Shown piece after piece: positions 1-38,264 of a stretch of DNA of 38,264 bases (position 1 is the first letter of the stretch; each line of letters begins with the position of its first letter). Where the stretch lies: positions 1-38,264 of the forward strand of contig CANKYC010000001.1 of NCBI GenBank assembly GCA_947487845.1. Reading direction: 5' to 3'. The notes below the pieces were generated by a model. The model made no database searches. It was not told the DNA's origin and was given only the letters and a program-made list of their open reading frames with translations. The position numbers were made by a program, and so were the translations under genes. Origin of the DNA: Rickettsiales bacterium (GTDB lineage Bacteria > Pseudomonadota > Alphaproteobacteria > Rickettsiales > UBA1997).

Positions 1-134
1 TATCTCTTGATAGCGCTAACGAAGTATTTTTGAGGAAAAATTGCGACTGGAAATGTAAGCTGTATCAAGTGATACAGCGTCATTTTCTGAGCAAATTTTT
101 ACCAAAAAGACAAAGTTATGGCTATCAAGAGATA
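1..134. repeat. Palindromic element upstream of cydB. The terminal inverted repeat is tatctcttgatagc / gctatcaagagata, with an internal hairpin gctgtatc-aagt-gatacagc near 59-78.
   Basis: Read directly: bases 1-14 are the reverse complement of 121-134. The element touches the window edge, so its true extent is unknown. Confidence 0.5.
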
Positions 135-205
135 GTTAATTTGGTATATTAGAGTCTAAAAATGAGTTCAGGATCTATCTGATCTTTAAAATAAATAAAA
201 AAACT

Positions 206-1228
206 ATGTTCGATCTTTCATCATTTCTCAATCTCCCGCTAATTTTCGGATGCGTAATCGCATTTTCCATTTTCATGTATGTACTTCTCGATGGCTTTGA
301 TCTCGGCATCGGCATTATTTTCCCTTTTGCTCCAAGTGATGAATGTCGTAGTAAAATGATGAATTCCGTCGCACCTTTTTGGGATGGCAACGAAACTTGG
401 CTGATTATGGGCGGCTCTGGTTTGTTAGCTGCTTTTCCCGCCGCTTATTCGGTGTTAATGCCAGCATATTATATTCCAATTATTCTCATGCTTTTGGGAT
501 TAATTTTTCGCGGCGTTGCTTTTGAATTTCGTGCCAAAACAAAATCACAACGCGAACAACGCATTTGGGATTATTCATTTCACTTCGGTTCGCTAATTGC
601 CACTTTTTTTCAAGGCACAATTTTAGGCGCTTTTATTCAGGGCGTTAAAGTTGAGAATTTAACTTTTTCTGGATCACCTTTTGACTGGTTAAGTGTATTT
701 TCCATTACAACTGGAATTGCTCTAATCTTTGGCTACGCCTTGATTGGCAGCACTTGGTTGGTGATGAAAACTCACGATAAAACCCAAATCTGGGCGCGTT
801 ATGTTGCAACTTATGTCGCCAGTTTTGTGGCATTTTTTATCGCCCTGGTAAGCGGCTGGACGGCGTTTTTAAAAGTCGAAATTTTTGAACGCTGGTTTAG
901 TAAGCCGACAATTTTTTATCTTTTGCCAATTCCGTTAATTACGATTTTGGGATTTATTTTTTTGATTAAAAGTTTGCATGAAAAGAAAGAATCGCAGCCA
1001 TTTTTGATGGTAATTTTTCTGTTTGTTTTATGTTACGCCGGCCTCGCGATCAGCCTTTTTCCTTACGCCGTGCCTTATACGCTAACTTTTAAAGACGCCG
1101 CCGCCGCTTCAACTTCGATGTCACTTTTATTTGTCGGAGTAGCAATTGTTATGCCGGTGATTTTAACTTATACTGCTTTTTCTTACCACGTGTTTCGCGG
1201 CAAATCTTCGCACGAGAATTTATATTAA
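206..1228 (+). CDS. cydB: Cytochrome bd ubiquinol oxidase subunit II
   Basis: 340-aa polytopic membrane ORF. It carries the CydB-typical stretches LLDGFDLGIGIIFPF and MMNSVAPFWDGNETWLIMGG...GLIFRGVAFEFR. Confidence 0.9.
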   Translation: MFDLSSFLNLPLIFGCVIAFSIFMYVLLDGFDLGIGIIFPFAPSDECRSKMMNSVAPFWDGNETWLIMGGSGLLAAFPAAYSVLMPAYYIPIILMLLGLIFRGVAFEFRAKTKSQREQRIWDYSFHFGSLIATFFQGTILGAFIQGVKVENLTFSGSPFDWLSVFSITTGIALIFGYALIGSTWLVMKTHDKTQIWARYVATYVASFVAFFIALVSGWTAFLKVEIFERWFSKPTIFYLLPIPLITILGFIFLIKSLHEKKESQPFLMVIFLFVLCYAGLAISLFPYAVPYTLTFKDAAAASTSMSLLFVGVAIVMPVILTYTAFSYHVFRGKSSHENLY

Positions 1229-1231
1229 AAA

Positions 1232-1843
1232 CTAATGCGAAAAAATATCAGCCGAACCAAATCCTTGAACATCAAGCTTGGCGCGGGTTGGTAAAAATTT
1301 TACGCAAGCTTCAAAAATTTCTACGCGATTTTCTCTTTTTAACATTTCGTCCAATTTCGCTTTCAATTTATGCAAATGCAAAACATCGGAAGCGGCATAT
1401 TCTAATTGTTTATCAGTAATTTCGGCATTTCCCCAATCGGAAGTTTGTTGTTTTTTGGAAAGTTCAATTCCCAAAAGTTCGTCGCAAAGCGATTTTAATC
1501 CATGAGCGTCGGTGTATGTACGCACCAATTTTGAAGCAATTTTTGTGCAGTAAATATTTTTGATTTCAATTTTTAAATAATGCTGCAAAGCCGCTAAATC
1601 AAAGCGCGCGAAGTGGAAAATTTTTTGAATTTTTTCATCAGCTAAAATTTTACACAAATTCGGTGCATCATATTTTCCTTGTTCAAATTGCACCAAATGC
1701 GCATCGCCATTGCCATCAGAAATTTGTACCACGCAAAGACGATCACGAATTATGTTCAAGCCCATGGTTTCGGAATCAATGGCGATTGAACCACTAAAAT
1801 TAATATCGGAAGGAAGATCGTTTTTATGTAAGAAGTTGGTCAT
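1232..1843 (-). CDS. rnd: Short RNase D-like 3'-5' exonuclease (DEDD family)
   Basis: 203-aa ORF with IAIDSETMGL (Exo I), FHFARFDL and YAASDVLHLH (Exo III) motifs, typical of the short alphaproteobacterial RNase D. Its stop lies 3 nt from the convergent cydB stop. Confidence 0.8.
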   Translation of the reverse strand: MTNFLHKNDLPSDINFSGSIAIDSETMGLNIIRDRLCVVQISDGNGDAHLVQFEQGKYDAPNLCKILADEKIQKIFHFARFDLAALQHYLKIEIKNIYCTKIASKLVRTYTDAHGLKSLCDELLGIELSKKQQTSDWGNAEITDKQLEYAASDVLHLHKLKAKLDEMLKRENRVEIFEACVKFLPTRAKLDVQGFGSADIFSH

Positions 1844-1976
1844 ATTTTATTCGGATTATTTCGCGTTTTTTGGGTTGATTGAAATTTATCTACTGGAGTT
1901 AAATCTTCAATTTTAGTAGGGAGTTATCTGAATCTTTTCCAGCATGACTACGTAGTTTTTGCTAGTTTCTATCTGA

Positions 1977-2111
1977 GGTGATTATCCCTTAAGACACAAT
2001 AGATGTCACCCTGAGCTTGTCGAAGGGTGATTTAAGGCTTCGATCTTAGAATCACCCTTCGATAAACTCAGGGTGACATCGAGTTTTTTTGTGAATCAAG
2101 GTATAATTACC
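1977..2111. mobile_element. Family-A MITE-like palindromic element, copy A1. Ends are ggtgattatccc...ggtataattacc and the core hairpin is gatgtcaccctgagcttgtcgaagggtgat / atcacccttcgataaactcagggtgacatc.
   Basis: The inverted-repeat core was read directly. A perfect 8-bp direct repeat ctatctga flanks the element at 1969-1976 and 2112-2119. Confidence 0.8.
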
Positions 2112-2133
2112 CTATCTGAAAAGTTAAGGTCGT

Positions 2134-2637
2134 TTATAAAATCTTTTCCGCATCTTGAGAAACGCCAAATAACTTTTTAATTGTAATTTTTACTGGCGAA
2201 GTATTTGGAGTTCGGGCTTGGTTTTCTGTATTTACAATGTCACACAAAATATCCAGCGAAATACCGCCATCTAAACACATGCAGATTGTAAAAGTTTTTT
2301 TATCCAACTCTTCAATCATTTTACGATTGATAATTCTTAATCCACCAGATTTAGAAAATTTACGCGAGAATATGAAAAGGCGATTCAGAATTTGAATATA
2401 TTTATTAATGCGCGGATTTTTATGAAATGGAATTGTGCCATTCATAATCTCTTCATCTGTAGCATTGATCAAATAATCAAAAATCAATTCCGCCATTTCT
2501 GCGGTTTCTTCTTCAATCTTTTGGAAAACCTCGCTGACTAATTGCAAATTGGCGATGATTTCTGCCGAGGCATTATTTGGAATTGATGATGGAACATCAA
2601 GATTCTGGTTCGCTAAATCATTTTTTTTAGTAGCCAT
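2134..2637 (-). CDS. Hypothetical protein (~167 aa from MATKKNDL...)
   Basis: Open frame that begins 4 nt downstream of the stop of the preceding kinase gene on the same strand. I recognise no motif. The start is chosen at the internal ATG (2635-2637) to avoid overlap. Confidence 0.5.
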   Translation of the reverse strand: MATKKNDLANQNLDVPSSIPNNASAEIIANLQLVSEVFQKIEEETAEMAELIFDYLINATDEEIMNGTIPFHKNPRINKYIQILNRLFIFSRKFSKSGGLRIINRKMIEELDKKTFTICMCLDGGISLDILCDIVNTENQARTPNTSPVKITIKKLFGVSQDAEKIL

Positions 2638-2641
2638 ATTT

Positions 2642-3640
2642 TTAAATAAATTTTTTAAGCAATTGAGACATTTCAGCAAAAATCGGATTTCCTGATTCTA
2701 GTCTGGACTTTACAAAACCAAGAACCCGCGGCAATAATTTTAAATAATCATTTTTACCATCGCGCATCGAAAGTCGTGAAAAAATTCCGACTATTTTTAT
2801 GTTTCGCTGCAAAGATAAAATTTCATAATCGCGCGTAAATTCTGCTTTATCGCAACTAGATTTTTTTAAATAATAATCAAAAAGTTTTAAGCGATTTGCA
2901 GAATTAACATCACGCCTCGCATCTTCAAGAAGCGAAACCAAATCATAGGCCTTTGATCCGATAACTGCATCTTGAAAATCGAGCAAACCAACTTGTTTAT
3001 GACCTTCGCGACTTGGCAAAATCATTAAATTATCAGCGTGATAATCACGCAAAACTAAAACTGAAGTTGAGTTTTTTTCTAAATGATTGCGCGCACCATT
3101 AAATTGACTTAATTGGTCAAAAAGTTGAAACCATAAGAATTTAAACTGGGCTTTTTCTTGTAAAGTTATTTCCTGTTTTTGTGAAGGTATGTACCAATCA
3201 ATAAACAACATCGCTTCGCGGAAAAGCAAAGCGTGATTGTAAAGCGGCAAGTTTTTGGGCGCTTCCAATTTGTGCAATTCAAGCAAGCAATCACAAGCTT
3301 TTTCATAAAGCTCCAGCTCTTGCGAGTCATCAGTTGCAAGCACGCGACCGTAGGTGTTATCATTTAAATCTTCCAGAAGCAGAAAACCTAATTCTTCATC
3401 GCGGGCAAAAATTTGGGGAGCAGAAAAATTATTTAAAACCAAAAATTCATCAATCTTCGCAAATGGTCGCACATCTTCATAACCGGGAGGCGCAAACATT
3501 AAAATGTTAGTTTCTTCGCCAAAAAAAATTCGGTAATATGAGCGAAAAGAAGCATCTCCGGCGATTTTTTTTATCTCGCAATCTTTGATATTATTTTTAG
3601 CAAGAAACTCGCGCGCTTGCTTTTCATCTAGGTTAATCAT
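2642..3640 (-). CDS. Aminoglycoside-phosphotransferase-fold kinase, AmgK-like (anomeric MurNAc/GlcNAc kinase family)
   Basis: 332 aa. N-terminal GDASFRSYYRI and catalytic LRDYHADNLM motifs are typical of the APH/choline-kinase fold. The overall pattern resembles alphaproteobacterial AmgK. No murU-like partner is adjacent. Confidence 0.6.
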   Translation of the reverse strand: MINLDEKQAREFLAKNNIKDCEIKKIAGDASFRSYYRIFFGEETNILMFAPPGYEDVRPFAKIDEFLVLNNFSAPQIFARDEELGFLLLEDLNDNTYGRVLATDDSQELELYEKACDCLLELHKLEAPKNLPLYNHALLFREAMLFIDWYIPSQKQEITLQEKAQFKFLWFQLFDQLSQFNGARNHLEKNSTSVLVLRDYHADNLMILPSREGHKQVGLLDFQDAVIGSKAYDLVSLLEDARRDVNSANRLKLFDYYLKKSSCDKAEFTRDYEILSLQRNIKIVGIFSRLSMRDGKNDYLKLLPRVLGFVKSRLESGNPIFAEMSQLLKKFI

Positions 3641-3644
3641 GTTT

Positions 3645-4322
3645 TTAGAAATCTAATTTAGAATACCATTCAGGTGGGTTTATGTTGGGAATTCGGTCTT
3701 TTAAAATTTCGCCGAAAATTTTGTGCGATTTAATCAAGCTATACCAATCTTTCGCCGGCAAATAATGATGCCAATTAATATCGCCAAAATAATCCAAAAC
3801 TGAAATTTGCGCCGCAGCAGAAAAATCAGCAACCGAAATATGATCTCCGCCTAGGTATTTTCTGGTTTCAAGCAAATATTCAATATAGCTTAAATGAATA
3901 TTTAAATTGCGTCTCGTGACTCTTAAAACTTCTGAATCAGGAGCATTAACTCCGGGTAAATAGCGGTTAAAATGGCGTTCGTTTAAAACATGTTTGCTAA
4001 CTTCATTGTAAAATTTTTCATCAAACCAATTTTGTAAACGACGCACTTCCGCCTTTTTTACAACTGAATCGCCGATGAAATTTTTGGTTTCTTGATGTTT
4101 TTCTTCAATATATTCAACGATTGTTGAACTGTTTGAAATTACTACCGAATTTGCATTATCAAACAATACCGGCAAGGTTCCGGCTGGATTCATGGCGATA
4201 AATTCTTTGCGTCTTTCCCAGAAATTTTCAGGAACCAACTCAAAGCCAATTTCCTTCGCGGCCATGTGAACTCGTACTTTGCGCGAAAATGGACAAAGTG
4301 AATGATGGTAAAGGCGATACAT
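3645..4322 (-). CDS. Glutathione S-transferase family protein (thioredoxin-like N-domain with CPFS)
   Basis: 225 aa. It has LYHHSLCPFSRKVR...NPAGTLPVL, matching a GST N-terminal domain, followed by a helical C-domain. Confidence 0.7.
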   Translation of the reverse strand: MYRLYHHSLCPFSRKVRVHMAAKEIGFELVPENFWERRKEFIAMNPAGTLPVLFDNANSVVISNSSTIVEYIEEKHQETKNFIGDSVVKKAEVRRLQNWFDEKFYNEVSKHVLNERHFNRYLPGVNAPDSEVLRVTRRNLNIHLSYIEYLLETRKYLGGDHISVADFSAAAQISVLDYFGDINWHHYLPAKDWYSLIKSHKIFGEILKDRIPNINPPEWYSKLDF

Positions 4323-4434
4323 AATTTTAGATTTAGGATTTCAGATTTTGTAACTAGAGTTTGTTATTAAATTTACAAAAAGCAAAACTTGAAGCTAAAT
4401 AAATAATTCCAACTTTAAATAATTTGTAATTCCC

Positions 4435-7251
4435 ATGTCCAAAAAAATCGCCTTAATTGACGGTTATGGCTTCGTATTTCGTGCCTTTCATTCTTTGCCG
4501 CCTTTAACCAGACCAGATGGAACGCCAGTTGGCGCGGTTTATGGTTTCACCAATATGCTAATTAAACTTTTAGCCGGACTTAATGTAACCCACGCCGCTG
4601 TTGTTTTTGATTCAGGTTCTAAAACTTTTAGAAATGATATTTATCCAGCTTACAAAGCCAATCGCCCGACCTGTCCCGAAGAATTAATTCCGCAATTTTC
4701 AATCGTTCGCGAAAGTGCAGAATCATTAAATTTGTCGATACTAGAAAAAATAGGATTTGAAGCTGATGACATCATCGCAACCATCGCCAAAAAAGCGGAA
4801 GCTGAAGGATACGAAGTTTTAATCGTTTCATCCGACAAAGACTTAATGCAGCTAGTTGGAGAAAATATCCACATGTATGATTCGATGAAAAATCGTATGA
4901 TTGGAATTGAGCAAGTTATAGAAAAATTTGAAGTCGGCCCCAAAAAAGTTTTAGATATGTTGTCATTAATTGGCGACGCTTCTGATAATATTCCCGGTGT
5001 TAAAGGCATTGGCCCAAAAACTGCTGCCGAATTAATTAAGCAGTTTGGAAGTTTAGAAAATATTTTTGAAAATCTGGATCAAGTCAAACAAGAGAAGCGT
5101 CGCCAACTTTTGATCGAAGGAGCTGAAAAAGCAAAACTATCAAAAATTTTAGCGGCTTTAAAAGAAGATGTAGAATTAGGAATTAATTTAGATGAATTAG
5201 AAATTCGCGCTCTTGATCCGCATAAATTAATTTCATTTTTGCAGGTTCAAGGCTTTCATTCATTGATTACGCGAGTTCGTAAAGAATTTGGGATTACGGA
5301 AAATGTCGAAGTTCGAGCGAGCGAAAAGATCCAAAATCAAGTTCAGAATGACAATTTTAGTAACAATGTTTCGGAACTTAAACCCACATTCCGTCATCCT
5401 GAACTCGTTTCAGGATCTAGCGTATTTTCATCATGTCAAAAAACTTTAATTTCATCTCCCGAAATCATCGAGCAACTCAATAAAGAAGCATCTTCAAATG
5501 GTTTGGTCACAATTGATCGCGATAAAAATTTTATCACAATTTCAACTTGTAAATCAGGCGAATCGCCAAAAGAAATTTTTTATTTCGAGATAAAAAAATC
5601 CGCAAAAACTCCAAATCAAAATCAATCTTTTGATTTATTCAGTTTTAATCACGAGCCAGAAAGCCTTGAAAACAAAGGTTTCGACATCGAAATTTTAGAA
5701 AAAATTCTGACTGATGATTCAATTAAAAAAATCTTTTTCGATGCCAAGAATTTTCTAAAATTCGCTAAAACAAATTCTTACGAAGATGTCGCGACACTTC
5801 ATCATCTCTTAACTTCTTCGGTAAAAAATGACTTGCGCGAGCTTATAGATCTTAATCTTAACGAAGATGTTGAACAATTAGGTTTTGGTAAAATTTTTGC
5901 TGAAATTGAAAAAGATCGCGAACCAGAAATTTTTTCTGACTTTGATAAAAAAACTGAATTTTTAGCTTTTAGAAATTTCGCAATTTACCAACTTTATAAA
6001 TTATTCGCGCCAAAAATTACGCCCGAAAAATTAACTGAAACCTATCTTTCTTTTGAACGTCCGTTGATCGAGGTTCTAGCTCAAATAGAAATTAACGGCA
6101 TTAAAATTGATGTAGCAAAATTACGCCAACTTTCACAGGAATTTGGCAAAAAAATTACTGAATTAAGCAGCGAAATTTACGCGCTCGCCGGACATGAATT
6201 TAACATCGCTTCGGCAAAACAACTTTCAGAAGTTTTATTTGAAAAAATGGGTTTGGCTTCTGGCAAAAAATCCAAAAAAACCGGTGCGCTTTCAACCGGT
6301 GTTGGCGTGCTTGAAGAGCTTGATGAAGCCGGACATTCGATTGCGCGAAAAATTCTTGATTTCCGTAAATTTTCTAAATTAAAAAATACTTATACCGATG
6401 CTTTGCCAGAAGAAATTAATCGACAAACTGGCAGAATTCACACTCATTTTTCTACAACTTCTACAATTACTGGGCGCTTGAGTTCGCGCTATCCAAACCT
6501 GCAAAATATTCCGATAAAAAGTTTAGAAGGTCAAAAAATCCGCGAAAGTTTTATTTCAGAAAAAAATCATTTTTTAATTTCCGCCGACTATTCACAAATT
6601 GAACTGCGCGTTATTGCTCACTTGGCCAAAATCGGAAATTTAATTACAGCCTTTAAAGAAGATAAAGATATTCACCGCATTACGGCAGCGCAGGTTTTCG
6701 GCGTTTCTGAAGATGCAGTTGATGATTCTTTGCGCTCCAAAGCCAAAGCAATTAATTTTGGAATTATTTATGGAATCAGTGCTTTTGGTTTAGCGCGTCA
6801 ATTAGATATTTCGCGTCAGGAGGCGGCGATTTACATAAAATCTTATTTAGAAACTTATCCGGGAATTGATATTTCGATGAAAAATTACATCGAATTGGCT
6901 CGGAAAAATGGCTATGTACAAACGCTTTCTGGACGCAAATGTTTTATTCGCGATATTAACAACAAAAACCCAATGATTCGCGCTGAAGCTGAAAGATTGG
7001 CGATTAACGCACCAATTCAAGGAAGTGCGGCAGATATTATCAAAAAGGCGATGATTCGTTTAAGTAAAAGATTTAAGGAAGAGAATTTAAAATCAAAAAT
7101 TATCTTACAAATTCATGACGAATTGATCGTGGAAGCGCCAGAAAATGAAGTGGAAATTGCGACGAAGATTTTGAAATATGAAATGGAAAATGCGGCGATT
7201 TTAAATGTGCCGTTAAAGGTTGATGTGACGGTTGGCGATTGTTGGAAGTAG
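4435..7251 (+). CDS. polA: DNA polymerase I
   Basis: 938 aa. It has a 5'-nuclease domain (LIDGYGFVFRAFH, SSDKDLMQL, GDASDNIPGVKGIGPKTA) and polymerase motifs (ISADYSQIELRVIAHL, RSKAKAINFGIIYG, QIHDELIVE). Confidence 0.95.
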   Translation: MSKKIALIDGYGFVFRAFHSLPPLTRPDGTPVGAVYGFTNMLIKLLAGLNVTHAAVVFDSGSKTFRNDIYPAYKANRPTCPEELIPQFSIVRESAESLNLSILEKIGFEADDIIATIAKKAEAEGYEVLIVSSDKDLMQLVGENIHMYDSMKNRMIGIEQVIEKFEVGPKKVLDMLSLIGDASDNIPGVKGIGPKTAAELIKQFGSLENIFENLDQVKQEKRRQLLIEGAEKAKLSKILAALKEDVELGINLDELEIRALDPHKLISFLQVQGFHSLITRVRKEFGITENVEVRASEKIQNQVQNDNFSNNVSELKPTFRHPELVSGSSVFSSCQKTLISSPEIIEQLNKEASSNGLVTIDRDKNFITISTCKSGESPKEIFYFEIKKSAKTPNQNQSFDLFSFNHEPESLENKGFDIEILEKILTDDSIKKIFFDAKNFLKFAKTNSYEDVATLHHLLTSSVKNDLRELIDLNLNEDVEQLGFGKIFAEIEKDREPEIFSDFDKKTEFLAFRNFAIYQLYKLFAPKITPEKLTETYLSFERPLIEVLAQIEINGIKIDVAKLRQLSQEFGKKITELSSEIYALAGHEFNIASAKQLSEVLFEKMGLASGKKSKKTGALSTGVGVLEELDEAGHSIARKILDFRKFSKLKNTYTDALPEEINRQTGRIHTHFSTTSTITGRLSSRYPNLQNIPIKSLEGQKIRESFISEKNHFLISADYSQIELRVIAHLAKIGNLITAFKEDKDIHRITAAQVFGVSEDAVDDSLRSKAKAINFGIIYGISAFGLARQLDISRQEAAIYIKSYLETYPGIDISMKNYIELARKNGYVQTLSGRKCFIRDINNKNPMIRAEAERLAINAPIQGSAADIIKKAMIRLSKRFKEENLKSKIILQIHDELIVEAPENEVEIATKILKYEMENAAILNVPLKVDVTVGDCWK
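5338..5417. repeat. Family-B palindromic element, copy B1, in-frame inside polA
   Basis: caagttcagaatgac (5338-5352) pairs with gtcatcctgaactcg (5393-5407), followed by gtttcaggatc. It encodes ...VQNDNF...FRHPELVSGSS... in the linker after the 5'-nuclease domain. Confidence 0.7.
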
Positions 7252-7263
7252 CAAATAAATTAA

Positions 7264-7500
7264 GACCGCAAAACCCCCCAACCCCCCTTAACAGGGGGGC
7301 TTTGAGATTGAGTTCGGTTTAAAGCCTTCCCGTCAAAAGTGGCTTTGTTGAGATTGAGTTCGGTTTAAAGCCTTCCCGTCAAAAGTGGCTTGTTGAGATT
7401 GAGTTCGGTTTAAGCCCCCCTGTCAAGGGGGGTTGGGGGGTTTTGCGGTCTATAATTGGGGGGTTTTGCGGTCTATAATTGAGGGATTTTGTGGTCTATA
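7264..7500. repeat. Composite element D1. GC-rich hairpin arms enclose ~2.5 copies of a ~43-46-bp tandem repeat, and 3 copies of ggggttttgcggtctataatt trail after it.
   Basis: The left arm gaccgcaaaaccccccaaccccccttaacaggggggc and the right arm gcccccctgtcaaggggggttggggggttttgcggtc are reverse complements. The inner unit is ttgagattgagttcggtttaaagccttcccgtcaaaagtggct. Confidence 0.8.
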
Positions 7501-7864
7501 AATTTTCTTCAAGATTCAAAAATCCAACAATCTTCTCACAAACATCTTCAAAATTTTCCATCACTTCCAAATTACTAAATCGAATTACCCTTATCCCCAA
7601 ATTTTGTAATTTCTTACTCCTAAATTCATCATATCTCAAAGCTTCTTCACTATAATGACTATCGCCATCAACCTCAATTACCAATAATTTTTTTGCACAG
7701 TAAAAATCTACAATAAATTCAGCGATCGGTTTTTGTTTAGTAAAACGAATTGGCAAGGTTCTTAAAAAATCAAACCAAAGCTTTTTTTCAGCAGGCGTGA
7801 GATTTTTTCTAAGGTCGCGTGATTTTGATTTTAGAGAATAATTGTAGATTTTAAAATTAGGCAT
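7496..7864 (-). CDS. DUF559 / Vsr-like endonuclease-domain protein
   Basis: 122 aa. LTPAEKKLWFDFLR...FTKQKPIAEFIVDFYC...LVIEVDGDSH...D..R...L...G..V.RF is the DUF559 signature as I recall it. Confidence 0.75.
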   Translation of the reverse strand: MPNFKIYNYSLKSKSRDLRKNLTPAEKKLWFDFLRTLPIRFTKQKPIAEFIVDFYCAKKLLVIEVDGDSHYSEEALRYDEFRSKKLQNLGIRVIRFSNLEVMENFEDVCEKIVGFLNLEENL

Positions 7865-7873
7865 AACGCGATA

Positions 7874-8953
7874 CTACTTCGCCCTTCCAACAATTTCTTC
7901 AAAATATTTCTCCAACGCTTTGTAAGAAAATTTATCATTCACCTTCGCAAAGGCGTTCGCAACTAATTTGTCCGCCAATTTCGGCTCATTTACCATTCTC
8001 AAAACTGCATCAGCAATTCTGTTTTCTATATTTTCTAAAGGCTGCAAATTCACCATCAAAGCATCAATTTCATTTCTCAAAAACTCTTTTGGACCATCAG
8101 ATTCTGTTGAAATTATTGGCTTGCAAAATTTCATCGCTTCTAAAACCACCAGACCAAAAGTTTCGCGCTCCGATGACATTATAAAAATATCAATCGCGTC
8201 GAAAAATTCTTTTTTGTTTTTTATCCAGCCCAAAAATTCTATCTTACTTTCGACATTTAATTCTTTGGCAAGATTGCGCAAATAATCCTCGCGCGCACCC
8301 GATCCAGCAAGTTTGAAAACAAATTTTTTATTTAAATTATTTGCCTTAACAAACTCTTCCAATTTTTTTATCGCTTTAATTGTGAAGCGAAAACCTTTTG
8401 AAATATCGAGACGACCCATTCCACCAAGCACAATTGTTTCTTTATTTTGCCAATCAATTTTCGATGCAAGTTTTGGTGCATCACTTAAATCAATCGCATT
8501 TTGAATGACGAAACTTTTGGCTTCACTTTGTCCAGCATTTATCGTGCGCAGAAAAATTTCCTTATTCACCGAAAGAATAATATCAGCGCCAATTGAACGC
8601 TTCACGTTCATGCTGTGATTTACAGCGATTAGGAAAATTTTATTTTTGATTTTGGCAATTGCGCTTCGCGCTAAAACTGTTGATCTTCCGGCATGAGCTA
8701 TAACCGCATCGGCATTAAATTCTTGCAGAATTTCGTGAATTTTTTTAACTGTAAAAATATCATAAAACCCTAATTTATTGGGAATTTTTTTTACCGTAAT
8801 TCCTAAATTTTCAACCGCAGCTGCGTAAGGCGCGTCATTTTTTATGATCGCTAAAATTTCATGACCAAGCTTTTTCAAAGCCACCGAATAATCAATAAAA
8901 GCTTGTTCCGCTCCGCCATTTTGGGAAGTTAAAATTATGTGAACAATTTTCAT
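7874..8953 (-). CDS. Glycosyltransferase family 4 (GT-B, RfaG-like)
   Basis: 359 aa. The N-terminal segment is SQNGGAEQ. The C-terminal sequence ERETFGLVVLEAMKFCKPIISTESDGPKEF matches the E-x7-E type GT4 motif. Confidence 0.8.
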   Translation of the reverse strand: MKIVHIILTSQNGGAEQAFIDYSVALKKLGHEILAIIKNDAPYAAAVENLGITVKKIPNKLGFYDIFTVKKIHEILQEFNADAVIAHAGRSTVLARSAIAKIKNKIFLIAVNHSMNVKRSIGADIILSVNKEIFLRTINAGQSEAKSFVIQNAIDLSDAPKLASKIDWQNKETIVLGGMGRLDISKGFRFTIKAIKKLEEFVKANNLNKKFVFKLAGSGAREDYLRNLAKELNVESKIEFLGWIKNKKEFFDAIDIFIMSSERETFGLVVLEAMKFCKPIISTESDGPKEFLRNEIDALMVNLQPLENIENRIADAVLRMVNEPKLADKLVANAFAKVNDKFSYKALEKYFEEIVGRAK

Positions 8954-9708
8954 TTGGATAATTTTTCTTGGGCTTTAAGATTTGAAACCAATGGATAAAG
9001 CCCGGCTAGAGTTGCAATTAAAATCCCCAACGCACCTTCTTTATAACCTTTTTTGAAGAAAAAAGATTTTATGAAGCGCAATTTAAAATTGACGATTACC
9101 TTAAAAAGACAGGCGCATTTTATTTTATTTTTAGAAATCATGTCATTTGCGCGCCAGTTGGTGTAGCGGTTAAAACGCGCAATGAAATCAGAAATATCTT
9201 CGTCAACTAAATGGATAATTGGATTTTGAAAATATTTTATTCCGGCACCTAAATCACAAGTCGGGTGAACTTCTTTATCTTCATGATATTTTTTTAAACC
9301 CTTATAAGTCAAAGTCTGGCGACTCAACACGCACAAAGTTCGAAGCCAGCCATATTTTACGTGACGTTTACCAATATAATTGGCAATTGGCACAATTACA
9401 GCGCAAGGTGGCGAATTTTTTATCGCCAAAATTTCCCGCGCCAATTCCGACGAAACTCTTTCATCAGCATCAATTTCAAAAATCCATTCATGGCTGGCAG
9501 AATTTAACGCCACATTGCGGCGCGCGCCTTCAATTTTCCATGAACCTTCAATAATTTTATCGGTAAATTGCAAAACAATTTCTTTGGTTTGATCGGTGCA
9601 TTTATCAAGCACAACTACGATTTCATCAGCAAATGAAAGACTGCGTAAACAATCAGCGATTTTCTTTTCTTCATTATGCGCCACAATTACAGCAGATATT
9701 TTTGACAT
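8950..9708 (-). CDS. Glycosyltransferase family 2 (KdtX/WaaE-like LPS core type)
   Basis: 252 aa. ISAVIVAHNEEKKIADCLRSL.FADEIVVVLDKCTDQT...EIDADERVS is a GT-A DxD pattern. There is a 4-nt ATGA overlap with the downstream GT4 gene. Confidence 0.8.
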   Translation of the reverse strand: MSKISAVIVAHNEEKKIADCLRSLSFADEIVVVLDKCTDQTKEIVLQFTDKIIEGSWKIEGARRNVALNSASHEWIFEIDADERVSSELAREILAIKNSPPCAVIVPIANYIGKRHVKYGWLRTLCVLSRQTLTYKGLKKYHEDKEVHPTCDLGAGIKYFQNPIIHLVDEDISDFIARFNRYTNWRANDMISKNKIKCACLFKVIVNFKLRFIKSFFFKKGYKEGALGILIATLAGLYPLVSNLKAQEKLSK

Positions 9709-9773
9709 GATTTTGGTGAAAAAATAAAATGATAATTGACATGCGAGCGAGCCAAAATAGGTTGGTTGACCTA

Positions 9774-9933
9774 GAAACTATTTAGCATATTTTTTAACCA
9801 CAGATTTTGGCATATTTTTAGCGCTTTTTTAACAAAATTTTGACGAATATCGGAATATATTTGGAGAAATTTTGTCAAAAAATAAGCAAAAATAGGGCGA
9901 AATCTGTGGTTAAAAAATATGCTAAACAGTTTC
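9774..9933. repeat. Inverted-repeat element with 34-bp arms and a 92-bp spacer, upstream of sodB
   Basis: gaaactatttagcatattttttaaccacagattt (9774-9807) is the reverse complement of 9900-9933, with one mismatch. Confidence 0.75.
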
Positions 9934-9959
9934 TCAGCAACAAAACTAGGTTGTCACCC

Positions 9960-10682
9960 ATGCAAATGTCAAAAAGAAAATTCATTAAAAATGTTTGCCT
10001 TTCTTCGGGCTTTCTTCTCGGCGCTTGTAAAATCAAGGGCTTAAGTGGCATTACTAATTCTAAGTCAAAATCTTTTGGAGGATCCATGCACAAAATTGAA
10101 TTACCTAAATTACCCTACGATAAAGCCGCTCTAGCTCCTTACATTTCTGAAAATACCATGAATTTTCATTATGGAAAACATCATCAAGCTTATGTTACCA
10201 ATTTGAATAACTTAATTGCTGGCACTGATTTGGACGGAAAATCTCTCGAAGAAATCATCAAAATTTCTCACGCCGACAAAACCAAAGCTGGAATTTTTAA
10301 CAATTCAGCGCAAGTTTGGAATCACACTTTTTATTGGCATTCAATGAAACCAAATGGCGGCGGCAAACCAAGCGGCGAAGTTTTGAAAAAAATTGAAGCC
10401 GATTTTGGTTCTTACGAAAATTTTGTAACTGAATTTAAAAATGCTGGCGCAACGCAATTTGGTTCAGGCTGGGCTTGGTTAGTTTTGGAAAATGGCAAAT
10501 TGAAAGTTACTAAAACTGGCAATGCCGAAACTCCAATTACAACTTCTGCAATTCCATTAATGACAATGGATGTTTGGGAACATGCCTATTATTTGGATTA
10601 TCAAAATGCCCGCCCAACCTACATCGACACTTTCTTAAACCACCTAGTAAACTGGGATTTTGTTTCTGAAAATTTAAAATAG
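9960..10682 (+). CDS. sodB: Fe-type superoxide dismutase with a predicted N-terminal export (Tat-like, lipobox) leader
   Basis: The mature part, MHKIELPKLPYDKAALAPYIS...AQVWNHTFYW...DVWEHAYYLDYQN, is a classic Fe-SOD. A 42-aa leader MQMSKRKFIKNVCLSSGFLLGAC... precedes it. The 5' boundary is uncertain: ATG 9960, 9966 or 10086. Confidence 0.85.
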   Translation: MQMSKRKFIKNVCLSSGFLLGACKIKGLSGITNSKSKSFGGSMHKIELPKLPYDKAALAPYISENTMNFHYGKHHQAYVTNLNNLIAGTDLDGKSLEEIIKISHADKTKAGIFNNSAQVWNHTFYWHSMKPNGGGKPSGEVLKKIEADFGSYENFVTEFKNAGATQFGSGWAWLVLENGKLKVTKTGNAETPITTSAIPLMTMDVWEHAYYLDYQNARPTYIDTFLNHLVNWDFVSENLK

Positions 10683-10700
10683 TCAAATTTAGAAAAAGGT

Positions 10701-10772
10701 TGTGGATGCGCGAATTTACTTCGTGCGTAGCAGCTCAATTATTCTAAATTCAAATGAAATTTGAATTTAATT
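10701..10772. repeat. Family-E repeat, copy E1
   Basis: tgtggatgcgcgaatttacttcgtgcgtagcagctcaatt...aaattcaaatgaaatttgaatttaa. It is related to 24114-24272 once the nested family-A copy there is removed. Confidence 0.55.
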
Positions 10773-10779
10773 AAAACCA

Positions 10780-11367
10780 ATGCGCACAGCAAAAATCGAA
10801 CGCAACACCAAGGAAACTAAAATTAAAGTTGAAATAAATCTCGACGGAACTGGTCAATTCAAGGTTGAAACTGGAATCGGATTCTTAAATCACATGATTG
10901 AACAACTTTCACATCATAGTTTGATCGACATAACTTGCGAAGTAAAAGGTGATTTACATATCGATTTTCACCACACAACTGAAGATGCCGCTTTAGCAAT
11001 TGGCGAGGCTTTCAAACAGGCTTTGGGCGACAAAAAAGGCATTACCCGTTTTGGTCATTCTTATGTTCCGATGGATGAAACTTTAACGCGCTGCGTTGTT
11101 GATTTATCTGGTCGCGCTTATCCAATTTTTAATTGCGAATTTAAACGCGATAAAGTCGGCGACATGGATTCTGAATTATTCCGCGAATGGTTTCACGCTT
11201 TCGCCCAAGCCGCGGGATGCAATTTGCATATCGAAAATCTTTACGGCGTTAACAATCATCACATTATTGAATCTTGCTTCAAAGCCTTGGCAAGAGCGCT
11301 TCGCGTGGCAATTACGATTGATGAAAGAAAGAAGGATGCGATTAATTCCACGAAAGGGATTTTGTAA
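10780..11367 (+). CDS. hisB: Imidazoleglycerol-phosphate dehydratase
   Basis: 195 aa. [30 protein letters not shown] and [17 protein letters not shown] are the IGPD signatures. Confidence 0.9.
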
Positions 11368-11397
11368 AAAACCCCTAAAAAAATCGTCTTTCTAAGT

Positions 11398-11534
11398 GTA
11401 CCTCAAGCCTGATTTCACCCTGAGCTTGTCGAAGGGTGATTCAAGTCCGAAACCTAAAATCACCCTTCGACAAGCTCAGGGTGACATCAGGCTTGAGTGA
11501 CATCAGGCTTGAGTGACATCAGGCTTTGAGGCGA
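11398..11534. repeat. Family-A-related hairpin, copy A2, with an extended stem and a 16-nt tandem repeat at its 3' edge
   Basis: cctcaagcctgatttcaccctgagcttgtcgaagggtgat ... atcacccttcgacaagctcagggtgacatcaggcttgag, followed by gtgacatcaggcttga repeated about 3 times. Confidence 0.75.
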
Positions 11535-11586
11535 CATATATTGTTTCTTGGTCAGGTTCTAAATTACTTACAATCTTTTAAAAAAC

Positions 11587-12546
11587 ATGACGCTTTTAAA
11601 AAAAATCTCCGAAAACAAAAACGCCACCAAGCCAGTAATTTACGGCATTTCCAGCCTTGAACTCACGGAAGAAGAAAGAAAATTTTTCTCTAAAAACGGC
11701 GCGCTCGGTTTTATTTTATTCGCCCGCAATATCTCAAACAAAACTCAATTAAAAAAATTAACCAACTCCTTGCGCGAATTAATGCAAGGTGAAATTCTGG
11801 TTTTAGTCGATCAAGAAGGCGGTCGCGTTGCACGCATGAAAGAACCAGATTGGAAAAAATATCCCGCCGGAAAATATTTCTCTGATCTTTACGAAGAAAA
11901 TCCATTACAAGCCGAAGAAGAATTATATGAAAATTTTCAAGAAATTGGCCGCGATTTAATTGATGTCGGAATCAATGTTGATTGCGCTCCGGTGCTTGAT
12001 ATTTTAACCGAAAAAACTCACCAAGTTATTGGCGATCGCGCTTATGGCAGAAATGCCGAACAAGTTGCGGCATTGGGTCGCAAAGTTTGCGAAGGTTTGC
12101 TTTCGCAAGGTGTTTATCCCGTGATCAAACATATTCCGGGTCACGGTCGCGGCACCTCTGATAGTCATTTAGAATTGCCAATTGTCGATACAACTTTGGA
12201 AGAATTAAGAAAAACTGATTTTCTAACTTTCCAAAAATTACGCGACCAAAAATTTGCGATGACGGCACATGTTTTATTTTCCGCAATCGATAAAATTAAT
12301 TGCGCCACAACTTCTAAAACTGCGATTGATTTAATCAGAAATGAAATCGGCTTTAAAAATATTTTGATGAGCGACGACGTTTCGATGAAAGCGCTTAAAG
12401 GCAATTTTCATGATAGATCGAAAGCCATTTTAAATGCCGGCTGCGATTTGGTTTTACACTGCAATGGTAATATGGCGGAAATGGTAGAAATTAATTCTGC
12501 GCTACCAAAATTAAATGATGAATTTTGGGGAAGATTTACAAATTAA
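11587..12546 (+). CDS. nagZ: Beta-N-acetylhexosaminidase (GH3)
   Basis: 319 aa. LVDQEGGRVARM and IKHIPGHGRGTSDSHLELP are GH3 NagZ motifs. Confidence 0.85.
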   Translation: MTLLKKISENKNATKPVIYGISSLELTEEERKFFSKNGALGFILFARNISNKTQLKKLTNSLRELMQGEILVLVDQEGGRVARMKEPDWKKYPAGKYFSDLYEENPLQAEEELYENFQEIGRDLIDVGINVDCAPVLDILTEKTHQVIGDRAYGRNAEQVAALGRKVCEGLLSQGVYPVIKHIPGHGRGTSDSHLELPIVDTTLEELRKTDFLTFQKLRDQKFAMTAHVLFSAIDKINCATTSKTAIDLIRNEIGFKNILMSDDVSMKALKGNFHDRSKAILNAGCDLVLHCNGNMAEMVEINSALPKLNDEFWGRFTN

Positions 12547-12691
12547 TAGAAAGAAGCAAACATCGCTCGAAAAAAACAATGAGAAATTGAATTTTAAATC
12601 ACTTCGCAAAACTGTGATGAAAAAGTTGATTTACGCGACAGCGCCCTTGTCAAATTTAGTGATTGATGATTGCCCCACAAAATAGAAAAGG

Positions 12692-12719
12692 CGGAATCTC
12701 GTTGGAGATCCCGACTTTT
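12692..12719. terminator. Possible bidirectional intrinsic terminator between convergent nagZ and the H1-like gene
   Basis: cggaatctc-gttg-gagatcccg forms a stem with one mismatch. A-runs lie upstream and a T-run downstream on both strands. Confidence 0.4.
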
Positions 12720-12751
12720 CATTTACTTTTTAGATTTTCTGCTTTCTAAAA

Positions 12752-12985
12752 CTACTTTTTCTTAGTTACAGTTTTTTTAGCAGGAGCTTTTTTATCAACT
12801 GCTTTTTTAACAACGGTTTTTTTATCAACGGTTTTTTTATCAACTGGTTTTTTAACAACGGTTTTTTTAGCAACTGGTTTTTTAGCTACAGTTTTTTTTG
12901 CAACTACTTTTTTAGCGGGAGCTTTTTTTACAACAGCTTTTTTAGCTGGAGCTTTTTTCGCAACTACTTTTTTGATAGGGGCCAT
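12752..12985 (-). CDS. Lysine/alanine-rich histone-H1-like basic protein (~77 aa)
   Basis: MAPIKKVVAKKAPAKKAVVKKAPAKK...KKTVTKKK. It consists of (A/V/P/T)xKK repeats, and the DNA is visibly a tandem repeat. The start is taken at the internal ATG just after the tatC stop. Confidence 0.65.
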   Translation of the reverse strand: MAPIKKVVAKKAPAKKAVVKKAPAKKVVAKKTVAKKPVAKKTVVKKPVDKKTVDKKTVVKKAVDKKAPAKKTVTKKK

Positions 12986-12992
12986 AATTTTT

Positions 12993-13745
12993 TTACTTTT
13001 TATTGTTAAAATTTTTACCAATAAGAATTGCAATTTCGAATAATAAAATCATCGGAATTGCCAAACTAACTTGACTCAAGATGTCTGGGGGAGTAAGGAC
13101 GGCGGCCACTAAAAAAATGATCACAATCCAGTATCTTCTCTTTTTTCTTAAATCATTGGCGGACAAACAACCAACTTTAATTAAAAAAAGCAACAAGATT
13201 GGTAATTCAAATGCGATGCCAAATCCAAATAGTAAATTTGTCACAAAATTTAAGTATTCACTAATGCGTGTTTCAAGTTGAATTGGAAGTGAAGCAGATG
13301 TTGCGGAGCCTTGAATTTCAAAGCTCGCGAAGAATTGAAAAGCGACTGGCAAAATAAAATAATAGGCAAAAATCGCGCCGCATAAAAATAAAAGTGGAGC
13401 GAAAAAAAATGTTAACAGAATATTTTTTTTCTCATTTTTGTATAAAGCTGGAGATAAAAAAAGATAAATTTCTGCCGCAAAAATTGGGAAAGAAAAAAAT
13501 AATGCTGATGAAAGAGAAAGTTTTAGATAGGTCATGAACGCTTCAGTGGGGCTGGTGTAGATCAATTTACGATTCTGATTATTTTGTGAAATTTCTGCGA
13601 AAGGTTGCAATAAAAATTCGTAAATTTTTTCGGAAAAAAAATAGCAGAGTGAAAAAGAGATGATGAAAAATATTAGAGAAAAAATTATGCGTTTGCGAAG
13701 TTCGACAAAATGTTCGTTGAGTGTCATGAAGTTTTTTTTATTCAT
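12993..13745 (-). CDS. tatC: Twin-arginine translocase subunit TatC
   Basis: TLNEHFVELRKRIIFSLIFF..., six predicted TM segments, and the YLNFVTNLLFGFGIAFELPIL motif. The start is chosen at MNKKNFMTLNEH (13745); the longest ORF extends to 13838. Confidence 0.85.
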   Translation of the reverse strand: MNKKNFMTLNEHFVELRKRIIFSLIFFIISFSLCYFFSEKIYEFLLQPFAEISQNNQNRKLIYTSPTEAFMTYLKLSLSSALFFSFPIFAAEIYLFLSPALYKNEKKNILLTFFFAPLLFLCGAIFAYYFILPVAFQFFASFEIQGSATSASLPIQLETRISEYLNFVTNLLFGFGIAFELPILLLFLIKVGCLSANDLRKKRRYWIVIIFLVAAVLTPPDILSQVSLAIPMILLFEIAILIGKNFNNKK

Positions 13746-13858
13746 GGTCGGGTTTTTTTTAAGAAGTTTTTTGATTGAAAATTTATAATGTTTCTTGTGG
13801 GTTTTATGTAAGAGTGAGTTTGTATGTACAAAATACATCTTTCAACAAAAGCGTAAAA

Positions 13859-14569
13859 CTATTTTGCTTCAATTCTCAATTGGCAAACTGGACTAATTAT
13901 GCTTTGATTATATTCGCCAAGCTTCACACATTCTTCATTTGTTGGAACATTTAACATATCGCCACCAACTGCAATAATTCTGCCTTTTTGCGGATTTCCA
14001 TCATCCATTTTTTGATCAAACAAAAAAGCTTCTTCGCTTTTCAGGCTGCGATTATTTGTGTAAAGGCGATCAGTATCAGCAAATTTAAAACCAATTTGGT
14101 AAAAAGTTTTTCCTTCATTTCCAAAAACCGCAATGCCGGAATTTTCTCCAATTTTACTAAGTGGAAAAGTGCTGCCGTTTTTTGCGTCGCTATCATCTTT
14201 GCCATCATAATTTTCATCGATCATTTTTGTTTTTGATAAATGGAGCCAGAACTTAGTTATTTCACCATTGGCCATGAGAATTTGCTGCACGCTATCTGTA
14301 ATTATATTATCGTTGTTGCCATCGGTGCTATATTCGGTGATGCCATAAGTGACGGTGCTTTTAAGATCTCCGGGAAGGGCTTGGTATTTTTGAGTAAAAT
14401 TATTGAGTGCAGCATCGTATTTTTTGATCTGCATGATGAGGGATTTTACATTATTTTCTTTGATTATTTTTTTAACAAAGAGAATGCCAGCAATTGCTAG
14501 GCAAATAATGCAAAGCGTGATTAAAAATTCTATGATAGTGAAAGCATTTTTAGAATTTTTATTTTTCAT
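13859..14569 (-). CDS. Type IV pilin / pseudopilin-like protein
   Basis: The class III leader is MKNKNSKNA|FTIIEFLITLCIICLAIAGILF, with F at +1, E at +5 and a hydrophobic alpha1-N helix. A C-terminal Cys pair, ECVKLGEYNQSIISPVC, resembles the pilin D-region disulfide loop. Confidence 0.7.
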   Translation of the reverse strand: MKNKNSKNAFTIIEFLITLCIICLAIAGILFVKKIIKENNVKSLIMQIKKYDAALNNFTQKYQALPGDLKSTVTYGITEYSTDGNNDNIITDSVQQILMANGEITKFWLHLSKTKMIDENYDGKDDSDAKNGSTFPLSKIGENSGIAVFGNEGKTFYQIGFKFADTDRLYTNNRSLKSEEAFLFDQKMDDGNPQKGRIIAVGGDMLNVPTNEECVKLGEYNQSIISPVCQLRIEAK

Positions 14570-14576
14570 AAATTTT

Positions 14577-17500
14577 CTATTTATCTTCATCTTTGTCTTT
14601 ATCTCCATCAAACCTTTTGACGAATTTTTTAAATTCTTCAGGTGAGTCTAAGCCTTTACTGGCTTTGGCAATCGCCTTTGATCTTTTCTCTTGCTCTTGA
14701 ACAAATTTTTCTGCGTCTTCTGGCGACTCCAAGCTGTCATATTCTTTAACTAATTTTTCAGCGCGTTGATAAGCGCCGCTATGTGGAGTTTGGTTTTTAG
14801 GGTCCGGATCTCTTGCTGAATCTTCTTTTTTCATTAATTCTCTGGCTTGGTTTGAAAGAGCATCAGCTTTTTTAACTGCCTTGCCAAGTCTGGTCGCATC
14901 TTTTAATTCTTTTTGACCTTCTTTTTCTTCTTTGACTGCATTTTGATAGTCTTGTTCTTTAGGATCTAAAGGTTTGCCCTTTAATTTATCAGCTATTCTT
15001 TTCATAAGAGGAGGGCGATCTTGCGCAGCTGAGTCTTTCTCTCCCTTTGCCTTTGTTATTTTGTTTGTGGCGGCAGTTTTTTTATCGCCTATTGTTTGTA
15101 CAGCTCCAGTTTTTTTATCTTTAAAGTTGGTAATATTTTTATTTTTAGGTGCTTCTTTGCTAGCTCCTGAAGTCGCAGAAACGCTGGCGGTTGAAGCTCC
15201 TGCTGTTGGTGCGCCTGCTGTTGTTTCTTCTGATTTTTTTAGCTCTTCCTCCTTATTATCCAGTAATTCAGCATTATCCAGTAAATCAGCTCTTTGTTGA
15301 CCTTCTTCGCTAATTTCACTAGCGGTTGTTGCCGCGGCGTCAAATTCTTCTGTTGCCTTCAGTTTCTCTTCAATATTCTCCAACTTGGTATCGATTTGTC
15401 TAACAGCAGCACCAGCCAAATTTTGTTTTTTGGTAAGTTCGGCAAGTTTTGGATCTTCAGCCCCACCCATTTGTCTGAGTTGGGATTGAGCTTTTCTAGC
15501 TTCCTTATCTTCTTTTCTGGCGGCATCGTCAAAGATTCTCTTCCCAGTACTAAAGCCTTCATGGGTTTTTTTGGCTTTTTCAGTTAGTTCTTTTACTAAC
15601 TCAGCTCTTTCTGTAAATTCAGGGGTATTTTTGTATGCTTCAACTTCACCACTAGCTTTATCATAATCTTTCATCGCAGTTGCGCGACCTTTTTCCAGTT
15701 TACCTTTTTCACCTTTAACTGCGGCCAGTTTTTCTTTTCCTTGTTCCTTGGCGGCTTTGAGCAAGTCTTTCTGGGTTTCTTTTTTGATTTCTGAACCTTG
15801 TTTGCCCATTGGATTATATCTTTTAGCTGCGGCTGACATTCTTGCTCCGATTTGTTCAGATAATCTGGCATTCGGATCAATTGCGGCAATTTCTTTGTTA
15901 TAAGCTTCTTCTTTGGCGATGCCGGTCATGGTGTTTAAATCAGGTGTTTTGATCTCAGATTTTTTCTCATTTTCATTTTGTTTGACTCGGTCTTGAATCA
16001 TCTTCTTCTCTTCATCTGGGCGAGCAAAATTGGTTCCAGCAGCCATTGGAAGAATAGCACCTTCTTTTTCTAATTGTTTGGTTGCTTCATAACCTTTTGG
16101 ATCTGCCATTTTTTCAGCCATATCAGGGGCTGATGATATTGCGCTGCCAACCGATTTAGCAGCTCCTGCTGCCATTTTAAGCGCTCCTGAGCCCGCTTTA
16201 CCAACTTCAGATATTGCGCCACCAATTGCTTTTCCAGCTTCTTTTCTGGCGGCAGCGCCTTCTTCTCCCGAACTCACAAGTTTTGCTGCGCCCACTGCTG
16301 TATTTTTAGCTCCAGTTGCTGCTCCCGAGATTGCATTTCCAGCGCTTGTAGCCGCGCTACTAGCTGCATTTTTAGCTCCAGTTGCCGCGCTAGATGCTGC
16401 ACTAGATATTGCGCCACCAATTGCTTTTCCAGCTTCATTTCTGGCTTCAGCGCCTTTTGCTGTTGGACTCATAAGTGTTGCTGCGCCACTTGCTGTATTT
16501 TTAGCTCCAGTTGCTGCACTAGATATTGCGCCACTAATTGCTTTTCCAGCTTCATTTCTGGCTTCAGCGCCTTTTGCTGTTGGACTCATAAGTGTTGCTG
16601 CACTACTTGTGGCACTTGCAGCTCCCGAAGCTACGCTCGATGCTGCACCGCCAATTGCTTTACCAACAGAAGTTTCTGACGCAGCTTTTGCAGCGCCGCC
16701 AATTGCGCCACCAACCGCTCCAGCTGCGCCACTGACGGTTTTAGCTGCATCCGAAAGTTTTGCGGCAGTATTTTTTTCGACATCAACATTGCCTTTGGCG
16801 ATATTATCTTTGAGTGTTTTGGCATCTTCGGCGTTTAGACCTTTTCCAGCAGCTTGAGCTTGAGTAAGTTTAAGATCTGATGATTTTTCACTTAAAGACT
16901 CATTTAGAGTTTTGCCGCCCATGAATCTTTGTTTAAGCGCGCTGGCAGCAGCTCCACCAAGAGTATCTCCTTCGAATTTGGAGCCTTTATCATTTTTCAA
17001 TCTATCAATGTCCTTATCATTCAATCCAAGATCTTTACCTGCTTTGGTTTGAGCTGCATCTTCAACACTTTTCAGTGTTTTTCTTTGTTCTTCTTTACTC
17101 ATGCCGGAAAGGGCGACTTTATTTTTATCAATATAATCATTTTTAGCTTTGTTACCAGCTTTTGCCATGGAGTTTTTGTTGGAGAAGTCTTTGGCATTGT
17201 TGGCTTTGCGGGTGTTACGTTCTTTGTCAGCCATGGCTCCAGAATCAAAAAGAGCTTTATCCATTCTTTGCATGACTTGACCACCAGTTTTGTTCCACAA
17301 ATCTTTACGACCTTTTTCAGCTATATCGCTAACTGCTTTAGCTGCATCAGCAATGCCTTTGCCAAGTGAACTGGCTGATAAACCGCCACTAATTGAAGCG
17401 GCAAGATCTGTCATAAAGCCAATGAATTTATTCATTAGTGATGCAATTACCCAAATGAAGAGAATTGAAAATAATGATGGAATTCCTTCTGGGTTTCCAA

Positions 17501-20500
17501 TGTTTCCAACGTCAGATTGGGCATTGGTTCTTGCTGGCAACGAAGCAATTGTCCAGAATGATAATAATGTTATGCGGGTGATGATGTTAATGGTCCAGAC
17601 TTCATCCCAGCAAATTTTGTAACCAAGTGAAAGTTTAATAACTTCATACATTAACATGTTGAAGAAGGCGAGAGTGGTGAGTAAGAAAATTTGTTGTAGC
17701 GAGAAGCCAATCAACTGCTTTAGCCAATTGTCAAACATTTCCTTGGTCTGATTAAAGAGTGTAAATATGAGGAATATTGGACCTAAAGTGAAGAGGATTG
17801 AGATAAATACCTGCGCGGTTAGATAGAGTAGTACGGCATTTGCAACTGAGTAAACATAAAGCATGAAGCTTTGATAGATGATGATTAAGTAGGCCCAACC
17901 GAAGATGCTGGCAAATAACAAAGCGGAAACTTTTTTCTGAACAGCTTGAGAAAAGAACATGCTGAAAACATTATCGACGCTGCTGAAAAGAACAGATTTA
18001 TCATAATAGTCACTATTGGCTATTGCGTCAGAGACGGCGTGATTACTTGAATCATCAAAGGATGAGGCCATCATGAAGGCGAGGTAGTCGGTACCATTTT
18101 TAAAGAACCTCACTACTAAATTGTTGAACCAGTCCCAACCTGTTTCGCCAATAAAGAGATAGATTACGCCGATCTTGATAATGCGATTAATAATCTCGGA
18201 GTGATTTAATTCACTAGTTCCCATTAGATAGCCAACGCCGTAAAAGCTAAACATCACTACGAAGCACATGGTTACGATGGCCTTGAATCTGGCATCAGCA
18301 ATGACCAGTTTATAAACTCTTTCTGCCTGACCAACGCTCGCTTTTTTACAATAATATTGTTTAGCGCAACTATTGCCATCGCTTAAAACGCAGGTGGCGC
18401 CGGTGTTAGATGCGCTTACGGAATATAAAGGATTATTAGTTCTTACGCCATCATTTGAGATAATGCTGCCAGTCGTGCTGCAGTTACGTAATTTTGGACC
18501 ATCCATAACTTCAATTACAGGAGTAATAACTCCGCCAATAATGCTAGAAATACTGCCGCCAGACTCGTTTTTTACTTTAACGTTAACAAAATATGAGCCG
18601 CTATTATTCGCATATTTATTGGCGCAGTAATATTGTTTCGTGCAGGTTTTGGCAGTTAATTCAGAGGCGCTACAAGTTTTATTAGTATTTGGAAGATTTG
18701 AAGCGCACCCGCCAGTAGGTGTCGGATAACCGTCGTTTTCAACGCTAGAAGAATCAGTTTTGCAGCTACTTGGGTTATAAGCTGGATTTGAAAGCTTTCT
18801 GCCATCGGCTGATGTTCCAGTAGCAACAGCTCCGCTAGAGATATTACAATTGGTAACTTCAGGATCCAGAATCTTGAAAGTCAGTCTTAATTTTTGGATT
18901 GAGTTTTCAATAGAACTCTGTTCATTCTTTGATTTTGCTTTGAGGGTAGAGGAAGAAAAATAGTTATCAGTATGGCAGTAAAAATTAGCGCCGGCGACTG
19001 ATGCAACGCCATTATTATTTGCAGTACAGTCTCTGGTAGCTCCGTTAACAACTAAAAGATTATTATTAATGCGTATGATATTGCCATAGCCATCAAATCC
19101 ATAACTTGTTGAAATATCTGGTGGAGTTCCCGCTGGTGTTGTGCTGGTGGGTGGAGTAATCTCAATTAATTTTGGTTGACCATCAAGAGAAATGGGATCG
19201 GAGTTTTTGCAAAGTAAACCGGTATCATTTTCTAAGCATAACCTTCCTTGCAACCATTGACCGTTAGAAAAATCAAGCATCCCAGATAGGCTGATTTTAA
19301 AACCATTGGAGCCAGTATAAGAGCTACCAATTCCAGTATTGTTGGTGTAGGCATCTTTGTCGTTAAAATCAGAACCATCGAGCATAAAAAATCTTAATCT
19401 ACCTTCTGTTCCAAAAGTCAGGGGTTGCTTGAGTTGGAAAATCTTATTATTCCCCTTTGAATCAGTGGTTCCAGAATCAACAAAGTTTTCAAGATTTCCA
19501 TAACTGCCATTAAACGCACCGATTTTGGCAAGACCTTTGGTTATGTTTGGCTTTGCAAGATCTGCGTCAGTATATCCGTTATTAGGAATCAAAGACACTT
19601 TGCTGGTATAATTTTCCAAGTCGTAACATTGAATCATGTCAGATAAAGCAATTTTACCCGATAGACCAGCATTAGTTTTCATCTTCTCCGAGCAGGCAGC
19701 GCAGGTTGCAGAAGTGATAGTAGAAGTGTAGGAATCTGAAGGGCAGGCGGTTGCGGTTGGAGCTATTAATGTGCAGGTTCCTTTTTGATAAAGAGGAGAA
19801 ACGCCGTCAGGGCAAGTTATAGTTGATTGACAGCCGGTAAGCGGACAATAATTAGTTGTAGATACACTATTAGAGCATTCACTAGCATATGCCTTACAAC
19901 CGATTAATGTTCCGCTACTATTATAATCTTGATTGCATGCTGTATTTAAAACATAATCAGTGGCCATTCCTTTGCAAAGCAATGCTGGTCTTGGTTCGAT
20001 CATCATTGCCATTCCAATACCGCATTGGCGGTTTCCAGCGCCTGTCGTCCAGGTTCCATCCCAACTCTTAGGTGAGAAGCGGATTATTTGTCCTTTTCTA
20101 ACAAAAGATAAATTTGACCAACTAGGCGTTGTTGCAGTCGTGATTGATGCGGGTACGTTTAAATTAGCAAGAGGATCTTTGGATGATGAAGGTGTCGTAG
20201 CGAAATTATCATATTCGTAAATGTCATTATTGGCAAAAGTTCCTTCTGGATTCATGATGCGAGCCTGAATTTTGCAAGTACCGCTGCCGTTAAGCATGGT
20301 AAATTTGACAAAACCAGATTTTTGCATTTTTAATTCGTGGTATTTATTAAATTTAACCCCAATGCCTTTGCCACAACTGCCAGAGGTTGTAAGTTTTGCG
20401 ACCGAAAGTTTTTTTCCGCCTTCAAGTGGAATTTCTACATCATCGCTCCAACGGTCATTTGTAACTGCGGTTGAGTAAGGAACTCCGTTACTATCCGTAA

Positions 20501-21749
20501 CTACTAACGTAACATTGCAGGAAGAGTTGCCAGTTAGAGACTTGAATGAAACTCGGAAAGCGGTATCAGAAGTAGGATTTTGAATTTCGACTGAATTAGC
20601 AGAAAGATCTCCAAGAATTTTCCCTGAAGTTGCCGGAGTGGAATCTATGTTGGTGCAGATTCCTGTGGTGGTATTACAACTTGTGCCAGGGAAAAGGTTG
20701 TCGGCGAAAGAAGTTAAATTATCTCCGGTCCAACGAATAATACCGCCATAAGATGTCAGAATATCGGTTGCGGCAGAAGAAGATAAAGGAAATGCAGCTA
20801 TGGCTAAAGAGTTATCAGCCCTAGTATATCCAGCTGGAGAAGCGGTGTAAGGATTGGTGGTTTTATTGTGACAATTTGCTTCGGTTAAATTACTGCCAGT
20901 ATAGTCGCAAGTCCAAGCTAGGGCATCAGGTAAAAGTGGAGCTCCTTTGGTTCCGGATTGTTCGCTTGATTGAGAAACGTCAAAACTATAACCCGCTGGA
21001 TGAGGAATCACGTAAGCAATAATTCTGCGTGCGCCAATATAAGTAGCATTGCTAATTGCTCCGGCTCCAGAACCTAAGGTATTAGTGCCATCATACCACA
21101 AACCGCTAAAATTCAAATTAATAGTTTGTCCGTTTCTGACGTCAAAAAATACATCATTAGATCCACTTGACCAATCTTCTTTTTTTGCATGAGGAATATT
21201 ATTAGTAGCTTGAACGTGGATAGGATTATAATCTATGGTATCACCTAAATGGATTGTTCCCACTGCGCGTATAATGATTTCTGATCCGGGTCTTATTGTA
21301 ACGCCACTATTTGCAGTAGATGATCTTTTGTCAGTTGAAACCCAATTTGGCTCAGGATCTCCAGCTTCGGTGCCAGACAAACAGCTCTGTAAGCAGCCAG
21401 CAACGCATAAATTTTTATAAGTAGCATCGGTAAAACCAGCGCAGCCGCTAGAGCTTGTTCTAGGAAGACCGGCTTCATTATAAATTGTGGTGCTACCACT
21501 AGTAAAACATGTTTTAACTCCGCTACCTTGAGTTGAATCAGTTATTTCTTTCGACCCATCATAAGTACATTTTTCTTGTTGAGAGTTGGCGGAAACTTCG
21601 ATTGTTTGGCTTTCATATTCACCAAAATCATCGGCATCAATACAACCTTGATCAGTGCAGGAAGAAGAAAGGGCAAAAAATAGCAATAAAACTACTGTCT
21701 TGGCGAAGATTTTCTGATGCTGGATTTTTTTAAACCAATTCTTGATCAA
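14577..21749 (-). CDS. Giant (2390-aa) TrbL/VirB6-like membrane protein with a large Cys-rich N-terminal ectodomain and a repetitive hydrophilic C-terminal tail
   Basis: Single uninterrupted ORF with a TTG start and no upstream ATG. The N-terminal signal peptide is KIFAKTVVLLLFFALSSSC. Residues ~1155-1465 are polytopic and include LFTLGPIFLIFTLFNQTKEMFDNWLKQLIGFSLQQIF, which I recognise as VirB6/TrbL-like. The tail is K/A/E/G-rich with 39-aa repeats. Confidence 0.75.
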   Translation of the reverse strand: MIKNWFKKIQHQKIFAKTVVLLLFFALSSSCTDQGCIDADDFGEYESQTIEVSANSQQEKCTYDGSKEITDSTQGSGVKTCFTSGSTTIYNEAGLPRTSSSGCAGFTDATYKNLCVAGCLQSCLSGTEAGDPEPNWVSTDKRSSTANSGVTIRPGSEIIIRAVGTIHLGDTIDYNPIHVQATNNIPHAKKEDWSSGSNDVFFDVRNGQTINLNFSGLWYDGTNTLGSGAGAISNATYIGARRIIAYVIPHPAGYSFDVSQSSEQSGTKGAPLLPDALAWTCDYTGSNLTEANCHNKTTNPYTASPAGYTRADNSLAIAAFPLSSSAATDILTSYGGIIRWTGDNLTSFADNLFPGTSCNTTTGICTNIDSTPATSGKILGDLSANSVEIQNPTSDTAFRVSFKSLTGNSSCNVTLVVTDSNGVPYSTAVTNDRWSDDVEIPLEGGKKLSVAKLTTSGSCGKGIGVKFNKYHELKMQKSGFVKFTMLNGSGTCKIQARIMNPEGTFANNDIYEYDNFATTPSSSKDPLANLNVPASITTATTPSWSNLSFVRKGQIIRFSPKSWDGTWTTGAGNRQCGIGMAMMIEPRPALLCKGMATDYVLNTACNQDYNSSGTLIGCKAYASECSNSVSTTNYCPLTGCQSTITCPDGVSPLYQKGTCTLIAPTATACPSDSYTSTITSATCAACSEKMKTNAGLSGKIALSDMIQCYDLENYTSKVSLIPNNGYTDADLAKPNITKGLAKIGAFNGSYGNLENFVDSGTTDSKGNNKIFQLKQPLTFGTEGRLRFFMLDGSDFNDKDAYTNNTGIGSSYTGSNGFKISLSGMLDFSNGQWLQGRLCLENDTGLLCKNSDPISLDGQPKLIEITPPTSTTPAGTPPDISTSYGFDGYGNIIRINNNLLVVNGATRDCTANNNGVASVAGANFYCHTDNYFSSSTLKAKSKNEQSSIENSIQKLRLTFKILDPEVTNCNISSGAVATGTSADGRKLSNPAYNPSSCKTDSSSVENDGYPTPTGGCASNLPNTNKTCSASELTAKTCTKQYYCANKYANNSGSYFVNVKVKNESGGSISSIIGGVITPVIEVMDGPKLRNCSTTGSIISNDGVRTNNPLYSVSASNTGATCVLSDGNSCAKQYYCKKASVGQAERVYKLVIADARFKAIVTMCFVVMFSFYGVGYLMGTSELNHSEIINRIIKIGVIYLFIGETGWDWFNNLVVRFFKNGTDYLAFMMASSFDDSSNHAVSDAIANSDYYDKSVLFSSVDNVFSMFFSQAVQKKVSALLFASIFGWAYLIIIYQSFMLYVYSVANAVLLYLTAQVFISILFTLGPIFLIFTLFNQTKEMFDNWLKQLIGFSLQQIFLLTTLAFFNMLMYEVIKLSLGYKICWDEVWTINIITRITLLSFWTIASLPARTNAQSDVGNIGNPEGIPSLFSILFIWVIASLMNKFIGFMTDLAASISGGLSASSLGKGIADAAKAVSDIAEKGRKDLWNKTGGQVMQRMDKALFDSGAMADKERNTRKANNAKDFSNKNSMAKAGNKAKNDYIDKNKVALSGMSKEEQRKTLKSVEDAAQTKAGKDLGLNDKDIDRLKNDKGSKFEGDTLGGAAASALKQRFMGGKTLNESLSEKSSDLKLTQAQAAGKGLNAEDAKTLKDNIAKGNVDVEKNTAAKLSDAAKTVSGAAGAVGGAIGGAAKAASETSVGKAIGGAASSVASGAASATSSAATLMSPTAKGAEARNEAGKAISGAISSAATGAKNTASGAATLMSPTAKGAEARNEAGKAIGGAISSAASSAATGAKNAASSAATSAGNAISGAATGAKNTAVGAAKLVSSGEEGAAARKEAGKAIGGAISEVGKAGSGALKMAAGAAKSVGSAISSAPDMAEKMADPKGYEATKQLEKEGAILPMAAGTNFARPDEEKKMIQDRVKQNENEKKSEIKTPDLNTMTGIAKEEAYNKEIAAIDPNARLSEQIGARMSAAAKRYNPMGKQGSEIKKETQKDLLKAAKEQGKEKLAAVKGEKGKLEKGRATAMKDYDKASGEVEAYKNTPEFTERAELVKELTEKAKKTHEGFSTGKRIFDDAARKEDKEARKAQSQLRQMGGAEDPKLAELTKKQNLAGAAVRQIDTKLENIEEKLKATEEFDAAATTASEISEEGQQRADLLDNAELLDNKEEELKKSEETTAGAPTAGASTASVSATSGASKEAPKNKNITNFKDKKTGAVQTIGDKKTAATNKITKAKGEKDSAAQDRPPLMKRIADKLKGKPLDPKEQDYQNAVKEEKEGQKELKDATRLGKAVKKADALSNQARELMKKEDSARDPDPKNQTPHSGAYQRAEKLVKEYDSLESPEDAEKFVQEQEKRSKAIAKASKGLDSPEEFKKFVKRFDGDKDKDEDK

Positions 21750-21847
21750 GACTAGAGACTATTTGCTGGGGGATTATTTTGAATAAAATTTAAAGGAATG
21801 CTAAAAACAGCAAGAACTTAATCAAGCTAAAACTTAGCTCTAATTAA

Positions 21848-21994
21848 GGTAATTATACCTTGATTCACAAAAAAACTCGATGTCACCCTAAGTTTGTCGA
21901 AGGGTGATTCTAAGATCGAAGCCTTAAATCACCCTTCGACAAGCTCAGGGTGACATCTATTGTGTCTTAGGACAGGCTCTAAGGGATAATCACC
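21848..21994. mobile_element. Family-A element, copy A3, inverted relative to A1
   Basis: ggtaattataccttgattcacaaaaaaactcgatgtcacccta...gggtgacatctattgtgtcttag[gacaggctct]aagggataatcacc is the reverse complement of A1 plus a ~10-11-nt internal duplication. Its flanks (ctaattaa / aattttcg) show no target-site duplication. Confidence 0.8.
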
Positions 21995-22039
21995 AATTTT
22001 CGGCATAATTAGGCGCTGTTAACTAACTAATTTTATTCC

Positions 22040-22503
22040 ATATTTCGCCCCCGCCGCAGGATGGGATTTATAATCCCGTTCTCATTTTCATGTAGAACTT
22101 AAATTGAGGAAATGAAATTTTAGATTGGGTTTACAAACCCAGTTCAGCGCAGATTCTGACTTGGAAAAAACCCCTCACCCCAACCCTCTCCCGCAAGGGG
22201 AGAGGGGGTTAAACCGAGTTGGATTCATTCGCATTCTAACAAGAAGAAAAGTTAAACCGAGTTGGATTCACTCGCATTCTAACAAGAAGAAGAGTTAAAC
22301 CGAGTTGGATTTGCTCCCTCTCCCATTGCGGGAGAGGGTTGGGGTGAGGGGTTTTTATGTTCAGCAAAACCAATCTAAAATGTTTTTTAACTGGCTGTTT
22401 TTTCGAGTTTTCTTGGCGGCTTAAAACCAACGCGGCGGGTTTTCTTCGCGATTTTAAAAAATTTACATCGAAAAAATTAATCGAAAATATTGCCGAATTT
22501 TAG
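22040..22503 (+). pseudogene. Degraded IS200/IS605-family (Y1, RayT-like) transposase remnant, split by composite element D2
   Basis: The 3' piece (22441-22500) reads FLRDFKKFTSKKLIENIAEF*, which matches the ..LSDILRDFKKFTSKKII.. block I recall from ~180-aa Y1 transposases. The 5' piece (~22059-22115) reads GWDL*SRSHFHVELKLRK*, resembling ..GLELYAW..MSNHVHLIARAKEG... There are stops and indels, and no N-terminus. Confidence 0.4.
22166..22355. repeat. Composite element D2. GC-rich hairpin arms enclose ~2.4 copies of a 43-bp tandem repeat.
   Basis: The arms are aaaaacccctcaccccaaccctctcccgcaaggggagaggg and ccctctcccattgcgggagagggttggggtgaggggttttt. The inner unit is gttaaaccgagttggattcaytcgcattctaacaagaagaara. 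The architecture matches D1, and the inner unit shares taaaccga.. with the reverse complement of D1. Confidence 0.8.
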
Positions 22504-22537
22504 CCGCATGTTCATGCAAAACTTAAATTAACGAATA

Positions 22538-22672
22538 TCACATCTCATCCGAAACCTTATCAAATTTCGGGCGTTTTTCATCTTTTAAATGTTCAAGCGG
22601 GCCTTTTTTGCCGCAAGCGGTAAAAGCAAAAAGTGCAATTAAAACTAAACAAAAAATCGATTTAATTTTCAT
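22538..22672 (-). CDS. lptM: Small (44-aa) lipoprotein, LptM/YifL-like; not in the supplied ORF track
   Basis: My own translation gives MKIKSIFCLVLIALFAFTACGKKGPLEHLKDEKRPKFDKVSDEM. It has a signal peptide, a lipobox Cys and the CG.KGPL motif of YifL/LptM. It starts 4 nt after the argH stop on the same strand. Confidence 0.55.
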   Translation of the reverse strand: MKIKSIFCLVLIALFAFTACGKKGPLEHLKDEKRPKFDKVSDEM

Positions 22673-22675
22673 AAT

Positions 22676-24067
22676 TTATTTCAAAAATTTTTTAGCTTTT
22701 GCGATTTCTTCTTTCACTCTAACTTGCGAAGTGCCGCCAATTGAGGTGCGGCTGGCAACGGAATTTTCAACTGATAAAACTTCAAAAATTTTCCCTGTAA
22801 TTTTTTTCTCAACTTTTTGCATTTCAGAAAGTTTTAATTCGTGCAAATCTAAACCTTTATTTTCAGCAATTTTTACCAAAGTTCCCGTAACATGATGGGC
22901 GTCGCGGAAAGGCATTTTTAAATTTTTTACCAACCAATCAGCCAAATCGGTTGCGGTTGAATAGCCGCTTGCCGCCATTTTTAACATATTTTCCTGATTC
23001 ACTTTCATATCGGCAATCATACCCGACATTGCGCGCAGGCAAAGGCGCGAATTTTTGGAAGCGTCAAATACCGGCTCTTTGTCTTCTTGCATGTCCTTGG
23101 AATAAGTGAGAGTAAGGCCTTTAATAGTTGTAAGTAGTGAAATTAATGAACCAAAAATGCGACCTGATTTGCCGCGAATTAATTCTGCAGCATCAGGATT
23201 TTTCTTTTGCGGCATGATTGAAGAGCCGGAAGTAAAGGCGTCGGAAAGTTTGATGAATTCAAAACCTTTACTCATCCAAATTACAATTTCTTCGGCGAGG
23301 CGCGATAAATGGGTGGCGATTAGCGAAAGGCAAAAAAGAAATTCAATTGCAAAATCGCGATCGGAAACTGAATCCATTGAATTGGCGGTTGGGCGGTCAA
23401 AACCAAGTTCTTTAGCGACGAAAATACGATCAATCGGAAATGACGTTCCAGCCAACGCACAAGCGCCCAGAGGACATTCATTCATTCTGACGCGCAAATC
23501 TTTTAAGCGCGAAAGATCGCGTTTAAACATTTCAAAATAGGCCAATAAATGATGCGAAAAAAGTACCGGTTGCGCAACTTGTAAATGGGTGAATCCGGGT
23601 AAAATTACGCTTAAATTTTCACCAGCTTTTTTGACCAGATTTTTTTGCAAATCTAAAAGCAATTGCGAAATTTCATCAATTTCATCGCGCACAAAAAGAC
23701 GAAAATCTACCGCAACTTGATCATTGCGCGAGCGCGCGGTGTGAAGTTTGCCAGCGGTGTCGCCAATAATTTCTCTTAAACGAGATTCGATATTCATGTG
23801 AATATCTTCAAGTTCGATTTTGAAATTAAAATTGTTGGATTCGATTTCTTTTTCGATTTTTTTTAAGTTGGTAATAATTTTTTCTGATTCAGCTTTTGTA
23901 AGTACGCCAATTTTCGCCAGCATTTTGGCATGCGCTGTTGAGCCTTTAACATCTTGTTTGTAAAGCTTTTTATCAAATGTGATTGACTGATTAATTTCTT
24001 GCATCAAGTCGGAAGGCTTGTCATCAAAGCGCCCGCCCCACATTTTGTTAGATGATTTTTTCTGCAT
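22676..24067 (-). CDS. argH: Argininosuccinate lyase
   Basis: 463 aa. MWGGRF..., [13 protein letters not shown] and [12 protein letters not shown] are fumarase/ASL superfamily signatures. Confidence 0.95.
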
Positions 24068-24113
24068 GATTGTTTAAAAAATAGAATTTTCTTGTACCAA
24101 ACTAAAAATCTAT

Positions 24114-24272
24114 TGCGGATGCGCGGTTTTATTCCGCGCGTAGCAACTAAGGTGATTATCTCTTAAGACACAATAGATGTCACCCTTCGACAAACTCAGG
24201 GTGACATCGAGTTTTTTTGTGAATCAAGGGATAATTACCGCAACTAAATTTAAACAAAGTTTGAATTTAAAT
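24114..24272. repeat. Family-E repeat, copy E2, interrupted by family-A copy A4
   Basis: tgcggatgcgcggttttattccgcgcgtagcaactaa [A4] gcaactaaatttaaacaaagtttgaatttaa. Compare the uninterrupted E1 at 10701-10772. Confidence 0.55.
24151..24239. mobile_element. Family-A element, copy A4 (one hairpin arm deleted, 89 bp)
   Basis: ggtgattatctcttaagacacaatagatgtcacccttcgacaaactcagggtgacatcgagtttttttgtgaatcaagggataattacc. The 8-bp direct repeat gcaactaa lies at 24143-24150 and 24240-24247. Confidence 0.8.
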
Positions 24273-24353
24273 ATTAAAGAATGGAAAATTTTAAATAAAA
24301 GTTTTTAATCACTTAACTCTCTTTTTAAAAACCTCTCCAAAACCAATAAAATC

Positions 24354-25517
24354 ATGGATAGCTGGGATATTCAATCCAACACTATATTCGATCGTCGCTA
24401 CCTTAATATTTTAAAAAAATGGTGGATCGATATTGATAAAATAAATTTTCTGATCGTGCTTGGAATCATCATTTTCGGCTTGATGATGACCGCAACTTCA
24501 AGTCCGGCGATCGCTAAAAAAATCAACGTTGATAAGTTTTTCTTTTTAAAAAAGCAGATGATTTTTGCTGCCATTGCCTTGGTTTTGTTGGTGGGAATTT
24601 CTTTTTTGGATCAACAAAAAATCAAGGTTTTTGCCTCAATTGCGTTACTTGCAACAATCATGCTTTTGATTATGGTTTTGTTTTTTGGCTCCGAAGCTAA
24701 GGGCGCAAAAAGATGGATTTCAATTTTGGGTTTTACGCTACAACCGTCTGAGTTTGCCAAGACGTTTTTTATTATTTGCAACGCTTTCATTTTACAGCGT
24801 CTTCATTTCGCAGATTGGAAACAGAAATATGGAATTTCGATCGCGCTTTATTTTATAATTCTTTGTTTGCTCCTACTCCAGCCTGACTTTGGTATGACTT
24901 TAACTTTAACAGTTTTATGGGTAGTGCAACTTTTTGCTTACGGTTTACCGCTGCAATTTATTTGTGGAATTGCGGTTTTAGGCGTATTTGGCGGTATTGG
25001 AGCTTATCTCGCTTTTCCTCACGTTGAAGATCGCATCAATAAATTTTTGGATTCTGGCGAAAAAAATTATCAGGCTGAAAGATCCATCGATGCCTTCGTG
25101 AATGGCTCTTTCTTTGGCACGGGTCCGGGAAATGGAGTTGTAAAAAAATTCATTCCTGATGCTCATACCGATTTTATTTTTGCCGTTGTCGGTGAAGAAT
25201 ATGGCATAATTTCCTGTGCAATTCTGGTGATAATTTTTGCTTATTTAATCACGCGTATAATCAAAAGAGCGTTGGATGAAGAGGATATGTTTGTATATCT
25301 TTCTTTATGCGGATTGATGATGCAATTTACGATGCAGGTTGTGGTGAATATTGGCGTTAGTTTAAAACTACTTCCGACGAAAGGGATGACGCTTCCGTTC
25401 ATTAGTTACGGTGGTTCGTCAATGATGTCGATGGCGATTTGTTTTGGATTGATATTGGCTTTTACAAAGCGGAAATATCATCGCGATGTGGATTATGGGA
25501 ATTTGAAGTTGATGTAG
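24354..25517 (+). CDS. ftsW: SEDS-family peptidoglycan glycosyltransferase (FtsW/RodA family, FtsW-like)
   Basis: 387 aa with ~10 TM segments. It has RWISILGFTLQPSEFAK, PDFG, HTDFIFAVVGEE.G and LLPTKGMTLPFISYGGSS motifs. The FtsW-versus-RodA assignment is tentative. Confidence 0.8.
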   Translation: MDSWDIQSNTIFDRRYLNILKKWWIDIDKINFLIVLGIIIFGLMMTATSSPAIAKKINVDKFFFLKKQMIFAAIALVLLVGISFLDQQKIKVFASIALLATIMLLIMVLFFGSEAKGAKRWISILGFTLQPSEFAKTFFIICNAFILQRLHFADWKQKYGISIALYFIILCLLLLQPDFGMTLTLTVLWVVQLFAYGLPLQFICGIAVLGVFGGIGAYLAFPHVEDRINKFLDSGEKNYQAERSIDAFVNGSFFGTGPGNGVVKKFIPDAHTDFIFAVVGEEYGIISCAILVIIFAYLITRIIKRALDEEDMFVYLSLCGLMMQFTMQVVVNIGVSLKLLPTKGMTLPFISYGGSSMMSMAICFGLILAFTKRKYHRDVDYGNLKLM

Positions 25518-25585
25518 AAAAAATTCTTAAACGCCTATTTTCGGCCTTCGCCTATTCTATTCGACTATTCTAGACTACCTTTTTT

Positions 25586-25672
25586 CCGTAACCCTTAACT
25601 TGTTTCAGGATCTGATACTATACCAAAACATAAATTAAGAATAAACCCTGAAACAAGTTCAGAATGACGGGG
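25586..25672. repeat. Family-B palindromic element, copy B2 (intergenic, most complete)
   Basis: ccgtaacccttaacttgtttcagg ... ccctgaaacaagttcagaatgacgg form ~24-bp imperfect inverted arms around an AT-rich loop. Confidence 0.75.
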
Positions 25673-25697
25673 TGCGTGAGGATTGTGAATTTTATAT

Positions 25698-26111
25698 TCA
25701 AACCGCTGATGAAAGAAAAAATCTCACAATATCTTTGCCATTTTGATTAACAAAATCGATTTCTAACTTTTCTTTCTCACGCTTAAATTTCGATTTTGTA
25801 ATATCACTCGAAACCAGTTTCCAACCCATTTGGGGCAAGGTTTTATGGTAAAAATTTTTTACTCTTTCCAAATCAATTTTGGTTTCATAGCTCGAAGTCA
25901 TAATGCTTCCTGAGCTTGAATCGAAGCCCAAACTATCATCAAAAATTTTATTCATTCCCAATAAAAGTGGAATATCTTCGCTGCCTTGGACAAAATCTTC
26001 CGAAACGCGGATTTCAACAGGTTCTTTTGTTTGTGAAGCGGTTTTTTGCACCGTTTTTGCACAAGAAAAAATCAAAAAAGTAAGCGGAATTAAAGCGAGA
26101 ATTTTTTTCAT
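25698..26111 (-). CDS. Hypothetical lipoprotein (~137 aa)
   Basis: MKKILALIPLTFLIFSCAKT is a signal peptide with a lipobox-like Cys. It lies immediately downstream of mutM on the same strand. The start is chosen at the internal ATG. Confidence 0.55.
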   Translation of the reverse strand: MKKILALIPLTFLIFSCAKTVQKTASQTKEPVEIRVSEDFVQGSEDIPLLLGMNKIFDDSLGFDSSSGSIMTSSYETKIDLERVKNFYHKTLPQMGWKLVSSDITKSKFKREKEKLEIDFVNQNGKDIVRFFLSSAV

Positions 26112-26112
26112 A

Positions 26113-26982
26113 TTATTTCTGACATTGTGGGCAATAAAAGGATGATCGGCCATTTTGTTTTATCTTTCTGATTAAATTTTTACAAAGCAAACAATTTCCC
26201 CCAGAATTTTTATTGGAATTTTTATTGGAATTTTCATCGGAAGTAACGCAAGATTTTTTATTTTCCCGCCCATAAACCTTAAAACTATTTTGAAAATTTC
26301 CCAAATCGCCTTTAGCATCAACATAATCATTAATTGAAGAGCCACCAAGTTCAATAGCTTTGGCGATAATTTTTTTAATGGAAGAAATCAGTTTTTTTAA
26401 TTCTGTATCAGAAAGCGAATTAGCGTCGCGCAGGGGAGAAATTTTTGAATCAAAAAGTGATTCGTTAATATAGATATTTCCAACGCCGACAACAATTTCA
26501 TTATCCATCATCGTGGTTTTGATATTCATTTTTTTGCGGCTTAATTTTTCTTTTAAATCACTTAAATTAAATTCATCAGAAAGTGGCTCTGGCCCAAGTT
26601 TGGAGAGTATTTTATGGTTTTTAATATTTTTATTTTCGATGAGATCGACAAAGCCAAAACGGCGCGGATCGTTGAAAATTAGCCATAAATTAGCAAATTC
26701 TAACGCAAAATGATCGTGCTTTAATTGATTAAATTCATGTTGCAGCGTGATTTTTCCGCTCATTCCCAAATGAATTATTAGGCTTTTTTTATTATCAAAA
26801 TTAATAATTAAATAACGGGCGCGGCGAGTGATTTCTAGGATTTTGGCATTTTTTAGATCTTGCAAATCAAGCGTTGAGACAATACGCATTTTTTTATCAG
26901 AACGAAAAACGCTTTTTACTTTTTTACCTTCTAAATTTTGTAAACCTTTTCGTACAGTTTCAACTTCCGGTAATTCAGGCAT
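26113..26982 (-). CDS. mutM: Formamidopyrimidine-DNA glycosylase
   Basis: MPELPEVETVRKGL N-terminus, an H2TH region, and a C-terminal zinc finger C..C...GRSSFYCPQCQ. An NSNK tandem insertion precedes the finger. Confidence 0.9.
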   Translation of the reverse strand: MPELPEVETVRKGLQNLEGKKVKSVFRSDKKMRIVSTLDLQDLKNAKILEITRRARYLIINFDNKKSLIIHLGMSGKITLQHEFNQLKHDHFALEFANLWLIFNDPRRFGFVDLIENKNIKNHKILSKLGPEPLSDEFNLSDLKEKLSRKKMNIKTTMMDNEIVVGVGNIYINESLFDSKISPLRDANSLSDTELKKLISSIKKIIAKAIELGGSSINDYVDAKGDLGNFQNSFKVYGRENKKSCVTSDENSNKNSNKNSGGNCLLCKNLIRKIKQNGRSSFYCPQCQK

Positions 26983-27051
26983 AAATTAATTTTGATTTAA
27001 AATTGGGATTTTCTTAAAATGTAAAATTATTCTTTATATTCAAGTTCCTAT

Positions 27052-27097
27052 GGCCCCGTCGTGAAGACGGGGTGACAAACGTCGTGAAGACGGGGCC
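27052..27097. repeat. Twin GC-rich hairpin in the divergent mutM/queH intergenic region
   Basis: The sequence is ggccccgtcgtgaagacggggtgacaaacgtcgtgaagacggggcc. The unit cgtcgtgaagacgggg occurs twice, and the outer ggccccgtc / gacggggcc also pair. Confidence 0.6.
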
Positions 27098-27127
27098 GCT
27101 CGTGCTTAAAATAAAAACCAACTAAAA

Positions 27128-27805
27128 ATGATCGATAAACTTCAACTTCCACCCGAAGCGATTGATAACCGCGTTTTAATGCATAGTTGCTGCGCGCCTT
27201 GTGCGGGAGATTTAATGCAGCGCATGAAAGATTCTGGAATTGAGCAGACAATTTTTTTCTACAATCCCAATATTCATCCCAAAAAAGAATATGAAATTCG
27301 CAAAAACGAAAATAAGCGTTTTGCCGAAAAATTACAAATTCCATTTATCGATGCTGATTACGATGTGCAAGATTGGTTCAAGCGCGCCAAGGGTTTAGAA
27401 TGGGAACCAGAACGCGGCGTTCGTTGCACCAAATGTTTTGATATGCGTTTTGAACGCACAGCGCTTTATGCGGCGGAAAATGGCTTTAAAATTATCACTA
27501 GTTCGCTGGGAATTTCGCGCTGGAAAAATATGGATCAAATTAACGATTGCGGAATTCGCGCGGCAAAAAATTACGAAGGAATTTCTTATTGGACTTACAA
27601 TTGGCGTAAAGGCGGCGGCGCGGCGCGAATGTATGAAATTGCTAAGATGGAAGAATTTTATAAGCAGGAATATTGTGGTTGTATTTTTTCACTAAGAGAC
27701 AGTAATTCTTGGCGTGTTTTGAACGGACGCGAAGAAATTAAAATTGGCGAAGAATTTTATAAAGAGACTGAAATTTCTAAGGAATTAACGGAAGCCAAAA
27801 AGTAA
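27128..27805 (+). CDS. queH: Epoxyqueuosine reductase QueH (DUF208)
   Basis: 225 aa. It has [27 protein letters not shown] and the C-terminal QEYCGCIFS Cys motifs of QueH. Confidence 0.85.
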
Positions 27806-28075
27806 ATAGTCACCGAATTAATACTGTTTTGCGATTCAAAAACGATAGCGCCTTCATTGTAGAAATGATGATTAAAAGTAAGGGAATGAAAGATAATAAA
27901 AGCGGCTTTTATCAAAGCAAAAATCAAGCGCGAAGATTTAACCATGTTAGCATCAAAAACTTCGTTGATTTCTTTTCTAGTGGCAAAAAAACTGGTTAAA
28001 TAAACCGCAATCAAAGTCACGCCAATCAAGGTTGAAAGTGCGATTATGAGATTCTTTTTGATTGATTTGCGACAG
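27757..28075 (-). pseudogene. Possible N-terminal remnant of a two-component sensor histidine kinase
   Basis: The frame reads ..KSIKKNLIIALSTLIGVTLIAVYLTSFFATRKEINEVFDANMVKSSRLIFALIK... This is a TM1 plus E..FDA.L pattern like QseC/PmrB-type sensors. There is no ATG and no HisKA/HATPase part, and it runs into the queH 3' end. Confidence 0.25.
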
Positions 28076-28167
28076 CGCCAGTATTTTGAAAACAGAATTT
28101 AGTCTTGGTCTTTTAAAAATTAACTCTATTCCAAGCAAACTTTCTTCCAAATTAAATTTACTAAATC

Positions 28168-29211
28168 ATGAAATTAAAAATTTTTATAGCCACTTTGTTT
28201 CTTGCATTTTCTGCCAACGCCAACGCCAAAAATATTGCTATTCTAGCAACTGGCGGAACTATTTCGGGTGCTGGTGATTCGGCAATTGGCGCTAAATATT
28301 CTTCTTCAAAAATCGATATTGAACAAATCATAAAATCAATTCCCGGAATCACTAATCTTGCCGATATTAAAGCTGAGCAAATCATGCAAACCGCAAGTCA
28401 AAATATGGACGAAGCGGCGTGGTTAAAAATTGCCAAAAAAGTTAACGAAACTTTGGATCAAAAATTAGTTGATGCAGTTGTTGTAACCCATGGAACTGAC
28501 ACGTTAGAAGAAACTGCTTATTTTTTAAACTTAGTTGTGAAAAGCAAAAAACCGGTAATTATTGTTGGTTCAATGCGTCCATCAACTTCTCTAAGTGCTG
28601 ATGGAGCGCTTAATTTATATAATGCAGTAGCGCTTGCAGCCAATGATGATGCGGCCAAAAAAGGTGTGTTGGTTTTGATGAATGATGAAATTTTTGCGGC
28701 GCGTGATGTGGCAAAAACTCACACTACAAATATTGCATCTTTTAAGGCGTTGAATTCTGGTGCGATTGGAGTTGTACATTACGGCAAAACAAAAATTTAT
28801 TATAGTCCGCTTCGTGTACATACTTCTAAAACTGTTTTTGACGTTAGAAAAATGGAAACTTTGCCGAAAGTCGAAATTGTTTATGCCTACGCGGGCAATA
28901 ATGCAGAAGTTATTGATGGGTTCGTTGCGAATGGTGCAAAAGCTATAATTGTTGCTGGAGTTGGGGATGGAAATATTAATCAGAAAACTGTGGAAAAACT
29001 TAGCGAGGTTGCAAAAAAAGGCGTGATTGTGGTTAGAAGCGCGCATCTTGGAGCGGGATTTGTTGTAAGAAATGCCGAAATTAATGATGATGAGTTGGGG
29101 TTTGTGACGGCGGATAATTTGAGTCCGCAAAAGGCGAGGGTTTTGGCGATGATGGCTTTGACAAAAACGGCGGATGTTAAAGAAATTGAAGAGATGTTTG
29201 GGAGATATTAG
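28168..29211 (+). CDS. ansB: Periplasmic type II L-asparaginase
   Basis: The signal peptide is MKLKIFIATLFLAFSANANA. The motifs ILATGGTISG and VVTHGTDTLEETAYFL are asparaginase signatures 1 and 2. Confidence 0.9.
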   Translation: MKLKIFIATLFLAFSANANAKNIAILATGGTISGAGDSAIGAKYSSSKIDIEQIIKSIPGITNLADIKAEQIMQTASQNMDEAAWLKIAKKVNETLDQKLVDAVVVTHGTDTLEETAYFLNLVVKSKKPVIIVGSMRPSTSLSADGALNLYNAVALAANDDAAKKGVLVLMNDEIFAARDVAKTHTTNIASFKALNSGAIGVVHYGKTKIYYSPLRVHTSKTVFDVRKMETLPKVEIVYAYAGNNAEVIDGFVANGAKAIIVAGVGDGNINQKTVEKLSEVAKKGVIVVRSAHLGAGFVVRNAEINDDELGFVTADNLSPQKARVLAMMALTKTADVKEIEEMFGRY

Positions 29212-29310
29212 GGGCGGAGTTCGAACAAAGTCTGTCGTAACTCCAACGATTTTTCTGTCAATTCGAGAAACAATACTGGCCTGCCAGTCGTAGCTCGTAA
29301 GAGCGAAGAC

Positions 29311-29385
29311 TGGAGCGGGCGAAGGGATTCGAACCCTCGACATCCACCTTGGCAAGGTGGCACTCTACCACTGAGCTACGCCCGC
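29311..29385 (-). tRNA. tRNA-Gly (anticodon GCC), CCA encoded
   Basis: I folded the cloverleaf by hand. The acceptor is GCGGGCG/CGCCCGC, the D arm GCTC-AGTGGTA-GAGT, the anticodon arm CCACC-TTGCCAA-GGTGG, the T arm GAGGG-TTCGAAT-CCCTT, and the 3' end T-CCA. Confidence 0.9.
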
Positions 29386-29583
29386 GCGTAAATTATTTTT
29401 TAGATTTTGAATTCGAAAAAAATAAATGTTCTCAAAAGAAATTCATGAGGACTTAAAACGAAGGTCGCGGAATCTAGGAATCGAAAAATAATTTGCAATG
29501 TTCAATTCGTAAAAGTAATTTTATTTCTCTTTTTAAAGCGTCTTCCTTCCTTTATTTTCAAAGTTTCTTAAAGATTTTTAAAT

Positions 29584-30198
29584 ATGAAAATTTCTCAAAA
29601 AATTCTGCTTGTCCCCGCTATTTTTGCCTTATTTTTTGCAACTTCTTGCGTTGAAACCATAATTGTTGGCGCAACAGCAACGGGAGTTTTAACCGTGCGT
29701 GAAAAAAGTTTCAAAAGCACGCAGAAGGACGTGGTTATTGCCAGCAAGTTAGGTAAGGAATTTATTTCTAAAGGTTTAAAAAATCCGGGAAACTCGATTG
29801 ACATTTCAGTAAATGAAGGTCGCGTTTTATTAACCGGAATCGCCCGCGACCCTGAAAAAGCAAAGCTTGCTAATCAATTGGCCTGGAAAATTGCTAGTGT
29901 AAAAGAAGTGATTGATGAAATTCAAGTTAGCGAAGAAGAAAATTTACGCGCTGCTGATTTTGGTCGCGCTTTTATGGATTATGTAATCACTTTGGAAATT
30001 GAAGCCAAATTGCTTTTCATAAGTGATGTTGCAACCGTGAATTACAAAATTACGACAGTGAATAAAACCGTTTATTTGCTTGGTTTGGCAAATGATAATT
30101 CGGAAATGCAAAAAGTTTTGTCAATGGTTGCAAAAGTTAGTGGTGTCAAAAAAGTTGTTAATCACATAATTTTAGTTGATGACAATAGACGCGGATAA
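29584..30198 (+). CDS. BON-domain lipoprotein (OsmY/DolP-like)
   Basis: 204 aa. The signal peptide ends ..FFATSC. There are two BON-like units, ISVNEGRVLLTGIARDPEKA... and ITTVNKTVYLLGLANDNSEM... Confidence 0.7.
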   Translation: MKISQKILLVPAIFALFFATSCVETIIVGATATGVLTVREKSFKSTQKDVVIASKLGKEFISKGLKNPGNSIDISVNEGRVLLTGIARDPEKAKLANQLAWKIASVKEVIDEIQVSEEENLRAADFGRAFMDYVITLEIEAKLLFISDVATVNYKITTVNKTVYLLGLANDNSEMQKVLSMVAKVSGVKKVVNHIILVDDNRRG

Positions 30199-31621
30199 TA
30201 ACCAAATTGTAACTTTTGGTTGTCGCTTAAATGCTTACGAAAGCGAAGCGATAAAAGAAGCGCTGAAAAAAACTGACCAGAAAAACCTGATTGTTTTTAA
30301 TTCTTGTGCCGTAACAAGTGAAGCGGAGCGCGAGTTGCGCCAAGCTGTGCGCCGCGCCAGAAAAAATAATCCCGAAGCCAAAATTGTTGTAACAGGTTGC
30401 GCCGCGCAAATTGATCCGCAAAAATATGCCAAAATGGCAGAAGTTGATTTAGTTTTGGGCAATGTCGAAAAATCTAATCCGCAAAGTTACGGCTTATTGT
30501 CGCAACAGATTCCAAAACAAGTTCAGGATGACGAAGATTTTGGGAAAATTTCTCTACATCATCATCCTGAACTTGCTTTTGAATCTATTATTGACATCGC
30601 TTCCAAAGATATTTCCCACAAAGATCGCCTATTTTTTGAAAACCGCAACGCCGCCGCAAATTTTTTAACCACCAACGAAACCAGCAAAATCAAGGTTAAC
30701 GACATTATGTCGGTTCGTGAAACTGCGCCGCAATTAGTTTCTTATTTTGAAAATCAAACCCGCGCTTTTTTAGAAATTCAAAATGGCTGTAATCATCGTT
30801 GCACTTTTTGCATAATCCCATTTGGTCGCGGCAATTCACGCTCGGTGGCGTTTGGCGAAATTGTTGAACAGGCAAAAAAAATGGTGGCGTTGGGGCATAA
30901 AGAAATTGTTTTAACGGGAGTTGATATTTCGGGCTATGGCGAAGATTTAGCCGCGCCAATTACGCTTTCAAAAATGATTAAGCGTTTTTTAAAACTAGTT
31001 CCCGAACTGCCGCGCTTGCGCTTATCTTCAATTGACGTTGCCGAAATTGACGAAGAATTTTTCGATATTCTAAAAAACGAACCGCGTTTTATGCCTTATT
31101 TGCATTTAAGCGTGCAATCGGGCGACGACCTGATTTTAAAAAGAATGAAACGCCGCCATTCCTCAAAACAAGTTTTAGATTTTTGCGCCCGCGCCCGTCA
31201 AATAAGGCCAGAAATCACTTTTGGCTGCGACATTATCGCGGGTTTTCCCACCGAAACTGACGAAATGTTTGAAAATTCGGTGCGATTAATCGAACAAGCG
31301 CAAATTATTTTTACCCACATTTTCCCTTATTCAAAACGCGAAGGAACGCCCGCCGCCAAAATGCCGCAAGTTAATGGCGCAATCATCAAAGAACGCGCCA
31401 AAATTTTGCGCGAAGCGGGCGAACGCCAATTAAAAAAATATTTAGCCAATCAAATTGGCAAAGAATTTAAGGTTCTGATTGAAAAAAACTTTTCTGGCAA
31501 AACCGAAAATTTTTTGGATGTGAAAATTTCTGACGGCAAAAATTTAAAATCAGGCGAGATTATGGAAGTTCAGGTTTACGAAACGGAGGGAAATTTTCTT
31601 ATTGCCAAAAATAAGTGGTGA
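30176..31621 (+). CDS. mtaB: tRNA (t6A37) methylthiotransferase MtaB (radical SAM MTTase)
   Basis: It has a UPF0004 N-domain (VTFGCRLNAYESE), the radical-SAM motif QNGCNHRCTFCIIP and a C-terminal TRAM-like domain. A ~60-aa insert carries a family-B palindrome, and the stop codon lies inside family-A copy A5. Confidence 0.85.
   Translation: MMTIDADNNQIVTFGCRLNAYESEAIKEALKKTDQKNLIVFNSCAVTSEAERELRQAVRRARKNNPEAKIVVTGCAAQIDPQKYAKMAEVDLVLGNVEKSNPQSYGLLSQQIPKQVQDDEDFGKISLHHHPELAFESIIDIASKDISHKDRLFFENRNAAANFLTTNETSKIKVNDIMSVRETAPQLVSYFENQTRAFLEIQNGCNHRCTFCIIPFGRGNSRSVAFGEIVEQAKKMVALGHKEIVLTGVDISGYGEDLAAPITLSKMIKRFLKLVPELPRLRLSSIDVAEIDEEFFDILKNEPRFMPYLHLSVQSGDDLILKRMKRRHSSKQVLDFCARARQIRPEITFGCDIIAGFPTETDEMFENSVRLIEQAQIIFTHIFPYSKREGTPAAKMPQVNGAIIKERAKILREAGERQLKKYLANQIGKEFKVLIEKNFSGKTENFLDVKISDGKNLKSGEIMEVQVYETEGNFLIAKNKW
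30519..30573. repeat. Family-B palindrome, copy B3, in-frame inside mtaB
   Basis: caagttcaggatgacg (30519-30534) and catcatcctgaacttg (30558-30573) are reverse complements with one mismatch. They encode QVQDDEDFGKISLHHHPELA. Confidence 0.7.
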
Positions 31622-31905
31622 TTATCCTTTAAAATAAAACCGAAGCCACCTAGAACCCCGAAGCCACAACCCTCAAATCCCGAAGCCACAACAACCCTCA
31701 AATCCCGAAGCCACAACAACCCTGAACCCCGAAGTCACAACAACCCTCAACCCCGAAGTCACAACAACCCTGAACCCCGAAGTCACAACAACCCTCAACC
31801 CCGAAGTCACCCTGAGTTTATCGAAGGGTGATTCAAGCCCGAAACCCTAAATCACCCTTCGATAAACTCAGGGTGACATTCATTATGTTTCAAGGGATAA
31901 TTCAC
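31617..31905. mobile_element. Family-A element, copy A5, expanded internally by a 24-25-nt tandem array
   Basis: It starts ggtgattatcc and ends gggataattcac, with the core hairpin at ~31805-31880. The perfect 8-bp direct repeat aaataagt lies at 31609-31616 and 31906-31913. Confidence 0.8.
31640..31800. repeat. Tandem repeat of ~7 units of ccccgaag(c/t)cacaacaaccct(c/g)aa inside A5
   Basis: Units were read directly. The last unit merges into the gaagtcaccctgag arm of the A5 hairpin. Confidence 0.85.
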
Positions 31906-31917
31906 AAATAAGTGAAA

Positions 31918-32276
31918 GATTTTGAGTTGACGACAAAATTAATCGTCGCGATACTTCCGCGCTGTTTAAAAGCCGCTTTTAATAAAAATAAAATCTATTG
32001 TGAATGCAGCGATTCAGTCGTCTGCGAGAGCAATTCAAAATTTGCCAAATTCGACATAAGTTGAATTTCATTCAAGTATAATCAAAACAATGACAATTTC
32101 GCAAAAATCTTACCTAGAATCTAAATCGTGGGCGTTTGAAGAAGTGCGCCGCATATTGGCACTTTTGGCGAAGTTGTACGTACATCGTTTGTGCGTCACG
32201 CGTTTCAATGTTTGGCGCCCGAAATTCCAACGCGCATGTTTTGCGTTTCTGATGATATTGACGGGCTGCGCAAAGT
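31918..32276 (+). pseudogene. Decayed duplicate of the lysK promoter region and first ~90 codons, with an 82-bp internal deletion and frameshift
   Basis: It aligns base-for-base with 37182-37622, with about 16 substitutions by my count. It lacks 82 bp between two (g/c)cgcat microrepeats. The ORF-track peptide [18 protein letters not shown].. then goes out of frame. Confidence 0.85.
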
Positions 32277-32416
32277 AGTTAAAAAATTTGCAAGTAATTT
32301 ACTTGCGCGCTGAAGCAATTCAAAATTTACTAAATTCAGACGAAGTTTTAATTTGATAAACGTTGTAAGATTTACAGCCTCAAGGTTTAATAAAATACTT
32401 TTGCAAGTAAAAATGC

Positions 32417-33343
32417 TCAAGTTTTAAGCGGTTTTGGTAATATCCAACTCTTAAAATCTTCAATTTTTTGCAAATGAGATTTTTGCTTGGGACTTATCAA
32501 ATAATAGCTGTAACCACTTTTAAAACTGGCGGCAAAAACTTTTATTAAACTGCCATTTTCTAATTCATTCTCAATTAAAAAATCTGGTATCAGGGCAATT
32601 CCAAGGCCATCTTTTGCGGCTTTAAGCAACATAAAAAAATGTTGAAACCCATCATTATAATTTATCTCGGTTTTTTTAACTCGGTGAAATTTAAAATAGT
32701 TTTGCCAAGTGTCGGGGCGCGAAGTGTGAAGCAATAAATTCTGATTTAGCAGGTCGTTGATGCTACGAATTTGATGTTGCGCTTTTAGTTTTGGCGAGCA
32801 AACACAAACAAGCTTTTCCGCCCACATTTTCTCTACGCAAAAATTTTGCCAACTATTCTTTCGGGCAATTCTAATCGAAAAATCCACATCATCCCTCTTG
32901 TCAAAACCAACATGATTATCACCAATTAACATATTTATTTTATAGTAAGGATGCAAAGATTTGAACCCTTCCAACTTTGGCATTAGCCATTGATTGCTTA
33001 AAGATGGCAAAATGCTGATGCTAATCAACTCTTTGCTAGTTTTGTTGGTTAGTTTTGTGGTTGCTTGTTCAACAATTTTTAAAGCCGCATCAATTGCCTC
33101 CAAATATTTTTCTGCCGGCTTTGTTAAAAGCAAACTTTGATGTTTGCGTTCAAACAAATTTAAGCCCAAATAATTTTCCAAAATTGCAATCTGTTTGCTA
33201 ATTGCTCCTTGAGTGACATTCAGCTCCAAAGCCGCTTTGGTAAAGCTTTGATGCTTTGCCGCCGAAGCAAAGGCACGCAGCGAATTTAGAGGTGGAAGTT
33301 TTGTTGTCATAAATTTTGCCAATGAGTTTTTCTCATACGTCAA
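32417..33343 (-). CDS. LysR-family transcriptional regulator (GcvA/AmpR-like subgroup)
   Basis: LPPLNSLRAFASAAKHQSFTKAALELNVTQGAISKQIAILENYLGLNLFER is a wHTH, followed by a LysR substrate-binding domain. It is divergent from the next gene. The start could be the internal ATG at 33310. Confidence 0.85.
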   Translation of the reverse strand: MTYEKNSLAKFMTTKLPPLNSLRAFASAAKHQSFTKAALELNVTQGAISKQIAILENYLGLNLFERKHQSLLLTKPAEKYLEAIDAALKIVEQATTKLTNKTSKELISISILPSLSNQWLMPKLEGFKSLHPYYKINMLIGDNHVGFDKRDDVDFSIRIARKNSWQNFCVEKMWAEKLVCVCSPKLKAQHQIRSINDLLNQNLLLHTSRPDTWQNYFKFHRVKKTEINYNDGFQHFFMLLKAAKDGLGIALIPDFLIENELENGSLIKVFAASFKSGYSYYLISPKQKSHLQKIEDFKSWILPKPLKT

Positions 33344-33427
33344 GTAAAATTACTAGTTTGTCAACACAAAATAAATTGCACTTTTTGCCAGTCGTTGTTT
33401 TCAACAAATCAATTTTTTAATTATTTT

Positions 33428-34432
33428 ATGACTTCTAATTCATTTAAGATTATCGATCCATCCGAAATCAAAACCGCTCACCAAAGAATATCTCCCTACA
33501 TTCACAGAACTCCGCTGCTTTCTTCTCAAATTCTTAACGATTTTTTGGGTCATGAAATAGTTTTTAAAGCTGAATGTTTGCAAAAAATCGGAGCTTTTAA
33601 AATTCGCGGAGCCTTGAACACTTTGCTAGAGCTTAAAGAGAAAAATTCTTTACCAGAAAGTGTTGTGGCATTTAGTTCTGGAAATCACGCTCAAGCCGTT
33701 GCGGTGGCAGGCAAAATGCTTAACGTAAAAACAACAATCGTTTTACCTTTATTCACCTCATCGGTGAAGCAACAAGCGGCAATTTATTATGGTGCAAAAG
33801 TGATTAACACTTCCACCAGAAAAGAAGCTGAAGAAAAAGCTGCCGAAATTGCCGCCAAAGGATCTTTTTTTATTCATTCCTTTGATAATGACGGAGTAAT
33901 TGTCGGGCAAGGAACTTCCTGCTATGAAGCCTTGCAAGATGGCGCAAATCCTGACTCAATTTTCGCCACTTGTGGCGGCGGCGGATGGGTTTCTGGAACT
34001 TTTCTTGCCAAAGAATTGCTGGCACCAAATGTTTTAGTTTTTGGTGCAGAACCAAAGCAAGCAAATGATGCGTCGCAATCTTATGCAAATAATCGCATCA
34101 TAAAATTTAACGATTCACCGCCAACAATTGCCGATGGCGCCCGCGCTCTGGCTGTTTCAGAGCGAACTTTTCATTACTTAAAACAACTTAACGGTTTTTT
34201 TGAAATTGACGAAGAAGAAATAATTTATTGGACACAATGGTTGATACATCTTTTAAAAATCGCCGTTGAACCAACTTCTGCCGTTGCAATGGCAGCAGCC
34301 TTCCACTGGCTTAAAACCCAAAAAACTAAACAGAAAGTTTTGGTTATGTTGTCGGGTGGAAATATCGCAGCAGAAACCTATCAGAAAATTTGGAGTAAAA
34401 GTTATTTAGAGAAATTGCCTTTTTTGCGATAA
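33428..34432 (+). CDS. PLP-dependent serine/threonine dehydratase / serine racemase family enzyme
   Basis: It has FKAECLQKIGAFKIRGA (PLP-lysine motif), SSGNHAQAVA and a CGGGG glycine loop. The start is chosen at MTSNSFK; the track ORF starts at a TTG at 33395. Confidence 0.8.
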   Translation: MTSNSFKIIDPSEIKTAHQRISPYIHRTPLLSSQILNDFLGHEIVFKAECLQKIGAFKIRGALNTLLELKEKNSLPESVVAFSSGNHAQAVAVAGKMLNVKTTIVLPLFTSSVKQQAAIYYGAKVINTSTRKEAEEKAAEIAAKGSFFIHSFDNDGVIVGQGTSCYEALQDGANPDSIFATCGGGGWVSGTFLAKELLAPNVLVFGAEPKQANDASQSYANNRIIKFNDSPPTIADGARALAVSERTFHYLKQLNGFFEIDEEEIIYWTQWLIHLLKIAVEPTSAVAMAAAFHWLKTQKTKQKVLVMLSGGNIAAETYQKIWSKSYLEKLPFLR

Positions 34433-34458
34433 ATTTTTTTAACAAATGACTGACAAAT

Positions 34459-37065
34459 ATGACAAAAATTGTAATTATCGGTGGCGGAATTGCTGGTTGC
34501 ACAACGGCTTTGGAATTGGCAAAAAATAATCCTGAAGCGCAAATTATAATTCTTGAGCAAGCCCAAGAAATCCTTCAAGGCACCAGCGCCAGAACTCCGG
34601 GAAGAATGGGATTGGGCTATCATTATTTTGATGCCCAAACCGCCAAAACTTACATGCAACACACGATTGGTTTTATGAAAAAATATTCAGATTGTTTTGT
34701 GGGCGAAGAATCAACGCCGCATCTACAAAGTGGCAGATATTTTATTGTTAAAGATTCCATTTTGCCGCCAGATGAAGTTTTGGCGGGCTATGAAAAAATC
34801 TCATCTCATTTCCAAGAAATTTGTGCCAAAGATGAAAGCAACAATATTTTTCAAACCCAGCGTTTGCACGAAATGCTAGATTCTAGCCAGTTTGAAGGCG
34901 GCGTTGATCCAAAAAAAATAGCTTACGCCATTCAAACCAAAGAGCGTTTGCTCGATTGGAAGAAATTTGATTCACGAATCAAAGCAGAATTGGCGCAGCA
35001 CCAAAACATTAAAATCAGAACCAATTTTAAAGTAGATAAAGTTTCTCCTCGCCAAGGCGGAGGCTTTATTTTTCCTGATTCAGTTGAGGGCGATTATGTC
35101 GTCAATTGCACTTGGCAAAATATCGAACAGCTAAATCAAAAACTTGGTTTGGGCGACGCGCATTTCAAAAAAGAAAATCCAAAAGAATCAGCCACCGCAA
35201 GGCTAAAATTGTTAGTCGAAGTTGCGCTTTCGCCGCAATTAGAGCGCGCCCATTCAATGTTTTTCTGCTTTGGCGAGCATGCGATGTTTTCAAATTTAGG
35301 AAATGGAATTGGCAGAATCACCTACGCGCCCGTCACAAATTTTGGCACAACAACAGAAAGTGAAATGCCAGCGCAGTGGCAAAAATGGCTTGCAAAAGGT
35401 TTGAGCGCGGAGGAACAACAAAAATACGGACAAAAAATAATTGATGGCGTCAGCCTTTATATTCCAGCAATGGCGGACGCAAAAGTTAATGGCGTGATTG
35501 CCGGAATTGTTAAATCAAAAGGCGAAGTTGAACTTTCAAATCCAAACAGCTCATTTCACAAAAGAGCTTATAGCGGGGTTGAAGAACAGCAAATTGGCTG
35601 GATCGACAACGCCGCGATGAAATTATTTTATTGCCTTGATAACGCCAAAGAAGTTGCGGAGATAATTCAAAATCAAGAGCAAGTTTCGCCAGTTTTGGAC
35701 GCAGCCGCTAAATCAATTGCCAATCAACTGCCTGAAAAAACTAAAAAAATTGCAGAAGATTTTTTTCAATTTCATTTACGCAGAAATTTTTCGTCGAATT
35801 TAATTTTGCCTGAAATTACTCAACAAGCGGAAAAAAAATCCCAACTACAAGATGAAGTAAAAGAATCGAGAATCGACAAATTAAAAAAAACTCCGCCACA
35901 AAAAACCTACCGCTTGATTTGCGTTTTAGATTCTGTGTCGCAGGGCGATGTAACTTTATCAAAGCTCGACGCCTCTCCTGATTACCTTCATATTCACGCG
36001 CTTGATTCAGAAATTTTGCCGTCAATTTCAGAATTTAAAAAAACTCTGCCGCCGCAATCTGAAAATATACCAAACTCAATTGAAGATCCCGACTTTAATA
36101 AAAACCAAAAATCTGTTGCGGATAAGACGATTCATTCGCCTTGGAGCAATTCAAAATTATCCAAATTAGACGATAAGTCGAATTTGATTAATCATAACAC
36201 GCTGACGCAATGGGGAATTCCGCTAGAACTTGCCACTAAAAGCAGAAGCCCAAAAGTTTCTTCGCAAGAAATTAAGCAGCGCGGTCAAATAGGAATTGGC
36301 TCGGCGGCTCGCGGCGACGAGCAAAGCGGAAATTTTATTGGTGGCGGCGAAGGATTTTTATTTGGTTCACAAAATTTTCGCATAACCAAAGGTGGTGAGG
36401 CTTTTTTGGTTGGGGATGAAGAAAATTTTTGGACATTTCAAGTTGCTGATTTTGCGGGTGCCAAAGCCATTTCAGATTCTGTTGGGCAAGAAATTTTGGG
36501 CAGGCAAAAACTTTTGGAAATGCTTAAAGAAAAATCTGGCGGCAAACCTTTTGTCGCGGTTTTTGACGCCGATCTTCACGAAGGATCTTTTGTTCGCAGC
36601 AACGGAATTTTCCCCGAAGATGATGTTGACAGAAAATCAGAATCAACATTCGACGCCAAAAAAGATCAAACACGCGGTGGTCATTTAGTTGGTGGCAGCA
36701 CCAATAAAGGAGATTTGCTTTCTTTGCGCGAGAAGTTTGGCGATGAAGAGCAAGCTGCTGCGAATGATTTTGGACTAACAATTAAAAGTAAAATTTTATT
36801 GAAAGCCGTTGATGAACTTGTAATTGCCAGAAGTGCCAAATCGCAAGCCTTGGAAGTTATCGAAAAAGATGGCTGGAACTTGAAAGAAGAAAATACTCAG
36901 AAAATTTTAGGATTTAAAAGACCTTTTGACGAACCTGCAATTGCCGAAAGCGCCAAAAAAGAATTCTCTTTAGAAAAGCCAAGAACCGAAATTCAAGTGC
37001 GTGAAGCGGAAGCGGCGATTAAAATTACAAATTTTCTGAAAGAAAAATCTGGCAAAATTTATTAA
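34459..37065 (+). CDS. FAD-dependent oxidoreductase (DAO-like N-domain, ~430 aa) fused to a ~430-aa C-terminal region of unknown function
   Basis: The N-terminal sequence KIVIIGGGIAGCTTALELAK...ILEQ is a Rossmann dinucleotide fold. I recognise no motif in residues ~440-868. Confidence 0.7.
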   Translation: MTKIVIIGGGIAGCTTALELAKNNPEAQIIILEQAQEILQGTSARTPGRMGLGYHYFDAQTAKTYMQHTIGFMKKYSDCFVGEESTPHLQSGRYFIVKDSILPPDEVLAGYEKISSHFQEICAKDESNNIFQTQRLHEMLDSSQFEGGVDPKKIAYAIQTKERLLDWKKFDSRIKAELAQHQNIKIRTNFKVDKVSPRQGGGFIFPDSVEGDYVVNCTWQNIEQLNQKLGLGDAHFKKENPKESATARLKLLVEVALSPQLERAHSMFFCFGEHAMFSNLGNGIGRITYAPVTNFGTTTESEMPAQWQKWLAKGLSAEEQQKYGQKIIDGVSLYIPAMADAKVNGVIAGIVKSKGEVELSNPNSSFHKRAYSGVEEQQIGWIDNAAMKLFYCLDNAKEVAEIIQNQEQVSPVLDAAAKSIANQLPEKTKKIAEDFFQFHLRRNFSSNLILPEITQQAEKKSQLQDEVKESRIDKLKKTPPQKTYRLICVLDSVSQGDVTLSKLDASPDYLHIHALDSEILPSISEFKKTLPPQSENIPNSIEDPDFNKNQKSVADKTIHSPWSNSKLSKLDDKSNLINHNTLTQWGIPLELATKSRSPKVSSQEIKQRGQIGIGSAARGDEQSGNFIGGGEGFLFGSQNFRITKGGEAFLVGDEENFWTFQVADFAGAKAISDSVGQEILGRQKLLEMLKEKSGGKPFVAVFDADLHEGSFVRSNGIFPEDDVDRKSESTFDAKKDQTRGGHLVGGSTNKGDLLSLREKFGDEEQAAANDFGLTIKSKILLKAVDELVIARSAKSQALEVIEKDGWNLKEENTQKILGFKRPFDEPAIAESAKKEFSLEKPRTEIQVREAEAAIKITNFLKEKSGKIY

Positions 37066-37353
37066 TCCAAAAGTTTCGAGACAGCTTGAAGAAGAGAAAT
37101 TTTCTTAAATTTATGTTTTGGTATAACCATTTTAATCTAGGTTAGTGCTTTATAATAGCCGAAAAATATGCTTGATAAACTGATTTTGAGTTGACGACAA
37201 AATTAATCGTCGCGATAGTTCTGCGCTGTTCAAAATCGGCTTTTAATAAAAATAAAATCTATTGCGAATGCAGCGATTCAGTCGTCTGCGAGAGCAATTC
37301 AAAATTTGCCAAATTCGACATAAGTTGAATTTCATTCAAGTATAATCAAGACA

Positions 37354-38264
37354 ATGACAATCTCACAAAAATCTTACCTAGAATCTAAATCATGGGCGTT
37401 TGAAGAAGCGCGGCGCATTTATGAAAAAGTTGGAGGTAAAACTCCTGCCAAAGGCTACGTGCTTTTTGAAACGGGTTATGGCCCGTCGGGTTTGCCGCAT
37501 ATTGGCACTTTTGGTGAAGTTGTACGCACTTCGTTTGTGCGTCACGCGTTTCAATGTTTGGCGCCCGAAATTCCAACGCGCATGTTTTGCGTTTCTGATG
37601 ATATTGACGGGTTGCGCAAAGTGCCAGAAAACGTGCCGCAGCAAGATTTGGTGCGGGCGAATTTGGGTCGTCCACTAACTTCGGTTCCTGATCCTTTTGG
37701 AACTCACGAATCTTACGGACACAACATGAACGCCCGTTTGCGCGGTTTTCTCGATGGTTTTGGTTTTGAATATGAATTTATCAGCGCCACTCAAAAATAT
37801 AAATCGGGCGCGTTTGATTCTACAATGTTGCGCGTGCTTGAAAAATATGACGAATTGATGGATTTGATGTTGCCAAGTTTGGGCGTTGAACGCCAAGAAA
37901 CTTACAGCCCGTTCATGCCAATTGATTTAGAAAGCGGAATTGTAATTGATAAAGGTGTAAAAGGCGTAAATAAAGAAAAAGGCACCGTGATTTATGTTGA
38001 TGGAAATGGCGTTGAAAAAGAAGTTTTGGTTGTGGGAGGAAATTGCAAATTACAGTGGAAAATCGACTTCGGCGCGCGCTGGTATTCGCTGGACGTTGAT
38101 TATGAAATTTATGGCAAAGATCACCAGCCAAACGAAAAAATTTATCGCCGCGTTTGCGAAATTTTAGGAGGCACGCCGCCAGTAAATTTCACTTACGAAA
38201 TGTTTTTGAGCGACACTGGCGAAAAAATTTCTAAATCAAAAGGCAACGGAATTTCGGTGGAAGA
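37354..38264 (+). CDS. lysK: Class I lysyl-tRNA synthetase, partial (continues past the window end)
   Basis: My own translation gives [28 protein letters not shown]...[18 protein letters not shown] (HIGH-type motif) ...DYEIYGKDH...KISKSKGNG (KMSKS-type motif). It is absent from the ORF track because no stop lies within the window. Confidence 0.9.
   Translation, partial: MTISQKSYLESKSWAFEEARRIYEKVGGKTPAKGYVLFETGYGPSGLPHIGTFGEVVRTSFVRHAFQCLAPEIPTRMFCVSDDIDGLRKVPENVPQQDLVRANLGRPLTSVPDPFGTHESYGHNMNARLRGFLDGFGFEYEFISATQKYKSGAFDSTMLRVLEKYDELMDLMLPSLGVERQETYSPFMPIDLESGIVIDKGVKGVNKEKGTVIYVDGNGVEKEVLVVGGNCKLQWKIDFGARWYSLDVDYEIYGKDHQPNEKIYRRVCEILGGTPPVNFTYEMFLSDTGEKISKSKGNGISVE

What the first reader, a model, noticed from the sequence alone, without database searches (positions are those of the whole stretch)
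14577..21749. Orphan 2390-aa VirB6/TrbL-like protein with a ~1100-aa Cys-rich ectodomain and ~900-aa repeat tail
Seen in the sequence: this is one uninterrupted ORF, by far the largest in the window, with three parts.

1. A signal peptide (..LLLFFALSSSC, possibly a lipobox) followed by ~1100 residues. This region is rich in C, T, S, G and N and has no TM segment.
2. A polytopic membrane core at residues ~1155-1465. It contains LFTLGPIFLIFTLFNQTKEMFDNWLKQLIGFSLQQIF, which matches my memory of the conserved TrbL/VirB6 (Pfam PF04610) helix-loop.
3. About 925 hydrophilic K/A/E/G-rich residues with 39-aa tandem repeats.

Established knowledge: Rickettsiales carry enlarged VirB6 paralogs with C-terminal extensions, but those sit beside virB3/virB4.

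Here no VirB2-5, VirB7-11 or VirD4 gene lies within 38 kb. The huge N-terminal extracytoplasmic domain is not part of any VirB6 architecture I know. The immediate downstream gene is a type IV pilin-like protein, then tatC and an H1-like gene, all co-directional with short gaps.

Inference: this may be a stand-alone surface or host-contact module that repurposes a T4SS inner-membrane channel fold.
Basis: partly seen in the sequence, partly recalled or inferred. Interest (0 to 1): 0.8.

Follow-up and report, generated by a model that had tools for sequence, protein, structure and literature searches.

The report
Giant VirB6-family protein with new ectodomain
This is a real 2390-residue membrane protein of the type IV secretion VirB6/TrbL family carrying a large, cysteine-rich outer domain seen nowhere else; it is not an orphan but one member of a conserved family in uncultured freshwater Rickettsiales-like bacteria whose other secretion-system genes are scattered around the genome.

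Summary
ORF 14577-21749 (-) is intact and has four parts: a lipoprotein-type signal peptide, a ~1100-aa Cys-rich beta-rich ectodomain, a TrbL/VirB6 core (Pfam E=2e-18; matches R388 TrwI), and a ~920-aa K/A/E-rich tail with a 39-aa repeat.

No other T4SS gene was found in the 38-kb window. A type IV pilin-like gene, tatC and an HC2-like gene follow on the same strand.

"Orphan/stand-alone" is not supported. The same architecture occurs in at least 61 species-level MAGs labelled Rickettsiales or Alphaproteobacteria, always among housekeeping genes and sometimes as tandem duplicates. Several of those relatives carry VirB2, VirB8/VirB9 or VirB10/VirB11 genes within 10 kb of the giant gene or its pilin-like partner. 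That is the scattered pattern of the Rickettsiales rvh system.

Hydrophilic C-terminal repeat tails are already known in "extended VirB6" proteins such as Anaplasma VirB6-3/-4.

The new part is the N-terminal ectodomain. An exhaustive search of 1.84 billion representatives found it only in this family. It has no Pfam hit and no significant structural match, and two distant members carry a lectin domain inserted in it.

Best reading: a lineage-specific extended VirB6 whose ectodomain enlarges the periplasmic stalk or serves target contact in a VirB5-less T4SS. I class it as a new variant of a known kind, of moderate interest.

The parts
14577..21749 (-). Whole gene: 2390-aa extended VirB6/TrbL-family protein (TTG start; stop codon at 14577-14579)
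   Evidence: ORF list and translation. Full-length homologues at 30-96% identity in 61 genomes.
21657..21749 (-). Signal peptide with lipobox-like end (residues 1-31, ...FFALSSS|C31)
   Evidence: Hydropathy. The Cys and the small residue at -1 are conserved in 68 homologues. C31 is invariant. Processing by Lgt/Lsp is inferred.
18330..21656 (-). Ectodomain, residues 32-1140: Cys-rich, S/T/G/N-rich, mostly beta, multi-domain
   Evidence: Composition and Cys map. Invariant Cys columns. AF2 model with pLDDT 82.4 and pTM 0.72. No Pfam family. No significant PDB or BFVD structural match. Found only in this family among 1.84e9 representatives.
17340..18329 (-). Polytopic TrbL/VirB6 core, residues 1141-1470 (Pfam match at residues 1166-1371, nt 17637-18254); includes LGPIF and FDNW (W1342)
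   Evidence: Pfam PF04610, E=2e-18. TrwI 7o3v, E=3.9e-4. 24-26% identity to plasmid VirB6. Hydropathy shows 5 strong and 2 weak segments. Median identity 75% across the family.
14580..17339 (-). Hydrophilic tail, residues 1471-2390: A/K/E/G-rich, no Cys. Conserved membrane-proximal part (1471-1700) and motif (about 1881-1935); variable repeat and distal parts.
   Evidence: Composition. Per-region conservation. Only coiled-coil or low-complexity matches in PDB.
16395..16665 (-). 117-nt (39-aa) tandem repeat, 2.3 copies, inside the tail (residues about 1696-1785)
   Evidence: Tandem Repeats Finder.
13859..14611 (-). Type IV pilin-like gene (250-aa ORF; the likely true start near 14569 gives about 236 aa). 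It overlaps the giant gene or starts within about 10 nt of its stop.
   Evidence: N-terminal K-N-A|F-T-I-I-E motif plus hydrophobic helix, and an invariant C228...C243 pair. Pfam N_methyl only 12 bits here but present in 6 of 62 homologues. AF2 pLDDT 89.9 with a 51-residue N-terminal helix. Top PDB fold hit is C. difficile PilA1, probability 0.99, E=0.015. Adjacent to the giant gene in about 22 related genomes.
12993..13838 (-). tatC (conserved downstream neighbour; probably a housekeeping gene rather than part of the system)
   Evidence: Pfam TatC, E=2e-68. Synteny.
12752..13033 (-). HC2/histone H1-like K/A-rich small gene, last gene of the co-directional run
   Evidence: Pfam HC2, 45.3 bits. 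Present after tatC in L006 and L007.
12692..12713 (-). Terminator-like hairpin after the HC2-like gene; a possible end of the transcription unit
   Evidence: Consensus scan. The overall count is not above chance; only the position is suggestive.
21750..22537 (.). Repeat-rich intergenic region upstream of the gene (palindromic element, 43-nt tandem x3, GC hairpins). Probable promoter region and a synteny breakpoint relative to close relatives.
   Evidence: Relatives have coaD-Elm1 directly upstream instead.

Best explanation
The gene encodes a lineage-specific 'extended VirB6' subunit of a dispersed, rvh-like P-type type IV secretion system. The host is an uncultured aquatic Rickettsiales-like alphaproteobacterium.

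Proposed mechanism (shown versus inferred):
1. The protein is exported by Sec, and its N-terminus is lipid-modified at Cys31. This is inferred from a conserved lipobox.
2. The 1100-aa ectodomain folds in the oxidising periplasm into a chain of disulfide-stabilised beta-sandwich modules. The fold is supported by the AF2 model and the invariant Cys; the compartment is inferred.
3. The TrbL core takes the VirB6 position at the base of the periplasmic stalk, probably as a pentamer as in R388 TrwI. Homology is shown; assembly is inferred.
4. rvh systems have no VirB5. The ectodomain therefore most likely enlarges or replaces the stalk/tip, or reaches the surface as a carbohydrate- or target-binding contact element. 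The lectin insertions in two distant members point that way; this step is inferred.
5. The Cys-free K/A/E-rich tail behaves like the hydrophilic C-terminal extensions of Anaplasma VirB6-3/-4. It is either a cytoplasmic docking region or an extruded or cleaved surface-exposed segment. Its topology is unresolved.
6. The tightly coupled type IV pilin-like gene is a frequent, probably co-transcribed partner of unknown role.
For: - Core identity: Pfam TrbL E=2e-18; TrwI match with the essential Trp aligned; 24-26% identity to alphaproteobacterial plasmid VirB6.
- Conservation: the core has 75% median identity and the ectodomain 41% across the family, which indicates strong constraint.
- Distribution: the family is present in 61 species-level MAGs labelled Rickettsiales or Alphaproteobacteria.
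- T4SS genes in relatives, all in housekeeping surroundings: VirB8+VirB9 7.5-9 kb from the giant gene (L066; also L019). TrbC/VirB2 within 10 kb in L067/L033, L050, L022, L034 and L007; L007 is a close relative of the window organism, with polA 95% identical. VirB10+VirB11 lie 7 kb from the pilin-like homologue in L069.
- Tandem duplicates of the giant gene occur in L059, L063 and L064, echoing multicopy rvhB6.
- Literature: the rvh T4SS is an archipelago of islets with flanking extensions on RvhB6 and no VirB5 (PMC2653234; PMC11077975). Extended VirB6 proteins with C-terminal hydrophilic repeats are surface exposed in Anaplasma (PMC7648143). The bulk of VirB6 forms a periplasmic pentamer on which VirB5 docks (PMC12857230).
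- Ectodomain: 42 Cys, many invariant; confident beta-rich model; SUEL lectin domain in 2 of 22 distant members.
Against: - No other T4SS gene lies in this 38-kb window. The rest of this genome could not be seen; attempts to extend the contig failed.
- The giant gene was never found next to virB3/virB4, the canonical rvhB6 position.
- Whether these genomes also have ordinary-size VirB6 genes is unknown. If they do, the giant protein could be a diverged paralogue with another job.
- The scattered VirB genes in relatives sit in gene-dense small genomes, so proximity within 10 kb is not proof of functional linkage.
- The ectodomain has no detectable similarity to VirB5 or to any stalk component.
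Confidence: 0.6

Rival explanations
1. Stand-alone surface or host-contact module. The VirB6 fold has been recruited as a membrane anchor or channel for a giant adhesin that works without the rest of a T4SS, possibly together with the adjacent type IV pilin-like protein.
For: - The gene always sits in housekeeping surroundings and is never beside virB3/virB4.
- A tightly coupled pilin-like gene lies directly downstream in about 22 genomes and divergently upstream in L019.
- Most pilin-like homologues on long contigs share the contig with a giant gene (compare the contig lengths).
- The ectodomain is lectin- or CBM-like, with SUEL insertions in two members.
- Freshwater Rickettsiales family UBA1997 are epibionts on cryptophytes (bioRxiv 10.1101/2023.01.31.526412). 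This would fit an attachment device, but the lineage assignment is unverified.
Against: - Relatives do carry VirB2, VirB8/9 and VirB10/11 nearby.
- Dispersal of vir genes is the norm in Rickettsiales.
- The very high conservation of the core, including the substrate-transfer Trp motif, is what one expects of a working T4SS subunit rather than a mere anchor.
- About half of the family members have no adjacent pilin-like gene.
Confidence: 0.22
2. Diverged extra paralogue. The genome has ordinary rvhB6 genes beside virB3/virB4 elsewhere, and this giant copy is an accessory or regulatory VirB6 (for example excluding or modulating assembly, or delivering its own tail as an effector), analogous to RvhB6e or VirB6-4.
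For: - Rickettsiales carry 4-5 very divergent VirB6 paralogues, and the virB6e orthologue of Orientia is not arrayed with the others (PMC2653234).
- Anaplasma VirB6-4 has a huge variable repeat tail and its disruption attenuates growth (PMC7648143).
- L069 carries a different N-terminally extended 1123-aa TrbL protein.
- The tail repeat and distal regions evolve fast, at 4-10% median identity.
Against: - No second TrbL gene was seen in any of about 1.2 Mb of flanking sequence, apart from tandem copies of the same family.
- The core is far more conserved than RvhB6 paralogues are reported to be.
- This cannot be settled without whole genomes.
Confidence: 0.15
3. Artefact: an assembly chimera, a frameshift-fused ORF or a decaying pseudogene.
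For: The low-complexity, repeat-bearing tail is a region where assemblies can err. One relative (P0109/L068) is split into many pieces in an error-prone assembly.
Against: The same full-length architecture (1750-2570 aa) appears on dozens of independent contigs from NCBI, ENA, JGI and Logan, with the signal peptide, Cys pattern and core conserved.
Confidence: 0.01

Closest known systems
Rickettsiales 'extended VirB6' proteins: Rickettsia RvhB6a-e (674-1154 aa), Anaplasma/Ehrlichia VirB6-3/-4 (up to 4322-9935 aa)
   Same: - TrbL/VirB6 core flanked by large non-VirB6 sequence.
- Hydrophilic, repeat-bearing, fast-evolving C-terminal extension.
- Occurs in Rickettsiales-like genomes with dispersed vir genes and tandem duplication in some lineages.
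   Different: - Not beside virB3/virB4.
- Single copy in this window.
- Carries a 1100-aa lipobox-anchored, Cys-rich beta-rich N-terminal ectodomain that is confined to this family. Described extended VirB6 proteins are defined by central or C-proximal hydrophilic domains.
- No direct sequence comparison with RvhB6 could be run.
Minimal VirB6: A. tumefaciens VirB6 / R388 TrwI (about 300-340 aa; PDB 7o3v)
   Same: Homologous hydrophobic core. The LGP(I/L)F helix and the F-D-x-W loop with the essential Trp are aligned. Pfam PF04610.
   Different: - Seven times longer.
- About 24-26% identity in the core.
- Extra ectodomain and tail.
- VirB5 partner presumably absent (an rvh hallmark; not tested here).
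Legionella DotA (VirB6-equivalent) with IcmX (VirB5-equivalent)
   Same: As summarised in PMC12857230, the central VirB6-position subunit forms a pentameric protochannel and large periplasmic cylinder in an expanded T4SS. This shows that VirB6-position proteins can carry large periplasmic mass. That DotA itself has a large periplasmic domain is from my own knowledge.
   Different: No sequence or fold match to DotA was detected. DotA is not a lipoprotein and belongs to the type IVB system. This is a functional analogy only.
F-plasmid TraG / SXT TraG
   Same: A VirB6-like polytopic domain is fused to a large hydrophilic extracytoplasmic domain used for cell-cell contact functions, namely mating-pair stabilisation and entry exclusion (cited in PMC7648143).
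   Different: The domain order is reversed: in TraG the VirB6-like part is N-terminal. No Pfam TraG_N hit. TraG sits in a conjugative plasmid context rather than a chromosomal housekeeping context.
Type IV pilins / T2SS pseudopilins (for the downstream partner gene)
   Same: Class III signal-peptide motif (A/G|F-T-[IL]-[IV]-E), long hydrophobic N-terminal helix, beta-sheet head and C-terminal disulfide. The best fold hit is PilA1.
   Different: - Ala rather than Gly at -1 in most members.
- Head domain of about 170 residues without sequence similarity to named pilins.
- Pfam N_methyl below threshold in the window copy.
- No pilus assembly genes nearby.
- Linked to a VirB6-family gene, which is unusual because T4SS pili use VirB2, an unrelated pilin.

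Membership tests
TrbL/VirB6 (Pfam PF04610) | Profile match above the curated gathering score | tested here: met
   67.3 bits versus cut-off 25.9, E=2.1e-18, residues 1166-1371, profile positions 4-184 of 215. 21 of 22 distant family members also match.
TrbL/VirB6 (Pfam PF04610) | Five or more hydrophobic helices | tested here: met
   Kyte-Doolittle scan gives 5 strong segments (about 1152-1174, 1275-1297, 1303-1328, 1346-1368, 1421-1443) and 2 weaker ones. No dedicated topology predictor was available.
TrbL/VirB6 (Pfam PF04610) | Conserved Trp in the loop after the LGP-containing helix (essential in A. tumefaciens VirB6) | tested here: met
   FDNW (W1342) aligns with FDQW of TrwI. W1342 is invariant in 22 homologues. 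Essentiality is per PMC2653234.
TrbL/VirB6 (Pfam PF04610) | Encoded together with other T4SS genes (VirB4, VirB8-11 etc.) in the same genome | tested here: inconclusive
   None in the 38-kb window. The window could not be extended. Relatives have VirB2, VirB8/9 and VirB10/11 within 10 kb. VirB4 and VirD4 were never seen in the sequence held.
Extended VirB6 of the Rickettsiales rvh system (RvhB6 / VirB6-1..4) | Large hydrophilic extension(s), typically C-proximal with repeats | tested here: met
   920-aa K/A/E/G-rich tail with a 39-aa x2.3 repeat. Definition from PMC12857230 and PMC7648143.
Extended VirB6 of the Rickettsiales rvh system (RvhB6 / VirB6-1..4) | Tandem multicopy array downstream of virB3-virB4 | tested here: not met
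   Single copy in the window. The upstream neighbours are lptM-like/argH here and coaD-Elm1 in relatives. Tandem pairs exist in L059, L063 and L064, but without virB3/B4.
Extended VirB6 of the Rickettsiales rvh system (RvhB6 / VirB6-1..4) | Other rvh hallmarks in the genome (duplicated VirB4/8/9, no VirB5) | not testable with these tools
A lone VirB8-VirB9 pair in L066 resembles an rvh islet. Hallmarks are listed in PMC11077975.
Extended VirB6 of the Rickettsiales rvh system (RvhB6 / VirB6-1..4) | Sequence orthology of the core to RvhB6 rather than to other VirB6 clades | not tested
   No Rickettsia or Anaplasma VirB6 sequences were available. The core-only word-index search returned only fragments of the same family.
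Bacterial lipoprotein (SPII signal) | Lipobox [LVI..][AST..][GAS]C after an n/h-region, with Cys within the first ~35 residues | tested here: met
   K-rich n-region, then VVLLLFFAL-SSS-C31. The -1 residue is S, A or G in all 68 homologues inspected. No SignalP/LipoP run was possible.
Type IV pilin / pseudopilin (downstream gene) | Prepilin N-terminal motif G/A|F-x-x-x-E followed by a hydrophobic helix | tested here: met
   KNA|FTIIEFLITL... with E at +5. G at -1 in P0119, P0173 and P0174. Pfam N_methyl gives only 12.1 bits here (cut-off 21.2) but is recorded for 6 of the 62 homologues.
Type IV pilin / pseudopilin (downstream gene) | Pilin fold: long N-terminal alpha-helix packed on a beta-sheet, with a C-terminal disulfide | tested here: met
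   AF2 pLDDT 89.9, helix at residues 26-76 plus beta-sheet. Invariant C228 and C243. The only meaningful Foldseek hit is PilA1 of C. difficile, probability 0.99 but E=0.015.
Type IV pilin / pseudopilin (downstream gene) | Prepilin peptidase and assembly ATPase/platform genes in the genome | not testable with these tools
   None in the window. The rest of the genome was not seen.

The most novel reading that the evidence does not exclude
The N-terminal lipoprotein ectodomain is a built-in replacement for the missing VirB5 stalk/tip. A pentamer of this one polypeptide would then run from the inner membrane to the cell surface and make direct contact with a eukaryotic (algal or protist) host. The co-transcribed type IV pilin-like protein would be a dedicated partner. 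That would make this a hybrid contact device combining a T4SS channel subunit with a type IV pilin-class protein, an arrangement not described for any secretion system.
Probability: 0.2. Interest if true: 0.75.

Novelty: new variant of a known kind. Interest (0 to 1): 0.5.

Why it matters
How VirB5-less T4SSs such as the Rickettsiales rvh system build a stalk and contact their targets is open. So is the function of the extra domains of "extended VirB6" proteins; the 2025 T4SS review says explicitly that this is not known.

This family is a clean, strongly conserved case in which VirB6 carries a confidently foldable, disulfide-rich, lectin-accepting periplasmic or surface domain. It comes from environmental Rickettsiales-like lineages, which may include algal epibionts, that sit near the transition to host association.

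It gives concrete targets for structure prediction of the pentamer, for cryo-ET, and for phyletic tests of whether the ectodomain co-varies with loss of VirB5. The recurrent pairing with a type IV pilin-class gene is an unexplained and testable association.

Tried and rejected
- A core-only search of the 5.8-billion-protein word index returned only 5 fragments of the same family.
- Foldseek of the whole 1119-residue ectodomain model found nothing at E<=0.001 against PDB. The best hits were tandem beta-jelly-roll domains of SIDT1 (E=2.8e-3, TMq 0.11), then CBM22 and HA70. Against BFVD there was one hit at the threshold (E=9e-4, TMq 0.09), an uncharacterized phage protein; the other hits included tail-fibre and minor-tail proteins. 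I read this only as generic beta-sandwich modules.
- A full-length family profile against PDB sequences gave only compositional coiled-coil matches to the tail (dynactin, TolA, SMC). I rejected these as homology.
- I rejected an HGT-island reading. GC rises to 0.44 only over the Ala/Gly-rich tail, and the gene is syntenic in housekeeping context across the family.
- Large ORFs near the giant gene in distant loci were checked as possible VirB4. All were housekeeping: LeuRS-type tRNA synthetase, RNR, GidA, EF-G, LepA, photolyase.
- P0109, a 263-aa 'short TrbL', turned out to be a fragment of the giant gene in a frameshift-ridden assembly.
- Extending the window through exact-protein look-ups of the edge genes failed.
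- Rfam found only tRNA-Gly.
- Assigning the organism to GTDB family UBA1997 is suggestive from habitat, MAG names and retained amino-acid biosynthesis, but it could not be verified.
Full report
**Observation.** The ORF at 14577-21749 on the minus strand is real and uninterrupted. It is 2390 aa with a TTG start, and the next largest ORF in the window is 938 aa.

- Residues 1-31 form a signal peptide ending LSSS|C31. In 68 homologues this Cys is always preceded by S, A or G and followed by the near-invariant (T/S)DQGCI(D/E)ADDFGEY, a lipobox-type arrangement.
- Residues 32-1150 are rich in S, T, G, N and C and have no hydrophobic segment.
- Forty-two of the protein's 44 cysteines lie between residues 31 and 1134, two lie in the membrane core, and none lie in the last 920 residues. 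About thirty of them are invariant in an alignment of 22 homologues that are only 31-80% identical to the window protein.
- The membrane core matches Pfam TrbL/VirB6 at E=2.1e-18, with 67 bits against a cut-off of 26, over residues 1166-1371.
- By sequence alone the core also matches TrwI, the VirB6 of plasmid R388 with a solved structure (7o3v), at E=3.9e-4. The LGP(I/L)F helix and the F-D-x-W tryptophan are aligned.
- The core is 24-26% identical to VirB6 proteins of alphaproteobacterial plasmids.
- The tail is A/K/E/G-rich and holds a 117-nt (39-aa) tandem repeat of 2.3 copies at 16395-16665.

**The window.** Pfam scans of all sizeable ORFs show ordinary chromosomal genes: cydB, a 3'-5' exonuclease, APH, GST, polA, glycosyltransferases, sodB, hisB, nagZ, argH, ftsW, fpg, queH, asparaginase, a MiaB-like enzyme, a LysR regulator and a PALP enzyme, plus one tRNA-Gly. 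There is no other T4SS component. An HMM for VirB2/TrbC built from relatives also finds nothing here.

Directly downstream and co-directional lie three genes.
- A 250-aa ORF overlaps the giant gene's stop. Its likely true start is about 10 nt beyond that stop.
- tatC follows (E=2e-68).
- A K/A-rich HC2-like ORF comes last.

A terminator-like hairpin follows the HC2-like gene, and none separates the giant gene from the 250-aa gene. This is suggestive only, because the number of such hairpins is not above chance.

**Not an orphan.** The 5.8-billion-protein index returned 107 homologues. Nearly all are 1750-2570 aa with TrbL as the only Pfam domain, and they are named at most "type IV secretion system protein" in Rickettsiales, Alphaproteobacteria or Pseudomonadota MAGs.

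A scan of one genome per species found 61 loci. All are in uncultured MAGs, and isolate and sample names point mostly to lakes and groundwater. Their organism labels are clearly automatic and inconsistent, for example "Rickettsia typhi" or "Rhizobium sp." given to metagenome bins.

The ORF is therefore not a chimera, and the architecture is a conserved family. Conservation is uneven. Median identity to the window protein is:

| Region | Median identity |
|---|---|
| Core | 75% |
| Ectodomain | 41% |
| Membrane-proximal tail | 28% |
| Motif near residues 1881-1935 | 36% |
| Repeat region | 4% |
| Distal tail | 10% |

**Context in relatives.** The gene always sits among housekeeping genes. A common order is coaD, an Elm1-like gene, the giant gene, the pilin-like gene, tatC.
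- About 22 genomes keep the pilin-like gene directly downstream.
- About 8 genomes go straight to tatC.
- About 16 genomes have other neighbours.
- In L019 the pilin-like gene lies divergently upstream.
- Three genomes carry two giant genes in tandem.

T4SS genes do appear in these same stretches, again embedded among housekeeping genes.
- A VirB8-VirB9 pair lies 7.5-9 kb downstream in L066, and a VirB9 homologue lies in L019.
- TrbC/VirB2 genes lie within 10 kb in five species. One is L007, a close relative of the window organism with polA 95% identical.
- VirB10 and VirB11 lie 7 kb from a pilin-like homologue in L069. That locus also carries another N-terminally extended TrbL protein.

This is the dispersed "archipelago" organisation described for the Rickettsiales rvh system. 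The same literature notes highly divergent VirB6 paralogues with flanking extensions and one paralogue unlinked from the array in Orientia (PMC2653234). The rvh hallmarks are duplicated B4/B8/B9, multicopy B6 and no VirB5 (PMC11077975).

VirB4 and VirD4 were never seen in the roughly 1.2 Mb of flanking sequence I held. Large neighbouring ORFs that might have been VirB4 are housekeeping enzymes. I could not extend the window itself. So the presence of the rest of a T4SS in this particular genome remains an inference.

**What is known and what is new.** Hydrophilic, repeat-bearing C-terminal extensions are an established feature of "extended VirB6" proteins. Anaplasma VirB6-3/-4 reach 4322 and 9935 aa, are surface-exposed by trypsin shaving, and matter for growth (PMC7648143). 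The tail here fits that pattern.

The 2025 T4SS review defines extended VirB6 proteins by central or C-proximal hydrophilic domains and says their contribution is unknown (PMC12857230). A 1100-residue N-terminal, lipobox-anchored, disulfide-rich domain is not part of that description.

An exhaustive HMMER search of 1.84 billion cluster representatives with the ectodomain alone found only 120 proteins. Almost all are 1500-2600-aa proteins matched at their N-terminal ~1100 residues, or are fragments. Of 22 distant members, 21 also carry TrbL. The ectodomain therefore appears only in this family, wherever it could be checked joined to a TrbL core.

AlphaFold2 with a 39-sequence alignment gives a confident model (pLDDT 82.4, pTM 0.72), mainly beta. 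Foldseek finds nothing significant against PDB, only generic tandem beta-sandwich, jelly-roll or CBM-like resemblances. Against BFVD it finds one hit at the E=0.001 threshold (E=9e-4, TMq 0.09) to an uncharacterized phage protein, among weaker hits that include tail-fibre proteins. Two distant members have a SUEL-type galactose/rhamnose lectin domain inserted in this region. That argues for exposure to glycans, in other words a binding or contact role.

**The partner gene.** The 250-aa protein belongs to a conserved family with 62 hits at 50-70% identity.
- Its N-terminus is K-x-(A/G)|F-T-(I/L)-(I/V)-E followed by a hydrophobic helix.
- It has an invariant C-terminal Cys pair.
- Some members reach Pfam N_methyl and are named PulG or PilA by JGI. 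The window copy scores only 12 bits.
- Its AF2 model (pLDDT 89.9) has a 51-residue N-terminal helix on a beta-sheet.
- The only meaningful PDB fold hit is the type IV pilin PilA1, at probability 0.99 but E=0.015.

It is a type IV pilin-class protein, a class unrelated to the VirB2 pilins of T4SSs. Many of its homologues on long contigs share the contig with a giant gene (compare contig lengths). The linkage is not universal, however. Its role is unknown.

**Mechanism proposed.**

Shown by the data:
- A secretory, lipobox-type N-terminus.
- A conserved multi-disulfide beta-rich domain.
- A bona fide VirB6 core with the essential Trp.
- A fast-evolving hydrophilic tail.
- Tight coupling to a pilin-like gene.
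- Scattered vir genes in relatives.

Inferred:
- The protein occupies the VirB6 position at the base of the periplasmic stalk of a dispersed rvh-like T4SS. The review reports that in R388 the bulk of VirB6 forms a periplasmic pentamer on which VirB5 docks.
- rvh systems lack VirB5, so the ectodomain plausibly supplies the missing stalk or tip mass or a surface contact element.

The side of the membrane on which the tail lies is unresolved. Hydropathy gives five strong (or seven total) segments. Under the classical VirB6 model that puts the tail in the cytoplasm. The R388 structure, with only two membrane-anchoring helices, and the Anaplasma shaving data would instead allow an extracytoplasmic, possibly extruded tail.

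**Rivals.**
- Stand-alone adhesion module with the pilin-like partner: 0.22.
- Accessory paralogue alongside canonical rvhB6 genes elsewhere: 0.15.
- Artefact: 0.01.

**Verdict.** The "orphan, repurposed" interpretation is only partly supported. The protein is a member of the VirB6/TrbL family and works most like the extended VirB6 proteins of Rickettsiales. It fails the "arrayed after virB3-virB4" feature of RvhB6, and its orthology to RvhB6 was not tested. The N-terminal ectodomain, and perhaps the pilin-class partner, make it a new variant of a known kind. Interest is moderate (0.5). It would be higher if the ectodomain proves to be a VirB5 substitute or host-contact device in epibiotic Rickettsiales such as the cryptophyte-associated family UBA1997 (bioRxiv 10.1101/2023.01.31.526412); I could not verify that lineage assignment.

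Noticed in passing
window 2005-2077, 11414-11485, 21882-21954, 31806-31877, and a half copy at 24186-24205: A dispersed palindromic intergenic element. Its core is TTCGACAARCTCAGGGTGAC, found in inverted pairs about 53 nt apart. There are 9 matches against 0 expected by chance. It looks like a REP/RPE-like miniature repeat.
   Followed up: partly
window 21750-22540: An 800-bp repeat-rich intergenic region upstream of the giant gene. It holds a 43-nt tandem repeat x3 (22208-22336), two GC-rich hairpins of the form CCCTCTCCC...GGGAGAGGG, and a 93-nt imperfect inverted repeat. It coincides with a synteny break: relatives have coaD-Elm1 directly upstream, whereas this window has an lptM-like ORF and argH.
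   Followed up: partly
L007:20344-20990 (+): In a close relative of the window organism, a VirB2/TrbC-like pilin domain is fused to a Cys-rich, EGF-like C-terminal extension (CxxGxCxCxxGFTG... repeats). The gene is cut by the locus end. This is an unusual VirB2 architecture, and a second Cys-rich extracytoplasmic add-on to a T4SS subunit in this lineage.
   Followed up: no
L069:15950-18732 (-), and L069:1-1891: A different 1123-aa TrbL protein with a long N-terminal extension that BLAST does not relate to the ectodomain here; its core is 34% identical. It lies 6 kb from a pilin-like homologue and on the same stretch as VirB10 and VirB11. N-terminally extended VirB6 proteins may be more widespread in these MAG lineages.
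   Followed up: partly
L059:6775-20191, L064:9104-21358, L063:19-8727: Tandem duplicates of the giant gene (for example 2364 + 2109 aa), followed by the pilin-like gene and tatC.
   Followed up: partly
window 7496-7864 (-); L065:21387-23858 (-): A DUF559 endonuclease-like ORF lies next to polA in the window. In L065 a DUF559 domain sits inside an 823-aa GidA/MnmG ORF. This suggests a mobile or inserted endonuclease module.
   Followed up: no
window 12752-13033 (-): A K/A-rich histone H1-like (Pfam HC2, 45 bits) small ORF overlaps the 3' end of the tatC ORF. It is also conserved after tatC in L006 and L007.
   Followed up: no

Follow-up and report, generated by a model that had tools for sequence, protein, structure and literature searches.

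Probable homology-guided insertion of a three-gene cassette with replacement of the 5' end of a class I lysK gene in a Rickettsiales bacterium

Organization of the mtaB-lysK locus

The window (the whole stretch of DNA analysed, 38,264 nt of a contig from an uncultured freshwater member of the Rickettsiales) contains three genes inserted between mtaB and the functional lysK gene (Table 1). The insert is bracketed by two direct copies of the lysK 5' region, and its gene-free margins are only 140 nt (left) and 116 nt (right) long. The initial annotation had read the three genes as a LysR regulator, a PLP dehydratase-family gene and an FAD protein, and this content was backed by Pfam and NCBIfam. 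The PLP enzyme scored 480 bits against NCBIfam PRK06608 (cut-off 380), and its best PDB matches were serine racemases and threonine deaminase (~1e-59). Gene callers place the start of this gene 11 codons later, giving a protein of 334 aa. No family match was obtained in Pfam or NCBIfam for the C-terminal half of the flavoprotein, and exact-protein look-up of the whole protein gave no match. Neither the flavoprotein nor the LysK segment had a match in IMG/VR, and the flavoprotein had none in PLSDB. In its gene content the cargo resembles a regulated amino-acid module comprising a serine racemase/dehydratase-like and a D-amino-acid-oxidase-like enzyme, and it probably serves amino-acid catabolism.

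The dispersed repeat inserted in frame in the flavoprotein gene is akin to segments 31978–32072 and 37242–37336 of the lysK leaders; this insertion was missing from the cassette alleles of L082, L083 and L151 and was found in that of L087. A comparison of composition had been proposed as a check; GC content and GC3 were near-equal in the cassette and the flanks (GC, 0.389 vs 0.388; GC3, 0.331 vs 0.326), which fits a donor from the same group.

Table 1. Features of the mtaB-lysK region, in window coordinates
Feature	Position	Strand	Remarks
mtaB, native left flank	30176–31621	+	NCBIfam TIGR01579, 442 bits
Native spacer before the displaced lysK copy	31622–31917		Holds the 24-bp tandem array and the palindromic dispersed repeat
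24-bp tandem array	31652–31820		97 bp shorter in L081
Palindromic dispersed repeat	31806–31877		Perfect 28-bp stem
Left lysK copy, pseudogene	31918–32276	+	Apparently the displaced native promoter region and 5' end; ATG at 32090; ends abruptly at 32276
Insert (cargo)	32277–37181		4905 bp; three genes
Intrinsic-terminator-like hairpin and T-run	32290–32306	-	Downstream of the LysR gene, 13 nt from the left edge of the insert
LysR-family regulator, GcvA/DsdC-like	32417–33343	-	Pfam HTH_1 and LysR_substrate; NCBIfam PRK11139, 295 bits
Fold-type II PLP enzyme, serine racemase / serine-threonine dehydratase-like	33395–34432	+	PF00291; NCBIfam PRK06608
Flavoprotein	34459–37065	+	868 aa; N-terminal DAO-family FAD domain
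In-frame insertion of a dispersed ~95-bp repeat in the flavoprotein gene	36068–36193	+	126 bp
Right lysK copy	37182–37622	+	441 nt; 172 nt before the ATG at 37354 and 269 nt coding
Functional class I lysK	37354–38264	+	PF01921, 339 bits; NF001968; runs off the window

Pfam analysis of all ORFs of at least 100 aa detected neither integrase nor transposase domains within the insert or elsewhere in the 38-kb window, which extends to the whole window the absence noted before for the insert. Terminal inverted repeats were absent at 32277 and 37181. A transposon or IS-bounded element was discarded, since there is neither a transposase nor inverted repeats and the 441-nt, diverged flanking repeat is unlike a short identical target-site duplication. 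An integron gene cassette was rejected as well, given the lack of an integrase in the window and the presence of three divergently oriented genes with their own regulator. The tRNA-Gly gene at 29311–29385 is 2.5 kb distant and does not take part. The Rfam search for an RNA leader upstream of lysK gave only sub-threshold hairpin matches to the palindrome of the spacer.

The two copies of the lysK 5' region

The duplication had been described as 31918–32276 and 37182–37622, with 16 substitutions in 359 aligned bases, and this was found to be exact to the base. The copies pair in direct orientation as two blocks, 31918–32154 with 37182–37418 (12 substitutions in 237 nt) and 32148–32276 with 37494–37622 (4 substitutions in 129 nt). 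The BLAST E-values for the copies (~1e-105 and ~1e-57) exclude chance similarity. The content estimated earlier, ~170 bp of upstream region and ~90 codons of class I lysK, agrees with the measured lengths (Table 1), and the left copy is, as reported, frameshifted and contiguous with the mtaB 3' flank, the right one running into the intact gene. The frameshift is due to 82 missing nucleotides and leaves a 62-aa ORF at 32090–32278. The initial annotation had placed this deletion between (g/c)cgcat microrepeats; the deletion and the repeats are real, but the repeat is longer. In the native-type alleles L002, L081 and L155 the deleted segment is flanked by direct repeats of a perfect 14-mer, GCCGCATATTGGCA, 82 nt apart, and the sole unit surviving in the left copy is 32148–32161, where the two repeats have collapsed into one.

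Similarity between the copies breaks off sharply at both ends. Promoter-like sites are present at 31927–31955 (left copy) and 37191–37219 (right copy), and the left boundary of the duplication is located 9 nt upstream of the promoter-like -35 hexamer. The left edge of the right copy is the exact point where conservation starts in L001, L002 and L003, and five upstream contexts (those of both copies and of these three loci) meet the conserved lysK block at one same base. This sharp edge would fit a donor with the cargo directly upstream of the lysK promoter, and it would also fit a site-specific process.

Polarity of the copies

The left copy showed 1 mismatch in 168 nt and none in 129 nt when compared with L002, and none in 129 nt when compared with L155. 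It is the same in the window, L081 and L151, and departs from L002 and L155 at two private changes (T at 32001 and T at 32145). The right copy of the window has ~21 derived differences absent from every other sampled allele, all of them within 37218–37612. Over 37344–38264, the 16 mismatches between the window and L155 all fall within 37350–37612 and none beyond, and the downstream part of lysK has 1 mismatch in 638 nt with respect to L081 and none with respect to L155. The tract 37218–37612 thus falls inside the duplication 37182–37622, with which it is coextensive. These comparisons, polarised against L155 and outgroups, answer the question raised in the initial annotation about the ancestry of the two copies and establish, at the sequence level, that the left copy is the native allele and that this tract of the right copy, which is the functional one, is foreign. 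The crossover into the native sequence of lysK is placed at 37530 or downstream of it. The alignments indicate that lysK is chimeric, with the first ~86 codons foreign and the rest native.

Two private derived changes were counted in the pseudogene versus ~14 or more in the functional copy, and 8 of the 9 coding differences between the copies are synonymous. The predominance of synonymous differences, together with the derived changes of the right copy, indicates that the copies diverged as functional genes in separate lineages. No donor allele closely matching the foreign lysK tract, or the foreign aldehyde dehydrogenase fragment described below, was present among 150 loci. The right copies of L081 and L085 are partly native-type, and that of L085 contains Ns. 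All the sequences are metagenome assemblies, in which a mixture of strains, or a switch of path from one near-identical copy to the other, could produce or mask mosaicism, and hence the true right end of the foreign tract could lie further downstream. Gene conversion as the origin of the mosaic right copies of L081 and L085 was not relied on because strain mixing in metagenome assemblies could give the same picture.

The lysK locus in relatives

Exact-protein look-ups of the 480-aa MtaB and of the BON protein gave matches, and that of the 481-aa MtaB with a TTG start gave none. The mtaB gene of the window is 99.7% identical to that of L081 and 94% identical to that of L001, and its 3' end is of the ancestral type, common to L001. 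BON-mtaB-lysK synteny was widespread among 80 related species loci, none of which contained the three-gene cassette. Their mtaB-lysK spacers range from about 0 to 3.3 kb, many being shorter than 170 bp, and the cargo of this spacer across relatives includes an OLD-family ATPase, a TIR protein, a YhcG nuclease, a GNAT protein and an ankyrin protein. L155 belongs to the same species as the window (99.4–99.6% identical to L085, with an identical BON protein); at mtaB-lysK it has an OLD-family ATPase gene instead of the cassette, and the promoter block is absent. The search for an empty site, recommended in the initial annotation, was therefore positive in that the cassette is missing from the 80 species loci and from the same-species L155. 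The exact pre-insertion state (mtaB, spacer, promoter block and lysK) was found in no same-species strain. No duplicate of the lysK 5' region was detected in the other 80 species loci, indicating that the duplication is specific to this lineage.

At lysK, the cassette was present in the window, L081/L150, L151/L154, L085 and L086, which represent at least four independent assemblies. The left junction is alike in the window, L081, L151 and L085, and the right junction in the window, L081, L085 and L086. The L151 contig breaks ~270 nt past the flavoprotein gene, before any right lysK copy. In L085 the cassette is present and most of the left copy is gone; its last 20 nt and an identical junction are kept. 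From its sequence, the L085 state is best read as a derived deletion or an assembly collapse. Relatives carrying the cassette with no trace of a duplicated lysK fragment, which would have spoken against the earlier interpretation, were not found.

The same cassette at a second locus and further examples

The cassette was also found in L087–L090 and L113, from other metagenomes, where it is 96.7% identical over 4393 nt, gap-free. At this second locus, located as the initial annotation had advised by searching for the cassette elsewhere, the bracket is of the same type, a 167-bp direct repeat of the 3' end of an aldehyde dehydrogenase gene, and an empty site (L091) is known. An integrase island with one fixed att site was discarded, the cassette being found at both lysK and aldehyde dehydrogenase.

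When the empty-site allele was compared with the two copies of L113, its first 60 nt showed 2 mismatches with the intact-gene copy and 17 with the fragment, whereas its last 47 nt showed 1 mismatch with the fragment and 11 with the intact-gene copy. In the 60-nt downstream flank, mismatches numbered 0 with respect to the fragment and 46 with respect to the other copy. Positions 61–120 (~60 nt) are near-identical in all three sequences, and the shared near-identical stretch reaches ~75–85 nt. The orphan fragment is a hybrid, foreign in the cargo-proximal 60 nt and native in its distal part. L091 is an exact B-O-B' hybrid of the B-O-P' and P-O-B' copies, the pattern expected from a single reciprocal crossover involving a circle. 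The alignments prove, for the cassette at the aldehyde dehydrogenase locus, a footprint of the kind that a reciprocal crossover would leave. This hybrid pattern is full at aldehyde dehydrogenase and partial at lysK, where the left copy is of native type and foreign sequence in the right copy extends to 37612. No remnants of the aldehyde dehydrogenase locus, a sign of imprecise excision, were seen at the ends of the window's cassette.

Two more cases were identified. In L018 the cargo is an esterase gene and the 3' end of a methyltransferase gene is duplicated (158 bp at 91%), the site being empty in L023 and L036; in L056 a two-ORF cargo is accompanied by a duplicated 3' end of a 261-aa AlaRS-N gene (95 bp at 96.8%). 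The footprint of orphan gene end, cargo and intact gene was therefore encountered four times in ~1.9 Mb of related sequence. At lysK and at the three other loci, target sequence repeated in direct orientation brackets the insert, with one copy truncated and the other leading into the intact gene. L131 comes from a high-GC organism; its internal aldehyde dehydrogenase fragment was regarded as an unrelated pseudogene remnant and left out.

Proposed mechanism and alternatives

The reading that we favour, with a probability of about 0.6, is a recent Campbell-type, homology-guided insertion with replacement of a gene end by host recombination. The initial annotation had inferred either an element that entered the 5' part of lysK with a replacement 5' end or a Campbell-type event, with decay of the old end, and had left the mechanism open. 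That inference is supported, and the Campbell-type alternative is now preferred to a dedicated integrase because two different target fragments accompany one and the same cassette and a recombinase gene is lacking. The donor molecule, from a related lineage, would have carried the LysR, PLP enzyme and flavoprotein genes joined to a 441-bp piece of its own lysK. This molecule, most likely circular or circularised, would have undergone one reciprocal crossover with the resident lysK towards the 3' end of the segment in common, the probable site being the 81 nt of identity at 37531–37611. The crossover would place the cargo inside lysK, with the incoming promoter and 5' end driving the intact gene and the resident ones left stranded beside mtaB. 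The stranded copy may then have decayed, 82 bp being lost through slippage between the 14-nt repeats and ~445 bp in one assembly. No recombinase would be encoded by the element, and the host homologous-recombination machinery would presumably act instead. The circularity of the incoming DNA, its dependence on RecA and the transfer route are what we infer from this footprint. Neither a circular form nor an excision product was seen; the junctions of a circle would equal the integrated ones, and contigs cannot reveal a circular form. The two targeting fragments (lysK 5' end and aldehyde dehydrogenase 3' end) require at least one extra illegitimate event for which the model does not account.

A linear donor consisting of the cargo and the lysK promoter and 5' end, anchored by homology on the right and joined illegitimately on the left at codon 90, would dispense with the circle. 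We consider this unlikely. The left junction 32276|32277 does lack homology, and the foreign tract ends near the end of the duplication, so that the recipient position and the crossover nearly coincide. Recombination of this type is known from transformable bacteria and was put forward for T6SS/Rhs displacement arrays (PMC5361080), and a dprA gene is present on the related contig L087. The hybrid orphan at the aldehyde dehydrogenase locus, however, cannot be produced by a single illegitimate joint, whereas circular permutation can yield it, and the restoration of an intact gene in 4 of 4 cases points to pairing along the carried fragment rather than to chance joints.

Still less probable is site-specific integration, with the recombinase acting in trans or lost afterwards and the duplicated segments serving as att sites that include a replacement gene end. 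Islands with such ends have an identical topology, and the convergence of five upstream contexts on one base of the lysK block is what this process would give, although selection on lysK expression can explain a shared boundary so close to the -35 hexamer. Against it, neither the insert nor the 38 kb contains a recombinase gene, and there is no room for a remnant. Moreover, one cassette is found at two unrelated targets and other cargo at two more, and a by-eye comparison of crossover cores and junctions revealed no common motif.

Duplication in situ, by template switching or as a long target duplication at insertion, with later divergence of identical copies, is very improbable. The direct repeats that flank the insert and the small difference between the L081 copies in their coding part are compatible with it. 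The accumulation of nearly all derived changes in the functional copy is the opposite of what duplication and decay would produce, the synonymous nature of the coding differences does not fit either, and uniform decay cannot give the two-sided hybrid seen in the empty-site allele of the second locus. Finally, a mis-joined or chimeric contig is the least probable reading since, even though all data are MAG or metagenome contigs, repeats of 360–440 bp at 95% identity are hard for short-read assemblers and L151 breaks before any right copy, identical left and right junctions were recovered from different samples and assemblers.

Implications

If the favoured mechanism holds, a metabolic module of several genes can be gained by a small genome of the host-associated type that shows no mobile-element machinery at the site, borrowed gene-end homology standing in for an integrase. 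The event would incidentally have swapped the promoter and first ~86 codons of an essential aminoacyl-tRNA synthetase gene for foreign DNA, which implies that core genes can turn chimeric through cargo acquisition. The footprint of orphan gene-end fragment, cargo and intact gene is searchable; it could serve to measure this kind of gene gain in uncultured bacteria, and a scan could mark short ORFs like 32090–32278 as displacement relics instead of genes.

A wider and rather doubtful extension is that freshwater Rickettsiales possess recombinase-less mobile cassettes whose attachment site is a captured host gene end; these might excise and circularise via their flanking repeats, re-insert by host recombination and be retargeted by a new capture. 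Were this true, gene-end displacement would serve these reduced genomes as a general means of gaining genes, even at an essential aminoacyl-tRNA synthetase gene; cassettes would move between lineages, and with every insertion the target gene would have its promoter or terminal codons exchanged.

Comparison with known systems

A literature search for a described natural equivalent returned analogies alone (HFIR, merodiploids and T6SS displacement). Campbell-type insertion-duplication, the single crossover of circular DNA bearing a chromosomal fragment, is the basis of insertion-duplication mutagenesis in the laboratory. The present case resembles it in the bracketing target repeats, in the truncation of one copy and integrity of the other because the carried fragment includes a gene end, in the hybrid empty-site allele (aldehyde dehydrogenase locus) and in the absence of an element-encoded recombinase. 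Merodiploids also arise through natural transformation (PMC3784515). Unlike the laboratory procedure, what we describe would occur in nature, as a recurrent means by which uncultured Rickettsiales gain genes; the circle is deduced, and the carried fragments, which differ by about 5% and 17%, derive from diverged lineages.

Integrase elements with a replacement gene end include e14 and phage 21 in icd and the islands in the 3' ends of tRNA and tmRNA genes. As in e14 and phage 21, a diverged replacement end keeps the target gene intact and the native end persists as a fragment on the other side; unlike them, no integrase is found here, it is the promoter and 5' end that are replaced at lysK, and one cassette has two targets, which means that the fragment it carries does not act as a fixed att site. 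The variation of mtaB-lysK spacer cargo between relatives recalls flexible genomic islets. Most of these spacer variants, however, lack a duplicated gene end and could have arisen by ordinary double crossovers in the flanking sequence, whereas the insert of the window sits inside lysK and carries the duplication.

Displacement of Rhs/CDI toxin C-terminal ends and T6SS effector-immunity arrays have been described (Kirchberger et al. 2017, PMC5361080, citing Jackson et al. 2009). There too, recombination in the conserved part of a gene brings in a new end with its cargo, the old end is orphaned and no integrase is known; this topology was observed at all four loci. In contrast to those systems, it is housekeeping or metabolic genes that are hit here (class I LysRS, aldehyde dehydrogenase, methyltransferase and the AlaRS-N gene), the new ends are functionally equivalent and not toxin tips, and the cargo is metabolic instead of an immunity gene. 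The likeness to Rhs/T6SS displacement is one of mechanism and not of membership.

Structure of the duplicated segment

The initial annotation described a three-gene insert between two diverged copies of the lysK 5' region, with about 16 substitutions in 359 aligned bases, and the same count (16/359) was obtained here. The right copy (441 nt) comprises 172 nt before the ATG (37354) and 269 nt of coding sequence, close to the ~170 bp and ~90 codons proposed. The left copy lacks the 82 nt reported and retains, consistent with the frameshift noted, a 62-aa ORF. In native-type alleles of relatives the end points of this deletion correspond to a perfect 14-nt direct repeat, GCCGCATATTGGCA, indicating that it was made by ordinary slippage or recombination between short repeats.

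The predicted gene content was confirmed with Pfam and NCBIfam. The best PDB relatives of the PLP enzyme are serine racemases and threonine deaminases, and the C-terminal half of the flavoprotein has no family assignment in Pfam or NCBIfam. As first noted, the insert contains neither an integrase nor a transposase domain, nor does the 38-kb window, the rest of which looks like ordinary Rickettsiales chromosome (cydB, polA, sodB, hisB, tatC, argH, ftsW, fpg, queH and a 2390-aa VirB6/TrbL protein).

Coordinates of the features described (window positions, unless a related locus, L plus number, is named)
Position	Feature	Remark
31917/31918, 32276/32277, 37181/37182, 37622/37623	Sharp stops of homology	
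31918-32154, 37182-37418	lysK copies, first aligned block	12 substitutions in 237 nt
32148-32276, 37494-37622	lysK copies, second aligned block	4 substitutions in 129 nt
	MtaB	left flank of duplication
	LysR regulator, GcvA/DsdC-like	in insert
	Fold-type II PLP enzyme, PRK06608	in insert
	868-aa protein, DAO-family FAD domain	in insert
	LysK, class I	right of insert
31652-31820	Tandem array, 24-bp unit CCCGAAGTCACAACAACCCTSAAC	between mtaB and displaced lysK copy; 97 bp (four units) shorter in L081
31806-31877	Palindrome, perfect 28-bp stem	folding energy -52 kcal/mol, z = -13.8
1981-2081, 11401-11497, 21878-21965, 24180-24236	Other copies of its repeat family	
36068-36193	~95-bp dispersed repeat in flavoprotein ORF	in-frame insertion (126 bp, 42 codons)
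31978-32072, 37242-37336	Related copies of ~95-bp repeat	lysK leader
32311-32360, 10713-10774; L002 3421-3463, 4672-4727	Related copies of ~95-bp repeat	
36834-36975	Extra segment near flavoprotein 3' end	138 bp (46 aa)
14577-21749 (minus strand)	2390-aa ORF, central TrbL/VirB6 domain	as typically found in the enlarged VirB6 paralogues of Rickettsiales type IV secretion systems
28615-29363 (minus strand)	Long ORFs overlapping asparaginase gene and tRNA-Gly (29311-29385)	almost certainly not genes
L151 15887-16796	Flavoprotein 3' part, from window position 36067 on	different allele, ~83% identical
L017 8633-9343; gaps of L013, L016, L032, L049, L068, L003, L008, L012, L021	Spacer with TIR-domain protein, YhcG/DUF1016 PDDEXK nucleases or GNAT acetyltransferases	
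L155 2183-4175	ATPase gene	AAA_15; weak, sub-threshold OLD TOPRIM match
L085 17239-18027, equivalents in most of L001-L080	Conserved 259-262-aa gene	only N-terminal part of alanyl-tRNA synthetase (tRNA-synt_2c)
L018 7897-8053, 9481-9637	Methyltransferase 3' repeat	158 bp, 91%
L056 12981-13074, 15582-15676	3' repeat of 261-aa AlaRS-N-terminal gene	95 bp, 96.8%

The palindrome is one of a family of dispersed intergenic repeats, at least five of which lie in the window, and similar palindromes flank the cargo of the related locus L003. The ~95-bp repeat is not present in the flavoprotein alleles of L082, L083 and L151; it also lies within an ankyrin-protein ORF of L002. Its in-ORF insertion recalls the Rickettsia palindromic elements, although it forms no single long hairpin. 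The segment near the flavoprotein 3' end has no counterpart in L087, L082 and L083. Over its first 62 nt it is similar (77% identity, E = 5e-7) to the 3' end of an aminotransferase/ApbA fusion gene, the one located after the flavoprotein gene in L083, and the segment may be left over from a past rearrangement of a larger cluster.

Recurrence in independent assemblies

The same arrangement and junctions were found in independent assemblies from other samples (L081/L150, L151/L154, L086 and L085), so that an assembly artefact is very unlikely. L081/L150 (GCA_965110865.1) is 98.7% identical to the window over 13.9 kb, with an identical left copy including the 82-bp deletion; L151/L154 (ERZ27280204) contains the left copy and cargo, and L086 (Logan ERR11475795) the cargo and right copy. 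In L085 (ERZ19566880) ~445 bp are missing, including most of the left copy, and the last 20 nt of this copy and an identical cargo junction are kept; this is either a descendant of the same insertion event or an assembly collapse; the scaffold has Ns. The L151 contig stops 270 nt past the flavoprotein stop codon, in unmatched sequence. Farther upstream, past argH, the gene order of L150 (PGM, CoaE) is unlike that of L151 and the window.

The mtaB-lysK locus in relatives

The locus was scanned in lake Rickettsiales MAGs, using one genome per species (80 loci). BON-mtaB-lysK synteny is widespread; none of the 80 loci has the LysR, PLP enzyme or flavoprotein near lysK, and none contains a lysK 5' fragment besides the gene itself. 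Between mtaB and lysK lie ~0 to 3.3 kb (~7 kb in the distant locus L074), and less than 170 bp in many species. Longer spacers hold unrelated cargo (a GNAT acetyltransferase, a YhcG/DUF1016 nuclease, a TIR protein, a 1062-aa ankyrin protein and proteins of unknown function). Across the clade the site is a small variable islet, with defence-type or accessory genes. Downstream of lysK, the 259-262-aa tRNA-synt_2c gene is present throughout the clade and could be a split or truncated alaS.

L155 represents the same species as the window (identical BON protein; 99.4-99.6% identity to L085) and has the order mtaB, 587-aa OLD-family AAA_15 ATPase gene, lysK, without the cassette. Together with the relatives carrying other or no cargo, this indicates that the locus is a hot spot and the three-gene insert lineage-specific. 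The last 93 nt of L155 mtaB differ from both the window and L001, and the conserved lysK promoter block is wholly missing; L155 is a cargo exchange that replaced both flanking gene ends and left no orphan fragment.

Identity of the native lysK copy

Eight of the nine coding differences between the copies are synonymous, which indicates that the copies diverged as functional alleles. Outgroup comparison identified the left copy as the native allele, as expected from its proposed role of displaced original 5' end: it differs from L002 at one of 168 positions in the upstream part, and over 129 nt it is identical to both L002 and L155. Apart from the deletion, no changes are private to it except 32001 T and 32145 T (A19V). 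The pseudogene has accumulated far fewer changes than the functional lysK, which all but excludes duplication in situ followed by decay.

The window's right copy carries, at 37218-37612, derived states seen in no other sampled allele. Compared with L155 over 37344-38264, the window has 16 mismatches, every one of them within 37350-37612. The foreign tract and the duplicated segment (37182-37622) are therefore coextensive, and the functional lysK is chimeric. This is the prediction of a carried replacement fragment; so close a match is not expected of an unrelated later import. The right copies of L081 and L085 are partly native-type, which may reflect later recombination with native alleles or strain mixing in the assemblies.

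The cassette at an aldehyde dehydrogenase locus

The 90%-identity cluster of the flavoprotein has nine members, several of which lie at another locus in L087-L090 (L113 and L087 are one contig), with the order RecJ, AAA_16 ATPase, 46-aa aldehyde dehydrogenase fragment, LysR, PLP enzyme, flavoprotein, aldehyde dehydrogenase (481 aa, opposite strand). This cargo is 96.7% identical to that of the window over 4393 nt, gap-free. Copies of the 3'-terminal 167 nt of the dehydrogenase gene lie on both sides of it as a direct repeat (82.6% identical).

Searching metagenomes with the dehydrogenase revealed a close relative with an empty site (L091: Ank, Aldedh, AAA_16, RecJ), with 100% protein identity in AAA_16. 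L091 showed, against the intact-gene and fragment copies respectively, 2 and 17 mismatches in the first 60 nt of the repeat, 0 and 2 in the middle ~60 nt (positions 61-120), 11 and 1 in the last 47 nt, and 46 and 0 in the 60-nt downstream flank. These counts show the three-way pattern (B-O-B' versus B-O-P' and P-O-B') that a single reciprocal crossover classically leaves, and we consider the comparison decisive. A diverged dehydrogenase fragment must then have been joined to both cargo ends in the incoming molecule, which would thus have been circular or circularised. The crossover lies within the stretch encoding the conserved PFGG-K-SG-GRE motif, nearly identical even between diverged alleles.

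Further cases and origin of the cargo

Self-comparison of all fetched loci (~1.86 Mb) revealed two further cases of the same architecture with different cargo. L018 has the order IscR, methyltransferase 3' fragment, esterase, intact methyltransferase, lysK; this insertion site is empty in L023 and L036, and L024 has the esterase with no detectable fragment. In L056, two ORFs separate the fragment from the intact gene. In both L018 and L087, it is the orphan fragment that adjoins the native flank.

Cargo and host are compositionally indistinguishable (GC 0.389 versus 0.388), and related bacteria have more distant cargo homologues within larger accessory clusters (LysR-FAD-DUF2798-PhzF in L082, FAD-aminotransferase/ApbA-PhzF in L083, FAD-ApbA in L152/L153), indicating that the donor was a relative and not a distant organism. 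No copies of the flavoprotein gene were found in viruses (IMG/VR) or plasmids (PLSDB).

Mechanism of insertion

The coextensive foreign tract, the empty sites and the second-locus crossover support the original proposal of a replacement 5' end or Campbell-type insertion, and we put the probability of homology-guided replacement-end insertion at lysK at about 0.6. The evidence is accounted for most economically by a Campbell-type insertion in which host homologous recombination acted on a carried gene-end fragment. The left edge of the right-copy fragment is, to the base, the start of conservation in L001, L002 and L003, each with different upstream DNA, which suggests that the donor carried the cargo directly upstream of its lysK promoter block, i.e. 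in the same hot spot. A donor piece with the LysR terminator (32290-32306) at one end and lysK codon 90 at the other would have been circularised and then recombined into the recipient. The carried fragment would include a promoter-like TTGACG-17-GATAGT site and the first ~90 codons, so that the essential lysK would have stayed functional. Two targeting fragments on one cassette require at least one illegitimate capture event.

Entry of linear DNA through a homologous anchor and an illegitimate joint is possible at lysK, but leaves the hybrid orphan fragment of the second locus without explanation. A site-specific recombinase acting in trans is disfavoured by the four unrelated targets, the absence of a recombinase gene from the window and the fact that inspection by eye showed no core common to the junctions.

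Comparison with known systems

The finding is of interest mainly because the footprint recurs and because the empty site at the sister locus gives a clean proof. The topology at lysK is that of laboratory insertion-duplication. Elements that have an integrase and bring a replacement gene end, such as e14 and phage 21 in icd, also show it. The same topology is found in C-terminal displacement at Rhs/CDI/T6SS loci; the mechanism proposed there is anchored by homology and needs no integrase (PMC5361080). Unlike in these three situations, housekeeping genes are hit here, among them an aminoacyl-tRNA synthetase gene at its promoter and 5' end, the cargo is metabolic, and one cassette is found at two targets.
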